A DNA stretch of 32,000 nt from Halomicrobium mukohataei DSM 12286. Its GTDB lineage: Archaea; Halobacteriota; Halobacteria; Halobacteriales; Haloarculaceae. Below, one piece after another: positions 1 to 32,000 of the stretch (position 1 is the stretch's first letter; each line of letters begins with the position of its first letter). The stretch is from positions 420,001 through 452,000 of the forward strand of contig NC_013202.1 in assembly GCF_000023965.1 (NCBI RefSeq), in the 5' to 3' direction. Below the pieces are notes generated by a model. That model had not been told where the DNA came from and searched no databases. It saw nothing but the letters and a program-made list of their open reading frames with translations. Both the position numbers and the translations under genes were made by a program.

Positions 1-2
1 AG

Positions 3-1133
3 GACGGCGAACTCGGCTTCAACGTCCGCGTCGGCGGCGGCCTCTCCCGAAAGGAGCCCCGCCTCGCGCGTGACATCGACGTCTGGGTACCCCCGGAGAA
101 GGCGGCCGACATCGGTCACGGGATGTCCGCACTGTTCCGCGAGTACGGCGACCGCGACGACCGGTTCAACGCCCGCATCAAGTTCCTCATGGACGAGTGG
201 GGTCCCGAAAAGATGCGGTCGGTCCTCCAGGAGGAGTTCGTCGACTTCGAGCTTCCGCGGGCCGGCGAGGACATGCGCGACCAGTACACCTACAACGCCG
301 GGGGCAACGAGCACGGCGACCACGTCGGCGTCCACGAACAGCCCGACGGCAACTACTACGTCGGCCTGGACGTCCTCGTCGGTCGGATGGGCGTCGACGA
401 CGTGTACGAACTGGCCGAAATCGCCGAGGAGTACGGCTCCGGCGAGGTCCGGCTGACCCAGCGCCAGAACGTCATCGTCACGGACGTCGACAGTGACCGC
501 CTCGACGCGTTCCTCGACGAGCCGCTGCTGGACGACTACTCGCCCGATCCCCACCCGTTCATGCGGGGCTCGATCGCCTGTACGGGGACGGAGTTCTGTT
601 CGCTGTCGATCGTCGAGACGAAGAACCGACAGGTCCGCTACGCCCGCTGGCTCAAGGACAACGTCTCGCTGCCCGAGGGCGTCGAGGACTTCCACATCCA
701 CCTCTCGGGCTGTACGGCCTCCTGTGCCCAGCCCCAGATCGCCGACATCTCGCTGCGGGGCATGAAGACCCGCAAGGACGGCGAGCCGGTCGAGGCATTC
801 GACATCGGCCTGGGCGGCGGACTCGGGGAGAACCCCCAGTTCGCCGACTGGGTCGAGATGCGCGTCGCCGCCGACGAAGTGCCGGGCTACATCGAGAACC
901 TCCTCGACGCCTTCGAGGCCGAACGCGAGGGCGACGAGACCTTCCGCGAGTTCGTCGCGGACCGCGACGAGGAGGCCCTACAGTCCCTGGCAGATCCCGA
1001 AGAGACGAGCTACGACGATCCGTACCTGGGCAACACGAAGATGACCTGGTACCCCTACGCCGAGGACAACGACATGCAGTCCTCGCCGGCACCGACCGAC
1101 GCCAACGACGAGCCGCTGCCGTCCGACGACTGA
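3..1133 (+). CDS. Ferredoxin-dependent nitrite/sulfite reductase (siroheme/[4Fe-4S] hemoprotein), C-terminal 376 aa; the 5' end lies outside the window
   Basis: Frame 3 is open from base 3 (DGELGFNVRVGGGLSRKEP...) into listed ORF 123..1133. Cys motifs CTGTEFC (C-x5-C) and CTASC (C-x3-C) match the siroheme-FeS site of NirA/Sir enzymes. Acidic C-terminal tail. Confidence 0.85.
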   Translation, partial: DGELGFNVRVGGGLSRKEPRLARDIDVWVPPEKAADIGHGMSALFREYGDRDDRFNARIKFLMDEWGPEKMRSVLQEEFVDFELPRAGEDMRDQYTYNAGGNEHGDHVGVHEQPDGNYYVGLDVLVGRMGVDDVYELAEIAEEYGSGEVRLTQRQNVIVTDVDSDRLDAFLDEPLLDDYSPDPHPFMRGSIACTGTEFCSLSIVETKNRQVRYARWLKDNVSLPEGVEDFHIHLSGCTASCAQPQIADISLRGMKTRKDGEPVEAFDIGLGGGLGENPQFADWVEMRVAADEVPGYIENLLDAFEAEREGDETFREFVADRDEEALQSLADPEETSYDDPYLGNTKMTWYPYAEDNDMQSSPAPTDANDEPLPSDD

Positions 1134-1185
1134 CGGTCGTCGGCGTGTAGGTAGCTCTTTTGTACCGGCCCGCGAACGCTCTCGC

Positions 1186-1449
1186 ATGGCATCTGACGGC
1201 GGTCGGAGCAACCTCAAGACGATCGCGCTGGGCCTCGCAGTGCTGTTCGTGCCCGCACTGATCATCGTCGCGACCCTGGAGTTTCTGATTCTCACGGGCG
1301 ATCTGGTTTTGAACGAGCTGACGCCGCTCGAACTCGTCGAGTTGTATCTCATCGACCTCGTGCTGTTCGCTGGCGGTGCGTACCTCCTCTATCGACTCTT
1401 GCTGTACTCGATCGGAGGCCCGCTCGGCGGCACAGACGACGAGGAGTGA
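1186..1449 (+). CDS. Small membrane protein (two hydrophobic helices), hypothetical
   Basis: Listed ORF, ATG start, hydrophobic segments IALGLAVLFVPALIIVATL and LIDLVLFAGGAYLLYRLLLY, acidic tail. No recognisable family. Confidence 0.5.
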   Translation: MASDGGRSNLKTIALGLAVLFVPALIIVATLEFLILTGDLVLNELTPLELVELYLIDLVLFAGGAYLLYRLLLYSIGGPLGGTDDEE

Positions 1450-1609
1450 TACTACCGGCTGTAAATCTGTCACGGATTTCGCCACCCCGGGATGGCGAAT
1501 ATCTCATCGAAGTTACAGCCGGCAGTACGAGCGTCGCCGCGGTCGTGCAGTGTCGGCGACGGATCGGCAGTCACCGACGCTATAAGTTCGAGCCGCTACT
1601 GCATAGCAT

Positions 1610-1894
1610 ATGGTCGATCGGATCATGCGGGTCAACGCGTACACGACCTTCGATCTGCTGGAAGGACGCGTCAAGGGGCACGGCTTCGATGAAGACGCCT
1701 ATGCCGTGTTGAACGTCAGTACGGACACGCGCGAGGACCCCGACGCCGTCGAGGTACAGATCGAGATGGACAACACCGAGGTCGACGCCGTCGAGCCCCA
1801 CGCCGACACCGTGTCGCTGTCGCCGGCCCAGGCCCGCGAGATGGCCGCCGAGTTAGAGAAGTACGCCAGTAAAGTCGACGCCAGCGAGGAGTAG
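1610..1894 (+). CDS. Hypothetical acidic protein
   Basis: Listed ORF with ATG start and halophile-like acidic composition. No motif recognised. Confidence 0.5.
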   Translation: MVDRIMRVNAYTTFDLLEGRVKGHGFDEDAYAVLNVSTDTREDPDAVEVQIEMDNTEVDAVEPHADTVSLSPAQAREMAAELEKYASKVDASEE

Positions 1895-1962
1895 CGCGGG
1901 TTGAGCACGGACCGGTAGAACGATCCCGTGGTTCTTTGGTGTGTCGTGACATACCTCGACCT

Positions 1963-2265
1963 ATGTCGACCGATTCGCCAGGGAACCCTGCCTCCCGCGA
2001 GCTGGGCTTTTGCCCGTGTTGTGGCTACCGGACGCTGCCGGAAGGCCACCCAGGTTCCTACGAGGTCTGTCCGGTGTGTCACTGGCTCGACGACCCCGTC
2101 CAGTTCGGCGACGCCGAGTACGTCAGCGACACTAACCACGTCTCGCTCAGCGACGCCCGCACCAACTTCGAGAAACACGGTGCCTGCACGCCCGAGGCCG
2201 CAGACCAGACAAAACGGCCCGCCGACGCGCCACGTGACCCGAACTGGCCCTACGCCGAGGAGTGA
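1963..2265 (+). CDS. Cysteine-rich CPCC-domain protein
   Basis: CPCCGYRTLPE...YEVCPVCHWLDD matches the CPCC...CxxC pattern of the cysteine-rich CPCC family. ATG at 1963 preferred over the TTG at 1936 used by the ORF track. Confidence 0.7.
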   Translation: MSTDSPGNPASRELGFCPCCGYRTLPEGHPGSYEVCPVCHWLDDPVQFGDAEYVSDTNHVSLSDARTNFEKHGACTPEAADQTKRPADAPRDPNWPYAEE

Positions 2266-2344
2266 CCGGCGTCGAGGCCGTGGGACGGTGTCCCGTTCGC
2301 TGCATGCGCAACGATTAACACCACGTGTACTCCCATCCTAGACG

Positions 2345-3184
2345 ATGTCCCATCCAACGCGTACGCTCCCGAGCGGTGACGAGCTTCCGATCGTCGGCGT
2401 CGGAACCTGGAACATCGACGGCGACACGCTCCGTGATTCGGTCCGAGCCGGACTGGACGCGGGCTACACCCACGTCGACACCGCCGAGGGGTACAAAAAC
2501 GAAGACGTGATCGGCGACGTGCTGGCCGACTACGACCGCGAGGAACTGTTTCTCACCTCGAAGGTCCTGCCCAAGAACCTCGACTACGAGTCGGTGATCG
2601 CCTCGTGTGAGGCCTCGCTGGAGCGACTCGGGACCGACTACCTCGACCTGTATCTCGTTCACTGGCCCAACCCCGCGATCTCGTTGCGCGAGACGATGAA
2701 CGCGATGGCGACGCTGCACGACCGCGGACTGATCCGGAACGTCGGCGTCTCGAACTTCAGCGCCTACCAGCTCAGCTGTGCTCACCACGTCAGCGACGTT
2801 CCCATCGCGGTCAACCAGATCGAGTTCCACCCCTACCTCCAGCGGCCCGATCTCGTCGACTACTGCCGCGAGACCGACACCGTGATCGAGGCCGCCGCAC
2901 CGCTCGCCCGGACGGAGGTTTTCGACGACCCGGTGATCCAGGAGTTGGCCGAGACCTACGACAAGTCACCGGCACAGATCGTCCTGAAGTGGGCCGTCGA
3001 ACAGGACGTGGTCGTCCTCCCCAAATCGTCCTCGCCGGAACACGTCCGCCAAAACGGCGCGCTGTTCGACTGGGAGCTGGCCGCCGAGGACCGCGAGCGA
3101 CTCGACGACCGGGACCGCGACCAACCCGTCTACGACCATCCCGCTCGCGACTGGACCGGCGACACGTACGGCATCTCCCAGTAA
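2345..3184 (+). CDS. Aldo/keto reductase (2,5-diketo-D-gluconate reductase-like)
   Basis: GVGTW, DTAEGYKNE, LFLTSK, DLYLVHWP, IRNVGVSNF, NQIEFHP and VVVLPKSSSPEHVRQN are classic AKR signature blocks in canonical order. Confidence 0.9.
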   Translation: MSHPTRTLPSGDELPIVGVGTWNIDGDTLRDSVRAGLDAGYTHVDTAEGYKNEDVIGDVLADYDREELFLTSKVLPKNLDYESVIASCEASLERLGTDYLDLYLVHWPNPAISLRETMNAMATLHDRGLIRNVGVSNFSAYQLSCAHHVSDVPIAVNQIEFHPYLQRPDLVDYCRETDTVIEAAAPLARTEVFDDPVIQELAETYDKSPAQIVLKWAVEQDVVVLPKSSSPEHVRQNGALFDWELAAEDRERLDDRDRDQPVYDHPARDWTGDTYGISQ

Positions 3185-3287
3185 CGGGCACCACGGGTCG
3201 AGCCCACGCCGAGACGAGTCGGAGCCGTCGCACTCTTCTGACCGTCGATCCCAAGCGATAGGTGAGTGGCACCCCCAGCCCACGGTG

Positions 3288-3539
3288 ATGGACGCCGACA
3301 TCGACACCGCCGCCGAAGACCCACCACTGGGACTACTCGCCGTCGCCGTCGTCGGCCTGCTCCTCACCGCGGCGGGCGCGATCGCCGTCGTCCTCGACCT
3401 GGTGGGCACCAGTGACATCGTCCTCGGGGTCGTCCCCGCCCTGACGCCGCTGTTCGATCTGTCGCTGTTCGTCACCGTTCTGGGCGTCGCCCTGTTCCTG
3501 TTCGCGATGACCGAGTGGAGCCCGGATCTCGACACCTGA
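3288..3539 (+). CDS. Small membrane protein, hypothetical
   Basis: Three hydrophobic stretches. ATG at 3288 is one codon inside the GTG start of listed ORF 3285..3539. Confidence 0.5.
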   Translation: MDADIDTAAEDPPLGLLAVAVVGLLLTAAGAIAVVLDLVGTSDIVLGVVPALTPLFDLSLFVTVLGVALFLFAMTEWSPDLDT

Positions 3540-3607
3540 TAGCCCCTCTGACCCAGCGGACAGAGAGTGGCCGGAGCGGCGAACCCCGCCACGGACACGC
3601 GGCGATG

Positions 3608-3946
3608 TCAGTACCGGACAGTGTCGTCGACTCGCTTCCACCCGGGTGCGTCGACGAGCGCCCCGAGCGCGTCGTCCAGTTCGGACCGCGTCGCCCCGTA
3701 GAATCGCTCTCGTCCCACGGGCGTCCGCACCCGAACGAGATCCGTGTGCTCCGTCACGTGGAACAGCGACAGCGTCCACGGTCTGTTCGTACAGTCCCAC
3801 CTGCTGTGTACCGTCGCCTCGTCGTCCGCGACGACACGCGCCCCCAGCTCCCAGCTCAGCCGCGTCAGAATCGGGAGCTCGAACGGCACGGCGTCGGGGA
3901 GTGTAGCGCTGTCTTCGTCGCCGCGTCGAGCGCTATGAGCAACCAT
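3608..3946 (-). CDS. Hypothetical protein
   Basis: Listed ORF with ATG start and non-repetitive composition. It is the last ORF before the low-coding stretch that precedes the first integrase. Confidence 0.45.
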   Translation of the reverse strand: MVAHSARRGDEDSATLPDAVPFELPILTRLSWELGARVVADDEATVHSRWDCTNRPWTLSLFHVTEHTDLVRVRTPVGRERFYGATRSELDDALGALVDAPGWKRVDDTVRY

Positions 3947-4149
3947 ACCACGCTATCGGACAGCTGTGAGTAAAAGCGTAGCTATTCGCCGACGATCGGT
4001 AGCACTGTGTCGGACGACGAGAAGCGCTCCTGCAGCGTACAGAATTCGCTCACAGAACGTCGTTCGTTCCACAGAGCCGAAGGTGAAACGTCACCCTGAA
4101 GTACGTGAATCCGGCGAAAAACGGACCTTCGAAATGATCCGATATAGCG

Positions 4150-4163
4150 ATGGACTCGCCGGG
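4150..4163. repeat. 14-bp core ATGGACTCGCCGGG, copy 1 (candidate att core)
   Basis: Exact copy of 27280..27293. Lies 53 nt beyond the stop codon of integrase 1. Confidence 0.6.
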
Positions 4164-4216
4164 TGGTAGAGTGGAATTTAACAGACGGCGTGGGGTTGTG
4201 TTTGATAATCATCGTA

Positions 4217-5239
4217 TCAGATCTGCTCCAGTTGCTTCTTTCGAACCGCCATCTTCTCCTGATTCGTTCGAACGTCGTAGTGCTCGTAGAGCACTTCCAG
4301 CGACACGTCACAACGCCCGCTAACAATCTCCGGAGAGACGTTGCTGTTCAGGTGGTACGTGATACTGCCACGGCGGATGCCGTGGGGTGATCGAGACGAC
4401 GGGCACTTGCTGAGGGTTGCTCCGGTCCCGAGGGCTTCGCAGGTGGACGGGTCCGATGGGTCGGCGTCGTGGGGACACCCGCCGATCACGCAGGGCCGGG
4501 TGAGCTTGTTCACCCACTTGTAGATCGTATCTCCCGTGGGCCGGCCGTGCATCGACGTAATGAGCGGCTCCCGACCGTGGTCGTCAGTGCGCTCGTAGCG
4601 GTCGGGGTTGTCGAGGTAGTCGTCGATAACCTGGTAGTTGTTCGGACCGAGGTAGACCCAGCGCTCGCCGTCTTCCCCGTTCTTGAGTCGCGTGCCCTCG
4701 TCGATTCGGTGTTCCAACACGAGCGCATTGTCGTCGGGGCGGAGGTCGTCGACGTCCAGCGATCGGAGGGCGGACCGACGCATTGCTGTCTTCCACAGGA
4801 TCAGGAAGACGACGTGATCCCGGCTCGCGTAGCGGTACTCGTGGAGGTAGTCGAGAATCCGGTGTGCGCGATCTGCCCCGATGTGGACATCCCGACTCTC
4901 TGCGCCGTCGGGCAGCTCGGGCGCGTGGACCTTCTCGGCCAGCCCATCGTCAACGCCCTCGATGTCGGCCCAGTACCGCAGGGCTTCACGGATCGTCGAG
5001 AGTTGCTTCTGCAGCGTCAGTGCCGCGATGTCGGACCGGCGCCACGCCACGAAGTCGGCTAGATCACGGCCGGTCAGGTGGTTCAGGTTCTCGATGTCCC
5101 GCAGCTCGCACCACTCCTCGAAGAACCGGAGCCGGGTTTTCGCGTTGCGCATGGTCGAGTCGCGCACGGACGGCTCGCAGTGCCGGAGGTACCGTTCGAT
5201 GCCCTCCTCCGGCGAGAGATCCATCAAATCGTCGCTCAT
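4217..5239 (-). CDS. int: Tyrosine recombinase/integrase (haloarchaeal provirus type), paralog of 27346..28356
   Basis: C-terminal catalytic boxes RSPHGIRRGSITYHL (H-x-x-R) and LYEHYD (Tyr nucleophile). 82/112 identical residues, hand-counted, with the second integrase over LSPEEG...SRDVH. ATG at 5239 (MSDDLMD..) matches the paralog's N-terminus better than the GTG at 5269. Confidence 0.85.
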   Translation of the reverse strand: MSDDLMDLSPEEGIERYLRHCEPSVRDSTMRNAKTRLRFFEEWCELRDIENLNHLTGRDLADFVAWRRSDIAALTLQKQLSTIREALRYWADIEGVDDGLAEKVHAPELPDGAESRDVHIGADRAHRILDYLHEYRYASRDHVVFLILWKTAMRRSALRSLDVDDLRPDDNALVLEHRIDEGTRLKNGEDGERWVYLGPNNYQVIDDYLDNPDRYERTDDHGREPLITSMHGRPTGDTIYKWVNKLTRPCVIGGCPHDADPSDPSTCEALGTGATLSKCPSSRSPHGIRRGSITYHLNSNVSPEIVSGRCDVSLEVLYEHYDVRTNQEKMAVRKKQLEQI

Positions 5240-5358
5240 GCTCGCCTCCGCTTTCGCTTCCGGTAGCACCCGAGACAGTGCGGCTCGCCGGGGTAGCAGA
5301 ACTCCTCACAGCCCTCCGTGGCGCACTTGTCCACGTCCTCGATGACGCGGTCGCTCAC
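5236..5358 (-). CDS. Possible 40-aa Cys-rich (zinc-binding-like) basic-tailed peptide coupled to integrase 1
   Basis: Hand translation gives VSDRVIEDVDKCATEGCEEFCYPGEPHCLGCYRKRKRRRA. Its TGA overlaps the int ATG (ATGA). It has only a GTG start and is too short for the ORF track. Confidence 0.3.
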   Translation of the reverse strand: MSDRVIEDVDKCATEGCEEFCYPGEPHCLGCYRKRKRRRA

Positions 5359-5652
5359 GCGGACGCACCCCCGCGTGGCGTCGTCGGTCGAATGGCTATA
5401 CCGCTGGTCGGTGGGCTACTTTCAATAGCCCGCTCTGATTCGTACTTCATGGGTCGTTCAAATCCCTAGTCGGGGAATTCGACCCACCCGGCGTGTACCA
5501 GCACGCCGGACCTTTGCAGGTCCTGATGGGCGGGTCAAACGCTGATTAAAGCGCCCTCCTGAAATAGTTTACTGACGATTGTTAAGCAGTAATTGACGAC
5601 TATGCATGCCTTCAAGTGTACTTGTCGCCAAATACTGCTTATCGGTGATTCT

Positions 5653-5949
5653 ATGAGTCCTGCAACGCGAGATTCGGATAACATGCGCAAACAGGCGGAC
5701 TGGATGGTTCCCTCGGATAATCGGATTCTCGAACTCATTCGAGAGTACGGGAACCTCACACCGTCTGCAATCGAAGCCAAGGGCGGACCAGTCCGACAAC
5801 ACGCCAGTACTCGATGTAGCGAACTGGCTGAGTACGGACTTCTCCAGCAAGTCCACCGCGGACTTTACGGGATCACCGAGGACGGCATCGCCTACCTCGA
5901 CGAGGAACTCGACGCCAGCGAACTCGCTCCTGTCGAAGACGCTGAGTGA
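5653..5949 (+). CDS. Winged-helix transcriptional regulator, phiH1-repressor-like
   Basis: ADWMVPSDNRILELIREYGNLTPSAIE...GLLQQVHRGLYGITEDGIAYLDEELDASEL fits the haloarchaeal phiH1 repressor-like pattern as I remember it. Start is uncertain (ATG 5602, 5653 or 5683). Confidence 0.65.
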   Translation: MSPATRDSDNMRKQADWMVPSDNRILELIREYGNLTPSAIEAKGGPVRQHASTRCSELAEYGLLQQVHRGLYGITEDGIAYLDEELDASELAPVEDAE

Positions 5950-5956
5950 CATTTGC

Positions 5957-6193
5957 TTAGACCCTCGCCAGTCGTGCCGTCACGTCGTCGGCCCAGTCCG
6001 GTAGTTCGAGATCGGCCAGCGTGCCGTCCCGCCAACTCGTCACGATCTCCACGTCGCCGTCGCGGGTCACGTCGACGCGCCACTTTCGCCCATCGTCGGT
6101 GGTAATGTCGAAGCGTGCACCGCCGCTGGAGAGCGTCTTCACGTGCTCTACGGTTACCTCTTCGCCAGTGTAGACCTCCATGCTGTCCTGCAT
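5957..6193 (-). CDS. Hypothetical small acidic protein
   Basis: Listed ORF, ATG start, convergent with the repressor-like gene, GC-rich coding-like composition. Confidence 0.5.
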   Translation of the reverse strand: MQDSMEVYTGEEVTVEHVKTLSSGGARFDITTDDGRKWRVDVTRDGDVEIVTSWRDGTLADLELPDWADDVTARLARV

Positions 6194-6267
6194 ACAGATG
6201 AGTCAAGGGGTGGATTCGGGTTAAAAAGGTGCTAGATTTCCGAGAGATGTTGGATAATCTCATTTAG

Positions 6268-7056
6268 CTACTCCTCGGGCGTTAGTTGCCATCTTCTAGA
6301 ACTATCGAACGAACTGTGGCCGTTTCTTTCCATTTTCAATCCATAATTGGAGAGATCTGAAGATTCGATCGGAAATGTCACTACCTGTAGGTCTGATTCA
6401 TAGTCTCTGTCAGCAGATCCGCCAAATCTGGTTAAGAATCTATCTTCAACCTTTACTTCATTTATAATACTGTTGACTCCTTGCTCTTCAACAACCACTG
6501 GTTGGCCCTCAAAATACACAGATCCATTGTGCAGTAGACTTGTCTCACTCACTCGGTCGTTATATGCTGTTGCGTCTTCTGTCTGATCCACATCAACTAG
6601 AATTACCACAAATTGTGTCAGATCTTCTGTAACGTTGTCTCCTGTCAAATCCATAGGAACAACTTCTCCCTCGCCTGTTTCGATTGATCCCGTAGTATAC
6701 GCCCTTGTAACAGTAATCTCCAAGCCACCGATCTCTTGTGTGTCTCCTATTGAATGAGTTGAATTTTTGACCGCGAAAATCACTGCCCCCAGGCTTAGAG
6801 TGCCTACCGAACCAATCAGTATACTTCGACGTGTTGAGCTAATATCTTTGGACCCATCATTAAAACGACTATATTTTTTATAAAAATATTGAATCGCGGC
6901 CAAGATAACTGCAATAATCACAGAGATTATAAATGCGACTACAATGCCTGGTCCTAATATTGTGTAAATAAACGCAAAAGGCAGAATTAGGAGTCCTAAG
7001 GCATAGAAGAGATGGATGAGAAATCCGATTGGAGTGAATAAATACTTCAGTGACAT
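6268..7056 (-). CDS. Membrane protein: N-terminal TM helices plus an extracytoplasmic beta-rich domain; hypothetical
   Basis: Listed ORF in a visibly AT-rich block. Hydrophobic helices lie in residues about 8-60 and 78-96, followed by a Thr/Val/Glu-rich domain. Confidence 0.6.
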   Translation of the reverse strand: MSLKYLFTPIGFLIHLFYALGLLILPFAFIYTILGPGIVVAFIISVIIAVILAAIQYFYKKYSRFNDGSKDISSTRRSILIGSVGTLSLGAVIFAVKNSTHSIGDTQEIGGLEITVTRAYTTGSIETGEGEVVPMDLTGDNVTEDLTQFVVILVDVDQTEDATAYNDRVSETSLLHNGSVYFEGQPVVVEEQGVNSIINEVKVEDRFLTRFGGSADRDYESDLQVVTFPIESSDLSNYGLKMERNGHSSFDSSRRWQLTPEE

Positions 7057-7167
7057 ACCTGTTTAGTGTTGTTTTTTGTTAATAAATATTCCTCCTGGGG
7101 TGGGGTAGTAGCAGTCATTGGTGAATGTCTACAATACCTGCAAAAATTCTCGAGATGTCGACGTATT

Positions 7168-8220
7168 TCAGACGATCAGATTTAGGCTAAATGAAAGTTC
7201 AATATCGGTTTCAGTGACTGAATATTTACGATGTCGATTCTCACCTTCCACTTCGATCAACTCGTAATCCTCCAGCTTCGAGAGCTTCAGCCGCCTCGAC
7301 CGTTCCGAGATCGGCGTCAGCCCACGCCCATGATATACCTCCTCCGCAACCGCCTCGTAGCGGTCGTGCAACTCCCCAGCTTTCAGTCCACTGCCCACAC
7401 GAATCAGCTCGTACAGTAGCTGATGGTGGAACGGTAGCGACTCCAGATTTTGCTCCAGAATATACCGCTGTGCCCGCTCGTAGGAATCCGCCACATCGTC
7501 GGCCCCGATCTCGCTGTGATCCCGTTCCTCGGCCAGCAGCGCCGCCTGCCGCAACGACTGAATGCCCTTCCGAGCGACGCCGGCCACTTCGTCGGCGATC
7601 TCCTCCAACTGCTCGCGCGTGACCACACCGGACGGTAGCCCACGGCGCGCTCGTGCTTCGAGGATGTCCGCCAGTTCGTTCACGCCGAAGCGGTCGAGTG
7701 CCAGCTCTTTCAGCAACAGTCGTCGACGGAGTTGATTGTCCAGCTGCGAGAGCCACTGCTCTTTGTCGTGGCAGATCGCGACGACCGACAGCCCGTCTAC
7801 GTCGGCCAGCCGGTCCAGGGCGTCGGTGGCCGGCAAGTCGTCGGCCTCGTCGAGGATGACGATCGTCGGCTGGTCGACGCGCTCGCGTAGCTCGATGCAC
7901 AGATCTTCGCGTGGTGTGTTCGTCGCCGGGTCACTGCCGGGGAGATCGTGGAGGATCGATCGAACGACGCCGGCCGTGCTCTTGCCGAGGCTCTCGACGT
8001 GAGCCGAGTGGATGTCTGCGTGCCTGGTGAGCTTCTGGAGGGCGAAGCGGGCGAGCGACGTTTTCCCGACACCGGAGGGGCCGTGAATCAGTACGTCGTG
8101 GGCCTGCTCGCCATCGAGGGCCGGCTCCCACGCACGGGACAGGTGGTCGACGGCGGCTTCACGATGGAGGAGGCGACGCGGCAACTGCTCGTCTTCGAAA
8201 ACAGCGGAGTCCGTGATCAT
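7168..8220 (-). CDS. orc1: Orc1/Cdc6-family AAA+ replication initiator
   Basis: Walker A HGPSGVGKTS, Walker B IVILDEADDL, and a sensor/winged-helix-like C-terminus (LLYELIRVG...KLEDYELIE). The size and layout are typical of plasmid or provirus-borne haloarchaeal orc genes. Confidence 0.85.
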   Translation of the reverse strand: MITDSAVFEDEQLPRRLLHREAAVDHLSRAWEPALDGEQAHDVLIHGPSGVGKTSLARFALQKLTRHADIHSAHVESLGKSTAGVVRSILHDLPGSDPATNTPREDLCIELRERVDQPTIVILDEADDLPATDALDRLADVDGLSVVAICHDKEQWLSQLDNQLRRRLLLKELALDRFGVNELADILEARARRGLPSGVVTREQLEEIADEVAGVARKGIQSLRQAALLAEERDHSEIGADDVADSYERAQRYILEQNLESLPFHHQLLYELIRVGSGLKAGELHDRYEAVAEEVYHGRGLTPISERSRRLKLSKLEDYELIEVEGENRHRKYSVTETDIELSFSLNLIV

Positions 8221-8296
8221 CTCACCTCGGAGTGACGGCGGACGGGGGTAAAAATTAGTGCGGCATTTCCGGGAGAATTCGACAGGTGGGCTAAGA

Positions 8297-9205
8297 TTAA
8301 TTCAGAGCAGCTTCCATCGCTGTACGGACCTCAGAGAGCGCCTCTCTGTTGTCATACTCGCCGTTCGTCACAGAGATGAATCCTGTCGATTCCTCCTCTT
8401 CCGGAACCCAGATCTGAATGAATCCCTGTGATCCCTCAATTACGGAGTCCTTCGATATCGGCTTCTGCCATAGCTGTGCCTCTCTTCCTCTGTACATGGG
8501 ATTAACTCCATCTGGCAGTGGTTTCGTGGTCTGGTATCGAAAGTCTGGGTCGTCGTCCAGTACCGAGAGAACATCACCGCTGATGATGGTGTCTCTGGCC
8601 GTCTGCTCAACTTCGTCGTAGAAGATGTCTGCGACCTTTCGAATGAGTTTTTCCAGATTCTTTGTGGGGACCAGTCGGTTTACGTCATCCAGAATCTCTG
8701 CTTCTTTCTGGGCGGGGGTCGCATTGAGTCCGACGTTGAGTTCCCCATTGCGGGGATCCCTGTAGAACGCAACATGTGCCTGCGCTTTTGATCCGGGCTG
8801 ATAGGTGTCGGGAATTCCAAGAAGAGCAGCATTCTCCAGTGATTTTACCACATCAAATTCCTTTGCCAGATACGCACGAAGAGCCATCATGTCATCCTTG
8901 CCCGGGGAAAGAGAAAGCAGAGAATACAGAGTATCACTGTCTGGATTATCGTCGTCGTAGAAGAATTCGTGTCGAGAATATCCATCGAGGGCTATCCATG
9001 TGAGGTGGTTTACCGGGCCATCGTCTGCAAAGATTACGTCTTCAACGCTGTGCTCAACCGCATCAGGGAATTCTTCAACGAAGATGTCTTCCAGTTGCTT
9101 GAAATCAGATTCTGGATCAATTTCGTACTCTTCAGGAACGTCTTCCAGCATTCGGTCGCGCTCTGATCCGGGCAGTAAAAAACGGTACGGTATGAAATGT
9201 TCCAA
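8297..9205 (-). CDS. Hypothetical 302-aa protein, third gene of the wHTH/glycosylase operon
   Basis: Listed ORF in low-GC DNA, 52 nt downstream of the glycosylase gene on the same strand. The start at 9205 is TTG; the next in-frame ATG is at 9151. No motif recognised. Confidence 0.6.
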   Translation of the reverse strand: MEHFIPYRFLLPGSERDRMLEDVPEEYEIDPESDFKQLEDIFVEEFPDAVEHSVEDVIFADDGPVNHLTWIALDGYSRHEFFYDDDNPDSDTLYSLLSLSPGKDDMMALRAYLAKEFDVVKSLENAALLGIPDTYQPGSKAQAHVAFYRDPRNGELNVGLNATPAQKEAEILDDVNRLVPTKNLEKLIRKVADIFYDEVEQTARDTIISGDVLSVLDDDPDFRYQTTKPLPDGVNPMYRGREAQLWQKPISKDSVIEGSQGFIQIWVPEEEESTGFISVTNGEYDNREALSEVRTAMEAALN

Positions 9206-9257
9206 TCGTAATTGTCAGCCTCATAGTACGTATCCCGTCATACCGTTGGAGACCTGC

Positions 9258-10046
9258 CTAGTCTGGTCTTCCCTGCTCTGATTCGTAATAACTGCAGGCA
9301 GAATTTAGCGGACACGAGGGACAGTCTGGATCTTCTGAAGTACAGACGAGGGCTCCGAGATCCAGAATAGCGAGATTGAAGCTTCGCGCGAGATCTGGAT
9401 CGTCTGGAGTGAGAGCCTCCATGAGGGCATATACGTCGTCGCTCTTGTGTGGCTGTGATGGCATCTCGTATCCCAGAACTCTTCCAATGACTCGTGCAAA
9501 GTTCGAGTCGACAAGTGCCATTGGCTGCTCCCGGGCAAACAACTGGGTTGCCCGGGCCGAGTAGTCTCCAACTCTCCACGGGCGTTTCAGCTTATCTAGA
9601 GAACCGGGTACCTCACCACCGAAGTCTTCTGTGAATATCTCTCCCACTTCTGTCAGAGTCCGTGTTCTGTGATTGACGAAACCAAGTGATCGGACCACAT
9701 CTTCAATTTCCCCTTCCGTAGCCTCTACCAGCGTTTCGGGATCCGGAAACTGGCGGAGAACGTCATCGTATATCTTCTCTACAGCATTACCGCGGGTACG
9801 CTGGAGTAGAATTTCGGCGAGATATACTTTCCATGGGTCCGTTGTCTCTCTCCAGAGATAGACTCTGCCGTTGGCTTCGAGCCAGCTCAACAGTTCAGGT
9901 ACTGTCTCAATGAACTCCTGAATCCTCTCTTCTGGCTGATTTACATTGCCTGTTTTTGCATGTTCTACAGCCAGATCTCTATCGACCAGTGAGTCTATTT
10001 CTTCTGCCGAAACCTCTGTTTTACCGAACGGCAATCTGAGACCCAT
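9258..10046 (-). CDS. HhH-GPD DNA glycosylase with [4Fe-4S] cluster loop, MutY/Mig (T:G or U:G mismatch)-like
   Basis: LAEILLQRTRG (compare MutY EVMLQQTQ). HhH region VGDYSARA has Tyr where EndoIII has Lys and MutY has Ser. Catalytic-Asp block LVDSNFARVIGRVLG. Cys loop C-x7-C-x2-C-x5-C (CTSEDPDCPSCPLNSAC). Confidence 0.8.
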   Translation of the reverse strand: MGLRLPFGKTEVSAEEIDSLVDRDLAVEHAKTGNVNQPEERIQEFIETVPELLSWLEANGRVYLWRETTDPWKVYLAEILLQRTRGNAVEKIYDDVLRQFPDPETLVEATEGEIEDVVRSLGFVNHRTRTLTEVGEIFTEDFGGEVPGSLDKLKRPWRVGDYSARATQLFAREQPMALVDSNFARVIGRVLGYEMPSQPHKSDDVYALMEALTPDDPDLARSFNLAILDLGALVCTSEDPDCPSCPLNSACSYYESEQGRPD

Positions 10047-10048
10047 AT

Positions 10049-10303
10049 CTATCGCTTCAGGTCCTCGATCAGTTCGTCACCCTTCTCCGTAGAAGTCCAT
10101 AGGCGTCCTTTCTTTTTTTCTGGTGTTATACACTCAGCGAGGCCGTGACTATCGAGATCAGATAGAACATTGCTCACATGGCTCAGATAGTAGTCTGTTA
10201 TTTCGGAGAGTTCCTTTGGAGTTCGGGGTTTCTCGTCCATGGCGAGAAGGAGCTTCTCCCGGTACTCACTCGCCTTCACCCACGAGTATTCCTCAACGTC
10301 CAT
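10049..10303 (-). CDS. Small winged-helix (ArsR/MarR-like) regulator, possible controller of the R-M cassette
   Basis: 84 aa. PRTPKELSEITDYYLSHVSNVLSDLDSHGL has an HTH-plus-wing pattern. Its stop lies 2 nt before the glycosylase ATG. Divergent from the methyltransferase gene. Confidence 0.7.
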   Translation of the reverse strand: MDVEEYSWVKASEYREKLLLAMDEKPRTPKELSEITDYYLSHVSNVLSDLDSHGLAECITPEKKKGRLWTSTEKGDELIEDLKR

Positions 10304-10419
10304 TCAGGCGTGTGGATAGGCCGCAGCAAAGTATTTAACTTGGTTACAATATACACACAAGATAGCCACATGAACCGGATAGGAACTTTAAACGATCACG
10401 ACTCCATTGGTGACTACAG
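10304..10419. promoter_or_regulatory. Divergent promoter region between the wHTH operon and the MTase gene
   Basis: TTTAAA at 10387-10392 lies 28-33 nt upstream of the MTase ATG. TATTTAA at 10332-10338 (TTAAATA on the minus strand) lies 29-35 nt upstream of the wHTH ATG. This spacing fits leaderless archaeal transcripts. GGATAGG occurs twice (about 10311 and 10378), and the 12-mer AATATACACACA sits at 10348-10359. Confidence 0.5.
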
Positions 10420-11778
10420 ATGAGCGAAGAACGGCTTACAGCTATCGACCTGTTCTGTGGAGCCGGCGGACTTTCTCAGGGGCTTCACGATGCGGGATTT
10501 GAGACACTCTGGGGCATTGATCACGAGGAGAATACCAAGCCAACGTACGAGGCAAACCACGACTGTGAGATGACGGTCGGAGATATCCGGGAAGAAGAAC
10601 CACCGGATCTCGGACTGGAGGAGGGAGAACTCGATCTCGTCGCAGGTGGGCCGCCCTGTCCGACGTTTTCACTTGTGGGCCGGAGCAAAATCAATTCTAT
10701 CGAGGGCCGGGACAACCAGAGCGACGATCGTCATCTACTGTACGAAGACTTCCTCCGTTTCGTAGATCACTACCAGCCCAAAGCCTTCCTGATGGAGAAC
10801 GTCGAAGGGATGCTCTCGGCAGAAAATGAAGACGGAAAGCCGGTCGTCGATACCATCAAGGAACAGATGCGTGGAGAGCGAGAAGTTGCAGATCTTGACC
10901 TCGATCTAAATTACAGTGTTCGAGTCCAGCTGCTGGATTCAGCAGACTACGGGATCCCCCAGCACAGAAAACGTCTCTTCTTCATCGGTAACCGTATCGG
11001 CGAAGAGAATCCGGACATGACTGAGTGGGAAACCCACCGGAAGCCGAAGAACGAGGAAGAGAAGAAAATCAAATACAAGGAAGACCCATCAGAGCGATCT
11101 GAGGAAGACCAGTCCACATTGCACGGGTTTGTGGATGAAGATGGGACCGAAGAGTTCCCTGCCTTCCGCAAAAACAGACAGAGCAAGGAGCCATGGAACA
11201 CAGTAGCTGATGGCATTCTCGATCTTCCTCCTGTTTCCCCCAGTGGAGATACACCACCGACCAAAGCAGAAGAATACGAGATTGGTCCCGTCTCAGAATT
11301 CCAGTACTGGGCACGGAATCTCAGCGAGGAACAGGACTGGGAAGATCAGCCCCTTCTAAATCACGAGTGCCGGGGACACAACATGCGTGACCTCACCCTC
11401 TACAAGCTCCTCGGGGAGGGTACCTCGTACATCATCGGAGACATCCCAGAAGAGCACCAGCCGTATCGGACCGACATCTTCCCGGACAAGCTAAAGAAGC
11501 AGAACCCGAAAGAACCTGCAACAACGATTGTGGCCCATCTCTACAAGGACGGGCATATGTTCATCCACCCGAACGAGGCTCGATCGATTACGGTGCGGGA
11601 AGCTGCTCGACTTCAGTCTTTCAAAGACACCTTCGAGTTCCCGGTCTCACGTACACACGCATTCAAACAGGTCGGTAATGCCGTCCCACCACTTCTGGCA
11701 CAGGCTTTAGCCACTGCTATCCGAACAGAAATCTTCCATTCCCCAGTAGAGAGAACTGAACCTCGAGAGGCTTATTAA
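10420..11778 (+). CDS. DNA (cytosine-5)-methyltransferase
   Basis: Motif I DLFCGAGGLSQG, motif IV GGPPCPTFS, motif VI ENVEGM, motif VIII QHRKRLFFIG, motif IX REAARLQSF, motif X GNAVPPLLA. A long Lys/Glu-rich variable region lies between VIII and IX. Confidence 0.95.
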   Translation: MSEERLTAIDLFCGAGGLSQGLHDAGFETLWGIDHEENTKPTYEANHDCEMTVGDIREEEPPDLGLEEGELDLVAGGPPCPTFSLVGRSKINSIEGRDNQSDDRHLLYEDFLRFVDHYQPKAFLMENVEGMLSAENEDGKPVVDTIKEQMRGEREVADLDLDLNYSVRVQLLDSADYGIPQHRKRLFFIGNRIGEENPDMTEWETHRKPKNEEEKKIKYKEDPSERSEEDQSTLHGFVDEDGTEEFPAFRKNRQSKEPWNTVADGILDLPPVSPSGDTPPTKAEEYEIGPVSEFQYWARNLSEEQDWEDQPLLNHECRGHNMRDLTLYKLLGEGTSYIIGDIPEEHQPYRTDIFPDKLKKQNPKEPATTIVAHLYKDGHMFIHPNEARSITVREAARLQSFKDTFEFPVSRTHAFKQVGNAVPPLLAQALATAIRTEIFHSPVERTEPREAY

Positions 11779-11789
11779 ATACACTAACT

Positions 11790-13445
11790 TTAGTCTTCTC
11801 TACTCAGCACCTCTTCGATATTATTGAACGTTAACCGCGGCTGCTCTTCGGTGTAGGTTTCAACTTTGAACGGATGCCACTCTTCTAATATTATCATCTT
11901 GTCACGGTCAGTGTGTGCTCTTGCAAATGTATATCCGCCGTCATTCCACTGTGATCCACCAGCCTCATAGATCTCTTTTTGCTTCCAAGCATCACAAACA
12001 CTGCCAAGTGGGCAGGTCATGCAGAGGGCACCTCGGCGATTACCCAGAGTACTACCGACTGACCACAAGATATGATCCAGCTCTGCTGGTGCTCTGCTAA
12101 CCTCAGCCGCCAGTTCTTGCCATACTCGCCGACATACTTGATCGAGGTCACTGCGCTGAAGTTCTATTCCCTCTTTAGTGACCTCTTCTTTCTTCCCATC
12201 TTTACTAGCTTCGAATGTAACGTCTTCTTTGGCAGTTGTTTCTATCTTTAGTAGTCCGAGATTCAGAGTGACACGGATTATTTGTGCATCTACTGGCAAA
12301 TTAAAATTTTCAACTTGGTCCCGACTCACGCCGTTGAGAAGATCATATCCACGCTCATTTTTTGTCATTAACGTGAATAGTAAACGGCCAATTTTCTTTG
12401 AAAATGAAAACTGTATCCCTATACGATCTCTTGCATCTTCTTTGTCAAATTTTTCAATTTTTGATTGAACCTTCTCTAAGGCATCTGGATCTGAGGTATT
12501 GACACCCAATTCGTTTGCAATCTGTTCAAAGAAGGTTCTTGGGTCACCATTACATCGATCCCGTAGATACCGAATCATAGCTATCCAGTCTCCGATTACT
12601 CCTTCAAAAGAACGACGCAACAGCCCAGAGATCCGATTTAATATGATTTTTAGAATCTTTTCTCTTTCACCATCACTCATTTCTAACAAAGTGTCCCACT
12701 CCTCTGAATCGGGTTGGAAGAGAAATGGATACTTAGACTGAAGGTCCAGTAACTCAGAAATGAATACTTCAGATGGAGCGGTATTTCCATAATCTTGTAA
12801 TGATCGAATAAACAGGAATGTTGCCTGCTCAACCTCATCTGGTATCTGTTGGACAACTTCTTCTCGTTTCGAGCCGCCTTTCATTTGCTGAATAAATACT
12901 TCTGTTTCGTCTGAATCAAATGGATCTATTTCAGCAATCTCCTCTATTTTCTTTTTTGAGATCCTTCCCTTGAACCGGAAATTCTCTCTACTCCTCATCA
13001 GCTCAAATTCGCTACCATCTGACTTCCCTACAAATTCAACGTCATATGCTTCGAATGAGTAGCCACTCCAGAGATAGAGAAGATTTTGAAACTTAATTTT
13101 AGAATGTTGGACAAGATCTACAGAGTTTGTTGCTTGGGCTATATCAACAAGTAATTTTTCTATTGCACTACTAATATCTGTGTTTATCTGTCCAGATATA
13201 GACGCATCATAAAGTCGGACCTTATCTTTTCTGTCGTATGTTGTGATACTATAATTCTTAGCAGTTAGGTCTATGTCCCATCTATCAACTTCATCTAAAC
13301 ATTCACTTACTCTACTTATCACCTGTGTCTTGAGACAATCTGTGTGGTTTTCGATCAGACTATTATCCTGAATGTCCTTTTCTTTTGGAATATCTATGAC
13401 AAGTTGGATAGAATTCTCGAACGAGCGACCATTAGAGCTGTTCAT
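11790..13445 (-). CDS. Uncharacterised 551-aa protein; the C-terminal roughly 200 aa resemble an HhH-GPD-superfamily (DUF2400/EndoIII-like) domain with a Cys loop
   Basis: Listed ORF with ATG start, 9 nt after the stop of the upstream 357-aa gene. KKIGRLLFTLMTK...NLPVDAQIIRVTLNLGLL resembles the PxD-x4-RV-x3-LGL block of EndoIII/TIGR02757-type proteins. CMTCPLGSVC gives C-x2-C-x5-C. The N-terminal half has no recognisable motif. Confidence 0.65.
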   Translation of the reverse strand: MNSSNGRSFENSIQLVIDIPKEKDIQDNSLIENHTDCLKTQVISRVSECLDEVDRWDIDLTAKNYSITTYDRKDKVRLYDASISGQINTDISSAIEKLLVDIAQATNSVDLVQHSKIKFQNLLYLWSGYSFEAYDVEFVGKSDGSEFELMRSRENFRFKGRISKKKIEEIAEIDPFDSDETEVFIQQMKGGSKREEVVQQIPDEVEQATFLFIRSLQDYGNTAPSEVFISELLDLQSKYPFLFQPDSEEWDTLLEMSDGEREKILKIILNRISGLLRRSFEGVIGDWIAMIRYLRDRCNGDPRTFFEQIANELGVNTSDPDALEKVQSKIEKFDKEDARDRIGIQFSFSKKIGRLLFTLMTKNERGYDLLNGVSRDQVENFNLPVDAQIIRVTLNLGLLKIETTAKEDVTFEASKDGKKEEVTKEGIELQRSDLDQVCRRVWQELAAEVSRAPAELDHILWSVGSTLGNRRGALCMTCPLGSVCDAWKQKEIYEAGGSQWNDGGYTFARAHTDRDKMIILEEWHPFKVETYTEEQPRLTFNNIEEVLSRED

Positions 13446-13454
13446 TTTGATAAT

Positions 13455-14528
13455 TCAGGTATTGTCGGTGAGTCCCGTGAATTCTACAATGTCCTCGATA
13501 AACTCGTCTGCTGGACGGAGTGTATACGAGAGATCTGAGTCGTCTTTATAGCGATTCCAGACGAAAGAGTCTCGCGGTACATAGATTCTGCTGCCGTCAT
13601 TGCTGATGTCCTGTACTTTCTCTCTGGAAACGTCTGCCATGAGTAGCGAAACGAACCAGACCTCGTCAACCCCTATCTCGGCTTCCCGTGAGAGACTCTG
13701 GCGAAATCGCTCTCGGAGAGTTCGTTTGCAGGAGAATCCAATGCTGCCCTCTGGTCCTTCGACCATGTTGTCTATTTCGAGATCTCCGAAATGAGCAGGA
13801 TCGCCTGTGGCGGGAATTCCAAACTGATCGAAGATGTACTGCAGACCGGTCTCAAGCACGTTCCCTGCCGTAGATGCTCGACTCTGTCCCGCACGACGTT
13901 CGTATTCCTGAACAATGCCAGAGACAATCCTCGCTACTTCTTTTTCCTCGATCTGTGGGTCCGACCGGAGATCTGCCATCTTCTCATAGATGTAATCAAT
14001 GAGCGGCTCCCGCTGGGCACCGAGCTGGTAGGCCTCTCCCTCGAAGTCAACGTTGAACAGGGCATCGTAGGTTCTGGCCGGATCTAGGGTCCCAGATTCT
14101 GTCTGGAGGGTTTCATCGACTATTTTGATGATCTCTGACTTGCCGAAGCTCGGCGTAGTTTCCAGAATCTCACTGGTTCGGACCACTGCATCTATCGCAA
14201 TTCGAAATTCGCGGATGTCATCCTCTGTGTCGATCCGTCGAAGGATCCGCTCAACGAGATCTTCGGTTTGTCTGTATCGTTTTGAGACGTCACCGGCATA
14301 CGTCTTATTGACAGAATCCGTGATCGTATCCCGTATTATGCGCTTTTGCCGGTCGAGAGATGAATCGCCACTGAACCGTTCGTCTTCGAGTTCCTCACCC
14401 AGCCGTGTTGAAAGCTGCTTGAGTGTTGGCTTCTCTTTTTTGGCGTAACTCCCGTAACTGGAGGCGATGAGATCTCGCGCAAACCAGTACACCTTGAACT
14501 CGGAGGGATCTCCGGAATAATCTGCCAT
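13455..14528 (-). CDS. Putative type II restriction endonuclease, Cfr10I/NgoMIV/EcoRII-C-like PD-(D/E)xK catalytic domain with an unknown N-terminal domain
   Basis: ERRAGQSRASTAGNVLETGLQYIF, then GDLEIDNMV, then GFSCKRTLRERFRQ (S-x-K-x-T-x-R-E-R, compare Cfr10I SVKTSLRPDR as I remember it), then ...IYVP. It lies next to a C5-MTase, which is the partner type of that family. Confidence 0.55.
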   Translation of the reverse strand: MADYSGDPSEFKVYWFARDLIASSYGSYAKKEKPTLKQLSTRLGEELEDERFSGDSSLDRQKRIIRDTITDSVNKTYAGDVSKRYRQTEDLVERILRRIDTEDDIREFRIAIDAVVRTSEILETTPSFGKSEIIKIVDETLQTESGTLDPARTYDALFNVDFEGEAYQLGAQREPLIDYIYEKMADLRSDPQIEEKEVARIVSGIVQEYERRAGQSRASTAGNVLETGLQYIFDQFGIPATGDPAHFGDLEIDNMVEGPEGSIGFSCKRTLRERFRQSLSREAEIGVDEVWFVSLLMADVSREKVQDISNDGSRIYVPRDSFVWNRYKDDSDLSYTLRPADEFIEDIVEFTGLTDNT

Positions 14529-14641
14529 CTATCATCGGCGAGGTGAGATAATCTGAAGAAAATAGATTACATCTTAAGCATAATATACACACATCTCCCC
14601 ACTCTCGTCCCGCGAAAATAATCTGTAGCTATCTGTAAGTA

Positions 14642-14899
14642 TTAGCGCCAACGACTTTCCACGCTCGTCCGATAGCGTAACCCGATCACGCTCGTGTTGA
14701 ACCGCTGGATCGTCTCGGGGTCCAGCTCCCCACGCGCGCTGTCGATGTTCTCCTTGCTCTCGACGAGGTGGGTCAGCGCCGCATCCAACACGTCGGACAT
14801 CGGTGGGTCGTCGTGAGGGGCGCTGGCGACGATCGCGCTGGCTTTGTCGAGGAGTCGCTGCCGTTCGTCGGTGATCTTCAGGCTGGTGCGTCGAGTCAT
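14642..14899 (-). CDS. Hypothetical protein (possible ribbon-helix-helix-like N-terminus)
   Basis: Listed ORF with ATG start. SLKITDERQRLLDKAS looks like a beta-strand plus helix. It is the first GC-rich gene after the low-GC cassette. Confidence 0.45.
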   Translation of the reverse strand: MTRRTSLKITDERQRLLDKASAIVASAPHDDPPMSDVLDAALTHLVESKENIDSARGELDPETIQRFNTSVIGLRYRTSVESRWR

Positions 14900-15041
14900 G
14901 GTTTAAACTGGTGTATGTACGGGGGGTCGAATCGCATCGCTCGCGAGTGAGCGACTGGGTGGTTCTTGATAAACGGGGGTCGGGGGTCCGGCGTGATCGG
15001 TCCGAACCGTCGGCCCGACCGGCTCGAATCTATGCACCGTA

Positions 15042-15062
15042 GCCCACGGCCCACAGCCCACA
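15042..15062 (+). repeat. Tandem heptamer (GCCCACR)x3 enclosed by the 8-bp inverted repeat TATGCACC/GGTGCATA (15031-15038 / 15063-15070)
   Basis: Read directly: GCCCACG GCCCACA GCCCACA. The flanking arms are exact reverse complements. Confidence 0.8.
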
Positions 15063-15122
15063 GGTGCATACATCGAGGATCGGCGATACATCTGGCTCGA
15101 ACCCCGTGGGGTCGGGGTCGCA

Positions 15123-15305
15123 TCATGGGCTGACCAGCTCTAATCTGTAGTCGCCCTCGTTGTTCTCGTCGAGGGACTGGACCTTCGCCCAGTGGTCGCC
15201 ATTCAGCTCGCCATCCTCGTCGACGATCCCGCGTTCGCGAAGATCTTCGATCGGAATCGAGACGGTTACACAGCCGCCCGCCGGAGAGAGTTTGCGCATC
15301 TCCAT
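15123..15305 (-). CDS. Small protein, possible AbrB/SpoVT-like DNA-binding fold
   Basis: 60 aa. GGCVTVSIPIEDLRERGIVDEDGEL resembles the swapped-hairpin pattern. Divergent from the structural operon. Confidence 0.4.
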   Translation of the reverse strand: MEMRKLSPAGGCVTVSIPIEDLRERGIVDEDGELNGDHWAKVQSLDENNEGDYRLELVSP

Positions 15306-15330
15306 GCTGCCGGCCCTGCAGTCTCGTTAC

Positions 15331-15336
15331 TTTAAT
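15331..15336. promoter_or_regulatory. TATA-like box TTTAAT (ATTAAA on the minus strand) in the divergent region
   Basis: Lies 26-31 nt upstream of the minus-strand ATG at 15305 and about 33-38 nt upstream of the plus-strand GTG at 15369. Confidence 0.4.
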
Positions 15337-15431
15337 CCTCGGGTGAGTCCCGCTAATCCCGTGATTCGGTGCTTTCTAGGAGGTCGACTGCACCCGCCGA
15401 ACACGGTCGCAATCGGCGGCCGGGTTCCACC

Positions 15432-15863
15432 ATGTACGGAAAGATCGACATCGAAGACGCGCTGTTCGGCACCATCTTCGCCGCCAGTGCGTTCGTGACG
15501 AACGGAATCGCGACGATCAACATCCTCGGGAACGACCTGGGCGCGGCGGTGTGGACCGGACAGGGAACGGAGATCACCTTCGCGTTCCTGCTGACGCTGG
15601 TGTCGCTGTTCGGAGCCTACGCGACGAATCGCGTGAACCGCTCCAGCGGGAAGTCCTACGAGATCGACACTGACCTGGCGAACATCGCCCGCGGTGAGGC
15701 ACCGATCGAGACGTACCTCGCCGTCGGAACGGCCCTGCTCGTCCTCGTGACCGGGCTGAACATCCTCGGCGCGCAGGAAGTCATCGCCGGCACCGCCGCG
15801 TTCGGCCTGGTCGTCGTCGCCGTCGAGGCCTCGGGCTACTACGTCATCAGCTACATGGGGTGA
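15432..15863 (+). CDS. Small integral membrane protein (pleolipovirus VP3-like position)
   Basis: Four hydrophobic helices. Its stop overlaps the next start (GTGA). ATG 15432 was chosen; the alternative GTG 15369 would add an Arg-rich 21-aa extension. Confidence 0.6.
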
Positions 15864-16105
15864 TCCTCGTGAGGCTCGATACACTCCTCGGCTACGGCCT
15901 GCTCGGCACTATCGGCGTCTCCGCCTCGACGATCGCCGCCGCTGTCGTCGGCCAGCCCTTCCCCGTCGTCGTCCCGACGATCTTCGCCGCCGCCGTCGTC
16001 GCCGCCCACCACGTCCGCACGAAGGACTCCGATCCATCCGACGACCAGCTCGACGACGCGACCGGCGACGCTCCAGCCGTCGCTACTGATGGGGGCCGGC
16101 AATGA
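15860..16105 (+). CDS. Small membrane protein
   Basis: GTG start overlaps the upstream stop, and its own stop overlaps the next ATG (ATGA). Two hydrophobic helices and an acidic tail. Confidence 0.5.
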
Positions 16106-17874
16106 GAGACCGACAGACGATCACCCGGCGCGGGCTGATAAAGACCGTCGGCGGGACGGCCGCCGTCGGGGCCGGGCTCAGTGCCACCAACGGCACGGCC
16201 ATCGATCCCGTCGGAGAGGCTGACGCCATCGCGTGTGGCGGTGCTTGTCTCGTCGCGGTCGGCATTGCAGGAGCGGCCGCCGTCGGCATGGTCACTGGTG
16301 CGGTTGCCGCGCATCATCTCGGACAAAAGCGTCAGGACGAACTCAGCGGGAGCGAGGAGACTGCCGACCTGCACGCCAATCTTCGCAGCCGACTCACAGC
16401 CCTTAAGGCCGCCAACAACAGCGTTCTCACGGGCGTGCAGAACCGCATCAAAGACGCCCGAAACGTCGCCTGGCCCGAGGCGAAGAAGGAGGCCATCAAG
16501 GCGTTCAACAATGGGGACGACAAGAGCGCAGTCAAGACCGCCGGCAAAGACCCTGTCGACGCGCACTATGTCACCATCCAGCAGAACATCCTGAACCGCG
16601 GGACCGAGTGGGCTAACACTATCCAGTACATCACTGACCTGCACGAGTCCGACTCCGGGCTGTCTCAGCCCGACGGCGGCACCCCGGCGTTCCGCATCAC
16701 GTCAGAACACAACTACGATGGCTCGTCCCGACAAGTCACCCTGTCGCCACACGAGTTTTCGATGCTGGAGACGACGACAACCCTCGTCGACGGCCAGTCG
16801 TTCACGCACAAAATCATCCGGGCTAACGAGTCCGACAACAGCACACCGAATTTCCAACACGAAGTCGACCTCGACCCGACCGGTATCACCGGTCGCATCA
16901 CCGACGGTTCCTCGTCCTGGGCTGGTGTCGCCTCGGCTACCGTCGATCCGGTCGAGACTGGCTCGACGGCCACCTGGCTGAACCTCGGTGCCTGGGACTC
17001 CGCCTGGTCGGCCATCGTCGACGACCACAGCCAGATGGTGAGCAATATCCAGACGTTCGTCGAAACGCTGTTCGAGAACCACAGCCCCGGCGACATCGAC
17101 GTGAGCGAATACATCGACGCGACCACCCTCGCTAGCGAGTTTGCAACCGACTACGAGAATACCGGATACCGCGCCTACGCGGCCGCTGAGGCCGCAGTCG
17201 CAGGGATTCCGGGCAGCATGGACCAATCCATGCAGATCCGTCTCGAAGACTCTGGCATTGAGGTGCGCGGATCGGTCTGGACCGAGTGGCGTCCCTACGA
17301 CGGATCGTCGACGGCCACCACGACCGAGACCGCAACCGAGACTGCGACCGAGACCGCGACCACGACCGAGACCGAGCCGGCGAACTCGGCCTTCGAAGTC
17401 GGCACTACCTACGACCCCAGCAACACGAACAAACTGGTGTTGATGAGCTACGAGTTCCAGGGCGAAGGCTGGATTCAGGGCTCCGATGTGTTCGTGAAAG
17501 ACGACTCCGACAACTGGACGCAGGACACCAATATTACCAGCGCCGACGGATGGACCGCCCTCGACGGCGAGAAGATCCAAACCGGGTACGGCGAACTGCA
17601 ACAGCCGTTCACTATCCTCTCGGCACAGGATACTGAGACCGGTGAGGACGTGGACGTGGTCGGGACCGAATCACGCAATCATCAGACGGCTGAGGTGGAT
17701 CTGACCGAGGAACAACTGCAAATGATCCTCGACTATCGCAAGACGGTGCGTAACAACGACAGCCCTGGCGGTGGAGGCGGCGGGGCCGGCTTCCTCGGCG
17801 GTGGCTCAATCGATCCAACAGTTGCCGGCCTCGTCGCGGCCGGGTTGGTTGGCCTCGGTCTCCTTAGTAGGTGA
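16102..17874 (+). CDS. Secreted, membrane-anchored envelope/spike-like protein (pleolipovirus VP4-like position)
   Basis: Tat-type signal TRRGLIKTVGGTAAVGAG, a Thr/Glu linker, a Gly run and the C-terminal hydrophobic anchor VAGLVAAGLVGLGLLSR. Confidence 0.75.
   Translation: MRDRQTITRRGLIKTVGGTAAVGAGLSATNGTAIDPVGEADAIACGGACLVAVGIAGAAAVGMVTGAVAAHHLGQKRQDELSGSEETADLHANLRSRLTALKAANNSVLTGVQNRIKDARNVAWPEAKKEAIKAFNNGDDKSAVKTAGKDPVDAHYVTIQQNILNRGTEWANTIQYITDLHESDSGLSQPDGGTPAFRITSEHNYDGSSRQVTLSPHEFSMLETTTTLVDGQSFTHKIIRANESDNSTPNFQHEVDLDPTGITGRITDGSSSWAGVASATVDPVETGSTATWLNLGAWDSAWSAIVDDHSQMVSNIQTFVETLFENHSPGDIDVSEYIDATTLASEFATDYENTGYRAYAAAEAAVAGIPGSMDQSMQIRLEDSGIEVRGSVWTEWRPYDGSSTATTTETATETATETATTTETEPANSAFEVGTTYDPSNTNKLVLMSYEFQGEGWIQGSDVFVKDDSDNWTQDTNITSADGWTALDGEKIQTGYGELQQPFTILSAQDTETGEDVDVVGTESRNHQTAEVDLTEEQLQMILDYRKTVRNNDSPGGGGGGAGFLGGGSIDPTVAGLVAAGLVGLGLLSR
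17311..17376 (+). repeat. In-frame ACC-GAG-ACY-GCR repeat encoding TATTTETATETATETATTTETE
   Basis: Read directly from the sequence inside the spike-like gene. Confidence 0.8.
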
Positions 17875-17881
17875 TCTGACT

Positions 17882-18409
17882 ATGAGATTTTTCGTATTCA
17901 TCACGGCAGCAGTCGTATCGCTCGCGCTCCTTACCGTGCCGATCGGGGCGACCCCGACCGACTCGGGCAACGCGTCGACGGCCAGCCCAGACGGCGAGCG
18001 GATCGACGGCGCGACCGTGCTGGTCAATTCGGAGTGGAGAGAGGCCCAGAGTGTCGCGCTCATCACGCTCCGGTCCGAGATCAATCAGACCGTGACCCTC
18101 ACCGACGCGGGAGCGTTTTCCCAGGGCGGCACGGTGCCAGAGCGCACAGTCGAAATCGAGGCCGGCGAGACGACGCACATCGAGATCCCTGTTACCGAGG
18201 TGAGCGGGCGTGTCGGCGTCGGTATCTCGACGCGCTATACGCTCTACTCCGAAATCATTGAAAGCGGCTCTGGCGGCGGCCTCGATATCCTCCGCGCACT
18301 CTCGTCACTCCAGGCGTGGCTCGCTGGCGCGGCGATCGCCTTCGTCTGGATGGCCATCGCCGGCTACAACGTGATCCGCCGCGAGAACGGCCGGCCGGAG
18401 GTGGCCTGA
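17882..18409 (+). CDS. Secreted protein with N-terminal signal peptide and C-terminal TM anchor
   Basis: MRFFVFITAAVVSLALLTVPIGA signal. C-terminal AWLAGAAIAFVWMAIAGY helix followed by basic residues. ATG 17882 lies inside listed ORF 17771..18409. Confidence 0.65.
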   Translation: MRFFVFITAAVVSLALLTVPIGATPTDSGNASTASPDGERIDGATVLVNSEWREAQSVALITLRSEINQTVTLTDAGAFSQGGTVPERTVEIEAGETTHIEIPVTEVSGRVGVGISTRYTLYSEIIESGSGGGLDILRALSSLQAWLAGAAIAFVWMAIAGYNVIRRENGRPEVA

Positions 18410-19204
18410 ATGCCCGCCCCGACATTCCAGACGAACCGGGACCGACTGACGTGGCTCCTCGGCGAGTACAAGCTGCTCGTCACGGGCATGATCCTCGGCG
18501 CGGTCGGGCTGGTGATCTACTACCAGCCACAGCTCCCGACGCCGCCGGCCTGGATCGCTGGCGTCCTCGTCGGCTGGCTCCTACTCGGAGTGCCGTGCTA
18601 CCTCGTGGGCGCGAAGATCGCTCGGTGGCTCCGGAACCGCAACTGGATCGAGGTTCACCACGTCAACGCAGCCGAAGACACCGTCCAGAAGCACTACGTC
18701 CCGCCGCAACTCTGGCGCGAGAAGGAGATCGAAGGGCCAGATCCGTACCCGATCAACGGCGGCAGCGCCTGGGCCGTTCGGGAGTACGAGTACCTCGACG
18801 ACATCGAACAGGTTCGGGTTCAGGGTGTCTGGCTCGAAGGCTGCCAGGACACCCAGCTCATGACCAGCAAGAAGCAGATGGAGGACATCCACGGCTGGCT
18901 CATCGATCGCGCCGAGGAACTCGCTGCCATCCGCGGGCGGTGGTCCCGTGGTGCCGTGGAACTCCAGAAGAAGCTCGTCACCGCCGAGAGCGAAGCGAAC
19001 GAACGCGGCCAGATGATCCAGAAGACCGCCGCCAAGGACACCTTCGGCGACCTCGTCGACGACGGCGAAGACTTCGACGAAGCGCCGACGATCCACGATC
19101 TCGACGACCACGACCCCACCGCCGACGCCGTCGTGGGTGATGGGCCCGCCGACGTGTCAGTTCCCGACCAACAGAACCAGAACCCCCAAATGAACGATGA
19201 CTGA
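18410..19204 (+). CDS. Membrane protein (two N-terminal TM helices, acidic C-terminal tail)
   Basis: The ATG directly follows the upstream TGA. TM helices LLVTGMILGAVGLVIYY and WIAGVLVGWLLLGVPCYLVG. Confidence 0.65.
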   Translation: MPAPTFQTNRDRLTWLLGEYKLLVTGMILGAVGLVIYYQPQLPTPPAWIAGVLVGWLLLGVPCYLVGAKIARWLRNRNWIEVHHVNAAEDTVQKHYVPPQLWREKEIEGPDPYPINGGSAWAVREYEYLDDIEQVRVQGVWLEGCQDTQLMTSKKQMEDIHGWLIDRAEELAAIRGRWSRGAVELQKKLVTAESEANERGQMIQKTAAKDTFGDLVDDGEDFDEAPTIHDLDDHDPTADAVVGDGPADVSVPDQQNQNPQMNDD

Positions 19205-20369
19205 CGATAGTGGCGACCTCTACACCCCGGCACAGTTCCGCGAGTACCAGGACGGCTACGGCCAGCGCGAGCCCGACGAGACCCACGCGCACGCCGGGAT
19301 CGTTCGCGACGAGAAGCTATCGCGCTATCTCTCGATCCTCGAAACACACTACGATCCACAGCGCTGCGACCGGCCGGCGAAGATGCCCGGTCAGGCAAAG
19401 GATCTCCAGCACGTCCGAGATATCGTCCGGATCGAAGGCACCGAGACGGCTCGTCGTGCCCTGGAAAACGGCGACATGCAGTCGCTCAAGCACTTCACCG
19501 GCGACGCCGGACAGCGTGCGGACATCTCCGGAATCAAGGCGATCGACCAGCTCCGCGCACAGATGACCGGCCCGGCACCGATGTTCTACGAGTGGGCCGA
19601 ACCCGGTACGGGGAAGTCGAACTTCGCCTGTCTACTCGGCCAACTCTGGAAGGAGCAGCACCCCGACGGGCTCGTCGCCTCGAACATCCGAACACTGGAG
19701 GAAACCGACGAGTGGACCGGCGACGACGGCGACCGACGGGACGGCTGGCTTGCGAACTACGGAGACCTGAACGAGTGGCTGAAACAGGACGGTGACCCGA
19801 TGCACAACACGCAGTCGCCGAAGCTGTTCATCTTCGACGAGGCATCGAGCAACGCTGGCGGTGGCGGGAAGGACGGCTACGACACGAAGACGAAGCTGGG
19901 GCCGCTCACCTACAAGATCCGCAAGTATGGCGGGTCGTTGATCGTCATCGGTCACGACGGCCGCGACGTACACCCGCTCGTTCGTGAGCTTGCCGTGTGC
20001 GTCCACAAGGAGGGGCTGAAGGAGGCGACCTTCTACGAAGACGTGAAGGGTCGCTCGGGCGTGAACGAGATCTTCTCCGTGTCGGGAATCCCCGAAACGG
20101 ACTGGCGATACGACGACAAGGAGCCGACGACGTGGTCGTGGTCAGGCGGTGAGGAAGACGGCGACGAAGTCGATCCCGCCGACCTCTCACGGAAGCTCGC
20201 CGTCTACACCGTCATCACTGCCAAGGAGGCAAACCCGGAGAAACCAAACCACGAAATTGCCGATTTCGTTCCCTACAGCGCCGAATGGGTCCGACAACGC
20301 TGGAACGAGTACCAGCACGACGGCGACCATCGCAACGTGGTTGGCGACGTGGAGGGACTAACCGCATGA
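19197..20369 (+). CDS. P-loop NTPase (pleolipovirus VP8-like position)
   Basis: Walker A EPGTGKSNFA, Walker B KLFIFDEAS. The start overlaps the upstream gene by 8 nt. Confidence 0.8.
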   Translation: MTDDSGDLYTPAQFREYQDGYGQREPDETHAHAGIVRDEKLSRYLSILETHYDPQRCDRPAKMPGQAKDLQHVRDIVRIEGTETARRALENGDMQSLKHFTGDAGQRADISGIKAIDQLRAQMTGPAPMFYEWAEPGTGKSNFACLLGQLWKEQHPDGLVASNIRTLEETDEWTGDDGDRRDGWLANYGDLNEWLKQDGDPMHNTQSPKLFIFDEASSNAGGGGKDGYDTKTKLGPLTYKIRKYGGSLIVIGHDGRDVHPLVRELAVCVHKEGLKEATFYEDVKGRSGVNEIFSVSGIPETDWRYDDKEPTTWSWSGGEEDGDEVDPADLSRKLAVYTVITAKEANPEKPNHEIADFVPYSAEWVRQRWNEYQHDGDHRNVVGDVEGLTA

Positions 20370-20502
20370 CAGCGGCGGTATTCGGGCAAACCAACAACAA
20401 CCAACCCCCCGGCGTACTCCTACGCGTGGCCCATGGCGCGCTCGCTGCCTGCGAGCGCACGCGAGCCATGGGCAACGGCCGACAACAACCCGGAGGAGTA
20501 TC

Positions 20503-20509
20503 TATATAT
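20503..20509 (+). promoter_or_regulatory. TATA box TATATAT for the 129-aa nuclease-like gene
   Basis: Centred 27 nt upstream of the ATG at 20533, which fits a leaderless archaeal promoter geometry. Confidence 0.5.
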
Positions 20510-20532
20510 GACGCACGCGAGGCGCGATCGAG

Positions 20533-20922
20533 ATGAATCGCTCCCATCGAGCGAATCACTACGGCACCCTCGTCGAGCGACAAGCGGTCAAGCGGTACAA
20601 TCTGGAACTGGATCGGTGTAGCTGGCACGACGCCAAACGATCGGACGGCACGCCGGTCGAAATCAAGGCCGCGATGCATCGGCACAGCGATGGCCAGCCT
20701 GGTACGTTCAAGCTCTACGATCAGTACCACGAGCAGTTACGGGCTGCGAACGGCTGGTATATCTTCGGTGTGTATCGAATCCGTGGCTCCGGGGTTGAGG
20801 TACTACAGTGGGAGATGCGTCACTCGTCTCGGCTGCCGCAGCTTGAATGGCATGGCGGGGGCGATCACCGCGAAGCTCATCAGGCGAAGATTGGGATCAG
20901 TCTTCTCACGCAAAACCAGTAG
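20533..20922 (+). CDS. PD-(D/E)xK nuclease-fold protein (Hjc/restriction-endonuclease-like)
   Basis: YGTLVERQAV ... SWHDAKRSDGTPVEIKAA gives the E...D...E-x-K arrangement. Confidence 0.5.
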   Translation: MNRSHRANHYGTLVERQAVKRYNLELDRCSWHDAKRSDGTPVEIKAAMHRHSDGQPGTFKLYDQYHEQLRAANGWYIFGVYRIRGSGVEVLQWEMRHSSRLPQLEWHGGGDHREAHQAKIGISLLTQNQ

Positions 20923-21181
20923 TAGAGGGCTACGCCGTACACACATCGGTTCGCATGGGGGGTGCTGGTCACGGCACAAATTCTCGATCTTCTCCCCAGG
21001 AATGAATCCCGATATGATCTGCGACGTTCTTGATTTCGTCGTCGGAAAACGGATGCTTCGAGACGATCAAGATACTGGTGTTGCTGAGTTCTTTGAGTGG
21101 TTCAGATATCTTGGTTGTCCGGCCCCACTATAATTCCAAATCTCAAAATAGTGCAGATGACTGGCAAAGGGAATCTCGATT

Positions 21182-21631
21182 TCAGGGTGTTGGCAATTCT
21201 TTATGGGGACACTCTCTACTCCCGACTTCAATGTAAGGTAAATTGTCTTCTTCGTCAGTTCGTTTGTATATCGAGATATCTGTCTGTCCCCCAGAGCAGG
21301 GATTGTCGACACGTGCCGTGATGTAGGTGGGCAGTCGGGGGCACTCAAGCACGACCTCGACTTTCGATTGGGACAACGGATCGATCGACCCGACTTGTGC
21401 CTCACAGATCACTCCGTCACTATCATACCCGACGAAGGAGACGTTCTCAAACCGCTTCCATTCTTCAGTCCCACTTCGCGCAGTTGCCTCGGCAGTAAAC
21501 GATATTTGATTCCCGTTGACCGCTGTATCACGTATAGTGAGAGTTCGATAATACGAGCTACCGAAGCAGCCTGCAGTGGCGCTTACGGCGGCTGATACGC
21601 TCAACAACCGCCTCCGGCTTATTTTAGTCAT
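21182..21631 (-). CDS. Tat-type lipoprotein, hypothetical
   Basis: MTKISRRRLLSVSAAVSATAGC has a twin-arginine motif plus the lipobox TAGC. ATG 21631 lies two codons inside the GTG start of the listed ORF and overlaps the upstream gene's end by 8 nt. Confidence 0.65.
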   Translation of the reverse strand: MTKISRRRLLSVSAAVSATAGCFGSSYYRTLTIRDTAVNGNQISFTAEATARSGTEEWKRFENVSFVGYDSDGVICEAQVGSIDPLSQSKVEVVLECPRLPTYITARVDNPCSGGQTDISIYKRTDEEDNLPYIEVGSRECPHKELPTP

Positions 21632-23480
21632 CAACACTCGGGATCTCGTCGAAATCTACCGTTGAAATTTCTTCGATGCTAAAGGCCGTCCTATTACCGT
21701 CGATATAATAGGCGAAGCCCATAATCGGCCACGCTGGGTTTTCGTAATAATTTATATATTCGGGTGTCGGTTCAGGGTCACCATCTTGAATAATTCCATT
21801 TCCGTCGATTCCATACGGACACTGGAGCCCACTATAGCATTCGCCGATCCTGAGCTGTTCGTCATCGGCCGTGCCAGCACCCAGACTGTGCCCAATTTCT
21901 TCCATCAGAACTTTATGACGACTTGCATTCGTACTAAACTCTTCGTCAAACATGATTGTGCCGTGTGGCGTTCCGAATCCATTTTCAACGAACGCAACTT
22001 GTGCTTCTGATCCCGTATGACCCTCCATCCCCCTGACACTACTCGGTATAAACGAGTCATGGGGTTTGTACATAGGTTTGTCGCTCCCATATTTGTTCGT
22101 CCAGAACAAATGGAGCGTTGCTGTATCGTTATGGAATCGATCTTCAACGAGATCTGTCTCCCAGACGTTGAATGAGTCGGGTTCAATACAGTATGTATCT
22201 ACCGACGGGGCATACAGACCACCGTTACCTGTGGATGCAGCACTACAGACTGACTCTAACTGTGATCGTGACAATTCGTCGCTTTCCACAAATGTGAGGT
22301 TGATATCGTACAGTAGATAGTTCCGTCTGGTCGCATCGATTACAGAATTGTTGTTAGAGATATTCATCTGGAACGGATTCCGTCCGGAGAGATAGTCAAC
22401 CTCAACCGTCAAACTCGTGTCTGGCTGATCTGCGGTTTCTTTTGGGTCAGCCCCCCAGTGCAGTTCACCGATATGCAAGTTCGAGTGGAACTGTCCACTG
22501 CGATCGGGGAGTGTGGTGCTCGTTGCCGACGAAGTCATGGGATCGCTGGTCACCTCGTGGACGCCAACCTGCTCGTCGACTATCTCGTCCTCTTGAATGC
22601 CACTCGGTGCGCCGTCCCCATCGTCATCCCGCAGGTGTTCTCGGTACAAGATGACGTTTTCAGTCCGGCCGACGCCGTAGACACCGATCCAACCGTCCCA
22701 GTAGCCGTCACCGTCGTGGTCGGGATTCGTCGCGTTTGTTCCGAGTCTCTCACCTTCGTGGAGTATCCACTCGGAATTGCCACCTACAACTGAATGTGAG
22801 ACGAGTCGCGTTGCTTCGGTCAAACCGTGAATCTCTTGACCGTCGGTGAGACCATCGTCGTCAGTGTCAGGGTCCCAGGGGTCGGTGCCCGAGTTAACCT
22901 CCTCTCCGTTCGATAGCCAGGTGTCTGACCGGGGTGTTCCGTCGAGTGCTGTGAACACACTCCGCTCACGCGGGCCTTTTACAGAATCATTGAGTACGAT
23001 GTCAAAGTCATCCGTTTTGTCAGTGAGTTCGAGATCCTGCTGCGGTTCATTGCCACCGGTGACATGCATCAGCTGTAGGAAACTTGACTCACCCTCGAGA
23101 CCTGTGAGATACTGCTGATGTCGTTCGGTGACAGCGTAGGTCACTGGTGAAGCCGGGTCGGTGTAGGTCACGTTTCGCTCGACGTTGTCCTCGAGACCGT
23201 CACCGTCTGTGTCTTCACGGAGCGGGTCAGACGAAACGTTGATATTCTCACTTAGATCACAGCCAGATCCAGTCCAGAGAATATCTCTATCCTCGGTTGA
23301 TACCCACTCACAGTCAGTGTTGAACTGTACCGGTTTGGAAACACTGGAGCTGTTGATTACGGGTATATCCCAGCCACGGACTTCAATATCGTCGCTCAGA
23401 CCGTCCCCGTCAGTGTCGACGCGGGTCGGGTTCGAGCGGACAACAGGGGTCCACCGCTTTTCGCCGTCGACGGTCGTCAA
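21624..23480 (-). CDS. Thrombospondin-type-3 (DxDxDGxxD) calcium-binding repeat protein with a degenerate metzincin-like C-terminal domain; probably 5'-truncated
   Basis: Repeats DTDGDGLSDDIE, DTDGDGLEDNVE, DPDTDDDGLTDGQE, NPDHDGDGYWDG. VLMEEIGHSLG resembles HEIGHSLG. There is only a TTG start and no signal peptide. The same frame stays open 117 nt further upstream and encodes another DTDGDGLTDGEE repeat. Confidence 0.65.
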   Translation of the reverse strand: MTTVDGEKRWTPVVRSNPTRVDTDGDGLSDDIEVRGWDIPVINSSSVSKPVQFNTDCEWVSTEDRDILWTGSGCDLSENINVSSDPLREDTDGDGLEDNVERNVTYTDPASPVTYAVTERHQQYLTGLEGESSFLQLMHVTGGNEPQQDLELTDKTDDFDIVLNDSVKGPRERSVFTALDGTPRSDTWLSNGEEVNSGTDPWDPDTDDDGLTDGQEIHGLTEATRLVSHSVVGGNSEWILHEGERLGTNATNPDHDGDGYWDGWIGVYGVGRTENVILYREHLRDDDGDGAPSGIQEDEIVDEQVGVHEVTSDPMTSSATSTTLPDRSGQFHSNLHIGELHWGADPKETADQPDTSLTVEVDYLSGRNPFQMNISNNNSVIDATRRNYLLYDINLTFVESDELSRSQLESVCSAASTGNGGLYAPSVDTYCIEPDSFNVWETDLVEDRFHNDTATLHLFWTNKYGSDKPMYKPHDSFIPSSVRGMEGHTGSEAQVAFVENGFGTPHGTIMFDEEFSTNASRHKVLMEEIGHSLGAGTADDEQLRIGECYSGLQCPYGIDGNGIIQDGDPEPTPEYINYYENPAWPIMGFAYYIDGNRTAFSIEEISTVDFDEIPSVDD

Positions 23481-23702
23481 CTCGAAGTCGACCTCCTCAC
23501 CGTCGGTCAGTCCGTCGCCGTCGGTGTCTGCCTCGGTGGGTGCCGTACTGGATCTGTGGGCCGTCCAGTCCTGTCCGTAAGGTCTGCTGTTGCTATCCTA
23601 TGATCCCTCCCGTGGTCATCACGACGGAAGGCTCCGGGATCGATGGATCGTGTTGCAGCTGTGCGGTGTATTTTGGGTAGGTGGCCTTAGCCACACGACT
23701 AA

Positions 23703-23735
23703 GGGGAACCCGGAAGCTCGCTTTCCGGGTTCCCC
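23703..23735. repeat. Perfect 13-bp-stem hairpin GGGGAACCCGGAA / TTCCGGGTTCCCC, 7-nt loop
   Basis: Arms 23703-23715 and 23723-23735 are exact reverse complements (checked base by base). Confidence 0.9.
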
Positions 23736-23738
23736 CTG

Positions 23739-23789
23739 GTCGCGCGGCTGGGTGACGTGACCGAGAGGGAACGAACCCAGCCGCGCGAC
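23739..23789. repeat. Perfect 15-bp-stem hairpin GTCGCGCGGCTGGGT / ACCCAGCCGCGCGAC, 21-nt loop
   Basis: Arms 23739-23753 and 23775-23789 are exact reverse complements (checked base by base). Confidence 0.9.
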
Positions 23790-23868
23790 GCGCCGGGGTG
23801 GGGTGTGAAGGACGATATTGCCGCTAAAATGGTGTGTTGAACAGTGATGCCTCTATCCAGGGGGCGCG

Positions 23869-25626
23869 CTACCCCCCGGACCACTCATCGGCGGGCGGAC
23901 ACCCGGCAGCCTTCCAGGCTTCGAAGTTGAAACCCTCGTTCCGGCGTTCCTGCTGCTCTCTGGTGATGTACTCGCCGCTCCGTTGGCCCTGGAACACGTT
24001 CCGTAGGTCTCGGAAGCGATCACGCGCACCGTCGGCGTAGGTGACGACGACGTGGACACCGTAGACGTTGTTCTCGACAAACTGCGTGTACGCCGTCTTC
24101 ACTTCGCGCATGATCTCGCGGGCTTCTGCTCGATCCTCTGGCTGGTAGCCCATCTGGAGGAGCTTTCGGCAGTCGTCGCCCTCGCGGACGGTGATCGCGT
24201 ACTCGCGCCGGAGTCGACTCCAGCGGGTCTTCTCCTGCTCCTCTGCGGCGTCGGCCAGATCCATCACAGCGCTGCCGACAGACTGCTCGAAGCGCTCACC
24301 GGCTGCCCTGACGCGCTTGAGTAGCTCCTGCTGGATCTTCTTCGACTCCAGTTCCATCTCACCGTAGGTGTGGTGGATCAACCCTTCCAGGCGGTCGATC
24401 ACCGTGCGAATCGTCCGGTAGGTGTAGCCCGTCTGCTCGGCCGCTTCCTGTGGCGAGACCTTCCCACCGTCGGTGAGTAGCAGCTCGGTCACGTCCCGGT
24501 CGGCCCGGCTCATGTCGCCCCACAGGTGCATCACGCGATGCTCCTGCTCGTCTTCGATCTCCGGCAGCGGGCACTTGACGAGCTTCCGGGCTTCTGTGGT
24601 GTCTTCGACCGACCAGTACGGATCAAACTCGACGAATGCACCGCTGTCGGCAGTGGTGGCGATGCCGGTCCACTCCAGACAGTTGAGGATCGTCTCTTCC
24701 AGCTCACGCCGAGCGTCGTCGAGGTCGCTCCACCGAACGGTGTCGTCGGTACGACTCGTCTGGTAGGACACCTCGAATTTCGGATGGTACGGCGCGTCAC
24801 CGGGTTCGTACTCGTCGGGGTGGTTCGGGTAGTAGTGTTTCAACTCCTTGCCGAGCCCATGTCCACGGACCAGCTCGTCGGCCTTCTCGTCTTCGACGGT
24901 GGCAGTGACGTAGTAGCCGGGAAGCTTCGTGTTGTCTTCGACGTGTTTCCGGTACCCGCTTCGATCACCCTGAATGAGTGTGTGGCACCGAGCGATCGGG
25001 CCATCCGGGGCGTACAGCGGGCCGCTGGCGTCGCGGTACAGTCGGACGTAGTAGGCCAGGTCGCTCACGTGGCTGTCCGGGTGGGGCTGGTCGAAGTAGC
25101 GCGATGAGATGCCGTAGGCATCTATCACGCGCTGGACCAGTGTGAGGTACTTCTCGTGAGGAATGTTCGAAGCCTGAACCTGCACGTCGATGTAGGGCTC
25201 ACCGTAGTCGGGGACCGAGACGGGTTTGCCGTCGGACGTAAGGTTCGGCCAGCGGGGGCGGACGGTGATCGTCCCGCCTTTGATCCGTGGGTCCTGGTCG
25301 GCGGGCTCGCCGGAGTAGTGGGGCGAGTCCTTGGCGACGAAGTAGAACTGGAACTCGCGAACTTCCTCGATCTCGAAGCTGGGGTTGTCCCACGGGTCCA
25401 GCCCGCTCTTCGAATAGTCGAAGGCCGTCGCCCACTGCTGGCCGTTGAATCCGATGTCACGGGTCGGTTTCCCCTGGGTTTGCCAGCGGTCGCCCCACTC
25501 TTTCATCAGGGAGTGCATCGCATAGTAGGGTGCCAGCCCGTGGTCCTGAACGGCTGGATCGGGATGCACGCCGACGGTAAAGCGCACGTCGCCCTCGTGC
25601 GGGGCGCACTTGAGGTACCGCGACAT
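23869..25626 (-). CDS. Large conserved mobile-element protein, putative replication/initiator protein with an internal HTH
   Basis: 585-aa ORF with ATG start and non-repetitive composition. GGKVSPQEAAEQTGYTYRTIRTVIDRLEGL is HTH-like. It is the last gene of the ZnF/Dam/HTH operon. Assignment to a replication role is by position and size only. Confidence 0.6.
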   Translation of the reverse strand: MSRYLKCAPHEGDVRFTVGVHPDPAVQDHGLAPYYAMHSLMKEWGDRWQTQGKPTRDIGFNGQQWATAFDYSKSGLDPWDNPSFEIEEVREFQFYFVAKDSPHYSGEPADQDPRIKGGTITVRPRWPNLTSDGKPVSVPDYGEPYIDVQVQASNIPHEKYLTLVQRVIDAYGISSRYFDQPHPDSHVSDLAYYVRLYRDASGPLYAPDGPIARCHTLIQGDRSGYRKHVEDNTKLPGYYVTATVEDEKADELVRGHGLGKELKHYYPNHPDEYEPGDAPYHPKFEVSYQTSRTDDTVRWSDLDDARRELEETILNCLEWTGIATTADSGAFVEFDPYWSVEDTTEARKLVKCPLPEIEDEQEHRVMHLWGDMSRADRDVTELLLTDGGKVSPQEAAEQTGYTYRTIRTVIDRLEGLIHHTYGEMELESKKIQQELLKRVRAAGERFEQSVGSAVMDLADAAEEQEKTRWSRLRREYAITVREGDDCRKLLQMGYQPEDRAEAREIMREVKTAYTQFVENNVYGVHVVVTYADGARDRFRDLRNVFQGQRSGEYITREQQERRNEGFNFEAWKAAGCPPADEWSGG

Positions 25627-25628
25627 GC

Positions 25629-25784
25629 TTACCTCGCCACTGTATCTCTACCGGGCAGGTTCCCTACAGCCCGCTCGACTTCCTGCTGACTCTCTCTGAG
25701 CGGCTGCATCTTCGCCCAGTCGAAACGCAGGGGTTCACTCGCCTCAACGTCGTAGAGACGTGACGCTCGGACGAACTCGCTCAT
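25629..25784 (-). CDS. Possible 51-aa coupled ORF
   Basis: Hand translation gives MSEFVRASRLYDVEASEPLRFDWAKMQPLRESQQEVERAVGNLPGRDTVAR. Its ATG overlaps the upstream TGA (ATGA), and its TAA ends 2 nt before the 585-aa gene's ATG. Confidence 0.35.
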   Translation of the reverse strand: MSEFVRASRLYDVEASEPLRFDWAKMQPLRESQQEVERAVGNLPGRDTVAR

Positions 25785-25984
25785 GCTGCGCCACCCCCCA
25801 ACCGTCGACGAGCCCGTCGGAGCAAATTGCCTACAGTACCAGGCGATCGTCCCGTCTTCCGCGCGTACTCGCGAACCCCATAGCCGTCCTGCTCGACGGC
25901 TTCATACACCTCTCGCTCGGCGTCAGAGAGTGGCGACAGGTCCTTTTCGTACTCGAAGAGGTTGGACTGGTAGGTCACCGCCAC
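25781..25984 (-). CDS. Small HTH protein, sigma-70 region-4/LuxR-like; paralog of 28353..28571
   Basis: LSDAEREVYEAVEQDGYGVREYARKTGRSPGTVGNLLRRARRRL. 33/50 identical residues, hand-counted, with the paralog. Confidence 0.6.
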   Translation of the reverse strand: MAVTYQSNLFEYEKDLSPLSDAEREVYEAVEQDGYGVREYARKTGRSPGTVGNLLRRARRRLGGGAA

Positions 25985-26829
25985 TCACCCCCGAACGATT
26001 CAAGACCAGTCTGCTGTGTCGATCGGAAGGGAATCGCCTCGTCAGGATCGAAGTTCATCACCAGCCGTTCGGTGGCCGGCTCGCGCTGGTCGCCGTTGAT
26101 GCTGTAGTGGATCTGGTATTGCCGTTTTGACCAGCCGAACTCCTTGATGGCCGATTCGAGTTCATCGGGAAGATCACCGTAGGAACAAATCCACTTCCCC
26201 TCGAGTTCGGTGAGCGTCGCGACTAACTTGTCGTGATCGAACTCACCGTCGTGCGTGTATAGATCGTCACCAGGTCCGACGTACGGTGGATCAAAGTACA
26301 GCAGTGCCTCAGATCGGTCGTACTTCTCACAGAGACGGTTATAATCGAGGCATTCTAGCGTGACATGCTGGAGCCGATCGGCAACCTGATCCAGTGCATC
26401 AGTCGCATTCTGCAGGCGCCGTGCCTCGTTACGGATCGTACTGGCTTTGAATCCAGAGATGCCGTCGAGCTTTCCGCTGTACTGTGTATAGCGCAGGTAG
26501 AACCAGCGACCAGCCCGGACTATATCGTCATCTGGACGATGGCCGTCGTAGAATTTCCTGGCCCATCGCCCATGCAGTTCCCGCGAAAAGGGAACGGTCC
26601 GAAGCCACTTCTGGAGTTCCTCGCGCTGCTGGCGTAGTACTTGGTAGAAATGGACGACGTCACGGTCGAGATCGTTTAGCACCTCGATGTGACTCGGTGC
26701 CTTGTTCAGCAGAATTGACGCCGACCCTCCAAACGGTTCGACGTACAGTTCGTGATCCGGGAAGTACCCCAGAATCTCGTCGACATGGTACGTCTTCCCG
26801 CCGGGATACGGAAATGCCGACAGACTCAC
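25975..26829 (-). CDS. N6-adenine DNA methyltransferase, Dam/D12 class
   Basis: FPYPGGK...YVEPFGGSASILL (FxGxG SAM site) and LLYFDPPYVG (DPPY catalytic motif). GTG start overlaps the upstream stop. Confidence 0.9.
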   Translation of the reverse strand: MSLSAFPYPGGKTYHVDEILGYFPDHELYVEPFGGSASILLNKAPSHIEVLNDLDRDVVHFYQVLRQQREELQKWLRTVPFSRELHGRWARKFYDGHRPDDDIVRAGRWFYLRYTQYSGKLDGISGFKASTIRNEARRLQNATDALDQVADRLQHVTLECLDYNRLCEKYDRSEALLYFDPPYVGPGDDLYTHDGEFDHDKLVATLTELEGKWICSYGDLPDELESAIKEFGWSKRQYQIHYSINGDQREPATERLVMNFDPDEAIPFRSTQQTGLESFGGEWR

Positions 26830-27089
26830 AGGGACTCACCCCCGTCGGGACGTGCGTCCACACGACCGCCCTGATTCCGCTGGGGCTGGTCCTCAGGGTC
26901 TGGATAGTCGAGCTCTTTCCCGGCGGCTGTCCCGCGACAGATCCGCCCCATCGAGTCACACGCTGGGCAGCGATGGGCGACGTTCTCCTCGTCGCCGAAG
27001 GTCCGTCGGAAGTCTCGCGAGACGTGAGCGCCACAGTGCTGGCACTCCGACTGATCGGTGGTCGAGAAACAGACAGGTCGATCAGCCAA
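26826..27089 (-). CDS. Small zinc-ribbon protein (CPxCG-related type)
   Basis: ECQHCGAHVSRDFRRTFGDEENVAHRCPACDS gives CxxC...CPxC spacing, as in small haloarchaeal zinc-finger proteins. TTG start. Confidence 0.55.
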   Translation of the reverse strand: MADRPVCFSTTDQSECQHCGAHVSRDFRRTFGDEENVAHRCPACDSMGRICRGTAAGKELDYPDPEDQPQRNQGGRVDARPDGGESL

Positions 27090-27279
27090 GGTGAATCACC
27101 CCCTCTAAGGAGGTAGACAAATCCTTCGCAAAACCGCCGGACGGCATCCCAAATGATTCGACTTTCTCTTCAATTCGATTTGAGATCGACTTTGTACGGT
27201 CGTCTACCGCTGAGAAATATTCCGATAGCGGGCTACAGAAGCCGCTTTTCGGGATAGTTCGCCAGGACGAAGAACCGGT

Positions 27280-27293
27280 ATGGACTCGCCGGG
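27280..27293. repeat. 14-bp core ATGGACTCGCCGGG, copy 2
   Basis: Exact copy of 4150..4163. Lies 52 nt beyond the stop codon of integrase 2. Confidence 0.6.
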
Positions 27294-27345
27294 CAGGTTT
27301 TCCGCGGTGCAGTCATGCGATTTTGGGTGATTTTGAGCATCGAAT

Positions 27346-28356
27346 TCATTCCGGTAGGTGGTCGGTTCGCACGTCCATTTTCTCGCGCTCGGTTCGGGCG
27401 TCGTAGTGCTGGTACAGCACATCGAGCGACACGTCCATGCGCTCGCTCACCGTCTCCGGCGGGGTGTCTTCGGTCAGGTGGTGGGTGATCGCGCCTCGAC
27501 GAACGGCGTGGGGAGATCGCGACGACGGGCAGTCTGCGACGTTGGCCGTCCTACCCCGAGCATCGCAGGTCTCCGGCGTCCGATCGTGCGGACACTCGCC
27601 GTAGGTGCAGGGGTGCAGCGCCCGCATGAGCCACTTGTAGATCGTCTGGGCCGACGGTCGGCCACCGTCTTCTTTGGTGAACAGCGGCCGTCTGCCGTAC
27701 TCGTCGGTCCCCTGCGGGCGGCCGGGGTTGCTCACGTAGTCGTCGAGAACCTGGAACCACTTCGGGCCGAGATAGACCCACCGCTCGCCGGCTTCGCCGT
27801 TCTTGAGCTTCGTACCCTCGTCGATCCGGTGCTCCACTCGGACGGCGTTATCGTCCGGTTGGAGGTCCTCCACGTCGAGCGAGCGGACGGCACCGCGTCG
27901 CATCCCCGTCCGCCAGATGAGGGCGATGAGGGCGTGATCCCGGCTCGCGTACTGGTACTGCTCGAAGTACTCCAGCGCGGCCTCGGCCCGCTCGGGATCG
28001 AGATGCACGTCTCGACTCTCGGCACCGTCGGGCAGCTCCGGCGCGTGGATCTTCTCGGCCAGTCCCTCCTCGACGGCGTCGATGTCGGCCCACCACCGGC
28101 ACGCTTGCCGGATCGTGGATAGCTGCTTCTGGAGCGTGATGGGAGCGATGTCGCCCCGTCGCCACGCCACGAAGTCGGCCATGTCCCGACCAGACAGCGT
28201 GTTCAGGTCCTCGATCTCGCGCTCCTCGCACCAGTCGAGGAAGTAGTTGAGCCGGGTGTTGGCGTTCTGTAGCGTCGACTCCCGCACGGACGGCTCACGG
28301 TGCCGTAGGAACCGCTCGACGCCGTCCTCGGGAGTCAGCGGTTGGAGATCGCTCAC
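27346..28356 (-). CDS. int: Tyrosine recombinase/integrase, paralog of 4217..5239
   Basis: RSPHAVRRGAITHHL and LYQHYD catalytic boxes. GTG start overlaps the stop of the upstream HTH gene (GTGA). Confidence 0.9.
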   Translation of the reverse strand: MSDLQPLTPEDGVERFLRHREPSVRESTLQNANTRLNYFLDWCEEREIEDLNTLSGRDMADFVAWRRGDIAPITLQKQLSTIRQACRWWADIDAVEEGLAEKIHAPELPDGAESRDVHLDPERAEAALEYFEQYQYASRDHALIALIWRTGMRRGAVRSLDVEDLQPDDNAVRVEHRIDEGTKLKNGEAGERWVYLGPKWFQVLDDYVSNPGRPQGTDEYGRRPLFTKEDGGRPSAQTIYKWLMRALHPCTYGECPHDRTPETCDARGRTANVADCPSSRSPHAVRRGAITHHLTEDTPPETVSERMDVSLDVLYQHYDARTEREKMDVRTDHLPE

Positions 28357-28571
28357 GACGCATCACCGCCGTCGACCTTCACCCTCGCTCGGGCCAGCAG
28401 GTTGCCGATCGTCCCCGGCGAGCGGCTGGTCTCGTCGGCGTACTCACGGGGTCCGTACTCGCCCTGCTCGATCGCCTCGAAAACGTCCCGCTCGGCGTCG
28501 GTGAGGTCCGACAGGTCCGAGCAGGGCTGATGGCTCTCGAAGTGGGCGAGCGACTTCTGGCGTCCCCTCAT
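28353..28571 (-). CDS. Small HTH protein, sigma-70 region-4/LuxR-like
   Basis: LTDAERDVFEAIEQGEYGPREYADETSRSPGTIGNLLARARVKV. ATGA overlap with the upstream gene. Confidence 0.6.
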   Translation of the reverse strand: MRGRQKSLAHFESHQPCSDLSDLTDAERDVFEAIEQGEYGPREYADETSRSPGTIGNLLARARVKVDGGDAS

Positions 28572-29122
28572 GCGTCGATCTCGATAGAGTGCCCGTCGAC
28601 GACGGTCTTCCCGCCCGCGTCGTCCGGTCGGGCCTGTTCTCGTCGCTGCTCGTCGGCCACACGCTTCGTCCGCGTGTAGCGGTCGGTCTCGGGCGCAGGG
28701 TCGTAGGTCTCCGTCCGCACCTCACGGACACCGCCGACGCGGTGGGGCGGGAGCTTCGTGCGCGTCCCCCGCCACTCCGTCAGGGAGAGCCACCCGCTCG
28801 ACAGCGTCTCGTAGTTGGCGACGTAGACCGGTCCCTGACCGCGCACGTCGACGTAGGCCGGCGTGTAGGTGTCCGGCAGCCGCTCGGGGTCGACGCGGTC
28901 GCTCTCGGGCTCGATCTCTCCGCCGTCGGGTAGCACCCGCTGCTTGCGCTTGACGATCTTGCCGGCCCGCGAGATCAGCAGGTGTTCGCTGTCGGCCGTC
29001 TGCTGGCTCCACGTCTCGCCGCACTCGGAGCACTCGACGGCGGCCTCGTCCTGCTGGAGAGTCCCGTCACACAGCACGCGAGGGCAGTCGTCGCCGTCCC
29101 AGATCTTCTGGGTCACCGTCAT
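28568..29122 (-). CDS. Hypothetical protein with N-terminal zinc-ribbon
   Basis: CPRVLCDG...CSECGE (CxxxxC...CxxC). Same-strand, overlapping operon. A further 28-aa ORF (29119-29202, MSSASAAPKSGDDSNDEKRDDSEESGP) overlaps its start by ATGA. Confidence 0.55.
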   Translation of the reverse strand: MTVTQKIWDGDDCPRVLCDGTLQQDEAAVECSECGETWSQQTADSEHLLISRAGKIVKRKQRVLPDGGEIEPESDRVDPERLPDTYTPAYVDVRGQGPVYVANYETLSSGWLSLTEWRGTRTKLPPHRVGGVREVRTETYDPAPETDRYTRTKRVADEQRREQARPDDAGGKTVVDGHSIEIDA

Positions 29123-29204
29123 GGGCCGCTCTCCTCGCTGTCGTCACGCTTTTCGTCGTTGCTGTCGTCACCGGACTTGGGGGCTGCGCTGGCACTGGAC
29201 ATGT

Positions 29205-29414
29205 TTAGGCGGCCCCCTCGCTTCGTCGATCCTCGATGTTCTCGTGTTCGTCCTTCGTGAGCGTCCCGCGAGGCTCGTCGAAAGGAGTGTCGTGAGCCTG
29301 CCGGACGCAGTGCCGGACGTACTCGGCCCGGCTCATGTTGTTCTCGTCGGCGTGGTCGTCTATCTCGACCAACATCTCGGGTGGGAACCCGATCGTGGTG
29401 TTTGCAACAGGCAT
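29205..29414 (-). CDS. Ribbon-helix-helix (CopG/MetJ-like) protein
   Basis: TTIGFPPEMLVEIDDHADENNMSRAEYVRHCVRQA has the strand-helix-helix pattern. ATG 29414 preferred over TTG 29426. Confidence 0.6.
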   Translation of the reverse strand: MPVANTTIGFPPEMLVEIDDHADENNMSRAEYVRHCVRQAHDTPFDEPRGTLTKDEHENIEDRRSEGAA

Positions 29415-29529
29415 GCACTCAGTCAATGACTACCTTACTACGTAAGTCTTTGCCTACGAGATTATAGTACTACTTTAATCTAATAGCCGCTTCCCAAGCT
29501 ATTCAATCACTCAATGAGTACCGTACAGT

Positions 29530-29772
29530 ATGAGTACTACCCGACGAGATGGCGGATCGTCAAGGAGCAGCGTTTCGGTCAAAATAGATGATGAATTCTT
29601 GGAAGAATTCGACCGTGAATTAAAAAAGGCTCAAATAGAAGGAAAAGTGAAAATGGATGTGTCACGAAGTGAGGCAATACGTCGGTTAATGAAGGCAGGT
29701 AAAGACGATATGGATTTAATAAGTGATATGGAGCAGTCGGATGACGGCCCTGACAACGTCCAAGACTCATAG
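29530..29772 (+). CDS. Ribbon-helix-helix (CopG-like) protein
   Basis: SVSVKIDDEFLEEFDRELKKAQIEGKVKMDVSRSEAIRRLMKAG. Lies in low-GC DNA, divergent from the other RHH gene. Confidence 0.6.
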   Translation: MSTTRRDGGSSRSSVSVKIDDEFLEEFDRELKKAQIEGKVKMDVSRSEAIRRLMKAGKDDMDLISDMEQSDDGPDNVQDS

Positions 29773-29775
29773 CGG

Positions 29776-30435
29776 CTAATCTGCGGTGTGCTGCCCGCTC
29801 TCTGACGGCATCGTGCCGGGATGGACGATCTCCGTATTTTCGTCGCCACCTTCGAGATATTCCACACGGCCACGCTCTCGCTTGATCGCCTCTGGGGAGA
29901 ACTCCCCGAGGTAGTGCTGGCGAAACGTCTCCCAGTCCTCCCAACCGCCCCACGACATGACGACGGACGGGATCACGCCCTGTTCCAGTAGGTACGTGCC
30001 CCAGGTCCGTCGCAGATCGTGTACATCGAGATACGACCAACCCCTATCGTCGGTCTCGTCTTCGAGGCGCTCGGCAGCTCGGCGCACCCAGCGGTAAACA
30101 GTCGATCCAGCAACGCCTATCAGAGGCTCGTCGTCGTCCTGCTGGTACGCGAGTGTCTCCGCGATGGTGACGACTTCGGACGGGACTGGCGGCTCTCTGT
30201 ACTTGTCACGCTTCGCGTAGTCCTCCCAGATTCGGATGTGATCTCCTGTCGGTCCCTCCACGAGGTCCTCGGGACACACTCCGGTGATCTCCGACCGTCG
30301 GAGACCAACCCGACCAGCGAGCAAGAAGGCGAGCCGCTGGTGAGGTGTCTCAGCTTCGTCGATCAACCGAGCCAATTCGTCGTCCGATAGCCACACTCGC
30401 TTTCCGTCGTCGTCGTCGTAGTCCTTGAGTCTCAT
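29776..30435 (-). CDS. Short tyrosine recombinase (XerC/D-like phage integrase family)
   Basis: GLRRSEITGV (Arg I), VHDLRRTWGTYLL (H-x-x-R), FRQHYL (Tyr). ATG 30435 (MRLKDYDDDD..) preferred over the long N-terminal extension of listed ORF 29776..30612. Confidence 0.8.
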   Translation of the reverse strand: MRLKDYDDDDGKRVWLSDDELARLIDEAETPHQRLAFLLAGRVGLRRSEITGVCPEDLVEGPTGDHIRIWEDYAKRDKYREPPVPSEVVTIAETLAYQQDDDEPLIGVAGSTVYRWVRRAAERLEDETDDRGWSYLDVHDLRRTWGTYLLEQGVIPSVVMSWGGWEDWETFRQHYLGEFSPEAIKRERGRVEYLEGGDENTEIVHPGTMPSESGQHTAD

Positions 30436-30791
30436 GCACTCGTTTCGCACTTCTATTGCAAAACATCTAGTTTTTTCGGTCGTCCAGGTCGTCTGAAGCT
30501 CCGATGAGCGGTGAAAATGCACCAGAATGGGGGATTCTCGGGCGTTCCGAAGACAGTATTTTGAAGCGGGTAGCCGCTGGAACGACGACCAAATGATACC
30601 GCAGGCTCTCATCGGTACGTCGCTGGGTCTGGTTGGAGTCGCGTCGCTGGCGTTCCTCTACCTCTGGTTCGAAGCAAAAACGATCTGACGAAGGTCCTGA
30701 ACGGCTCTATGTGCCGAGAGGCGGACACGCTATCGCGCCGGTTCGGTGACCAGCGATGGGTCGCACCGCACCAGGATCTCGTTGTCGACGC

Positions 30792-31025
30792 TCACGACTC
30801 ACCACCGCCATCGTCGACGGCGTCGGCCATCGCCTCCTGCTCGTCGGTCCCCGGCGGCGGTCGGTAGGGCAGCTTCGAGGCGACCGCTCGCCCGAAGCCC
30901 TCGACGCGCTCCATCCCGTAGCGAGTCGGGACCGCCATGCCGGCCACCAGCATCAGGACCGCCAGCGCCACCGTCTGCGCGTCGGGCATCGGGAGCGCGG
31001 GCAGTGTCGACTGCAACGGGATCAC
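30792..31025 (-). CDS. Small membrane protein, hypothetical
   Basis: Listed ORF. One hydrophobic helix (TVALAVLMLVAGMAV). 4-nt overlap with the upstream gene. Confidence 0.45.
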   Translation of the reverse strand: MIPLQSTLPALPMPDAQTVALAVLMLVAGMAVPTRYGMERVEGFGRAVASKLPYRPPPGTDEQEAMADAVDDGGGES

Positions 31026-31234
31026 GACCCTTCACCCCCGATCGCGTCGGCGTCCACGTCGTAGGTCGGCCCCTCGTCGTGAACGCCGAAGGCCCGCAGG
31101 AGCGCCCTGAGCCGCTTGCGGTTCGACCGCGACCGCTGGGCCGTCCGACGCAGTACCTCCAACTGTGCGAGCTCGATAGCGACCAGCACGGACAGCAGTG
31201 CCGCGACCGCCCCGAGACCGATCTGGACACCCAT
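31022..31234 (-). CDS. Small membrane protein, hypothetical
   Basis: Listed ORF. N-terminal helix IGLGAVAALLSVLVAI followed by an Arg-rich segment. Confidence 0.45.
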   Translation of the reverse strand: MGVQIGLGAVAALLSVLVAIELAQLEVLRRTAQRSRSNRKRLRALLRAFGVHDEGPTYDVDADAIGGEGS

Positions 31235-31686
31235 TAGAGCAACCCTCCGATGGCGTCCCCGGCGTCCTCGACCGTGTCGGCCGCGCCGCCGGTCGCCCAG
31301 CTAAAGCCGTTACCGGCCGCGTCACCAGCACCCTCGACCGTGTCGGCAGCGCCGCCAAGCCACCAGTCCATCCCGTCGCTGACAACGTCGCCGGTGCCGT
31401 CGGCCACGTCCGTCGCACCGTCCCAGCTATCGCCAGCAGCGCCGCCCACGTCATCCGCGGCATCCTGTGCGCCGTCAGCCACGTCGCTGCCGACGGTGAC
31501 GGCAGTGTACACGTAGTACAGTAGCCCGAGACCGATAACCACCATGAGGATCTGCCCGCCGCGAGACTCCGCGACCTGACGGGCATCGGCGCTGCCCTGC
31601 TTGGCAACATCGGCCACCTCGTCGGCGTTATCGGCGAGCGCGCCGCCGGCCGCTGCTGCCGCTGGAGCCGGACTCACCGCGACCAC
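31234..31686 (-). CDS. Membrane protein with duplicated GGAADTVE(G/D)AGDA motif
   Basis: TM helix ILMVVIGLGLLYYVYTAV. The 24-nt DNA repeats at 31267-31290 and 31333-31356 are 23/24 identical and 66 nt apart. GTG start. Confidence 0.5.
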   Translation of the reverse strand: MVAVSPAPAAAAAGGALADNADEVADVAKQGSADARQVAESRGGQILMVVIGLGLLYYVYTAVTVGSDVADGAQDAADDVGGAAGDSWDGATDVADGTGDVVSDGMDWWLGGAADTVEGAGDAAGNGFSWATGGAADTVEDAGDAIGGLL

Positions 31687-32000
31687 CCCCAGATCGCGAC
31701 CAGCAGCGCGATCGCCCCAACTGTACCGACTGCCTCGATCGGCACGCCGGCCGGACCGGTCGGTGATCTGTCGTCCGATCCTGGGGAATCCGACGTGTCG
31801 GTACCGGGCGTCCCGTCGCCAGGCCAGTCGGTCGAGCCGTCCGGAGCGGTGGTCCCTCGATCCGCCTGACTGGAGTTCGGAGTGCCGTCGGTCCTGCTAT
31901 CCGGTGTGGTCACCACCGCGTCAGCAGATCCGTCGCCGTCGGTGTCCTCGACGCCCTCAGACGGGCCAACAGTCGTGTCGCTGCTGCCCTCGTTGCGGCC
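31674..32000 (-). CDS. Pro/Thr/Asp/Gly-rich protein with C-terminal TM helix; the 5' end is probably outside the window
   Basis: The frame of listed ORF 31674..31916 stays open to base 32000 (hand-translated ...GRNEGSSDTTVGPSEGVEDTDGDGSADA). The listed start is only a GTG. Confidence 0.45.
   Translation of the reverse strand, partial: GRNEGSSDTTVGPSEGVEDTDGDGSADAVVTTPDSRTDGTPNSSQADRGTTAPDGSTDWPGDGTPGTDTSDSPGSDDRSPTGPAGVPIEAVGTVGAIALLVAIWGWSR

Follow-up and report, generated by a model that had tools for sequence, protein, structure and literature searches.

The window analysed here, a stretch of 32,000 nt from Halomicrobium mukohataei DSM 12286 (GCF_000023965.1, NC_013202.1, positions 420,001-452,000 of the forward strand), probably carries a Type II restriction-modification-repair cassette as cargo of a provirus, with a 551-aa protein as its accessory and a 302-aa ORF as a passenger. 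The six ORFs of the original prediction are all present at the coordinates and on the strands at which it had placed them:

13455-14528, minus strand: R, 357-aa candidate CCGG-family Type II restriction endonuclease (profile matches)
11790-13445, minus strand: A family, 551-aa AGOG-like HhH-GPD glycosylase/lyase-type protein (fold, motifs)
10420-11778, plus strand: M, 452-aa C5-cytosine DNA methyltransferase (PF00145, TIGR00675)
10304-10419, no strand: putative divergent promoter/operator between M and the wHTH-Mig operon (conserved block, TATA-like boxes)
10049-10303, minus strand: 84-aa winged-helix (wHTH; ArsR/TrmB-like) putative regulator (weak Pfam matches, conserved position)
9258-10046, minus strand: V, 262-aa Mig.MthI-type HhH-GPD/[4Fe-4S] mismatch glycosylase (1KEA the best PDB match)
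8297-9205, minus strand: 302-aa ORF, passenger gene (no family match, unlinked homologues)

The cassette region lies in an island of low GC content (39-55%, versus 62-68% in the flanks). M is convergent with the R operon, in which the 551-aa gene lies directly downstream of R, and divergent from the glycosylase operon, whose first gene encodes the wHTH protein. The 302-aa ORF starts with TTG, and its RefSeq version has 284 aa from an ATG at 9151. A haloarchaeal mobile element had been proposed as the carrier, and gene-by-gene synteny with an element of Haloarcula taiwanensis, which bears Orc1, an integrase, and the VP3 and spike genes of a pleolipovirus, shows the cassette to be cargo of an integrated SNJ2-like pleolipovirus provirus. 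Such a provirus has been reported before in DSM 12286 (PMC10123103, PMC5861418).

The conserved core and the passenger gene

The 452-aa protein is a C5-methyltransferase (PF00145, E 1.7e-63; TIGR00675, E 8.6e-52) in which the motifs DLFCGAGG, GGPPCPTFS, ENVEG, QHRKR, and GNAVPP are readable. Its likely target is CCWGG, which we predict because the cassettes avoid this site: in the pooled halophile cassettes, which are related and non-independent sequences, 12 sites were observed versus 73.9 expected (z -7.2, about six-fold avoidance). CCWGG was the most depleted among 86 palindromes in this pool, where CCSGG and GGWCC showed no depletion, and the window cassette itself has 0 CCWGG and 11 CCSGG sites.

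The profile search proposed for the 357-aa protein did match the nuclease family. The protein hit Pfam EcoRII-C under the gathering cut-off (E 2.5e-4), and a profile of its family (46 sequences) matched R.Ecl18kI (4.4e-6), PspGI (1.3e-3), and EcoRII (6e-3) in the PDB. Its N-terminal domain, spanning about residues 1-235, is helical, and the catalytic domain at the C-terminus is of the alpha/beta type. E226, E251, S266-C267-K268, and R272-E273-R274 are invariant, and the K-x3-R-E-R motif aligns with SAKTTLRER of Ecl18kI. Identity is 44-93% across many haloarchaeal genera, the catalytic and recognition residues being invariant. The D253-K268 spacing is 14, outside the published PDX21-53K range, and a Foldseek search with the full-length AF2 model (pLDDT 87.9) found nothing significant. 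We therefore describe it, with moderate support, as a CCGG-family nuclease of the Ecl18kI/PspGI/EcoRII-C branch.

The 262-aa protein contains an HhH-GPD domain (PF00730, E 4e-15) and a C-x6-C-x2-C-x5-C cysteine loop, and among the PADLOC models it matched PDLC03398, named 'Type II nicking endonuclease' (2.2e-34). Its proposed identity as Mig rather than a generic MutY is borne out by the ranking of its solved relatives, Mig.MthI (1KEA, E 1.2e-33) being the top one and MutY standing behind (3.7e-26), and by the Mig-specific pocket residues (PMC2714593), which fit this protein (from Mig to the 262-aa protein, F27 to Y, R47 to R, A50 to G, Y126 to Y, D144 to D, and L187 to L); the MutY C-terminal domain is absent from it. 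The Tyr of VGDYSARA, which had been offered as the discriminator, aligns with Mig Y126 but is not diagnostic, because the MutY of G. (B.) stearothermophilus has a Tyr in the same alignment column (PMC2714593). The 262-aa protein may be described as acting as a putative functional analogue of Vsr, of the Mig.MthI type.

The 84-aa protein gave weak winged-helix matches alone in Pfam (HVO_A0261_N, 6.6e-4; ArsR, 6.7e-3). The presence of a small HTH protein and of a CCGG-family nuclease in the cassette is supported. The idea that the 84-aa protein is a classical C (controller) protein is ruled out by its non-Xre type and by its position upstream of the glycosylase and not of the nuclease. The region 10304-10419 contains two TATA-like boxes (TTTAAA and TTAAATAC) and the block GTGTGTATATTGTAACCAAGTTAAATAC, which is kept in the window, L001-L003, L007, and L080 and is partial in L005; we infer that it is a putative regulatory divergent promoter/operator.

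The order of R, M, wHTH, and Mig is kept in ten other halophile loci (nine for wHTH). Order and orientation are common to L001-L003, L005, L007, L080 (whose contig stops short of Mig), L099, and L100, all with the wHTH gene conserved at the same position (E 1e-34 to 1e-51); no wHTH was detectable in L004, whose R, M, Mig core is otherwise alike. M orthologues were found in every halophile cassette (E<1e-200). A methyltransferase adjoins the nuclease of the 357-aa family in every locus inspected, that is, in nine bacterial loci and in the halophile loci; bacterial members of the family pair with SPPY-type (N4/N6) methyltransferases, and in the bacterial locus L036 the neighbours of a nuclease relative are a true Vsr and a C5 methyltransferase. 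Different cargo is found between R and M from locus to locus, namely the 551-aa gene, a BsaWI-like nuclease, or four unrelated genes; in L100 this slot is filled by unrelated defence-like genes, so part of the co-occurrence could reflect defence-island clustering. Judged from sequence and neighbourhood, the four genes make up a Type II restriction-modification unit that is conserved, whereas the 302-aa ORF is missing from all other cassettes, and the Haloarcula taiwanensis provirus has no 302-aa gene between Mig and Orc1. This ORF had no family match in profile searches, and in the readable contexts of its 18 homologues, all haloarchaeal (RNase J, MFS transporter, and DUF5786 neighbours), there was no methyltransferase or glycosylase; on these grounds it is an unrelated passenger outside the conserved system.

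The family assignments and the conserved neighbourhood thus agree with the original prediction that a Mig-like glycosylase takes the role of Vsr in an m5C restriction-modification cassette, and not with a fixed six-gene system, as four genes are the core, the 551-aa gene is optional, and the homologues of the 302-aa ORF are unlinked. Within this unit, the base methylated by M would be the inner cytosine of CCWGG. Incoming DNA with unmethylated CCWGG, for example that of superinfecting viruses, would be cut by the 357-aa nuclease, and the divergent promoter, which is conserved, may be controlled by the winged-helix protein. The Mig-type glycosylase would remove T (and U) from T:G mispairs made by 5-methylcytosine deamination, a repair task that falls to Vsr in the Dcm system of E. 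coli.

The 551-aa protein and its possible functions

The original prediction had counted both extra ORFs as partners, and this holds for the 551-aa protein, which recurs beside methyltransferases, but not for the 302-aa ORF, found in unrelated chromosomal contexts. The 551-aa family has 16 representatives among 1.84 billion proteins. The protein has an N-terminal beta-rich domain (1-162) and a beta-hairpin insertion (399-429), its K351/D386 pair is conserved in the family, and both the LPVD386 motif and the cysteine loop (the Cys motif being C298 plus C475-x2-C478-x5-C484) are invariant. K351 opens the second HhH helix and precedes D386 by 35 residues; K140 and D172 of AGOG are 32 residues apart (PMC9638937). 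The family profile matched ROS1 (2.4e-3), MutY (0.02), and AGOG (0.04) in the PDB, and Foldseek retrieved QNG1 and AGOG structures (probability 1.0, TM 0.49-0.58), the E-values of both searches being marginal (2e-3 to 3e-2; for sequence similarity, 2e-3 to 4e-2). Against a Pfam-AGOG protein it scored 53.6 bits, and the Lys, Asp, and Cys motifs of the two line up. A DNA methyltransferase adjoins the family in 11/11 informative contexts. Long forms occur with C5 methyltransferases plus Mig (L085, L094) or Vsr (L098; also L093, whose contig ends before any methyltransferase), and short forms with N4/N6 methyltransferases, two of these loci (L087, L092) also having an MvaI/BcnI nuclease. A second gene of this type, 55% identical and from a second lineage, occupies the same slot in L080. 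From its motifs and modelled fold, the 551-aa protein is an HhH-GPD (AGOG-like) glycosylase-type protein and a recurrent partner of DNA methyltransferases, and its gene is a real but optional accessory of the cassette. Where a cassette with a 551-aa relative has no known nuclease, this part could instead be played by the B family.

Our leading but tentative reading, possible rather than probable, makes the 551-aa protein a second, methylation-blocked restriction arm: at unmethylated CCWGG it would remove a base and then, via its lyase lysine, nick the resulting abasic site. Cassettes with 551-aa relatives avoid CCWGG or CCNGG in distant lineages, although zero CCWGG in L098 and L093 means little because these cassettes are too short and AT-rich. 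Furthermore, in the Haloarcula taiwanensis provirus, the nearest syntenic one, the 551-aa slot is occupied by a second CCGG-family nuclease without its own methyltransferase, which is a precedent for two restriction genes under one methyltransferase. However, both here and in the MvaI/BcnI loci a canonical nuclease is present alongside the protein, which is therefore not needed as a restriction enzyme. It is rather unlikely, in our view, that the 551-aa protein complements the classical restriction arm as a defence glycosylase directed at methylated or otherwise modified DNA, in the manner of ROS1/DEMETER or of bacterial HhH enzymes such as Dag, and aimed at invaders that escape the nuclease because their cytosines are modified differently (m4C instead of m5C at CCWGG, full 5mC substitution, or hydroxymethylation in viruses). 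In the PDB, ROS1, a 5mC glycosylase/lyase, is the top match of the profile. Enzymes removing modified or damaged bases typically have such a Lys/Asp pair (PMC9638937), there are HhH glycosylases that protect from phages with modified DNA, some of them clustering close to AGOG (bioRxiv 10.1101/2025.10.29.685425), the association of long forms with C5 and short forms with N4/N6 methyltransferases would fit sparing of the host's own mark, and other defence genes also enter the R/M slot. However, the marginal ROS1 match depends on the Asp and Fe-S loop motifs, which are generic, 5mC excision would endanger a host that methylates its own CCWGG unless context protects it, the known Dag enzymes are stand-alone and untied to methyltransferases, and the restriction of the family to CCWGG-avoiding cassettes would be left unexplained.

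A role in repair, as a second anti-mutator beside Mig or Vsr, is also rather doubtful; the lesions would arise at CCWGG-type sites from the base-flipping enzymes of the system itself, for example uracil from cytosine deamination enhanced by the methyltransferase or the nuclease. C5 methyltransferases promote C-to-U deamination of their target, and 551-aa relatives are co-transcribed with Vsr (L098, L093) or with the methyltransferase (L094, L092, L097), as vsr is with dcm. Cytosine deamination at CCSGG is raised by PspGI, a relative of R that flips the central base pair (PMC1557792). However, Mig already deals with U:G and T:G (PMC2714593), so such an enzyme would be redundant in C5 cassettes. 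This family retains the lyase-type lysine, unlike most glycosylases for mismatched or normal bases, which are monofunctional, and cassette-specific CCNGG avoidance without a recognisable nuclease would be unexplained. No flipping of the central pair is known for nucleases of the MvaI/BcnI type, which counts against repair as well. We find it very improbable that the whole cassette is a decaying or orphan remnant, with the 357-aa and 551-aa proteins inactive, the clustering due to defence-island or hot-spot insertion in the provirus, and the methyltransferase and Mig retained for epigenetic or anti-mutator reasons. The swapping of cargo in the R-M slot and the frequency of orphan methyltransferases in Halobacteria (PMC6471742) would fit it, but all the ORFs are intact, the nuclease keeps its invariant residues across genera, a second lineage also keeps the 551-aa gene in this slot, and the about six-fold avoidance of CCWGG argues for live restriction pressure.

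Relation to known systems

MthTI/Mig.MthI, from plasmid pFV1 of Methanothermobacter, likewise links a C5 methyltransferase and a nuclease to an HhH-GPD/[4Fe-4S] T:G glycosylase, but the target of MthTI is GGCC and that predicted here is CCWGG. The Mig-type pocket residues are common to the 262-aa protein (PMC2714593), which differs in about 50 extra N-terminal residues and in its own wHTH-led operon; the cassette described here also has a CCGG-family nuclease, a mesophilic halophile host, a pleolipovirus-type provirus in place of a plasmid, and a second, AGOG-like glycosylase-type gene. With EcoRII, PspGI, and Ecl18kI/SsoII it shares the nuclease family and the K-x3-R-E-R recognition motif (PMC4652773), and with the EcoRII/Dcm-Vsr, PspGI, and Ecl18kI/SsoII group the (predicted) CCWGG target and the pairing of an m5C methyltransferase with very-short-patch repair. 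In contrast to these, repair would proceed via a glycosylase and not a Vsr endonuclease, the helical N-terminal domain of R (about 235 residues) has no detectable relative and there is no EcoRII-N effector domain, and a separate archaeal wHTH protein is the putative regulator.

The 551-aa protein shares with AGOG the HhH-GPD fold and an HhH Lys and GPD-motif Asp at AGOG-like spacing (PMC9638937), and with ROS1 and Fe-S HhH enzymes the C-x2-C-x5-C loop. Unlike AGOG, it is double in size, with the extra beta-rich domain and hairpin, and its family is tied to methyltransferases in restriction-modification cassettes and not to housekeeping. If it is a second restriction arm, it would resemble the R.PabI restriction glycosylases in methyl-blocked base excision at the site followed by AP-lyase nicking, and in its pairing with a cognate methyltransferase (PMC10273834), although its fold is HhH-GPD and not HALFPIPE (half-pipe), and PabI is the sole restriction gene whereas this cassette also has a phosphodiesterase. 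According to a 2023 review, PabI is the sole superfamily of restriction glycosylases. A system that marks its own DNA and cuts, with a built-in enzyme to repair the mutations arising from the marking, is a known design; a second, putatively base-removing enzyme such as the 551-aa protein occurs beside such systems in unrelated microbes, but is rare.

The cassette and the provirus that carries it

All six ORFs of the original prediction were found at their expected positions and strands, and they correspond to six consecutive genes (ACV46581-ACV46586) of the Halomicrobium mukohataei DSM 12286 chromosome:

8297-9205 (-): 302-aa ORF; annotated as a hypothetical protein of 284 aa from the ATG at 9151
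9258-10046 (-): 262-aa glycosylase; annotated as base excision repair/HhH-GPD protein
10049-10303 (-): 84-aa winged-helix (wHTH) protein; annotated as transcriptional regulator
10420-11778 (+): 452-aa C5 methyltransferase; annotated as DNA cytosine methyltransferase
11790-13445 (-): 551-aa protein, hereafter the A family; annotated as hypothetical protein
13455-14528 (-): 357-aa nuclease; annotated as hypothetical protein/'restriction endonuclease'

These ORFs lie inside a low-GC island (39-55% GC, against 62-68% in the flanks) that extends from 4217 to 28356 and is an integrated SNJ2-like pleolipovirus provirus. The window shares gene-by-gene synteny with an element of Haloarcula taiwanensis (locus L099) that carries an integrase, Orc1/Cdc6, DUF7386, DUF8053, VP3 (PF26064), an HRPV-type spike (PF26255), DUF8063 and DUF7845, and strain DSM 12286 is reported to have an SNJ2-like provirus whose att sites are intergenic (PMC5861418, PMC10123103). 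No tRNA gene was found within the window. The viral genes identified in the window were:

4217-5269: tyrosine integrase
7168-8220: Orc1/Cdc6
14642-14899: DUF7386
about 15369-15863: VP3-like gene
16102-17874: spike-like 590-aa protein
23869-25626: DUF7845
27346-28356: second integrase, which suggests two adjacent elements or a duplication

A near-identity DNA search with the cassette gave no phage match, and its sole match was a 191-bp segment of a Haloarcula plasmid; the matching stretch (window about 8027-8217) belongs to Orc1/Cdc6, the gene immediately upstream of the cassette. Moreover, tblastn searches with the 357-aa and 551-aa proteins returned no matches in plasmids and phages.

Other features of the window were also observed. 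For a 262-aa predicted membrane protein (6268-7056, minus strand; very low GC, ~45%), located between the integrase-proximal genes and Orc1, we found neither a family match nor a counterpart in the syntenic Haloarcula provirus. The far end of the island carries a D12-class (Dam-like) N6-adenine methyltransferase (25975-26829, minus strand; PF02086, E 8.5e-21) without an obvious nuclease partner. Several palindromes are strongly under-represented across the whole window (CTAG 0.25, CTCGAG 0.20, GGCGCC 0.29, GAGCTC 0.30); the CTAG depletion fits the conserved haloarchaeal CTAG m4C methyltransferase, and the other three may reflect further restriction systems in the host.

A four-gene core and its predicted target

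The window proteins were compared by phmmer with the six-frame ORFs of 79 genome loci and of further loci. The same order, with the nuclease and the methyltransferase convergent and the wHTH gene followed by the glycosylase diverging from the methyltransferase, was found in Haloferax, Natronomonas, two species of Haloarcula and Haloarchaeobius, as well as in Halobacterium, Halalkaliarchaeum and a metagenome contig that ends before the glycosylase gene. A nanohaloarchaeal locus (L004) presents the same arrangement, with no wHTH detectable by phmmer. The conserved co-occurrence that the original prediction proposed to look for was observed for these four genes across the halophile loci, apart from the wHTH gene in L004.

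The 357-aa protein had been proposed to be a nuclease similar to Cfr10I, NgoMIV or EcoRII-C, and this found moderate support. Pfam EcoRII-C scored 21.6 bits, just under its 25-bit cut-off, and two homologues carry a precomputed PF09019 match. Single-sequence PDB searches with the 357-, 551- and 302-aa proteins gave no matches; a profile of 46 nuclease family members had as its top three PDB hits R.Ecl18kI (4.4e-6), PspGI (1.3e-3) and EcoRII (6e-3). The stretch S266-C267-K268-R-T-L-R272-E273-R274 is invariant in these 46 sequences and aligns to SAKTTLRER of Ecl18kI and VKRKVRER of PspGI, the CCGG family being defined by a recognition motif, R-(D/E)-R, in the helix that follows the catalytic Lys (PMC4652773). 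E226 (aligned to Ecl18kI E125), E251 and K268 are also invariant and D253 is nearly so, with a D253-K268 spacing of 14 and no conservation of E282 (K+14), as compared with the PD-X21-53-K-X12-13-E active site of the family, which has a further Glu upstream. The C-terminal domain is alpha/beta in the AF2 model (pLDDT 87.9), and Foldseek found no match with E < 0.05 for the full-length model, a comparison that is probably dominated by the large helical domain. We concluded that these proteins are probably a genuine restriction endonuclease family of the Ecl18kI/PspGI/EcoRII-C branch.

This family has 97 homologues, which are mostly haloarchaeal but are also present in Salinibacter, Nanohaloarchaea and Methanonatronarchaeum. 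A scan of species genomes found 184 relatives, bacterial for the most part, and a scan of viral contigs only three, all of them bacterial. In all halophile loci a C5 methyltransferase is convergent with the nuclease. Nine bacterial loci were inspected: eight have an SPPY-type methyltransferase of 250-280 aa directly upstream of the nuclease, and in the ninth (L036, from Selenomonas) the nuclease has a C5 methyltransferase and a true Vsr as neighbours.

The 452-aa protein is a C5-cytosine methyltransferase (PF00145, E 1.7e-63) in which motifs I (DLFCGAGG), IV (GGPPCPTFS, with its PC), VI (ENVEG, with ENV), VIII (QHRKR, of the QxRxR type) and X (GNAVPP, with GNAVP) are all readable. The 84-aa protein gave only weak matches to wHTH proteins of the ArsR, TrmB and HVO_A0261 types. 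It had been taken for the controller of the system; classical C proteins have an Xre-type HTH, are encoded just upstream of the restriction gene and co-transcribed with it, and bind C-boxes, whereas this protein, putatively of the wHTH type, precedes the glycosylase, not the nuclease, so that it does not correspond to a classical C protein. The region between the methyltransferase and wHTH genes is conserved between cassettes and contains two TATA-like boxes and a GTGTGTATATTGTAACCAAGTTAAATAC block; no inverted-repeat operator was found in it.

The 262-aa protein combines an HhH-GPD domain (PF00730, E 4e-15) with a C-x6-C-x2-C-x5-C [4Fe-4S] loop, CTSEDPDCPSCPLNSAC, and lacks the MutY C-terminal domain. 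Its closest solved structure is Mig.MthI (1KEA, E 1.2e-33, 119.8 bits), ahead of MutY (95.3 bits) and EndoIII (64 bits), and it falls far under the NCBIfam equivalog cut-offs for MutY and Nth. The REBASE-derived PADLOC model 'Type II nicking endonuclease', built on V-type genes, matches it at 2.2e-34. The original prediction had relied on a Tyr at the HhH position to separate Mig from EndoIII and MutY, an argument that we rejected on its own because MutY of B. stearothermophilus also has Tyr at that position (PMC2714593). Mig and MutY are separated instead by positions A50 and L187 of Mig (PMC2714593); MutY has V and Q/E there in the alignment. Aligned with 1KEA, the 262-aa protein keeps Leu, Tyr, Arg and Asp at L187, Y126, R47 and D144, and has Gly in place of A50 and Tyr (still aromatic) in place of F27; that is, a Mig-type pocket with a small residue at A50, Leu at L187 and Tyr at Y126. 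By score and by pocket residues it is therefore closer to Mig than to a generic EndoIII or MutY. No match to the Vsr family (PF03852) was found among the proteins encoded in the region, and true Vsr genes are present in the related cassettes L036, L093 and L098. Judging from these sequence features, the 262-aa protein would act like Vsr, with a putative T:G/U:G activity, yet it is not a member of the Vsr family.

Among 86 palindromic words counted in eight pooled halophile cassettes (34.4 kb), the strongest depletion was that of CCWGG, the site of EcoRII, Dcm and PspGI (12 observed, 73.9 expected, z -7.2), a statistic that overstates independence because the loci share ancestry. CCSGG and GGWCC were not depleted in the same pool. 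The cassette in the window contains no CCWGG, 11 CCSGG and 13 GGWCC, and in the high-GC flanks CCWGG is only mildly depleted (ratio 0.80). This avoidance, together with the assignment of the nuclease family, leads us to predict CCWGG as the target of the cassette. We do not extend the prediction to the bacterial branch of the nuclease, because the avoidance signal there is ambiguous (GGCC at 0.40, although low in the flanks too, and CCWGG at 0.53). The four-gene core is a further case of a known design, m5C restriction-modification with a Mig-type glycosylase as Vsr analogue, and for these genes the initial interpretation was right. The claim of a six-gene system did not stand: the six ORFs are not one unit, the 302-aa ORF being a passenger and the 551-aa protein a recurrent partner of methyltransferases elsewhere.

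Variable positions of the cassette

The 302-aa ORF had no match in the family databases. It has 18 haloarchaeal homologues which, in the readable contexts, adjoin RNase J, an MFS transporter or DUF5786, with no methyltransferase or glycosylase nearby, and it is absent from all other cassettes. On these two grounds, the unrelated contexts and the absence, it was rejected as a component of the system. Elsewhere the slot after the Mig-type gene is occupied by an EVE-like gene (L001-L003, L100) or by a protein of the B family (L004, L005), and in L099 Orc1 comes directly after Mig. The stand-alone EVE/PUA-like proteins of L001-L003 and L100 have ~150 aa and match Pfam EVE at E 7e-4, under its cut-off. 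EVE domains are regarded as readers of modified bases.

The B family consists of proteins of 530-565 aa with conserved CC and C-x2-C-x5/6-C motifs, and gave no matches in Pfam, PDB or PADLOC. It directly follows Mig in two halophile cassettes and accompanies the A family in two low-GC archaeal cassettes, in which no recognisable nuclease was found. PxDxW and CxxC motifs had raised the suspicion that it was a diverged paralogue of the 551-aa protein, an idea dropped because the hhalign probability was 0.7% and the three databases were empty.

The slot between nuclease and methyltransferase also varies. The nearest provirus (L099) has there a BsaWI-like CCGG-family nuclease (234-235 aa, SCKTSFRER) without a methyltransferase of its own; genes of this type, which overlap the end of the 357-aa gene, are also found in L001-L003, and in these three loci a 210-aa protein with PPC/ENP motifs, possibly a small C5 methyltransferase, lies beside them. 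In Halalkaliarchaeum desulfuricum (L100) the slot contains four unannotated, unrelated genes (566, 549, 520 and 137 aa), the 549-aa product being weakly SMC/LmuB-like (PADLOC E 9e-7). Its behaviour is that of a hot spot where defence-like cargo is inserted.

Coordinates of variable genes in the compared loci

EVE/PUA-like: L001 6495-6947; L002 14932-15390; L003 14980-15429; L100 18104-18559
B family: L004 4271-5929; L005 13591-15285; L085 2560-4152; L094 7584-9188
BsaWI-like nuclease: L003 11071-11778; L099 10071-10775; also in L001 and L002
Four unannotated genes: L100 10225-15543

The 551-aa methyltransferase partner

The A family is rare. A word-indexed search with the 551-aa protein recovered only itself and one relative (55% identity), HMMER, run exhaustively over 1.84 billion representatives, recovered 16 members, and a scan of viral contigs none. 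The gene of the 55% relative lies in the same slot: it is convergent with the methyltransferase gene and has a 4-bp overlap with that of the nuclease. The distant long forms have 523-524 aa. The other contexts were:

L085, L094: long A form with C5 methyltransferase, Mig and B family
L098: long A form with true Vsr and C5 methyltransferase
L093: long A form with true Vsr; the contig ends before any methyltransferase is visible
L087, L088, L092, L096, L097: short A form (402-486 aa) beside one family of N6_N4 methyltransferase
L087, L092: an MvaI/BcnI-family nuclease in addition to the short A form

A DNA methyltransferase is adjacent to the A gene in all 11 informative contexts. In the cassettes of the C5 group no CCNGG was observed (17.2 expected), and in those of the N4 group there were 6 CCWGG (20.2 expected); this clean avoidance signal rests mainly on two related A+B cassettes, and the zero CCWGG counts of L098 and L093 are uninformative because these cassettes are too short and AT-rich. 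Short A forms are also convergent with a transglutaminase-like protein (Cys-protease fold, 442-486 aa; L087 6803-8131, L088 2411-3871).

In the alignment the motif LPVD386xQxxRVxLNxG, including D386, is invariant, K351 is conserved in at least 90% of the members (12 sequences), and the Cys residues are C298 and C475-x2-C478-x5-C484. Searched against PDB, the family profile matched ROS1 (2.4e-3), MutY (0.02) and AGOG (0.04), the matching regions being the Asp helix and the Fe-S loop. Pfam AGOG is a 'weak' match on the homologues P0099 and P0118, and the profile matched a Pfam-AGOG protein of L088 with 53.6 bits, in an alignment where the Lys, Asp and Cys motifs of the two coincide. A small AGOG-like protein with the same Cys loop as the A family was observed nearby in L088.

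The AF2 model (pLDDT 80.5) combines a helical core with a beta-rich domain at the N-terminus and a beta insertion. Foldseek matched it to QNG1/DUF2419 and Tga-AGOG with probability 1.0 and to other AGOG structures with 0.85-0.97, with TM (target) values of 0.35-0.58 and E values of 0.01-0.08. In the model K351 is at the N-terminus of the second HhH helix (350-360) and D386 caps the helix 387-396. These two residues are 35 positions apart, as compared with 32 for the catalytic pair K140/D172 of Pae-AGOG (PMC9638937). The 551-aa protein has both the predicted HhH-GPD fold and a candidate catalytic Lys/Asp pair. AGOG is a single-domain housekeeping enzyme specific for 8-oxoguanine; the 551-aa protein differs from it in the additional domain at its N-terminus, in its beta insertion and Cys loop, and in being always found in methyltransferase cassettes.

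What such a protein does in these cassettes can be read in several ways. It is possible, and we put it forward tentatively, that the A family is a second superfamily of base-excision restriction enzymes, without structural relationship to the first and of HhH-GPD type, that attacks CCWGG and is blocked by methylation. The AGOG-like A proteins would attack unmethylated CCWGG as glycosylase/lyases and would be blocked by the m5C (long forms) or m4C (short forms) of the partner methyltransferase, acting alone in Vsr-A-M cassettes, together with the B family, or as a back-up to a classical nuclease. The pleolipovirus provirus would then have two arms against competing viruses, a phosphodiesterase and a glycosylase. 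For the principle of methyl-blocked base-excision restriction the one known precedent is R.PabI (PMC10273834), of the HALFPIPE superfamily; its fold is a half-pipe, whereas the 551-aa model matches HhH-GPD and not PabI or CcoLI, and any resemblance between them would be mechanistic only. On the other hand, the 551-aa protein might be a defence glycosylase directed at modifications, in the manner of ROS1 or of the Dag enzymes, or it might repair the lesions made by the methyltransferase and the nuclease as they flip bases (PMC1557792). We place restriction slightly ahead because the A gene is invariably paired with a methyltransferase, whichever its chemistry, because the family keeps a lyase-type dyad, because in L085 it holds the position of a restriction gene behind an HTH gene, and because some A cassettes avoid the site without a recognisable nuclease; none of these reasons is decisive.

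The locus joins the m5C methyltransferase and Mig pair, which is known from a thermophilic methanogen plasmid and also occurs widely among mesophilic haloarchaea, nanohaloarchaea and the temperate viruses of both, to an EcoRII/PspGI-like nuclease, and CCWGG is a concrete target prediction for this uncharacterised restriction enzyme family. The 551-aa protein, which is rare and of glycosylase type and recurs next to methyltransferases in cassettes that avoid CCWGG, makes the locus a notable variant of that design. Its AGOG-like family is tied to methyltransferases of two chemistries in CCWGG-type cassettes of distant archaeal lineages. If the A family were a restriction glycosylase, it would break the current view that the PabI fold alone carries out base-excision restriction; if it were a methyl-directed or repair enzyme, it would represent a new layer in the way restriction-modification systems handle cytosine modification.

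Follow-up and report, generated by a model that had tools for sequence, protein, structure and literature searches.

A rare family of AGOG/EndoIII-like HhH-GPD proteins, so far uncharacterised, has a member in an R-M cassette of Halomicrobium mukohataei, where it is encoded by a gene carried on a pleolipovirus-like provirus. This 551-aa protein, the product of an intact ORF and identical to WP_012807978.1 (ACV46585.1; UniProt C7NXZ7), has a glycosylase fold with conserved catalytic residues, its family is linked to DNA methyltransferase genes, and in the cassette its gene replaces that of a restriction endonuclease. As the best explanation we tentatively propose that it is a methylation-blocked base-excision/AP-lyase effector, catalytically competent and probably bifunctional, acting on the restriction side of a cytosine-methylation module; we regard this as quite possible, if short of probable. 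Whichever reading holds, the family of WP_012807978.1 is a defined, testable target.

Organisation of the provirus cassette

Within the window, by which we mean the whole 32,000-nucleotide stretch of H. mukohataei DNA analysed, the cassette comprises the following genes.

9258..10046, (-) strand: 262-aa MutY/Mig-like HhH-GPD glycosylase with a full Cys loop (PF00730, E 4e-15)
10049..10303, (-) strand: 84-aa winged-helix protein (weak wHTH Pfam matches), divergent from Dcm
10420..11778, (+) strand: 452-aa C5-cytosine DNA methyltransferase, Dcm type (PF00145, E 1.7e-63; TIGR00675)
11790..13445, (-) strand: 551-aa protein WP_012807978.1
13455..14528, (-) strand: 357-aa PD-(D/E)XK endonuclease of the Ecl18kI / EcoRII-C / PspGI type, upstream of the 551-aa ORF in the same putative operon
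14642..14899, (-) strand: 85-aa DUF7386 protein (Pfam DUF7386, E 3e-45; phrog_7612), upstream of the nuclease

An earlier note, made from the sequence by itself, had placed the 551-aa gene on the restriction side of an R-M locus, after a putative restriction nuclease. Both points were borne out: the cassette is of the m5C R-M type, and the gene directly follows that of a genuine Ecl18kI/EcoRII-C-type endonuclease. This 357-aa protein matches Pfam EcoRII-C (E 2.5e-4), its family profile finds R.Ecl18kI (2.2e-4), EcoRII (0.0067) and PspGI (0.17) in the PDB, and its SCKRTLRER motif aligns with SAKTTLRER, with K268 and R272-E273-R274 invariant. The spacing of the two genes is also as the note had read it, the TGA of the 357-aa ORF (13457-13455) being followed by 9 nt (13454-13446) and then by the ATG of the 551-aa ORF (13445-13443). 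Spacing and strand suggest that the two are co-transcribed, and in a metagenomic homologue of the locus (L001) genes of the same two types overlap by 4 nt. From the other side the Dcm gene converges on the 551-aa gene, leaving 11 bp between the stop codons.

The DUF7386 gene has blastn matches in Harhisp1 and HRPV9, is found in pleolipoviruses and occupies the same position in a sister provirus of Haloarcula taiwanensis (L012); it may be the first gene or the regulator of the nuclease-551 operon. The 84-aa winged-helix gene is the first of a wHTH-Mig pair that is kept in L001, L012, L013, L016-L018, L020 and L022. Its partner, the 262-aa Mig-like protein, matches TIGR01084 (mutY) at E 1.9e-40, below the cut-off, and the PADLOC profile ‘Type II nicking endonuclease’ at E 2.2e-34; it is the first glycosylase of the locus and is presumed to act in T:G mismatch repair.

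Comparison with the H. taiwanensis provirus revealed how the 551-aa gene is placed. The DNA of the two cassettes is ~80% identical over 16031..13473 and 11723..9266, and this homology breaks exactly across the 551-aa ORF. L012 carries an RE_BsaWI endonuclease gene in its place, with a 4-nt overlap with the nuclease gene, and a BsaWI-like gene fills the same slot in Salinibacter, Haloferax, Natronomonas and Haloarcula vallismortis; the slot can also be empty or hold a four-gene NTPase cluster. These loci show a swap slot for restriction-side cargo in one provirus R-M cassette, and the 551-aa gene, with a GC content of 40.8% against 51.6-53.2% in the flanking cassette genes, is foreign cargo within it. 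Since its slot holds a restriction endonuclease gene elsewhere, the 551-aa gene may encode a second kind of base-excising restriction enzyme.

A variable slot in a provirus is also what one would expect of a hot spot for defence cargo, into which a stand-alone antiviral glycosylase could have been inserted independently of the neighbouring R-M genes, its role being to excise the modified base of competing viruses. Superinfection exclusion would pay for a pleolipovirus-like provirus, neighbouring loci qualify as defence islands (L004 carries DarTG, L020 GmrSD), and the best profile match of the family, ROS1, is a modified-base (5mC) glycosylase. HhH-superfamily antiviral glycosylases such as ‘Dag’ have been reported, some of them near AGOG (bioRxiv 10.1101/2025.10.29.685425), as has Brig1 (PMC11078745). 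Going by their published descriptions, Dag and Brig1 resemble the 551-aa protein as glycosylases repurposed for antiviral defence, the latter being likewise found on mobile elements and in defence islands, but they act alone on modified phage bases, with no methyltransferase partner reported. A modification-dependent enzyme needs no methyltransferase, yet one is adjacent in nine of ten contexts of the family, with Mig or Vsr in eight, and the 551-aa protein had no match in PADLOC (2023), PHROGs, or phage or viral-contig collections; we thus consider an antiviral role of this sort improbable.

Fold, active-site residues and cluster loop

The family is very rare. An exhaustive search of 1.84 billion protein representatives returned 16 clusters or representatives, namely WP_012807978.1 and 15 metagenomic clusters; a word-indexed search, with the single sequence or a profile, had reached only two proteins. 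Searches of 185,579 species-representative genomes, of plasmids, of phage records and of IMG/VR contigs brought up no relatives. The structural model rests on 17 sequences: AlphaFold (AF2) run on two gave an unusable model (pLDDT 39.6), while 17 homologues gave a pLDDT of 81 and a pTM of 0.81. The following features were assigned, all on the (-) strand.

12960..13445, (-) strand: N-terminal alpha/beta domain, residues 1-162 (AF2 secondary structure and pLDDT, family alignment)
11976..12848, (-) strand: HhH-GPD / AGOG-like glycosylase domain, residues ~200-490 (Foldseek, profile against PDB, BLASTP)
12393..12395, (-) strand: codon of K351 (invariant), where the second HhH helix begins (modelled as 350-360)
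12288..12290, (-) strand: codon of D386, in NLPVD, invariant in alignment A7
12159..12251, (-) strand: three-stranded beta insert, residues 399-429 (AF2 strands 399-404, 407-415 and 418-429)
11994..12044, (-) strand: Fe-S cluster-loop region, residues 468-484 (alignment A2)

The AF2 model has the two-lobed helical fold, with a helix-hairpin-helix, that characterises HhH-GPD proteins. Among the PDB matches listed by Foldseek, Pa-AGOG (1xqp) was the sole significant one (E 9.4e-4, probability 1.00, TM 0.51 on the target, 320 aligned columns); a fold search of BFVD gave a single unnamed match of low TM. A phmmer search of the PDB with the single 551-aa sequence gave noise only. The family profile, by contrast, matched ROS1 (E 3.5e-5 to 7.6e-5), Pa-AGOG (0.002-0.008) and MutY (~0.01), in collinear alignments that span the Asp helix through the Fe-S loop, and BLASTP linked the 551-aa protein to a 288-aa AGOG-like protein of L005 (E 1e-13). 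The second glycosylase-like domain of the locus that the earlier note had proposed is therefore supported by both profile and structure searches.

Matches to established family models are weaker. For PF00730 there was no match to the 551-aa protein or to any of 17 family members at E up to 1. Pfam AGOG (PF09171) scored 12.3 bits on the 551-aa protein (E 0.11), below the gathering threshold of 26.1, and matched 13 of the 17 members weakly (best E 1.2e-4), all below that threshold. NCBIfam returned only TIGR01084 (mutY; E 0.037, over 55 residues), with no match to TIGR02757 or DUF2400 at E up to 1. The likeness to EndoIII/TIGR02757 proteins suggested in the note thus holds as far as the HhH-GPD fold is concerned and fails for TIGR02757, the best relative being AGOG and not EndoIII proper. 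The note had also found nothing familiar in the first ~330 residues, whereas the glycosylase fold begins near residue 200 and only residues 1-162 stand apart. Searches with the latter gave no confident structural or sequence match, Foldseek returning weak generic alpha/beta matches. The family alignment shows that this domain is partly or wholly missing from shorter members, and it is a candidate domain for DNA-site recognition or interaction. The beta insert, just past the helix of the candidate catalytic Asp, is specific to the family and varies in length between members (variable alignment columns).

The motifs quoted in the note are present in the protein, KKIGRLLFTLMTK at residues 350-362, NLPVDAQIIRVTLNLGLL at 382-399 and CMTCPLGSVC at 475-484. 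K351, the invariant column K152 of alignment A7, is a candidate Schiff-base (AP-lyase) nucleophile, in a role that we take to be that of EndoIII K120, OGG1 K249 and Pa-AGOG K140; as no PDB alignment extends to K351, its equivalence to AGOG K140 is one that we infer. D386 stands at the N-terminus of a helix after a Gly/Pro-rich loop, as is characteristic of HhH-GPD proteins, and in profile alignments it pairs with D172 of Pa-AGOG and with a ROS1 residue, Asp in 7yhq, that the mutant chains of 7yho/7yhp carry as Asn. It is a candidate catalytic Asp.

The cluster loop of the 551-aa protein, which aligns to those of MutY and ROS1, reads G468 x6 C475 x2 C478 x5 C484. The three cysteines are invariant in the family and are, as the note had it, three of the four EndoIII ligands; the remaining one, the first Cys of EndoIII/MutY, is Gly here and in the relatives P0002 and P0006, so that the 551-aa protein lacks the four-Cys loop. 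In most relatives the loop is complete (C-x6-C-x2-C-x5-C).

The missing first Fe-S ligand in halophile members is one of several observations compatible with a protein that does not catalyse at all, and that instead serves the 357-aa nuclease as a DNA-binding or base-flipping sensor, for instance to recruit it to, or license it at, sites that are mismatched or lack methylation. The closeness of the two genes (9 nt apart here, a 4-nt overlap in L001) and the presence of some nuclease close by in other loci would fit such a partnership. We think it very improbable: the candidate catalytic Asp and Lys are invariant across members of ~30% identity, partner proteins vary between loci, the two proteins are unrelated in sequence, and the 357-aa nuclease is widespread and complete without the 551-aa protein. 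Kinship or a common domain between the two was rejected (hhalign probability 0.5%), as was an obligatory nuclease subunit, the nuclease family being mostly found without a 551-aa gene. Because the nuclease occurs without it in ~100 protein clusters and 11 halophile loci, the 551-aa protein is also unlikely to be a dedicated specificity subunit.

Genomic contexts of the family

Nearly all homologues were found in methyltransferase or defence contexts, and not mostly outside them, as the earlier note had allowed they might be. In nine of the ten informative loci a DNA methyltransferase gene lies within 5 kb (<=5 kb) of the family gene, eight being of Dcm type, mostly convergent, and one of N4/N6 type. 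A T:G repair gene, Mig or Vsr, is present in eight of the ten; the locus with the N4/N6 methyltransferase has an MvaI/BcnI endonuclease and no Mig or Vsr. A gene beside a methyltransferase gene on a mobile unit, here 11 bp from Dcm, is what is looked for in an R component. At five loci (L002, L004, L011, L096 and L098) the search for a classical restriction endonuclease next to the methyltransferase found none, which makes the family protein the obvious candidate for the R gene there. The simplest of these systems is L004, in which family member P0004 is accompanied by a Vsr-Dcm fusion. The operon that holds the family gene is immediately preceded by a small HTH gene in L002 and L004; controller proteins stand likewise before toxic R genes. 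Furthermore, identities of 39-42% between family proteins go with 51-56% between the neighbouring Dcm proteins, and faster divergence than that of the methyltransferase is typical of restriction genes. Nucleases near the family gene at other loci include PDDEXK_1, a UvrD-nuclease (L096), a NurA-like protein, a beta-CASP protein (L098) and MvaI/BcnI.

These contexts can also be read in terms of repair. The family might consist of repair glycosylases that accompany cytosine methyltransferases and remove a lesion linked to methylation but beyond the reach of Mig and Vsr. Such a lesion could be U:G left by enzyme-driven deamination, 3-methylcytosine formed by a methyltransferase in a side reaction, or oxidised 5mC, and the mobile element would in this way curb the mutational cost of its own methyltransferase. 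Dcm with Mig or Vsr are its constant companions, the family gene being co-transcribed with Vsr in L097 and L098 and with a Mig-like glycosylase in L008; its closest relatives, AGOG and the 288-aa AGOG-like protein, encoded beside a YaaA-type gene, are repair enzymes; and the UvrD-nuclease and beta-CASP nuclease are possible excision-repair helpers. The Dcm beside the halophile member is just 34-37% identical to the Dcm proteins of other members, with a variable region that is not alignable, and a lesion-specific enzyme, requiring no matching sequence specificity, would explain insertion beside such distantly related methyltransferases. Nevertheless, we judge the repair reading rather unlikely. 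The family is extremely rare where Dcm + Vsr/Mig pairs are very common, its gene belongs to the nuclease operon rather than to that of wHTH-Mig and occupies a slot that elsewhere houses an endonuclease, and it also occurs beside an N4/N6 methyltransferase with Mig and Vsr absent. Under repair, several loci would amount to orphan Dcm modules that contain two or three glycosylases and lack a restriction gene, and the family diverges faster than the methyltransferase. Partners of the m4C/m6A type as well as the m5C type fit blocking by methylation better than m5C-specific repair.

A second protein family, of 530-576 aa, co-occurs with family members and looks like a divergent HhH-GPD protein. It has no Pfam or PDB sequence match (530/576-aa proteins), and its HhH-GPD core is assigned tentatively, since the profile-profile support is weak.

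Proposed base excision and known systems

On the restriction reading, the DUF7386-nuclease-551 operon would lead to expression of the 551-aa protein together with the Ecl18kI/EcoRII-C-type endonuclease. The 551-aa protein would bind DNA via its HhH motif, with the N-terminal domain and beta insert aiding site choice, and would flip a base of the unmethylated target site into its pocket, where D386 would serve to cut the N-glycosidic bond and a Schiff base on K351 to nick the abasic site. Methylation by the convergent Dcm would block attack on resident DNA, so that a potentially toxic activity would damage only unmodified invading DNA, and the resulting abasic sites and non-ligatable ends would supplement the clean cuts of the nuclease.

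Several points count against this proposal. The locus already has an autonomous endonuclease and does not need a second R, the co-transcribed partners in L097/L098 (Vsr) and L008 (Mig-like) are repair genes, the first Fe-S ligand is missing, and the 7.7-kb L008 contig contains no methyltransferase gene. A sequence-specific R would have to match the specificity of its distant Dcm, a match that is unproven, and we know of no HhH-GPD enzymes that read 4-6 bp sequences.

Pa-AGOG (PF09171; PDB 1XQO/1XQP) shares with the 551-aa protein a non-canonical HhH-GPD fold, the aligned Asp (D386/D172) and probably the Lys that starts the second HhH helix. AGOG, a housekeeping 8-oxoG repair enzyme of ~250 aa without an Fe-S loop, differs in having neither the N-terminal alpha/beta domain nor the beta insert and in not being linked to methyltransferases. 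EndoIII and MutY, HhH-GPD enzymes whose cluster loop is of the [4Fe-4S] kind, share the PVDxxxxRV Asp motif and, with most family members, the four-Cys loop past the glycosylase core, but the 551-aa family is about twice as long, has a different genomic context and, in the 551-aa protein, has Gly for the first Cys. The best PDB profile match, to ROS1/DEMETER (7YHQ, 7YHO; E 3.5e-5), is nearly gapless over ~110 residues and spans the catalytic Asp, a long spacer and the Fe-S loop, covering the C-terminal half of the glycosylase domain only. Both groups are tied to cytosine methylation, the plant enzymes being large, with extra domains; 5mC excision beside a resident Dcm would be self-destructive, and the substrate of the 551-aa protein therefore probably differs from that of ROS1. 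The Mig.MthI-type T:G glycosylases (REBASE ‘V’ genes), one of which lies at 9258-10046, are HhH-GPD proteins of Dcm modules, like the 551-aa family, whose profile aligns with that of Mig over 43 Cys-loop columns only (hhalign E 2.9e-4, probability 40%). Unlike Mig, the family has a conserved Lys and extra domains, and it accompanies Mig/Vsr and does not replace them.

A parallel in proposed logic is R.PabI. Restriction by base excision has one known fold, that of PabI, and the breaks are thought to be unusually hard to repair. R.PabI is a base-excising, AP-lyase-capable enzyme accompanied by a protective methyltransferase (PMC4357717, PMC5388411, PMC10273834); its HALFPIPE fold is unrelated to HhH-GPD, and no PabI-family structure was among the 50 listed Foldseek matches of the 551-aa model. 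PabI has an m6A methyltransferase partner and excises adenine. A 2023 review gives PabI as the sole restriction glycosylase family and never mentions HhH enzymes. Our literature searches found no HhH-GPD restriction glycosylase, and nothing useful on the Halomicrobium methylome or its R-M data.

We therefore suggest, with some reserve, that the 551-aa family, perhaps with the 530-576-aa family, could be a second, independently evolved class of base-excising restriction enzymes built on an HhH-GPD/Fe-S repair fold and not on the PabI HALFPIPE. Its partners would be cytosine methyltransferases and T:G repair genes, and its carriers would include an archaeal provirus. If true, this second origin would mean that repair glycosylases are convertible to sequence- or methylation-state-dependent weapons; it would explain several methyltransferase modules that have no detected endonuclease, and it might provide a new class of enzymes with which to detect cytosine sites that lack methylation. 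Should repair be the true role, the family would point to a lesion linked to methylation, other than the T:G mismatch, whose removal mobile Dcm genes require, and this too would be new biology.

An HhH-GPD protein beside a cytosine methyltransferase

The window is of haloarchaeal origin, and its 551-aa gene product matches a Halomicrobium mukohataei protein, WP_012807978.1 (ACV46585.1; UniProt C7NXZ7), at every residue. As the earlier note described, the stop codon of the 357-aa nuclease gene is followed 9 nt later by the ATG of the 551-aa ORF. This ORF converges on a C5-cytosine methyltransferase (Dcm) gene, with 11 bp between both stop codons.

Core genes of the cassette
10420-11778, plus strand: Dcm (PF00145, E 1.7e-63)
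11790-13445, minus strand: 551-aa protein (ORF and accession identity)
13455-14528, minus strand: 357-aa nuclease (stop at 13457-13455)

Past Dcm come two more genes, one for an 84-aa winged-helix protein and one for a MutY/Mig-like HhH-GPD glycosylase of 262 aa. The GC content of the 551-aa gene is 40.8%, against 51.6-53.2% in its cassette neighbours and ~62.5% in the surrounding viral genes.

The three motif peptides quoted in the earlier note were found in the 551-aa protein at residues 350-362, 382-399 and 475-484. Single-sequence searches gave hints at most (Pfam AGOG, E 0.11; NCBIfam mutY, E 0.037), the kinship with TIGR02757 proposed earlier found no support in the NCBIfam search, and an exhaustive HMMER search recovered only 16 related clusters among 1.84 billion representatives. 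Within the family alignment Lys K351, the PVD Asp D386 and C475/C478/C484 are invariant. The C-x2-C-x5-C noticed before turns out to be part of an EndoIII-type loop, complete in most members (C-x6-C-x2-C-x5-C); its first Cys position is Gly in the window protein and in members P0002 and P0006.

In the PDB, the family profile matched ROS1 (E 3.5e-5 to 7.6e-5), the archaeal GO glycosylase Pa-AGOG (0.002-0.008) and many MutY chains (~0.01-0.09), with all of these alignments collinear from the Asp helix to the Cys loop. D386 aligns with AGOG D172; its counterpart in ROS1 is the Asp of 7yhq that has been changed to Asn in the mutant chains 7yho/7yhp. The structure prediction and Foldseek search that had been proposed recovered an HhH-GPD-like fold: an AlphaFold model from 17 sequences (pLDDT 81, pTM 0.81) had Pa-AGOG 1xqp as its sole significant PDB match (E 9.4e-4, probability 1.00, 320 columns). 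A 288-aa protein at comparison locus L005, which has the Cys loop, scored 25.0 bits, just below the Pfam AGOG cut-off of 26.1, and matched residues 272-495 of the 551-aa protein (BLASTP E 1e-13). These alignment, profile, model and L005 matches assign residues ~200-490 to an HhH-GPD domain that is AGOG-like but has gained an EndoIII-type loop; the glycosylase-like domain recognised earlier is present, but starts near residue 200, not ~330. The model also has a three-stranded beta insert (residues 399-429) after the Asp helix, and a separate alpha/beta domain (residues 1-162) for which no confident match was found.

A swap slot in a proviral restriction-modification cassette

The 357-aa family profile matches R.Ecl18kI (E 2.2e-4), EcoRII-C (0.0067) and PspGI (0.17), and SCKRTLRER of the nuclease aligns with SAKTTLRER of Ecl18kI. 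The family strictly conserves both the Lys and the R-E-R triplet, which in CCNGG/CCWGG endonucleases serve in catalysis and in reading CC:GG, respectively. These matches and conserved residues identify the 357-aa protein as a real restriction endonuclease. Its family is common: a first search gave 97 clusters, and species-representative genomes contained 184 relatives. In bacteria, homologues from many phyla (L024-L094; ~28% identity) almost always follow a 250-300-aa gene that overlaps them, and only L051 among these loci has a Dcm match to the seed used, which suggests a different partner gene. Since the 357-aa nuclease is autonomous and the catalytic residues of the 551-aa family are invariant, it is very unlikely that the 551-aa protein is a non-catalytic partner of the nuclease.

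In the halophile loci examined, the cassette runs nuclease → slot ← Dcm - wHTH - Mig, where Mig is a T:G repair gene and the slot is the gap between nuclease and Dcm. A BsaWI-like endonuclease fills it in five loci.

Contents of the slot
L019-L022 (four genomes): empty
L012 (Haloarcula taiwanensis sister provirus; 9071-9775), L014/L015 (L014 9069-9797): BsaWI-like endonuclease, 234-242 aa
L016-L018 (L016 2637-3344): BsaWI-like endonuclease and a 210-aa gene
L013 (Halalkaliarchaeum; 9225-14543): four genes including a P-loop NTPase
Window and metagenomic contig L001: 551-aa gene

The window and L012 share ~80% DNA identity over 16031..13473 and 11723..9266, and the stretch where homology breaks off is precisely the 551-aa ORF. 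The slot and nuclease genes overlap by 4 nt in L012 and L001. Sister cassettes carry a second endonuclease alongside the 357-aa nuclease, with one methyltransferase for both. The window Dcm (452 aa) has a variable region of ~170 residues (193-364) that could not be aligned with Dcm of non-halophile loci; one idea is that this Dcm is multispecific, which would explain the two endonucleases of the sister cassettes.

The cassette sits inside a larger element, an integrated provirus of betapleolipovirus-like type, and 15.3-20.9 kb has ~77% DNA identity to Haloarcula hispanica pleomorphic viruses 3 and 4 (HHPV3, HHPV4) and Harhisp1.

Proviral features
4217-25626: provirus region
4217-5269: integrase
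15369-20369: structural genes
15.3-20.9 kb: spike, NTPase and VP1-family genes (matching HHPV3/HHPV4/Harhisp1)
23869-25626: DUF7845

No tRNA gene was found within the window, and the cassette is absent from isolated viruses on record. A 302-aa acidic ORF (8297-9205, minus strand) between Mig and the Orc1/Cdc6 gene had no family match in Pfam, NCBIfam, PADLOC or PHROGs; because the otherwise syntenic L012 lacks this region, it represents a second window-specific insertion. A 262-aa predicted membrane protein (6268-7056, minus strand; no Pfam match) has 41.2% GC, low like the 551-aa gene and far under its surroundings, and a second low-GC stretch (49-53%) of the provirus region encodes a 618-aa protein (21624-23480, minus strand) that carries calcium-binding repeats of the bacterial TSP3 type.

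Genomic contexts and possible functions of the family

Counting the window and L001, a methyltransferase lies within 5 kb in 9/10 informative contexts, and Mig or the other T:G repair gene, Vsr, is present in 8/10.

Contexts of other family members
L002/L003: HTH - 530 aa - family → ← Dcm; Mig
L096: Mig ←; → family - Dcm; ← 530-aa homologue; Mig operon with UvrD-nuclease fusion
L097/L098: beta-CASP nuclease - 228 aa - Vsr - family → ← Dcm
L004: HTH - family → ← Vsr-Dcm fusion; island with DarTG
L011: family - 576 aa → ← Dcm - Mig
L101-L103: family → ← HerA-like, NurA-like, 308 aa, AAA, Mig, Dcm
L006: family divergent from N4/N6 methyltransferase with MvaI/BcnI endonuclease
L008: family - Mig-like gene; methyltransferase not found on the 7.7-kb contig

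At L101 (3543-10433) a long operon is convergent with the family gene. It comprises a 130-aa gene, Dcm, Mig, an AAA ATPase with faint BrxC/STAND matches, genes of 308 aa and 326 aa (the latter weakly NurA-like) and a DUF87/HerA-like ATPase, and has the appearance of a multi-gene system for defence or repair that is linked to methylation.

The 530/576-aa partner belongs to a separate family, found with Dcm-Mig modules both with and without the 551-aa family, including after Mig in L019 and L020.

Members of the 530-576-aa family
L002: 2560-4152
L011: 3877-5607
L096: 7584-9188
L019: 4280-5932
L020: 10648-12288

It had no Pfam or PDB sequence match. Its motifs (a conserved Lys, IPIDTW and C-x2-C-x5/6-C) and a collinear but weak alignment with the Mig profile (hhalign E 6.5e-4, probability 28%) tentatively point to another divergent, glycosylase-derived HhH-GPD protein.

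A catalytically intact glycosylase tied to cytosine methyltransferases is compatible with restriction-side base excision, repair or antiviral action. In bifunctional HhH-GPD enzymes, AP-lyase nicking proceeds through the HhH Lys nucleophile. The conserved Lys at this position would predict AP-lyase nicks, with ends that ligase could not reseal, as argued for the base-excision cuts of PabI enzymes (PMC10273834). We favour a restriction-side base-excision enzyme, if with slightly less than even confidence, because the 551-aa gene takes the place of an endonuclease in a slot that is coupled in translation to the nuclease gene, because no classical endonuclease was detected next to the methyltransferase in five loci, and because small HTH genes precede the family operon in two loci. 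The family is also very rare, evolves faster than the neighbouring Dcm (39-42% identity, compared with 51-56% for Dcm) and occurs with a non-m5C methyltransferase, all of which, like the predicted AP-lyase nicks, argue for the same reading. Co-transcription with Vsr or Mig in three loci, closest relatives that are repair enzymes, and insertion next to a Dcm with a variable region that cannot be aligned to the one in other members' Dcm would instead suit a repair glycosylase, which we consider rather unlikely. Less probable still is an antiviral glycosylase against modified DNA: HhH enzymes of this kind have been reported (bioRxiv 10.1101/2025.10.29.685425), but such a role leaves the methyltransferase linkage unexplained.

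By the defining tests of each, the 551-aa protein is not a member of AGOG, EndoIII/MutY or PabI, and probably not of ROS1; sequence and model comparisons place it in a new family within the HhH-GPD superfamily. No paper that connects restriction glycosylases with HhH-GPD came up in the literature search, and PabI is the sole family recognised in a 2023 review on restriction enzymes that act by base excision. On these grounds we rate the 551-aa proteins as a new glycosylase family in an unusual, conserved restriction-modification context; they may constitute a candidate second class of restriction glycosylases, a prospect that we put at roughly a third.
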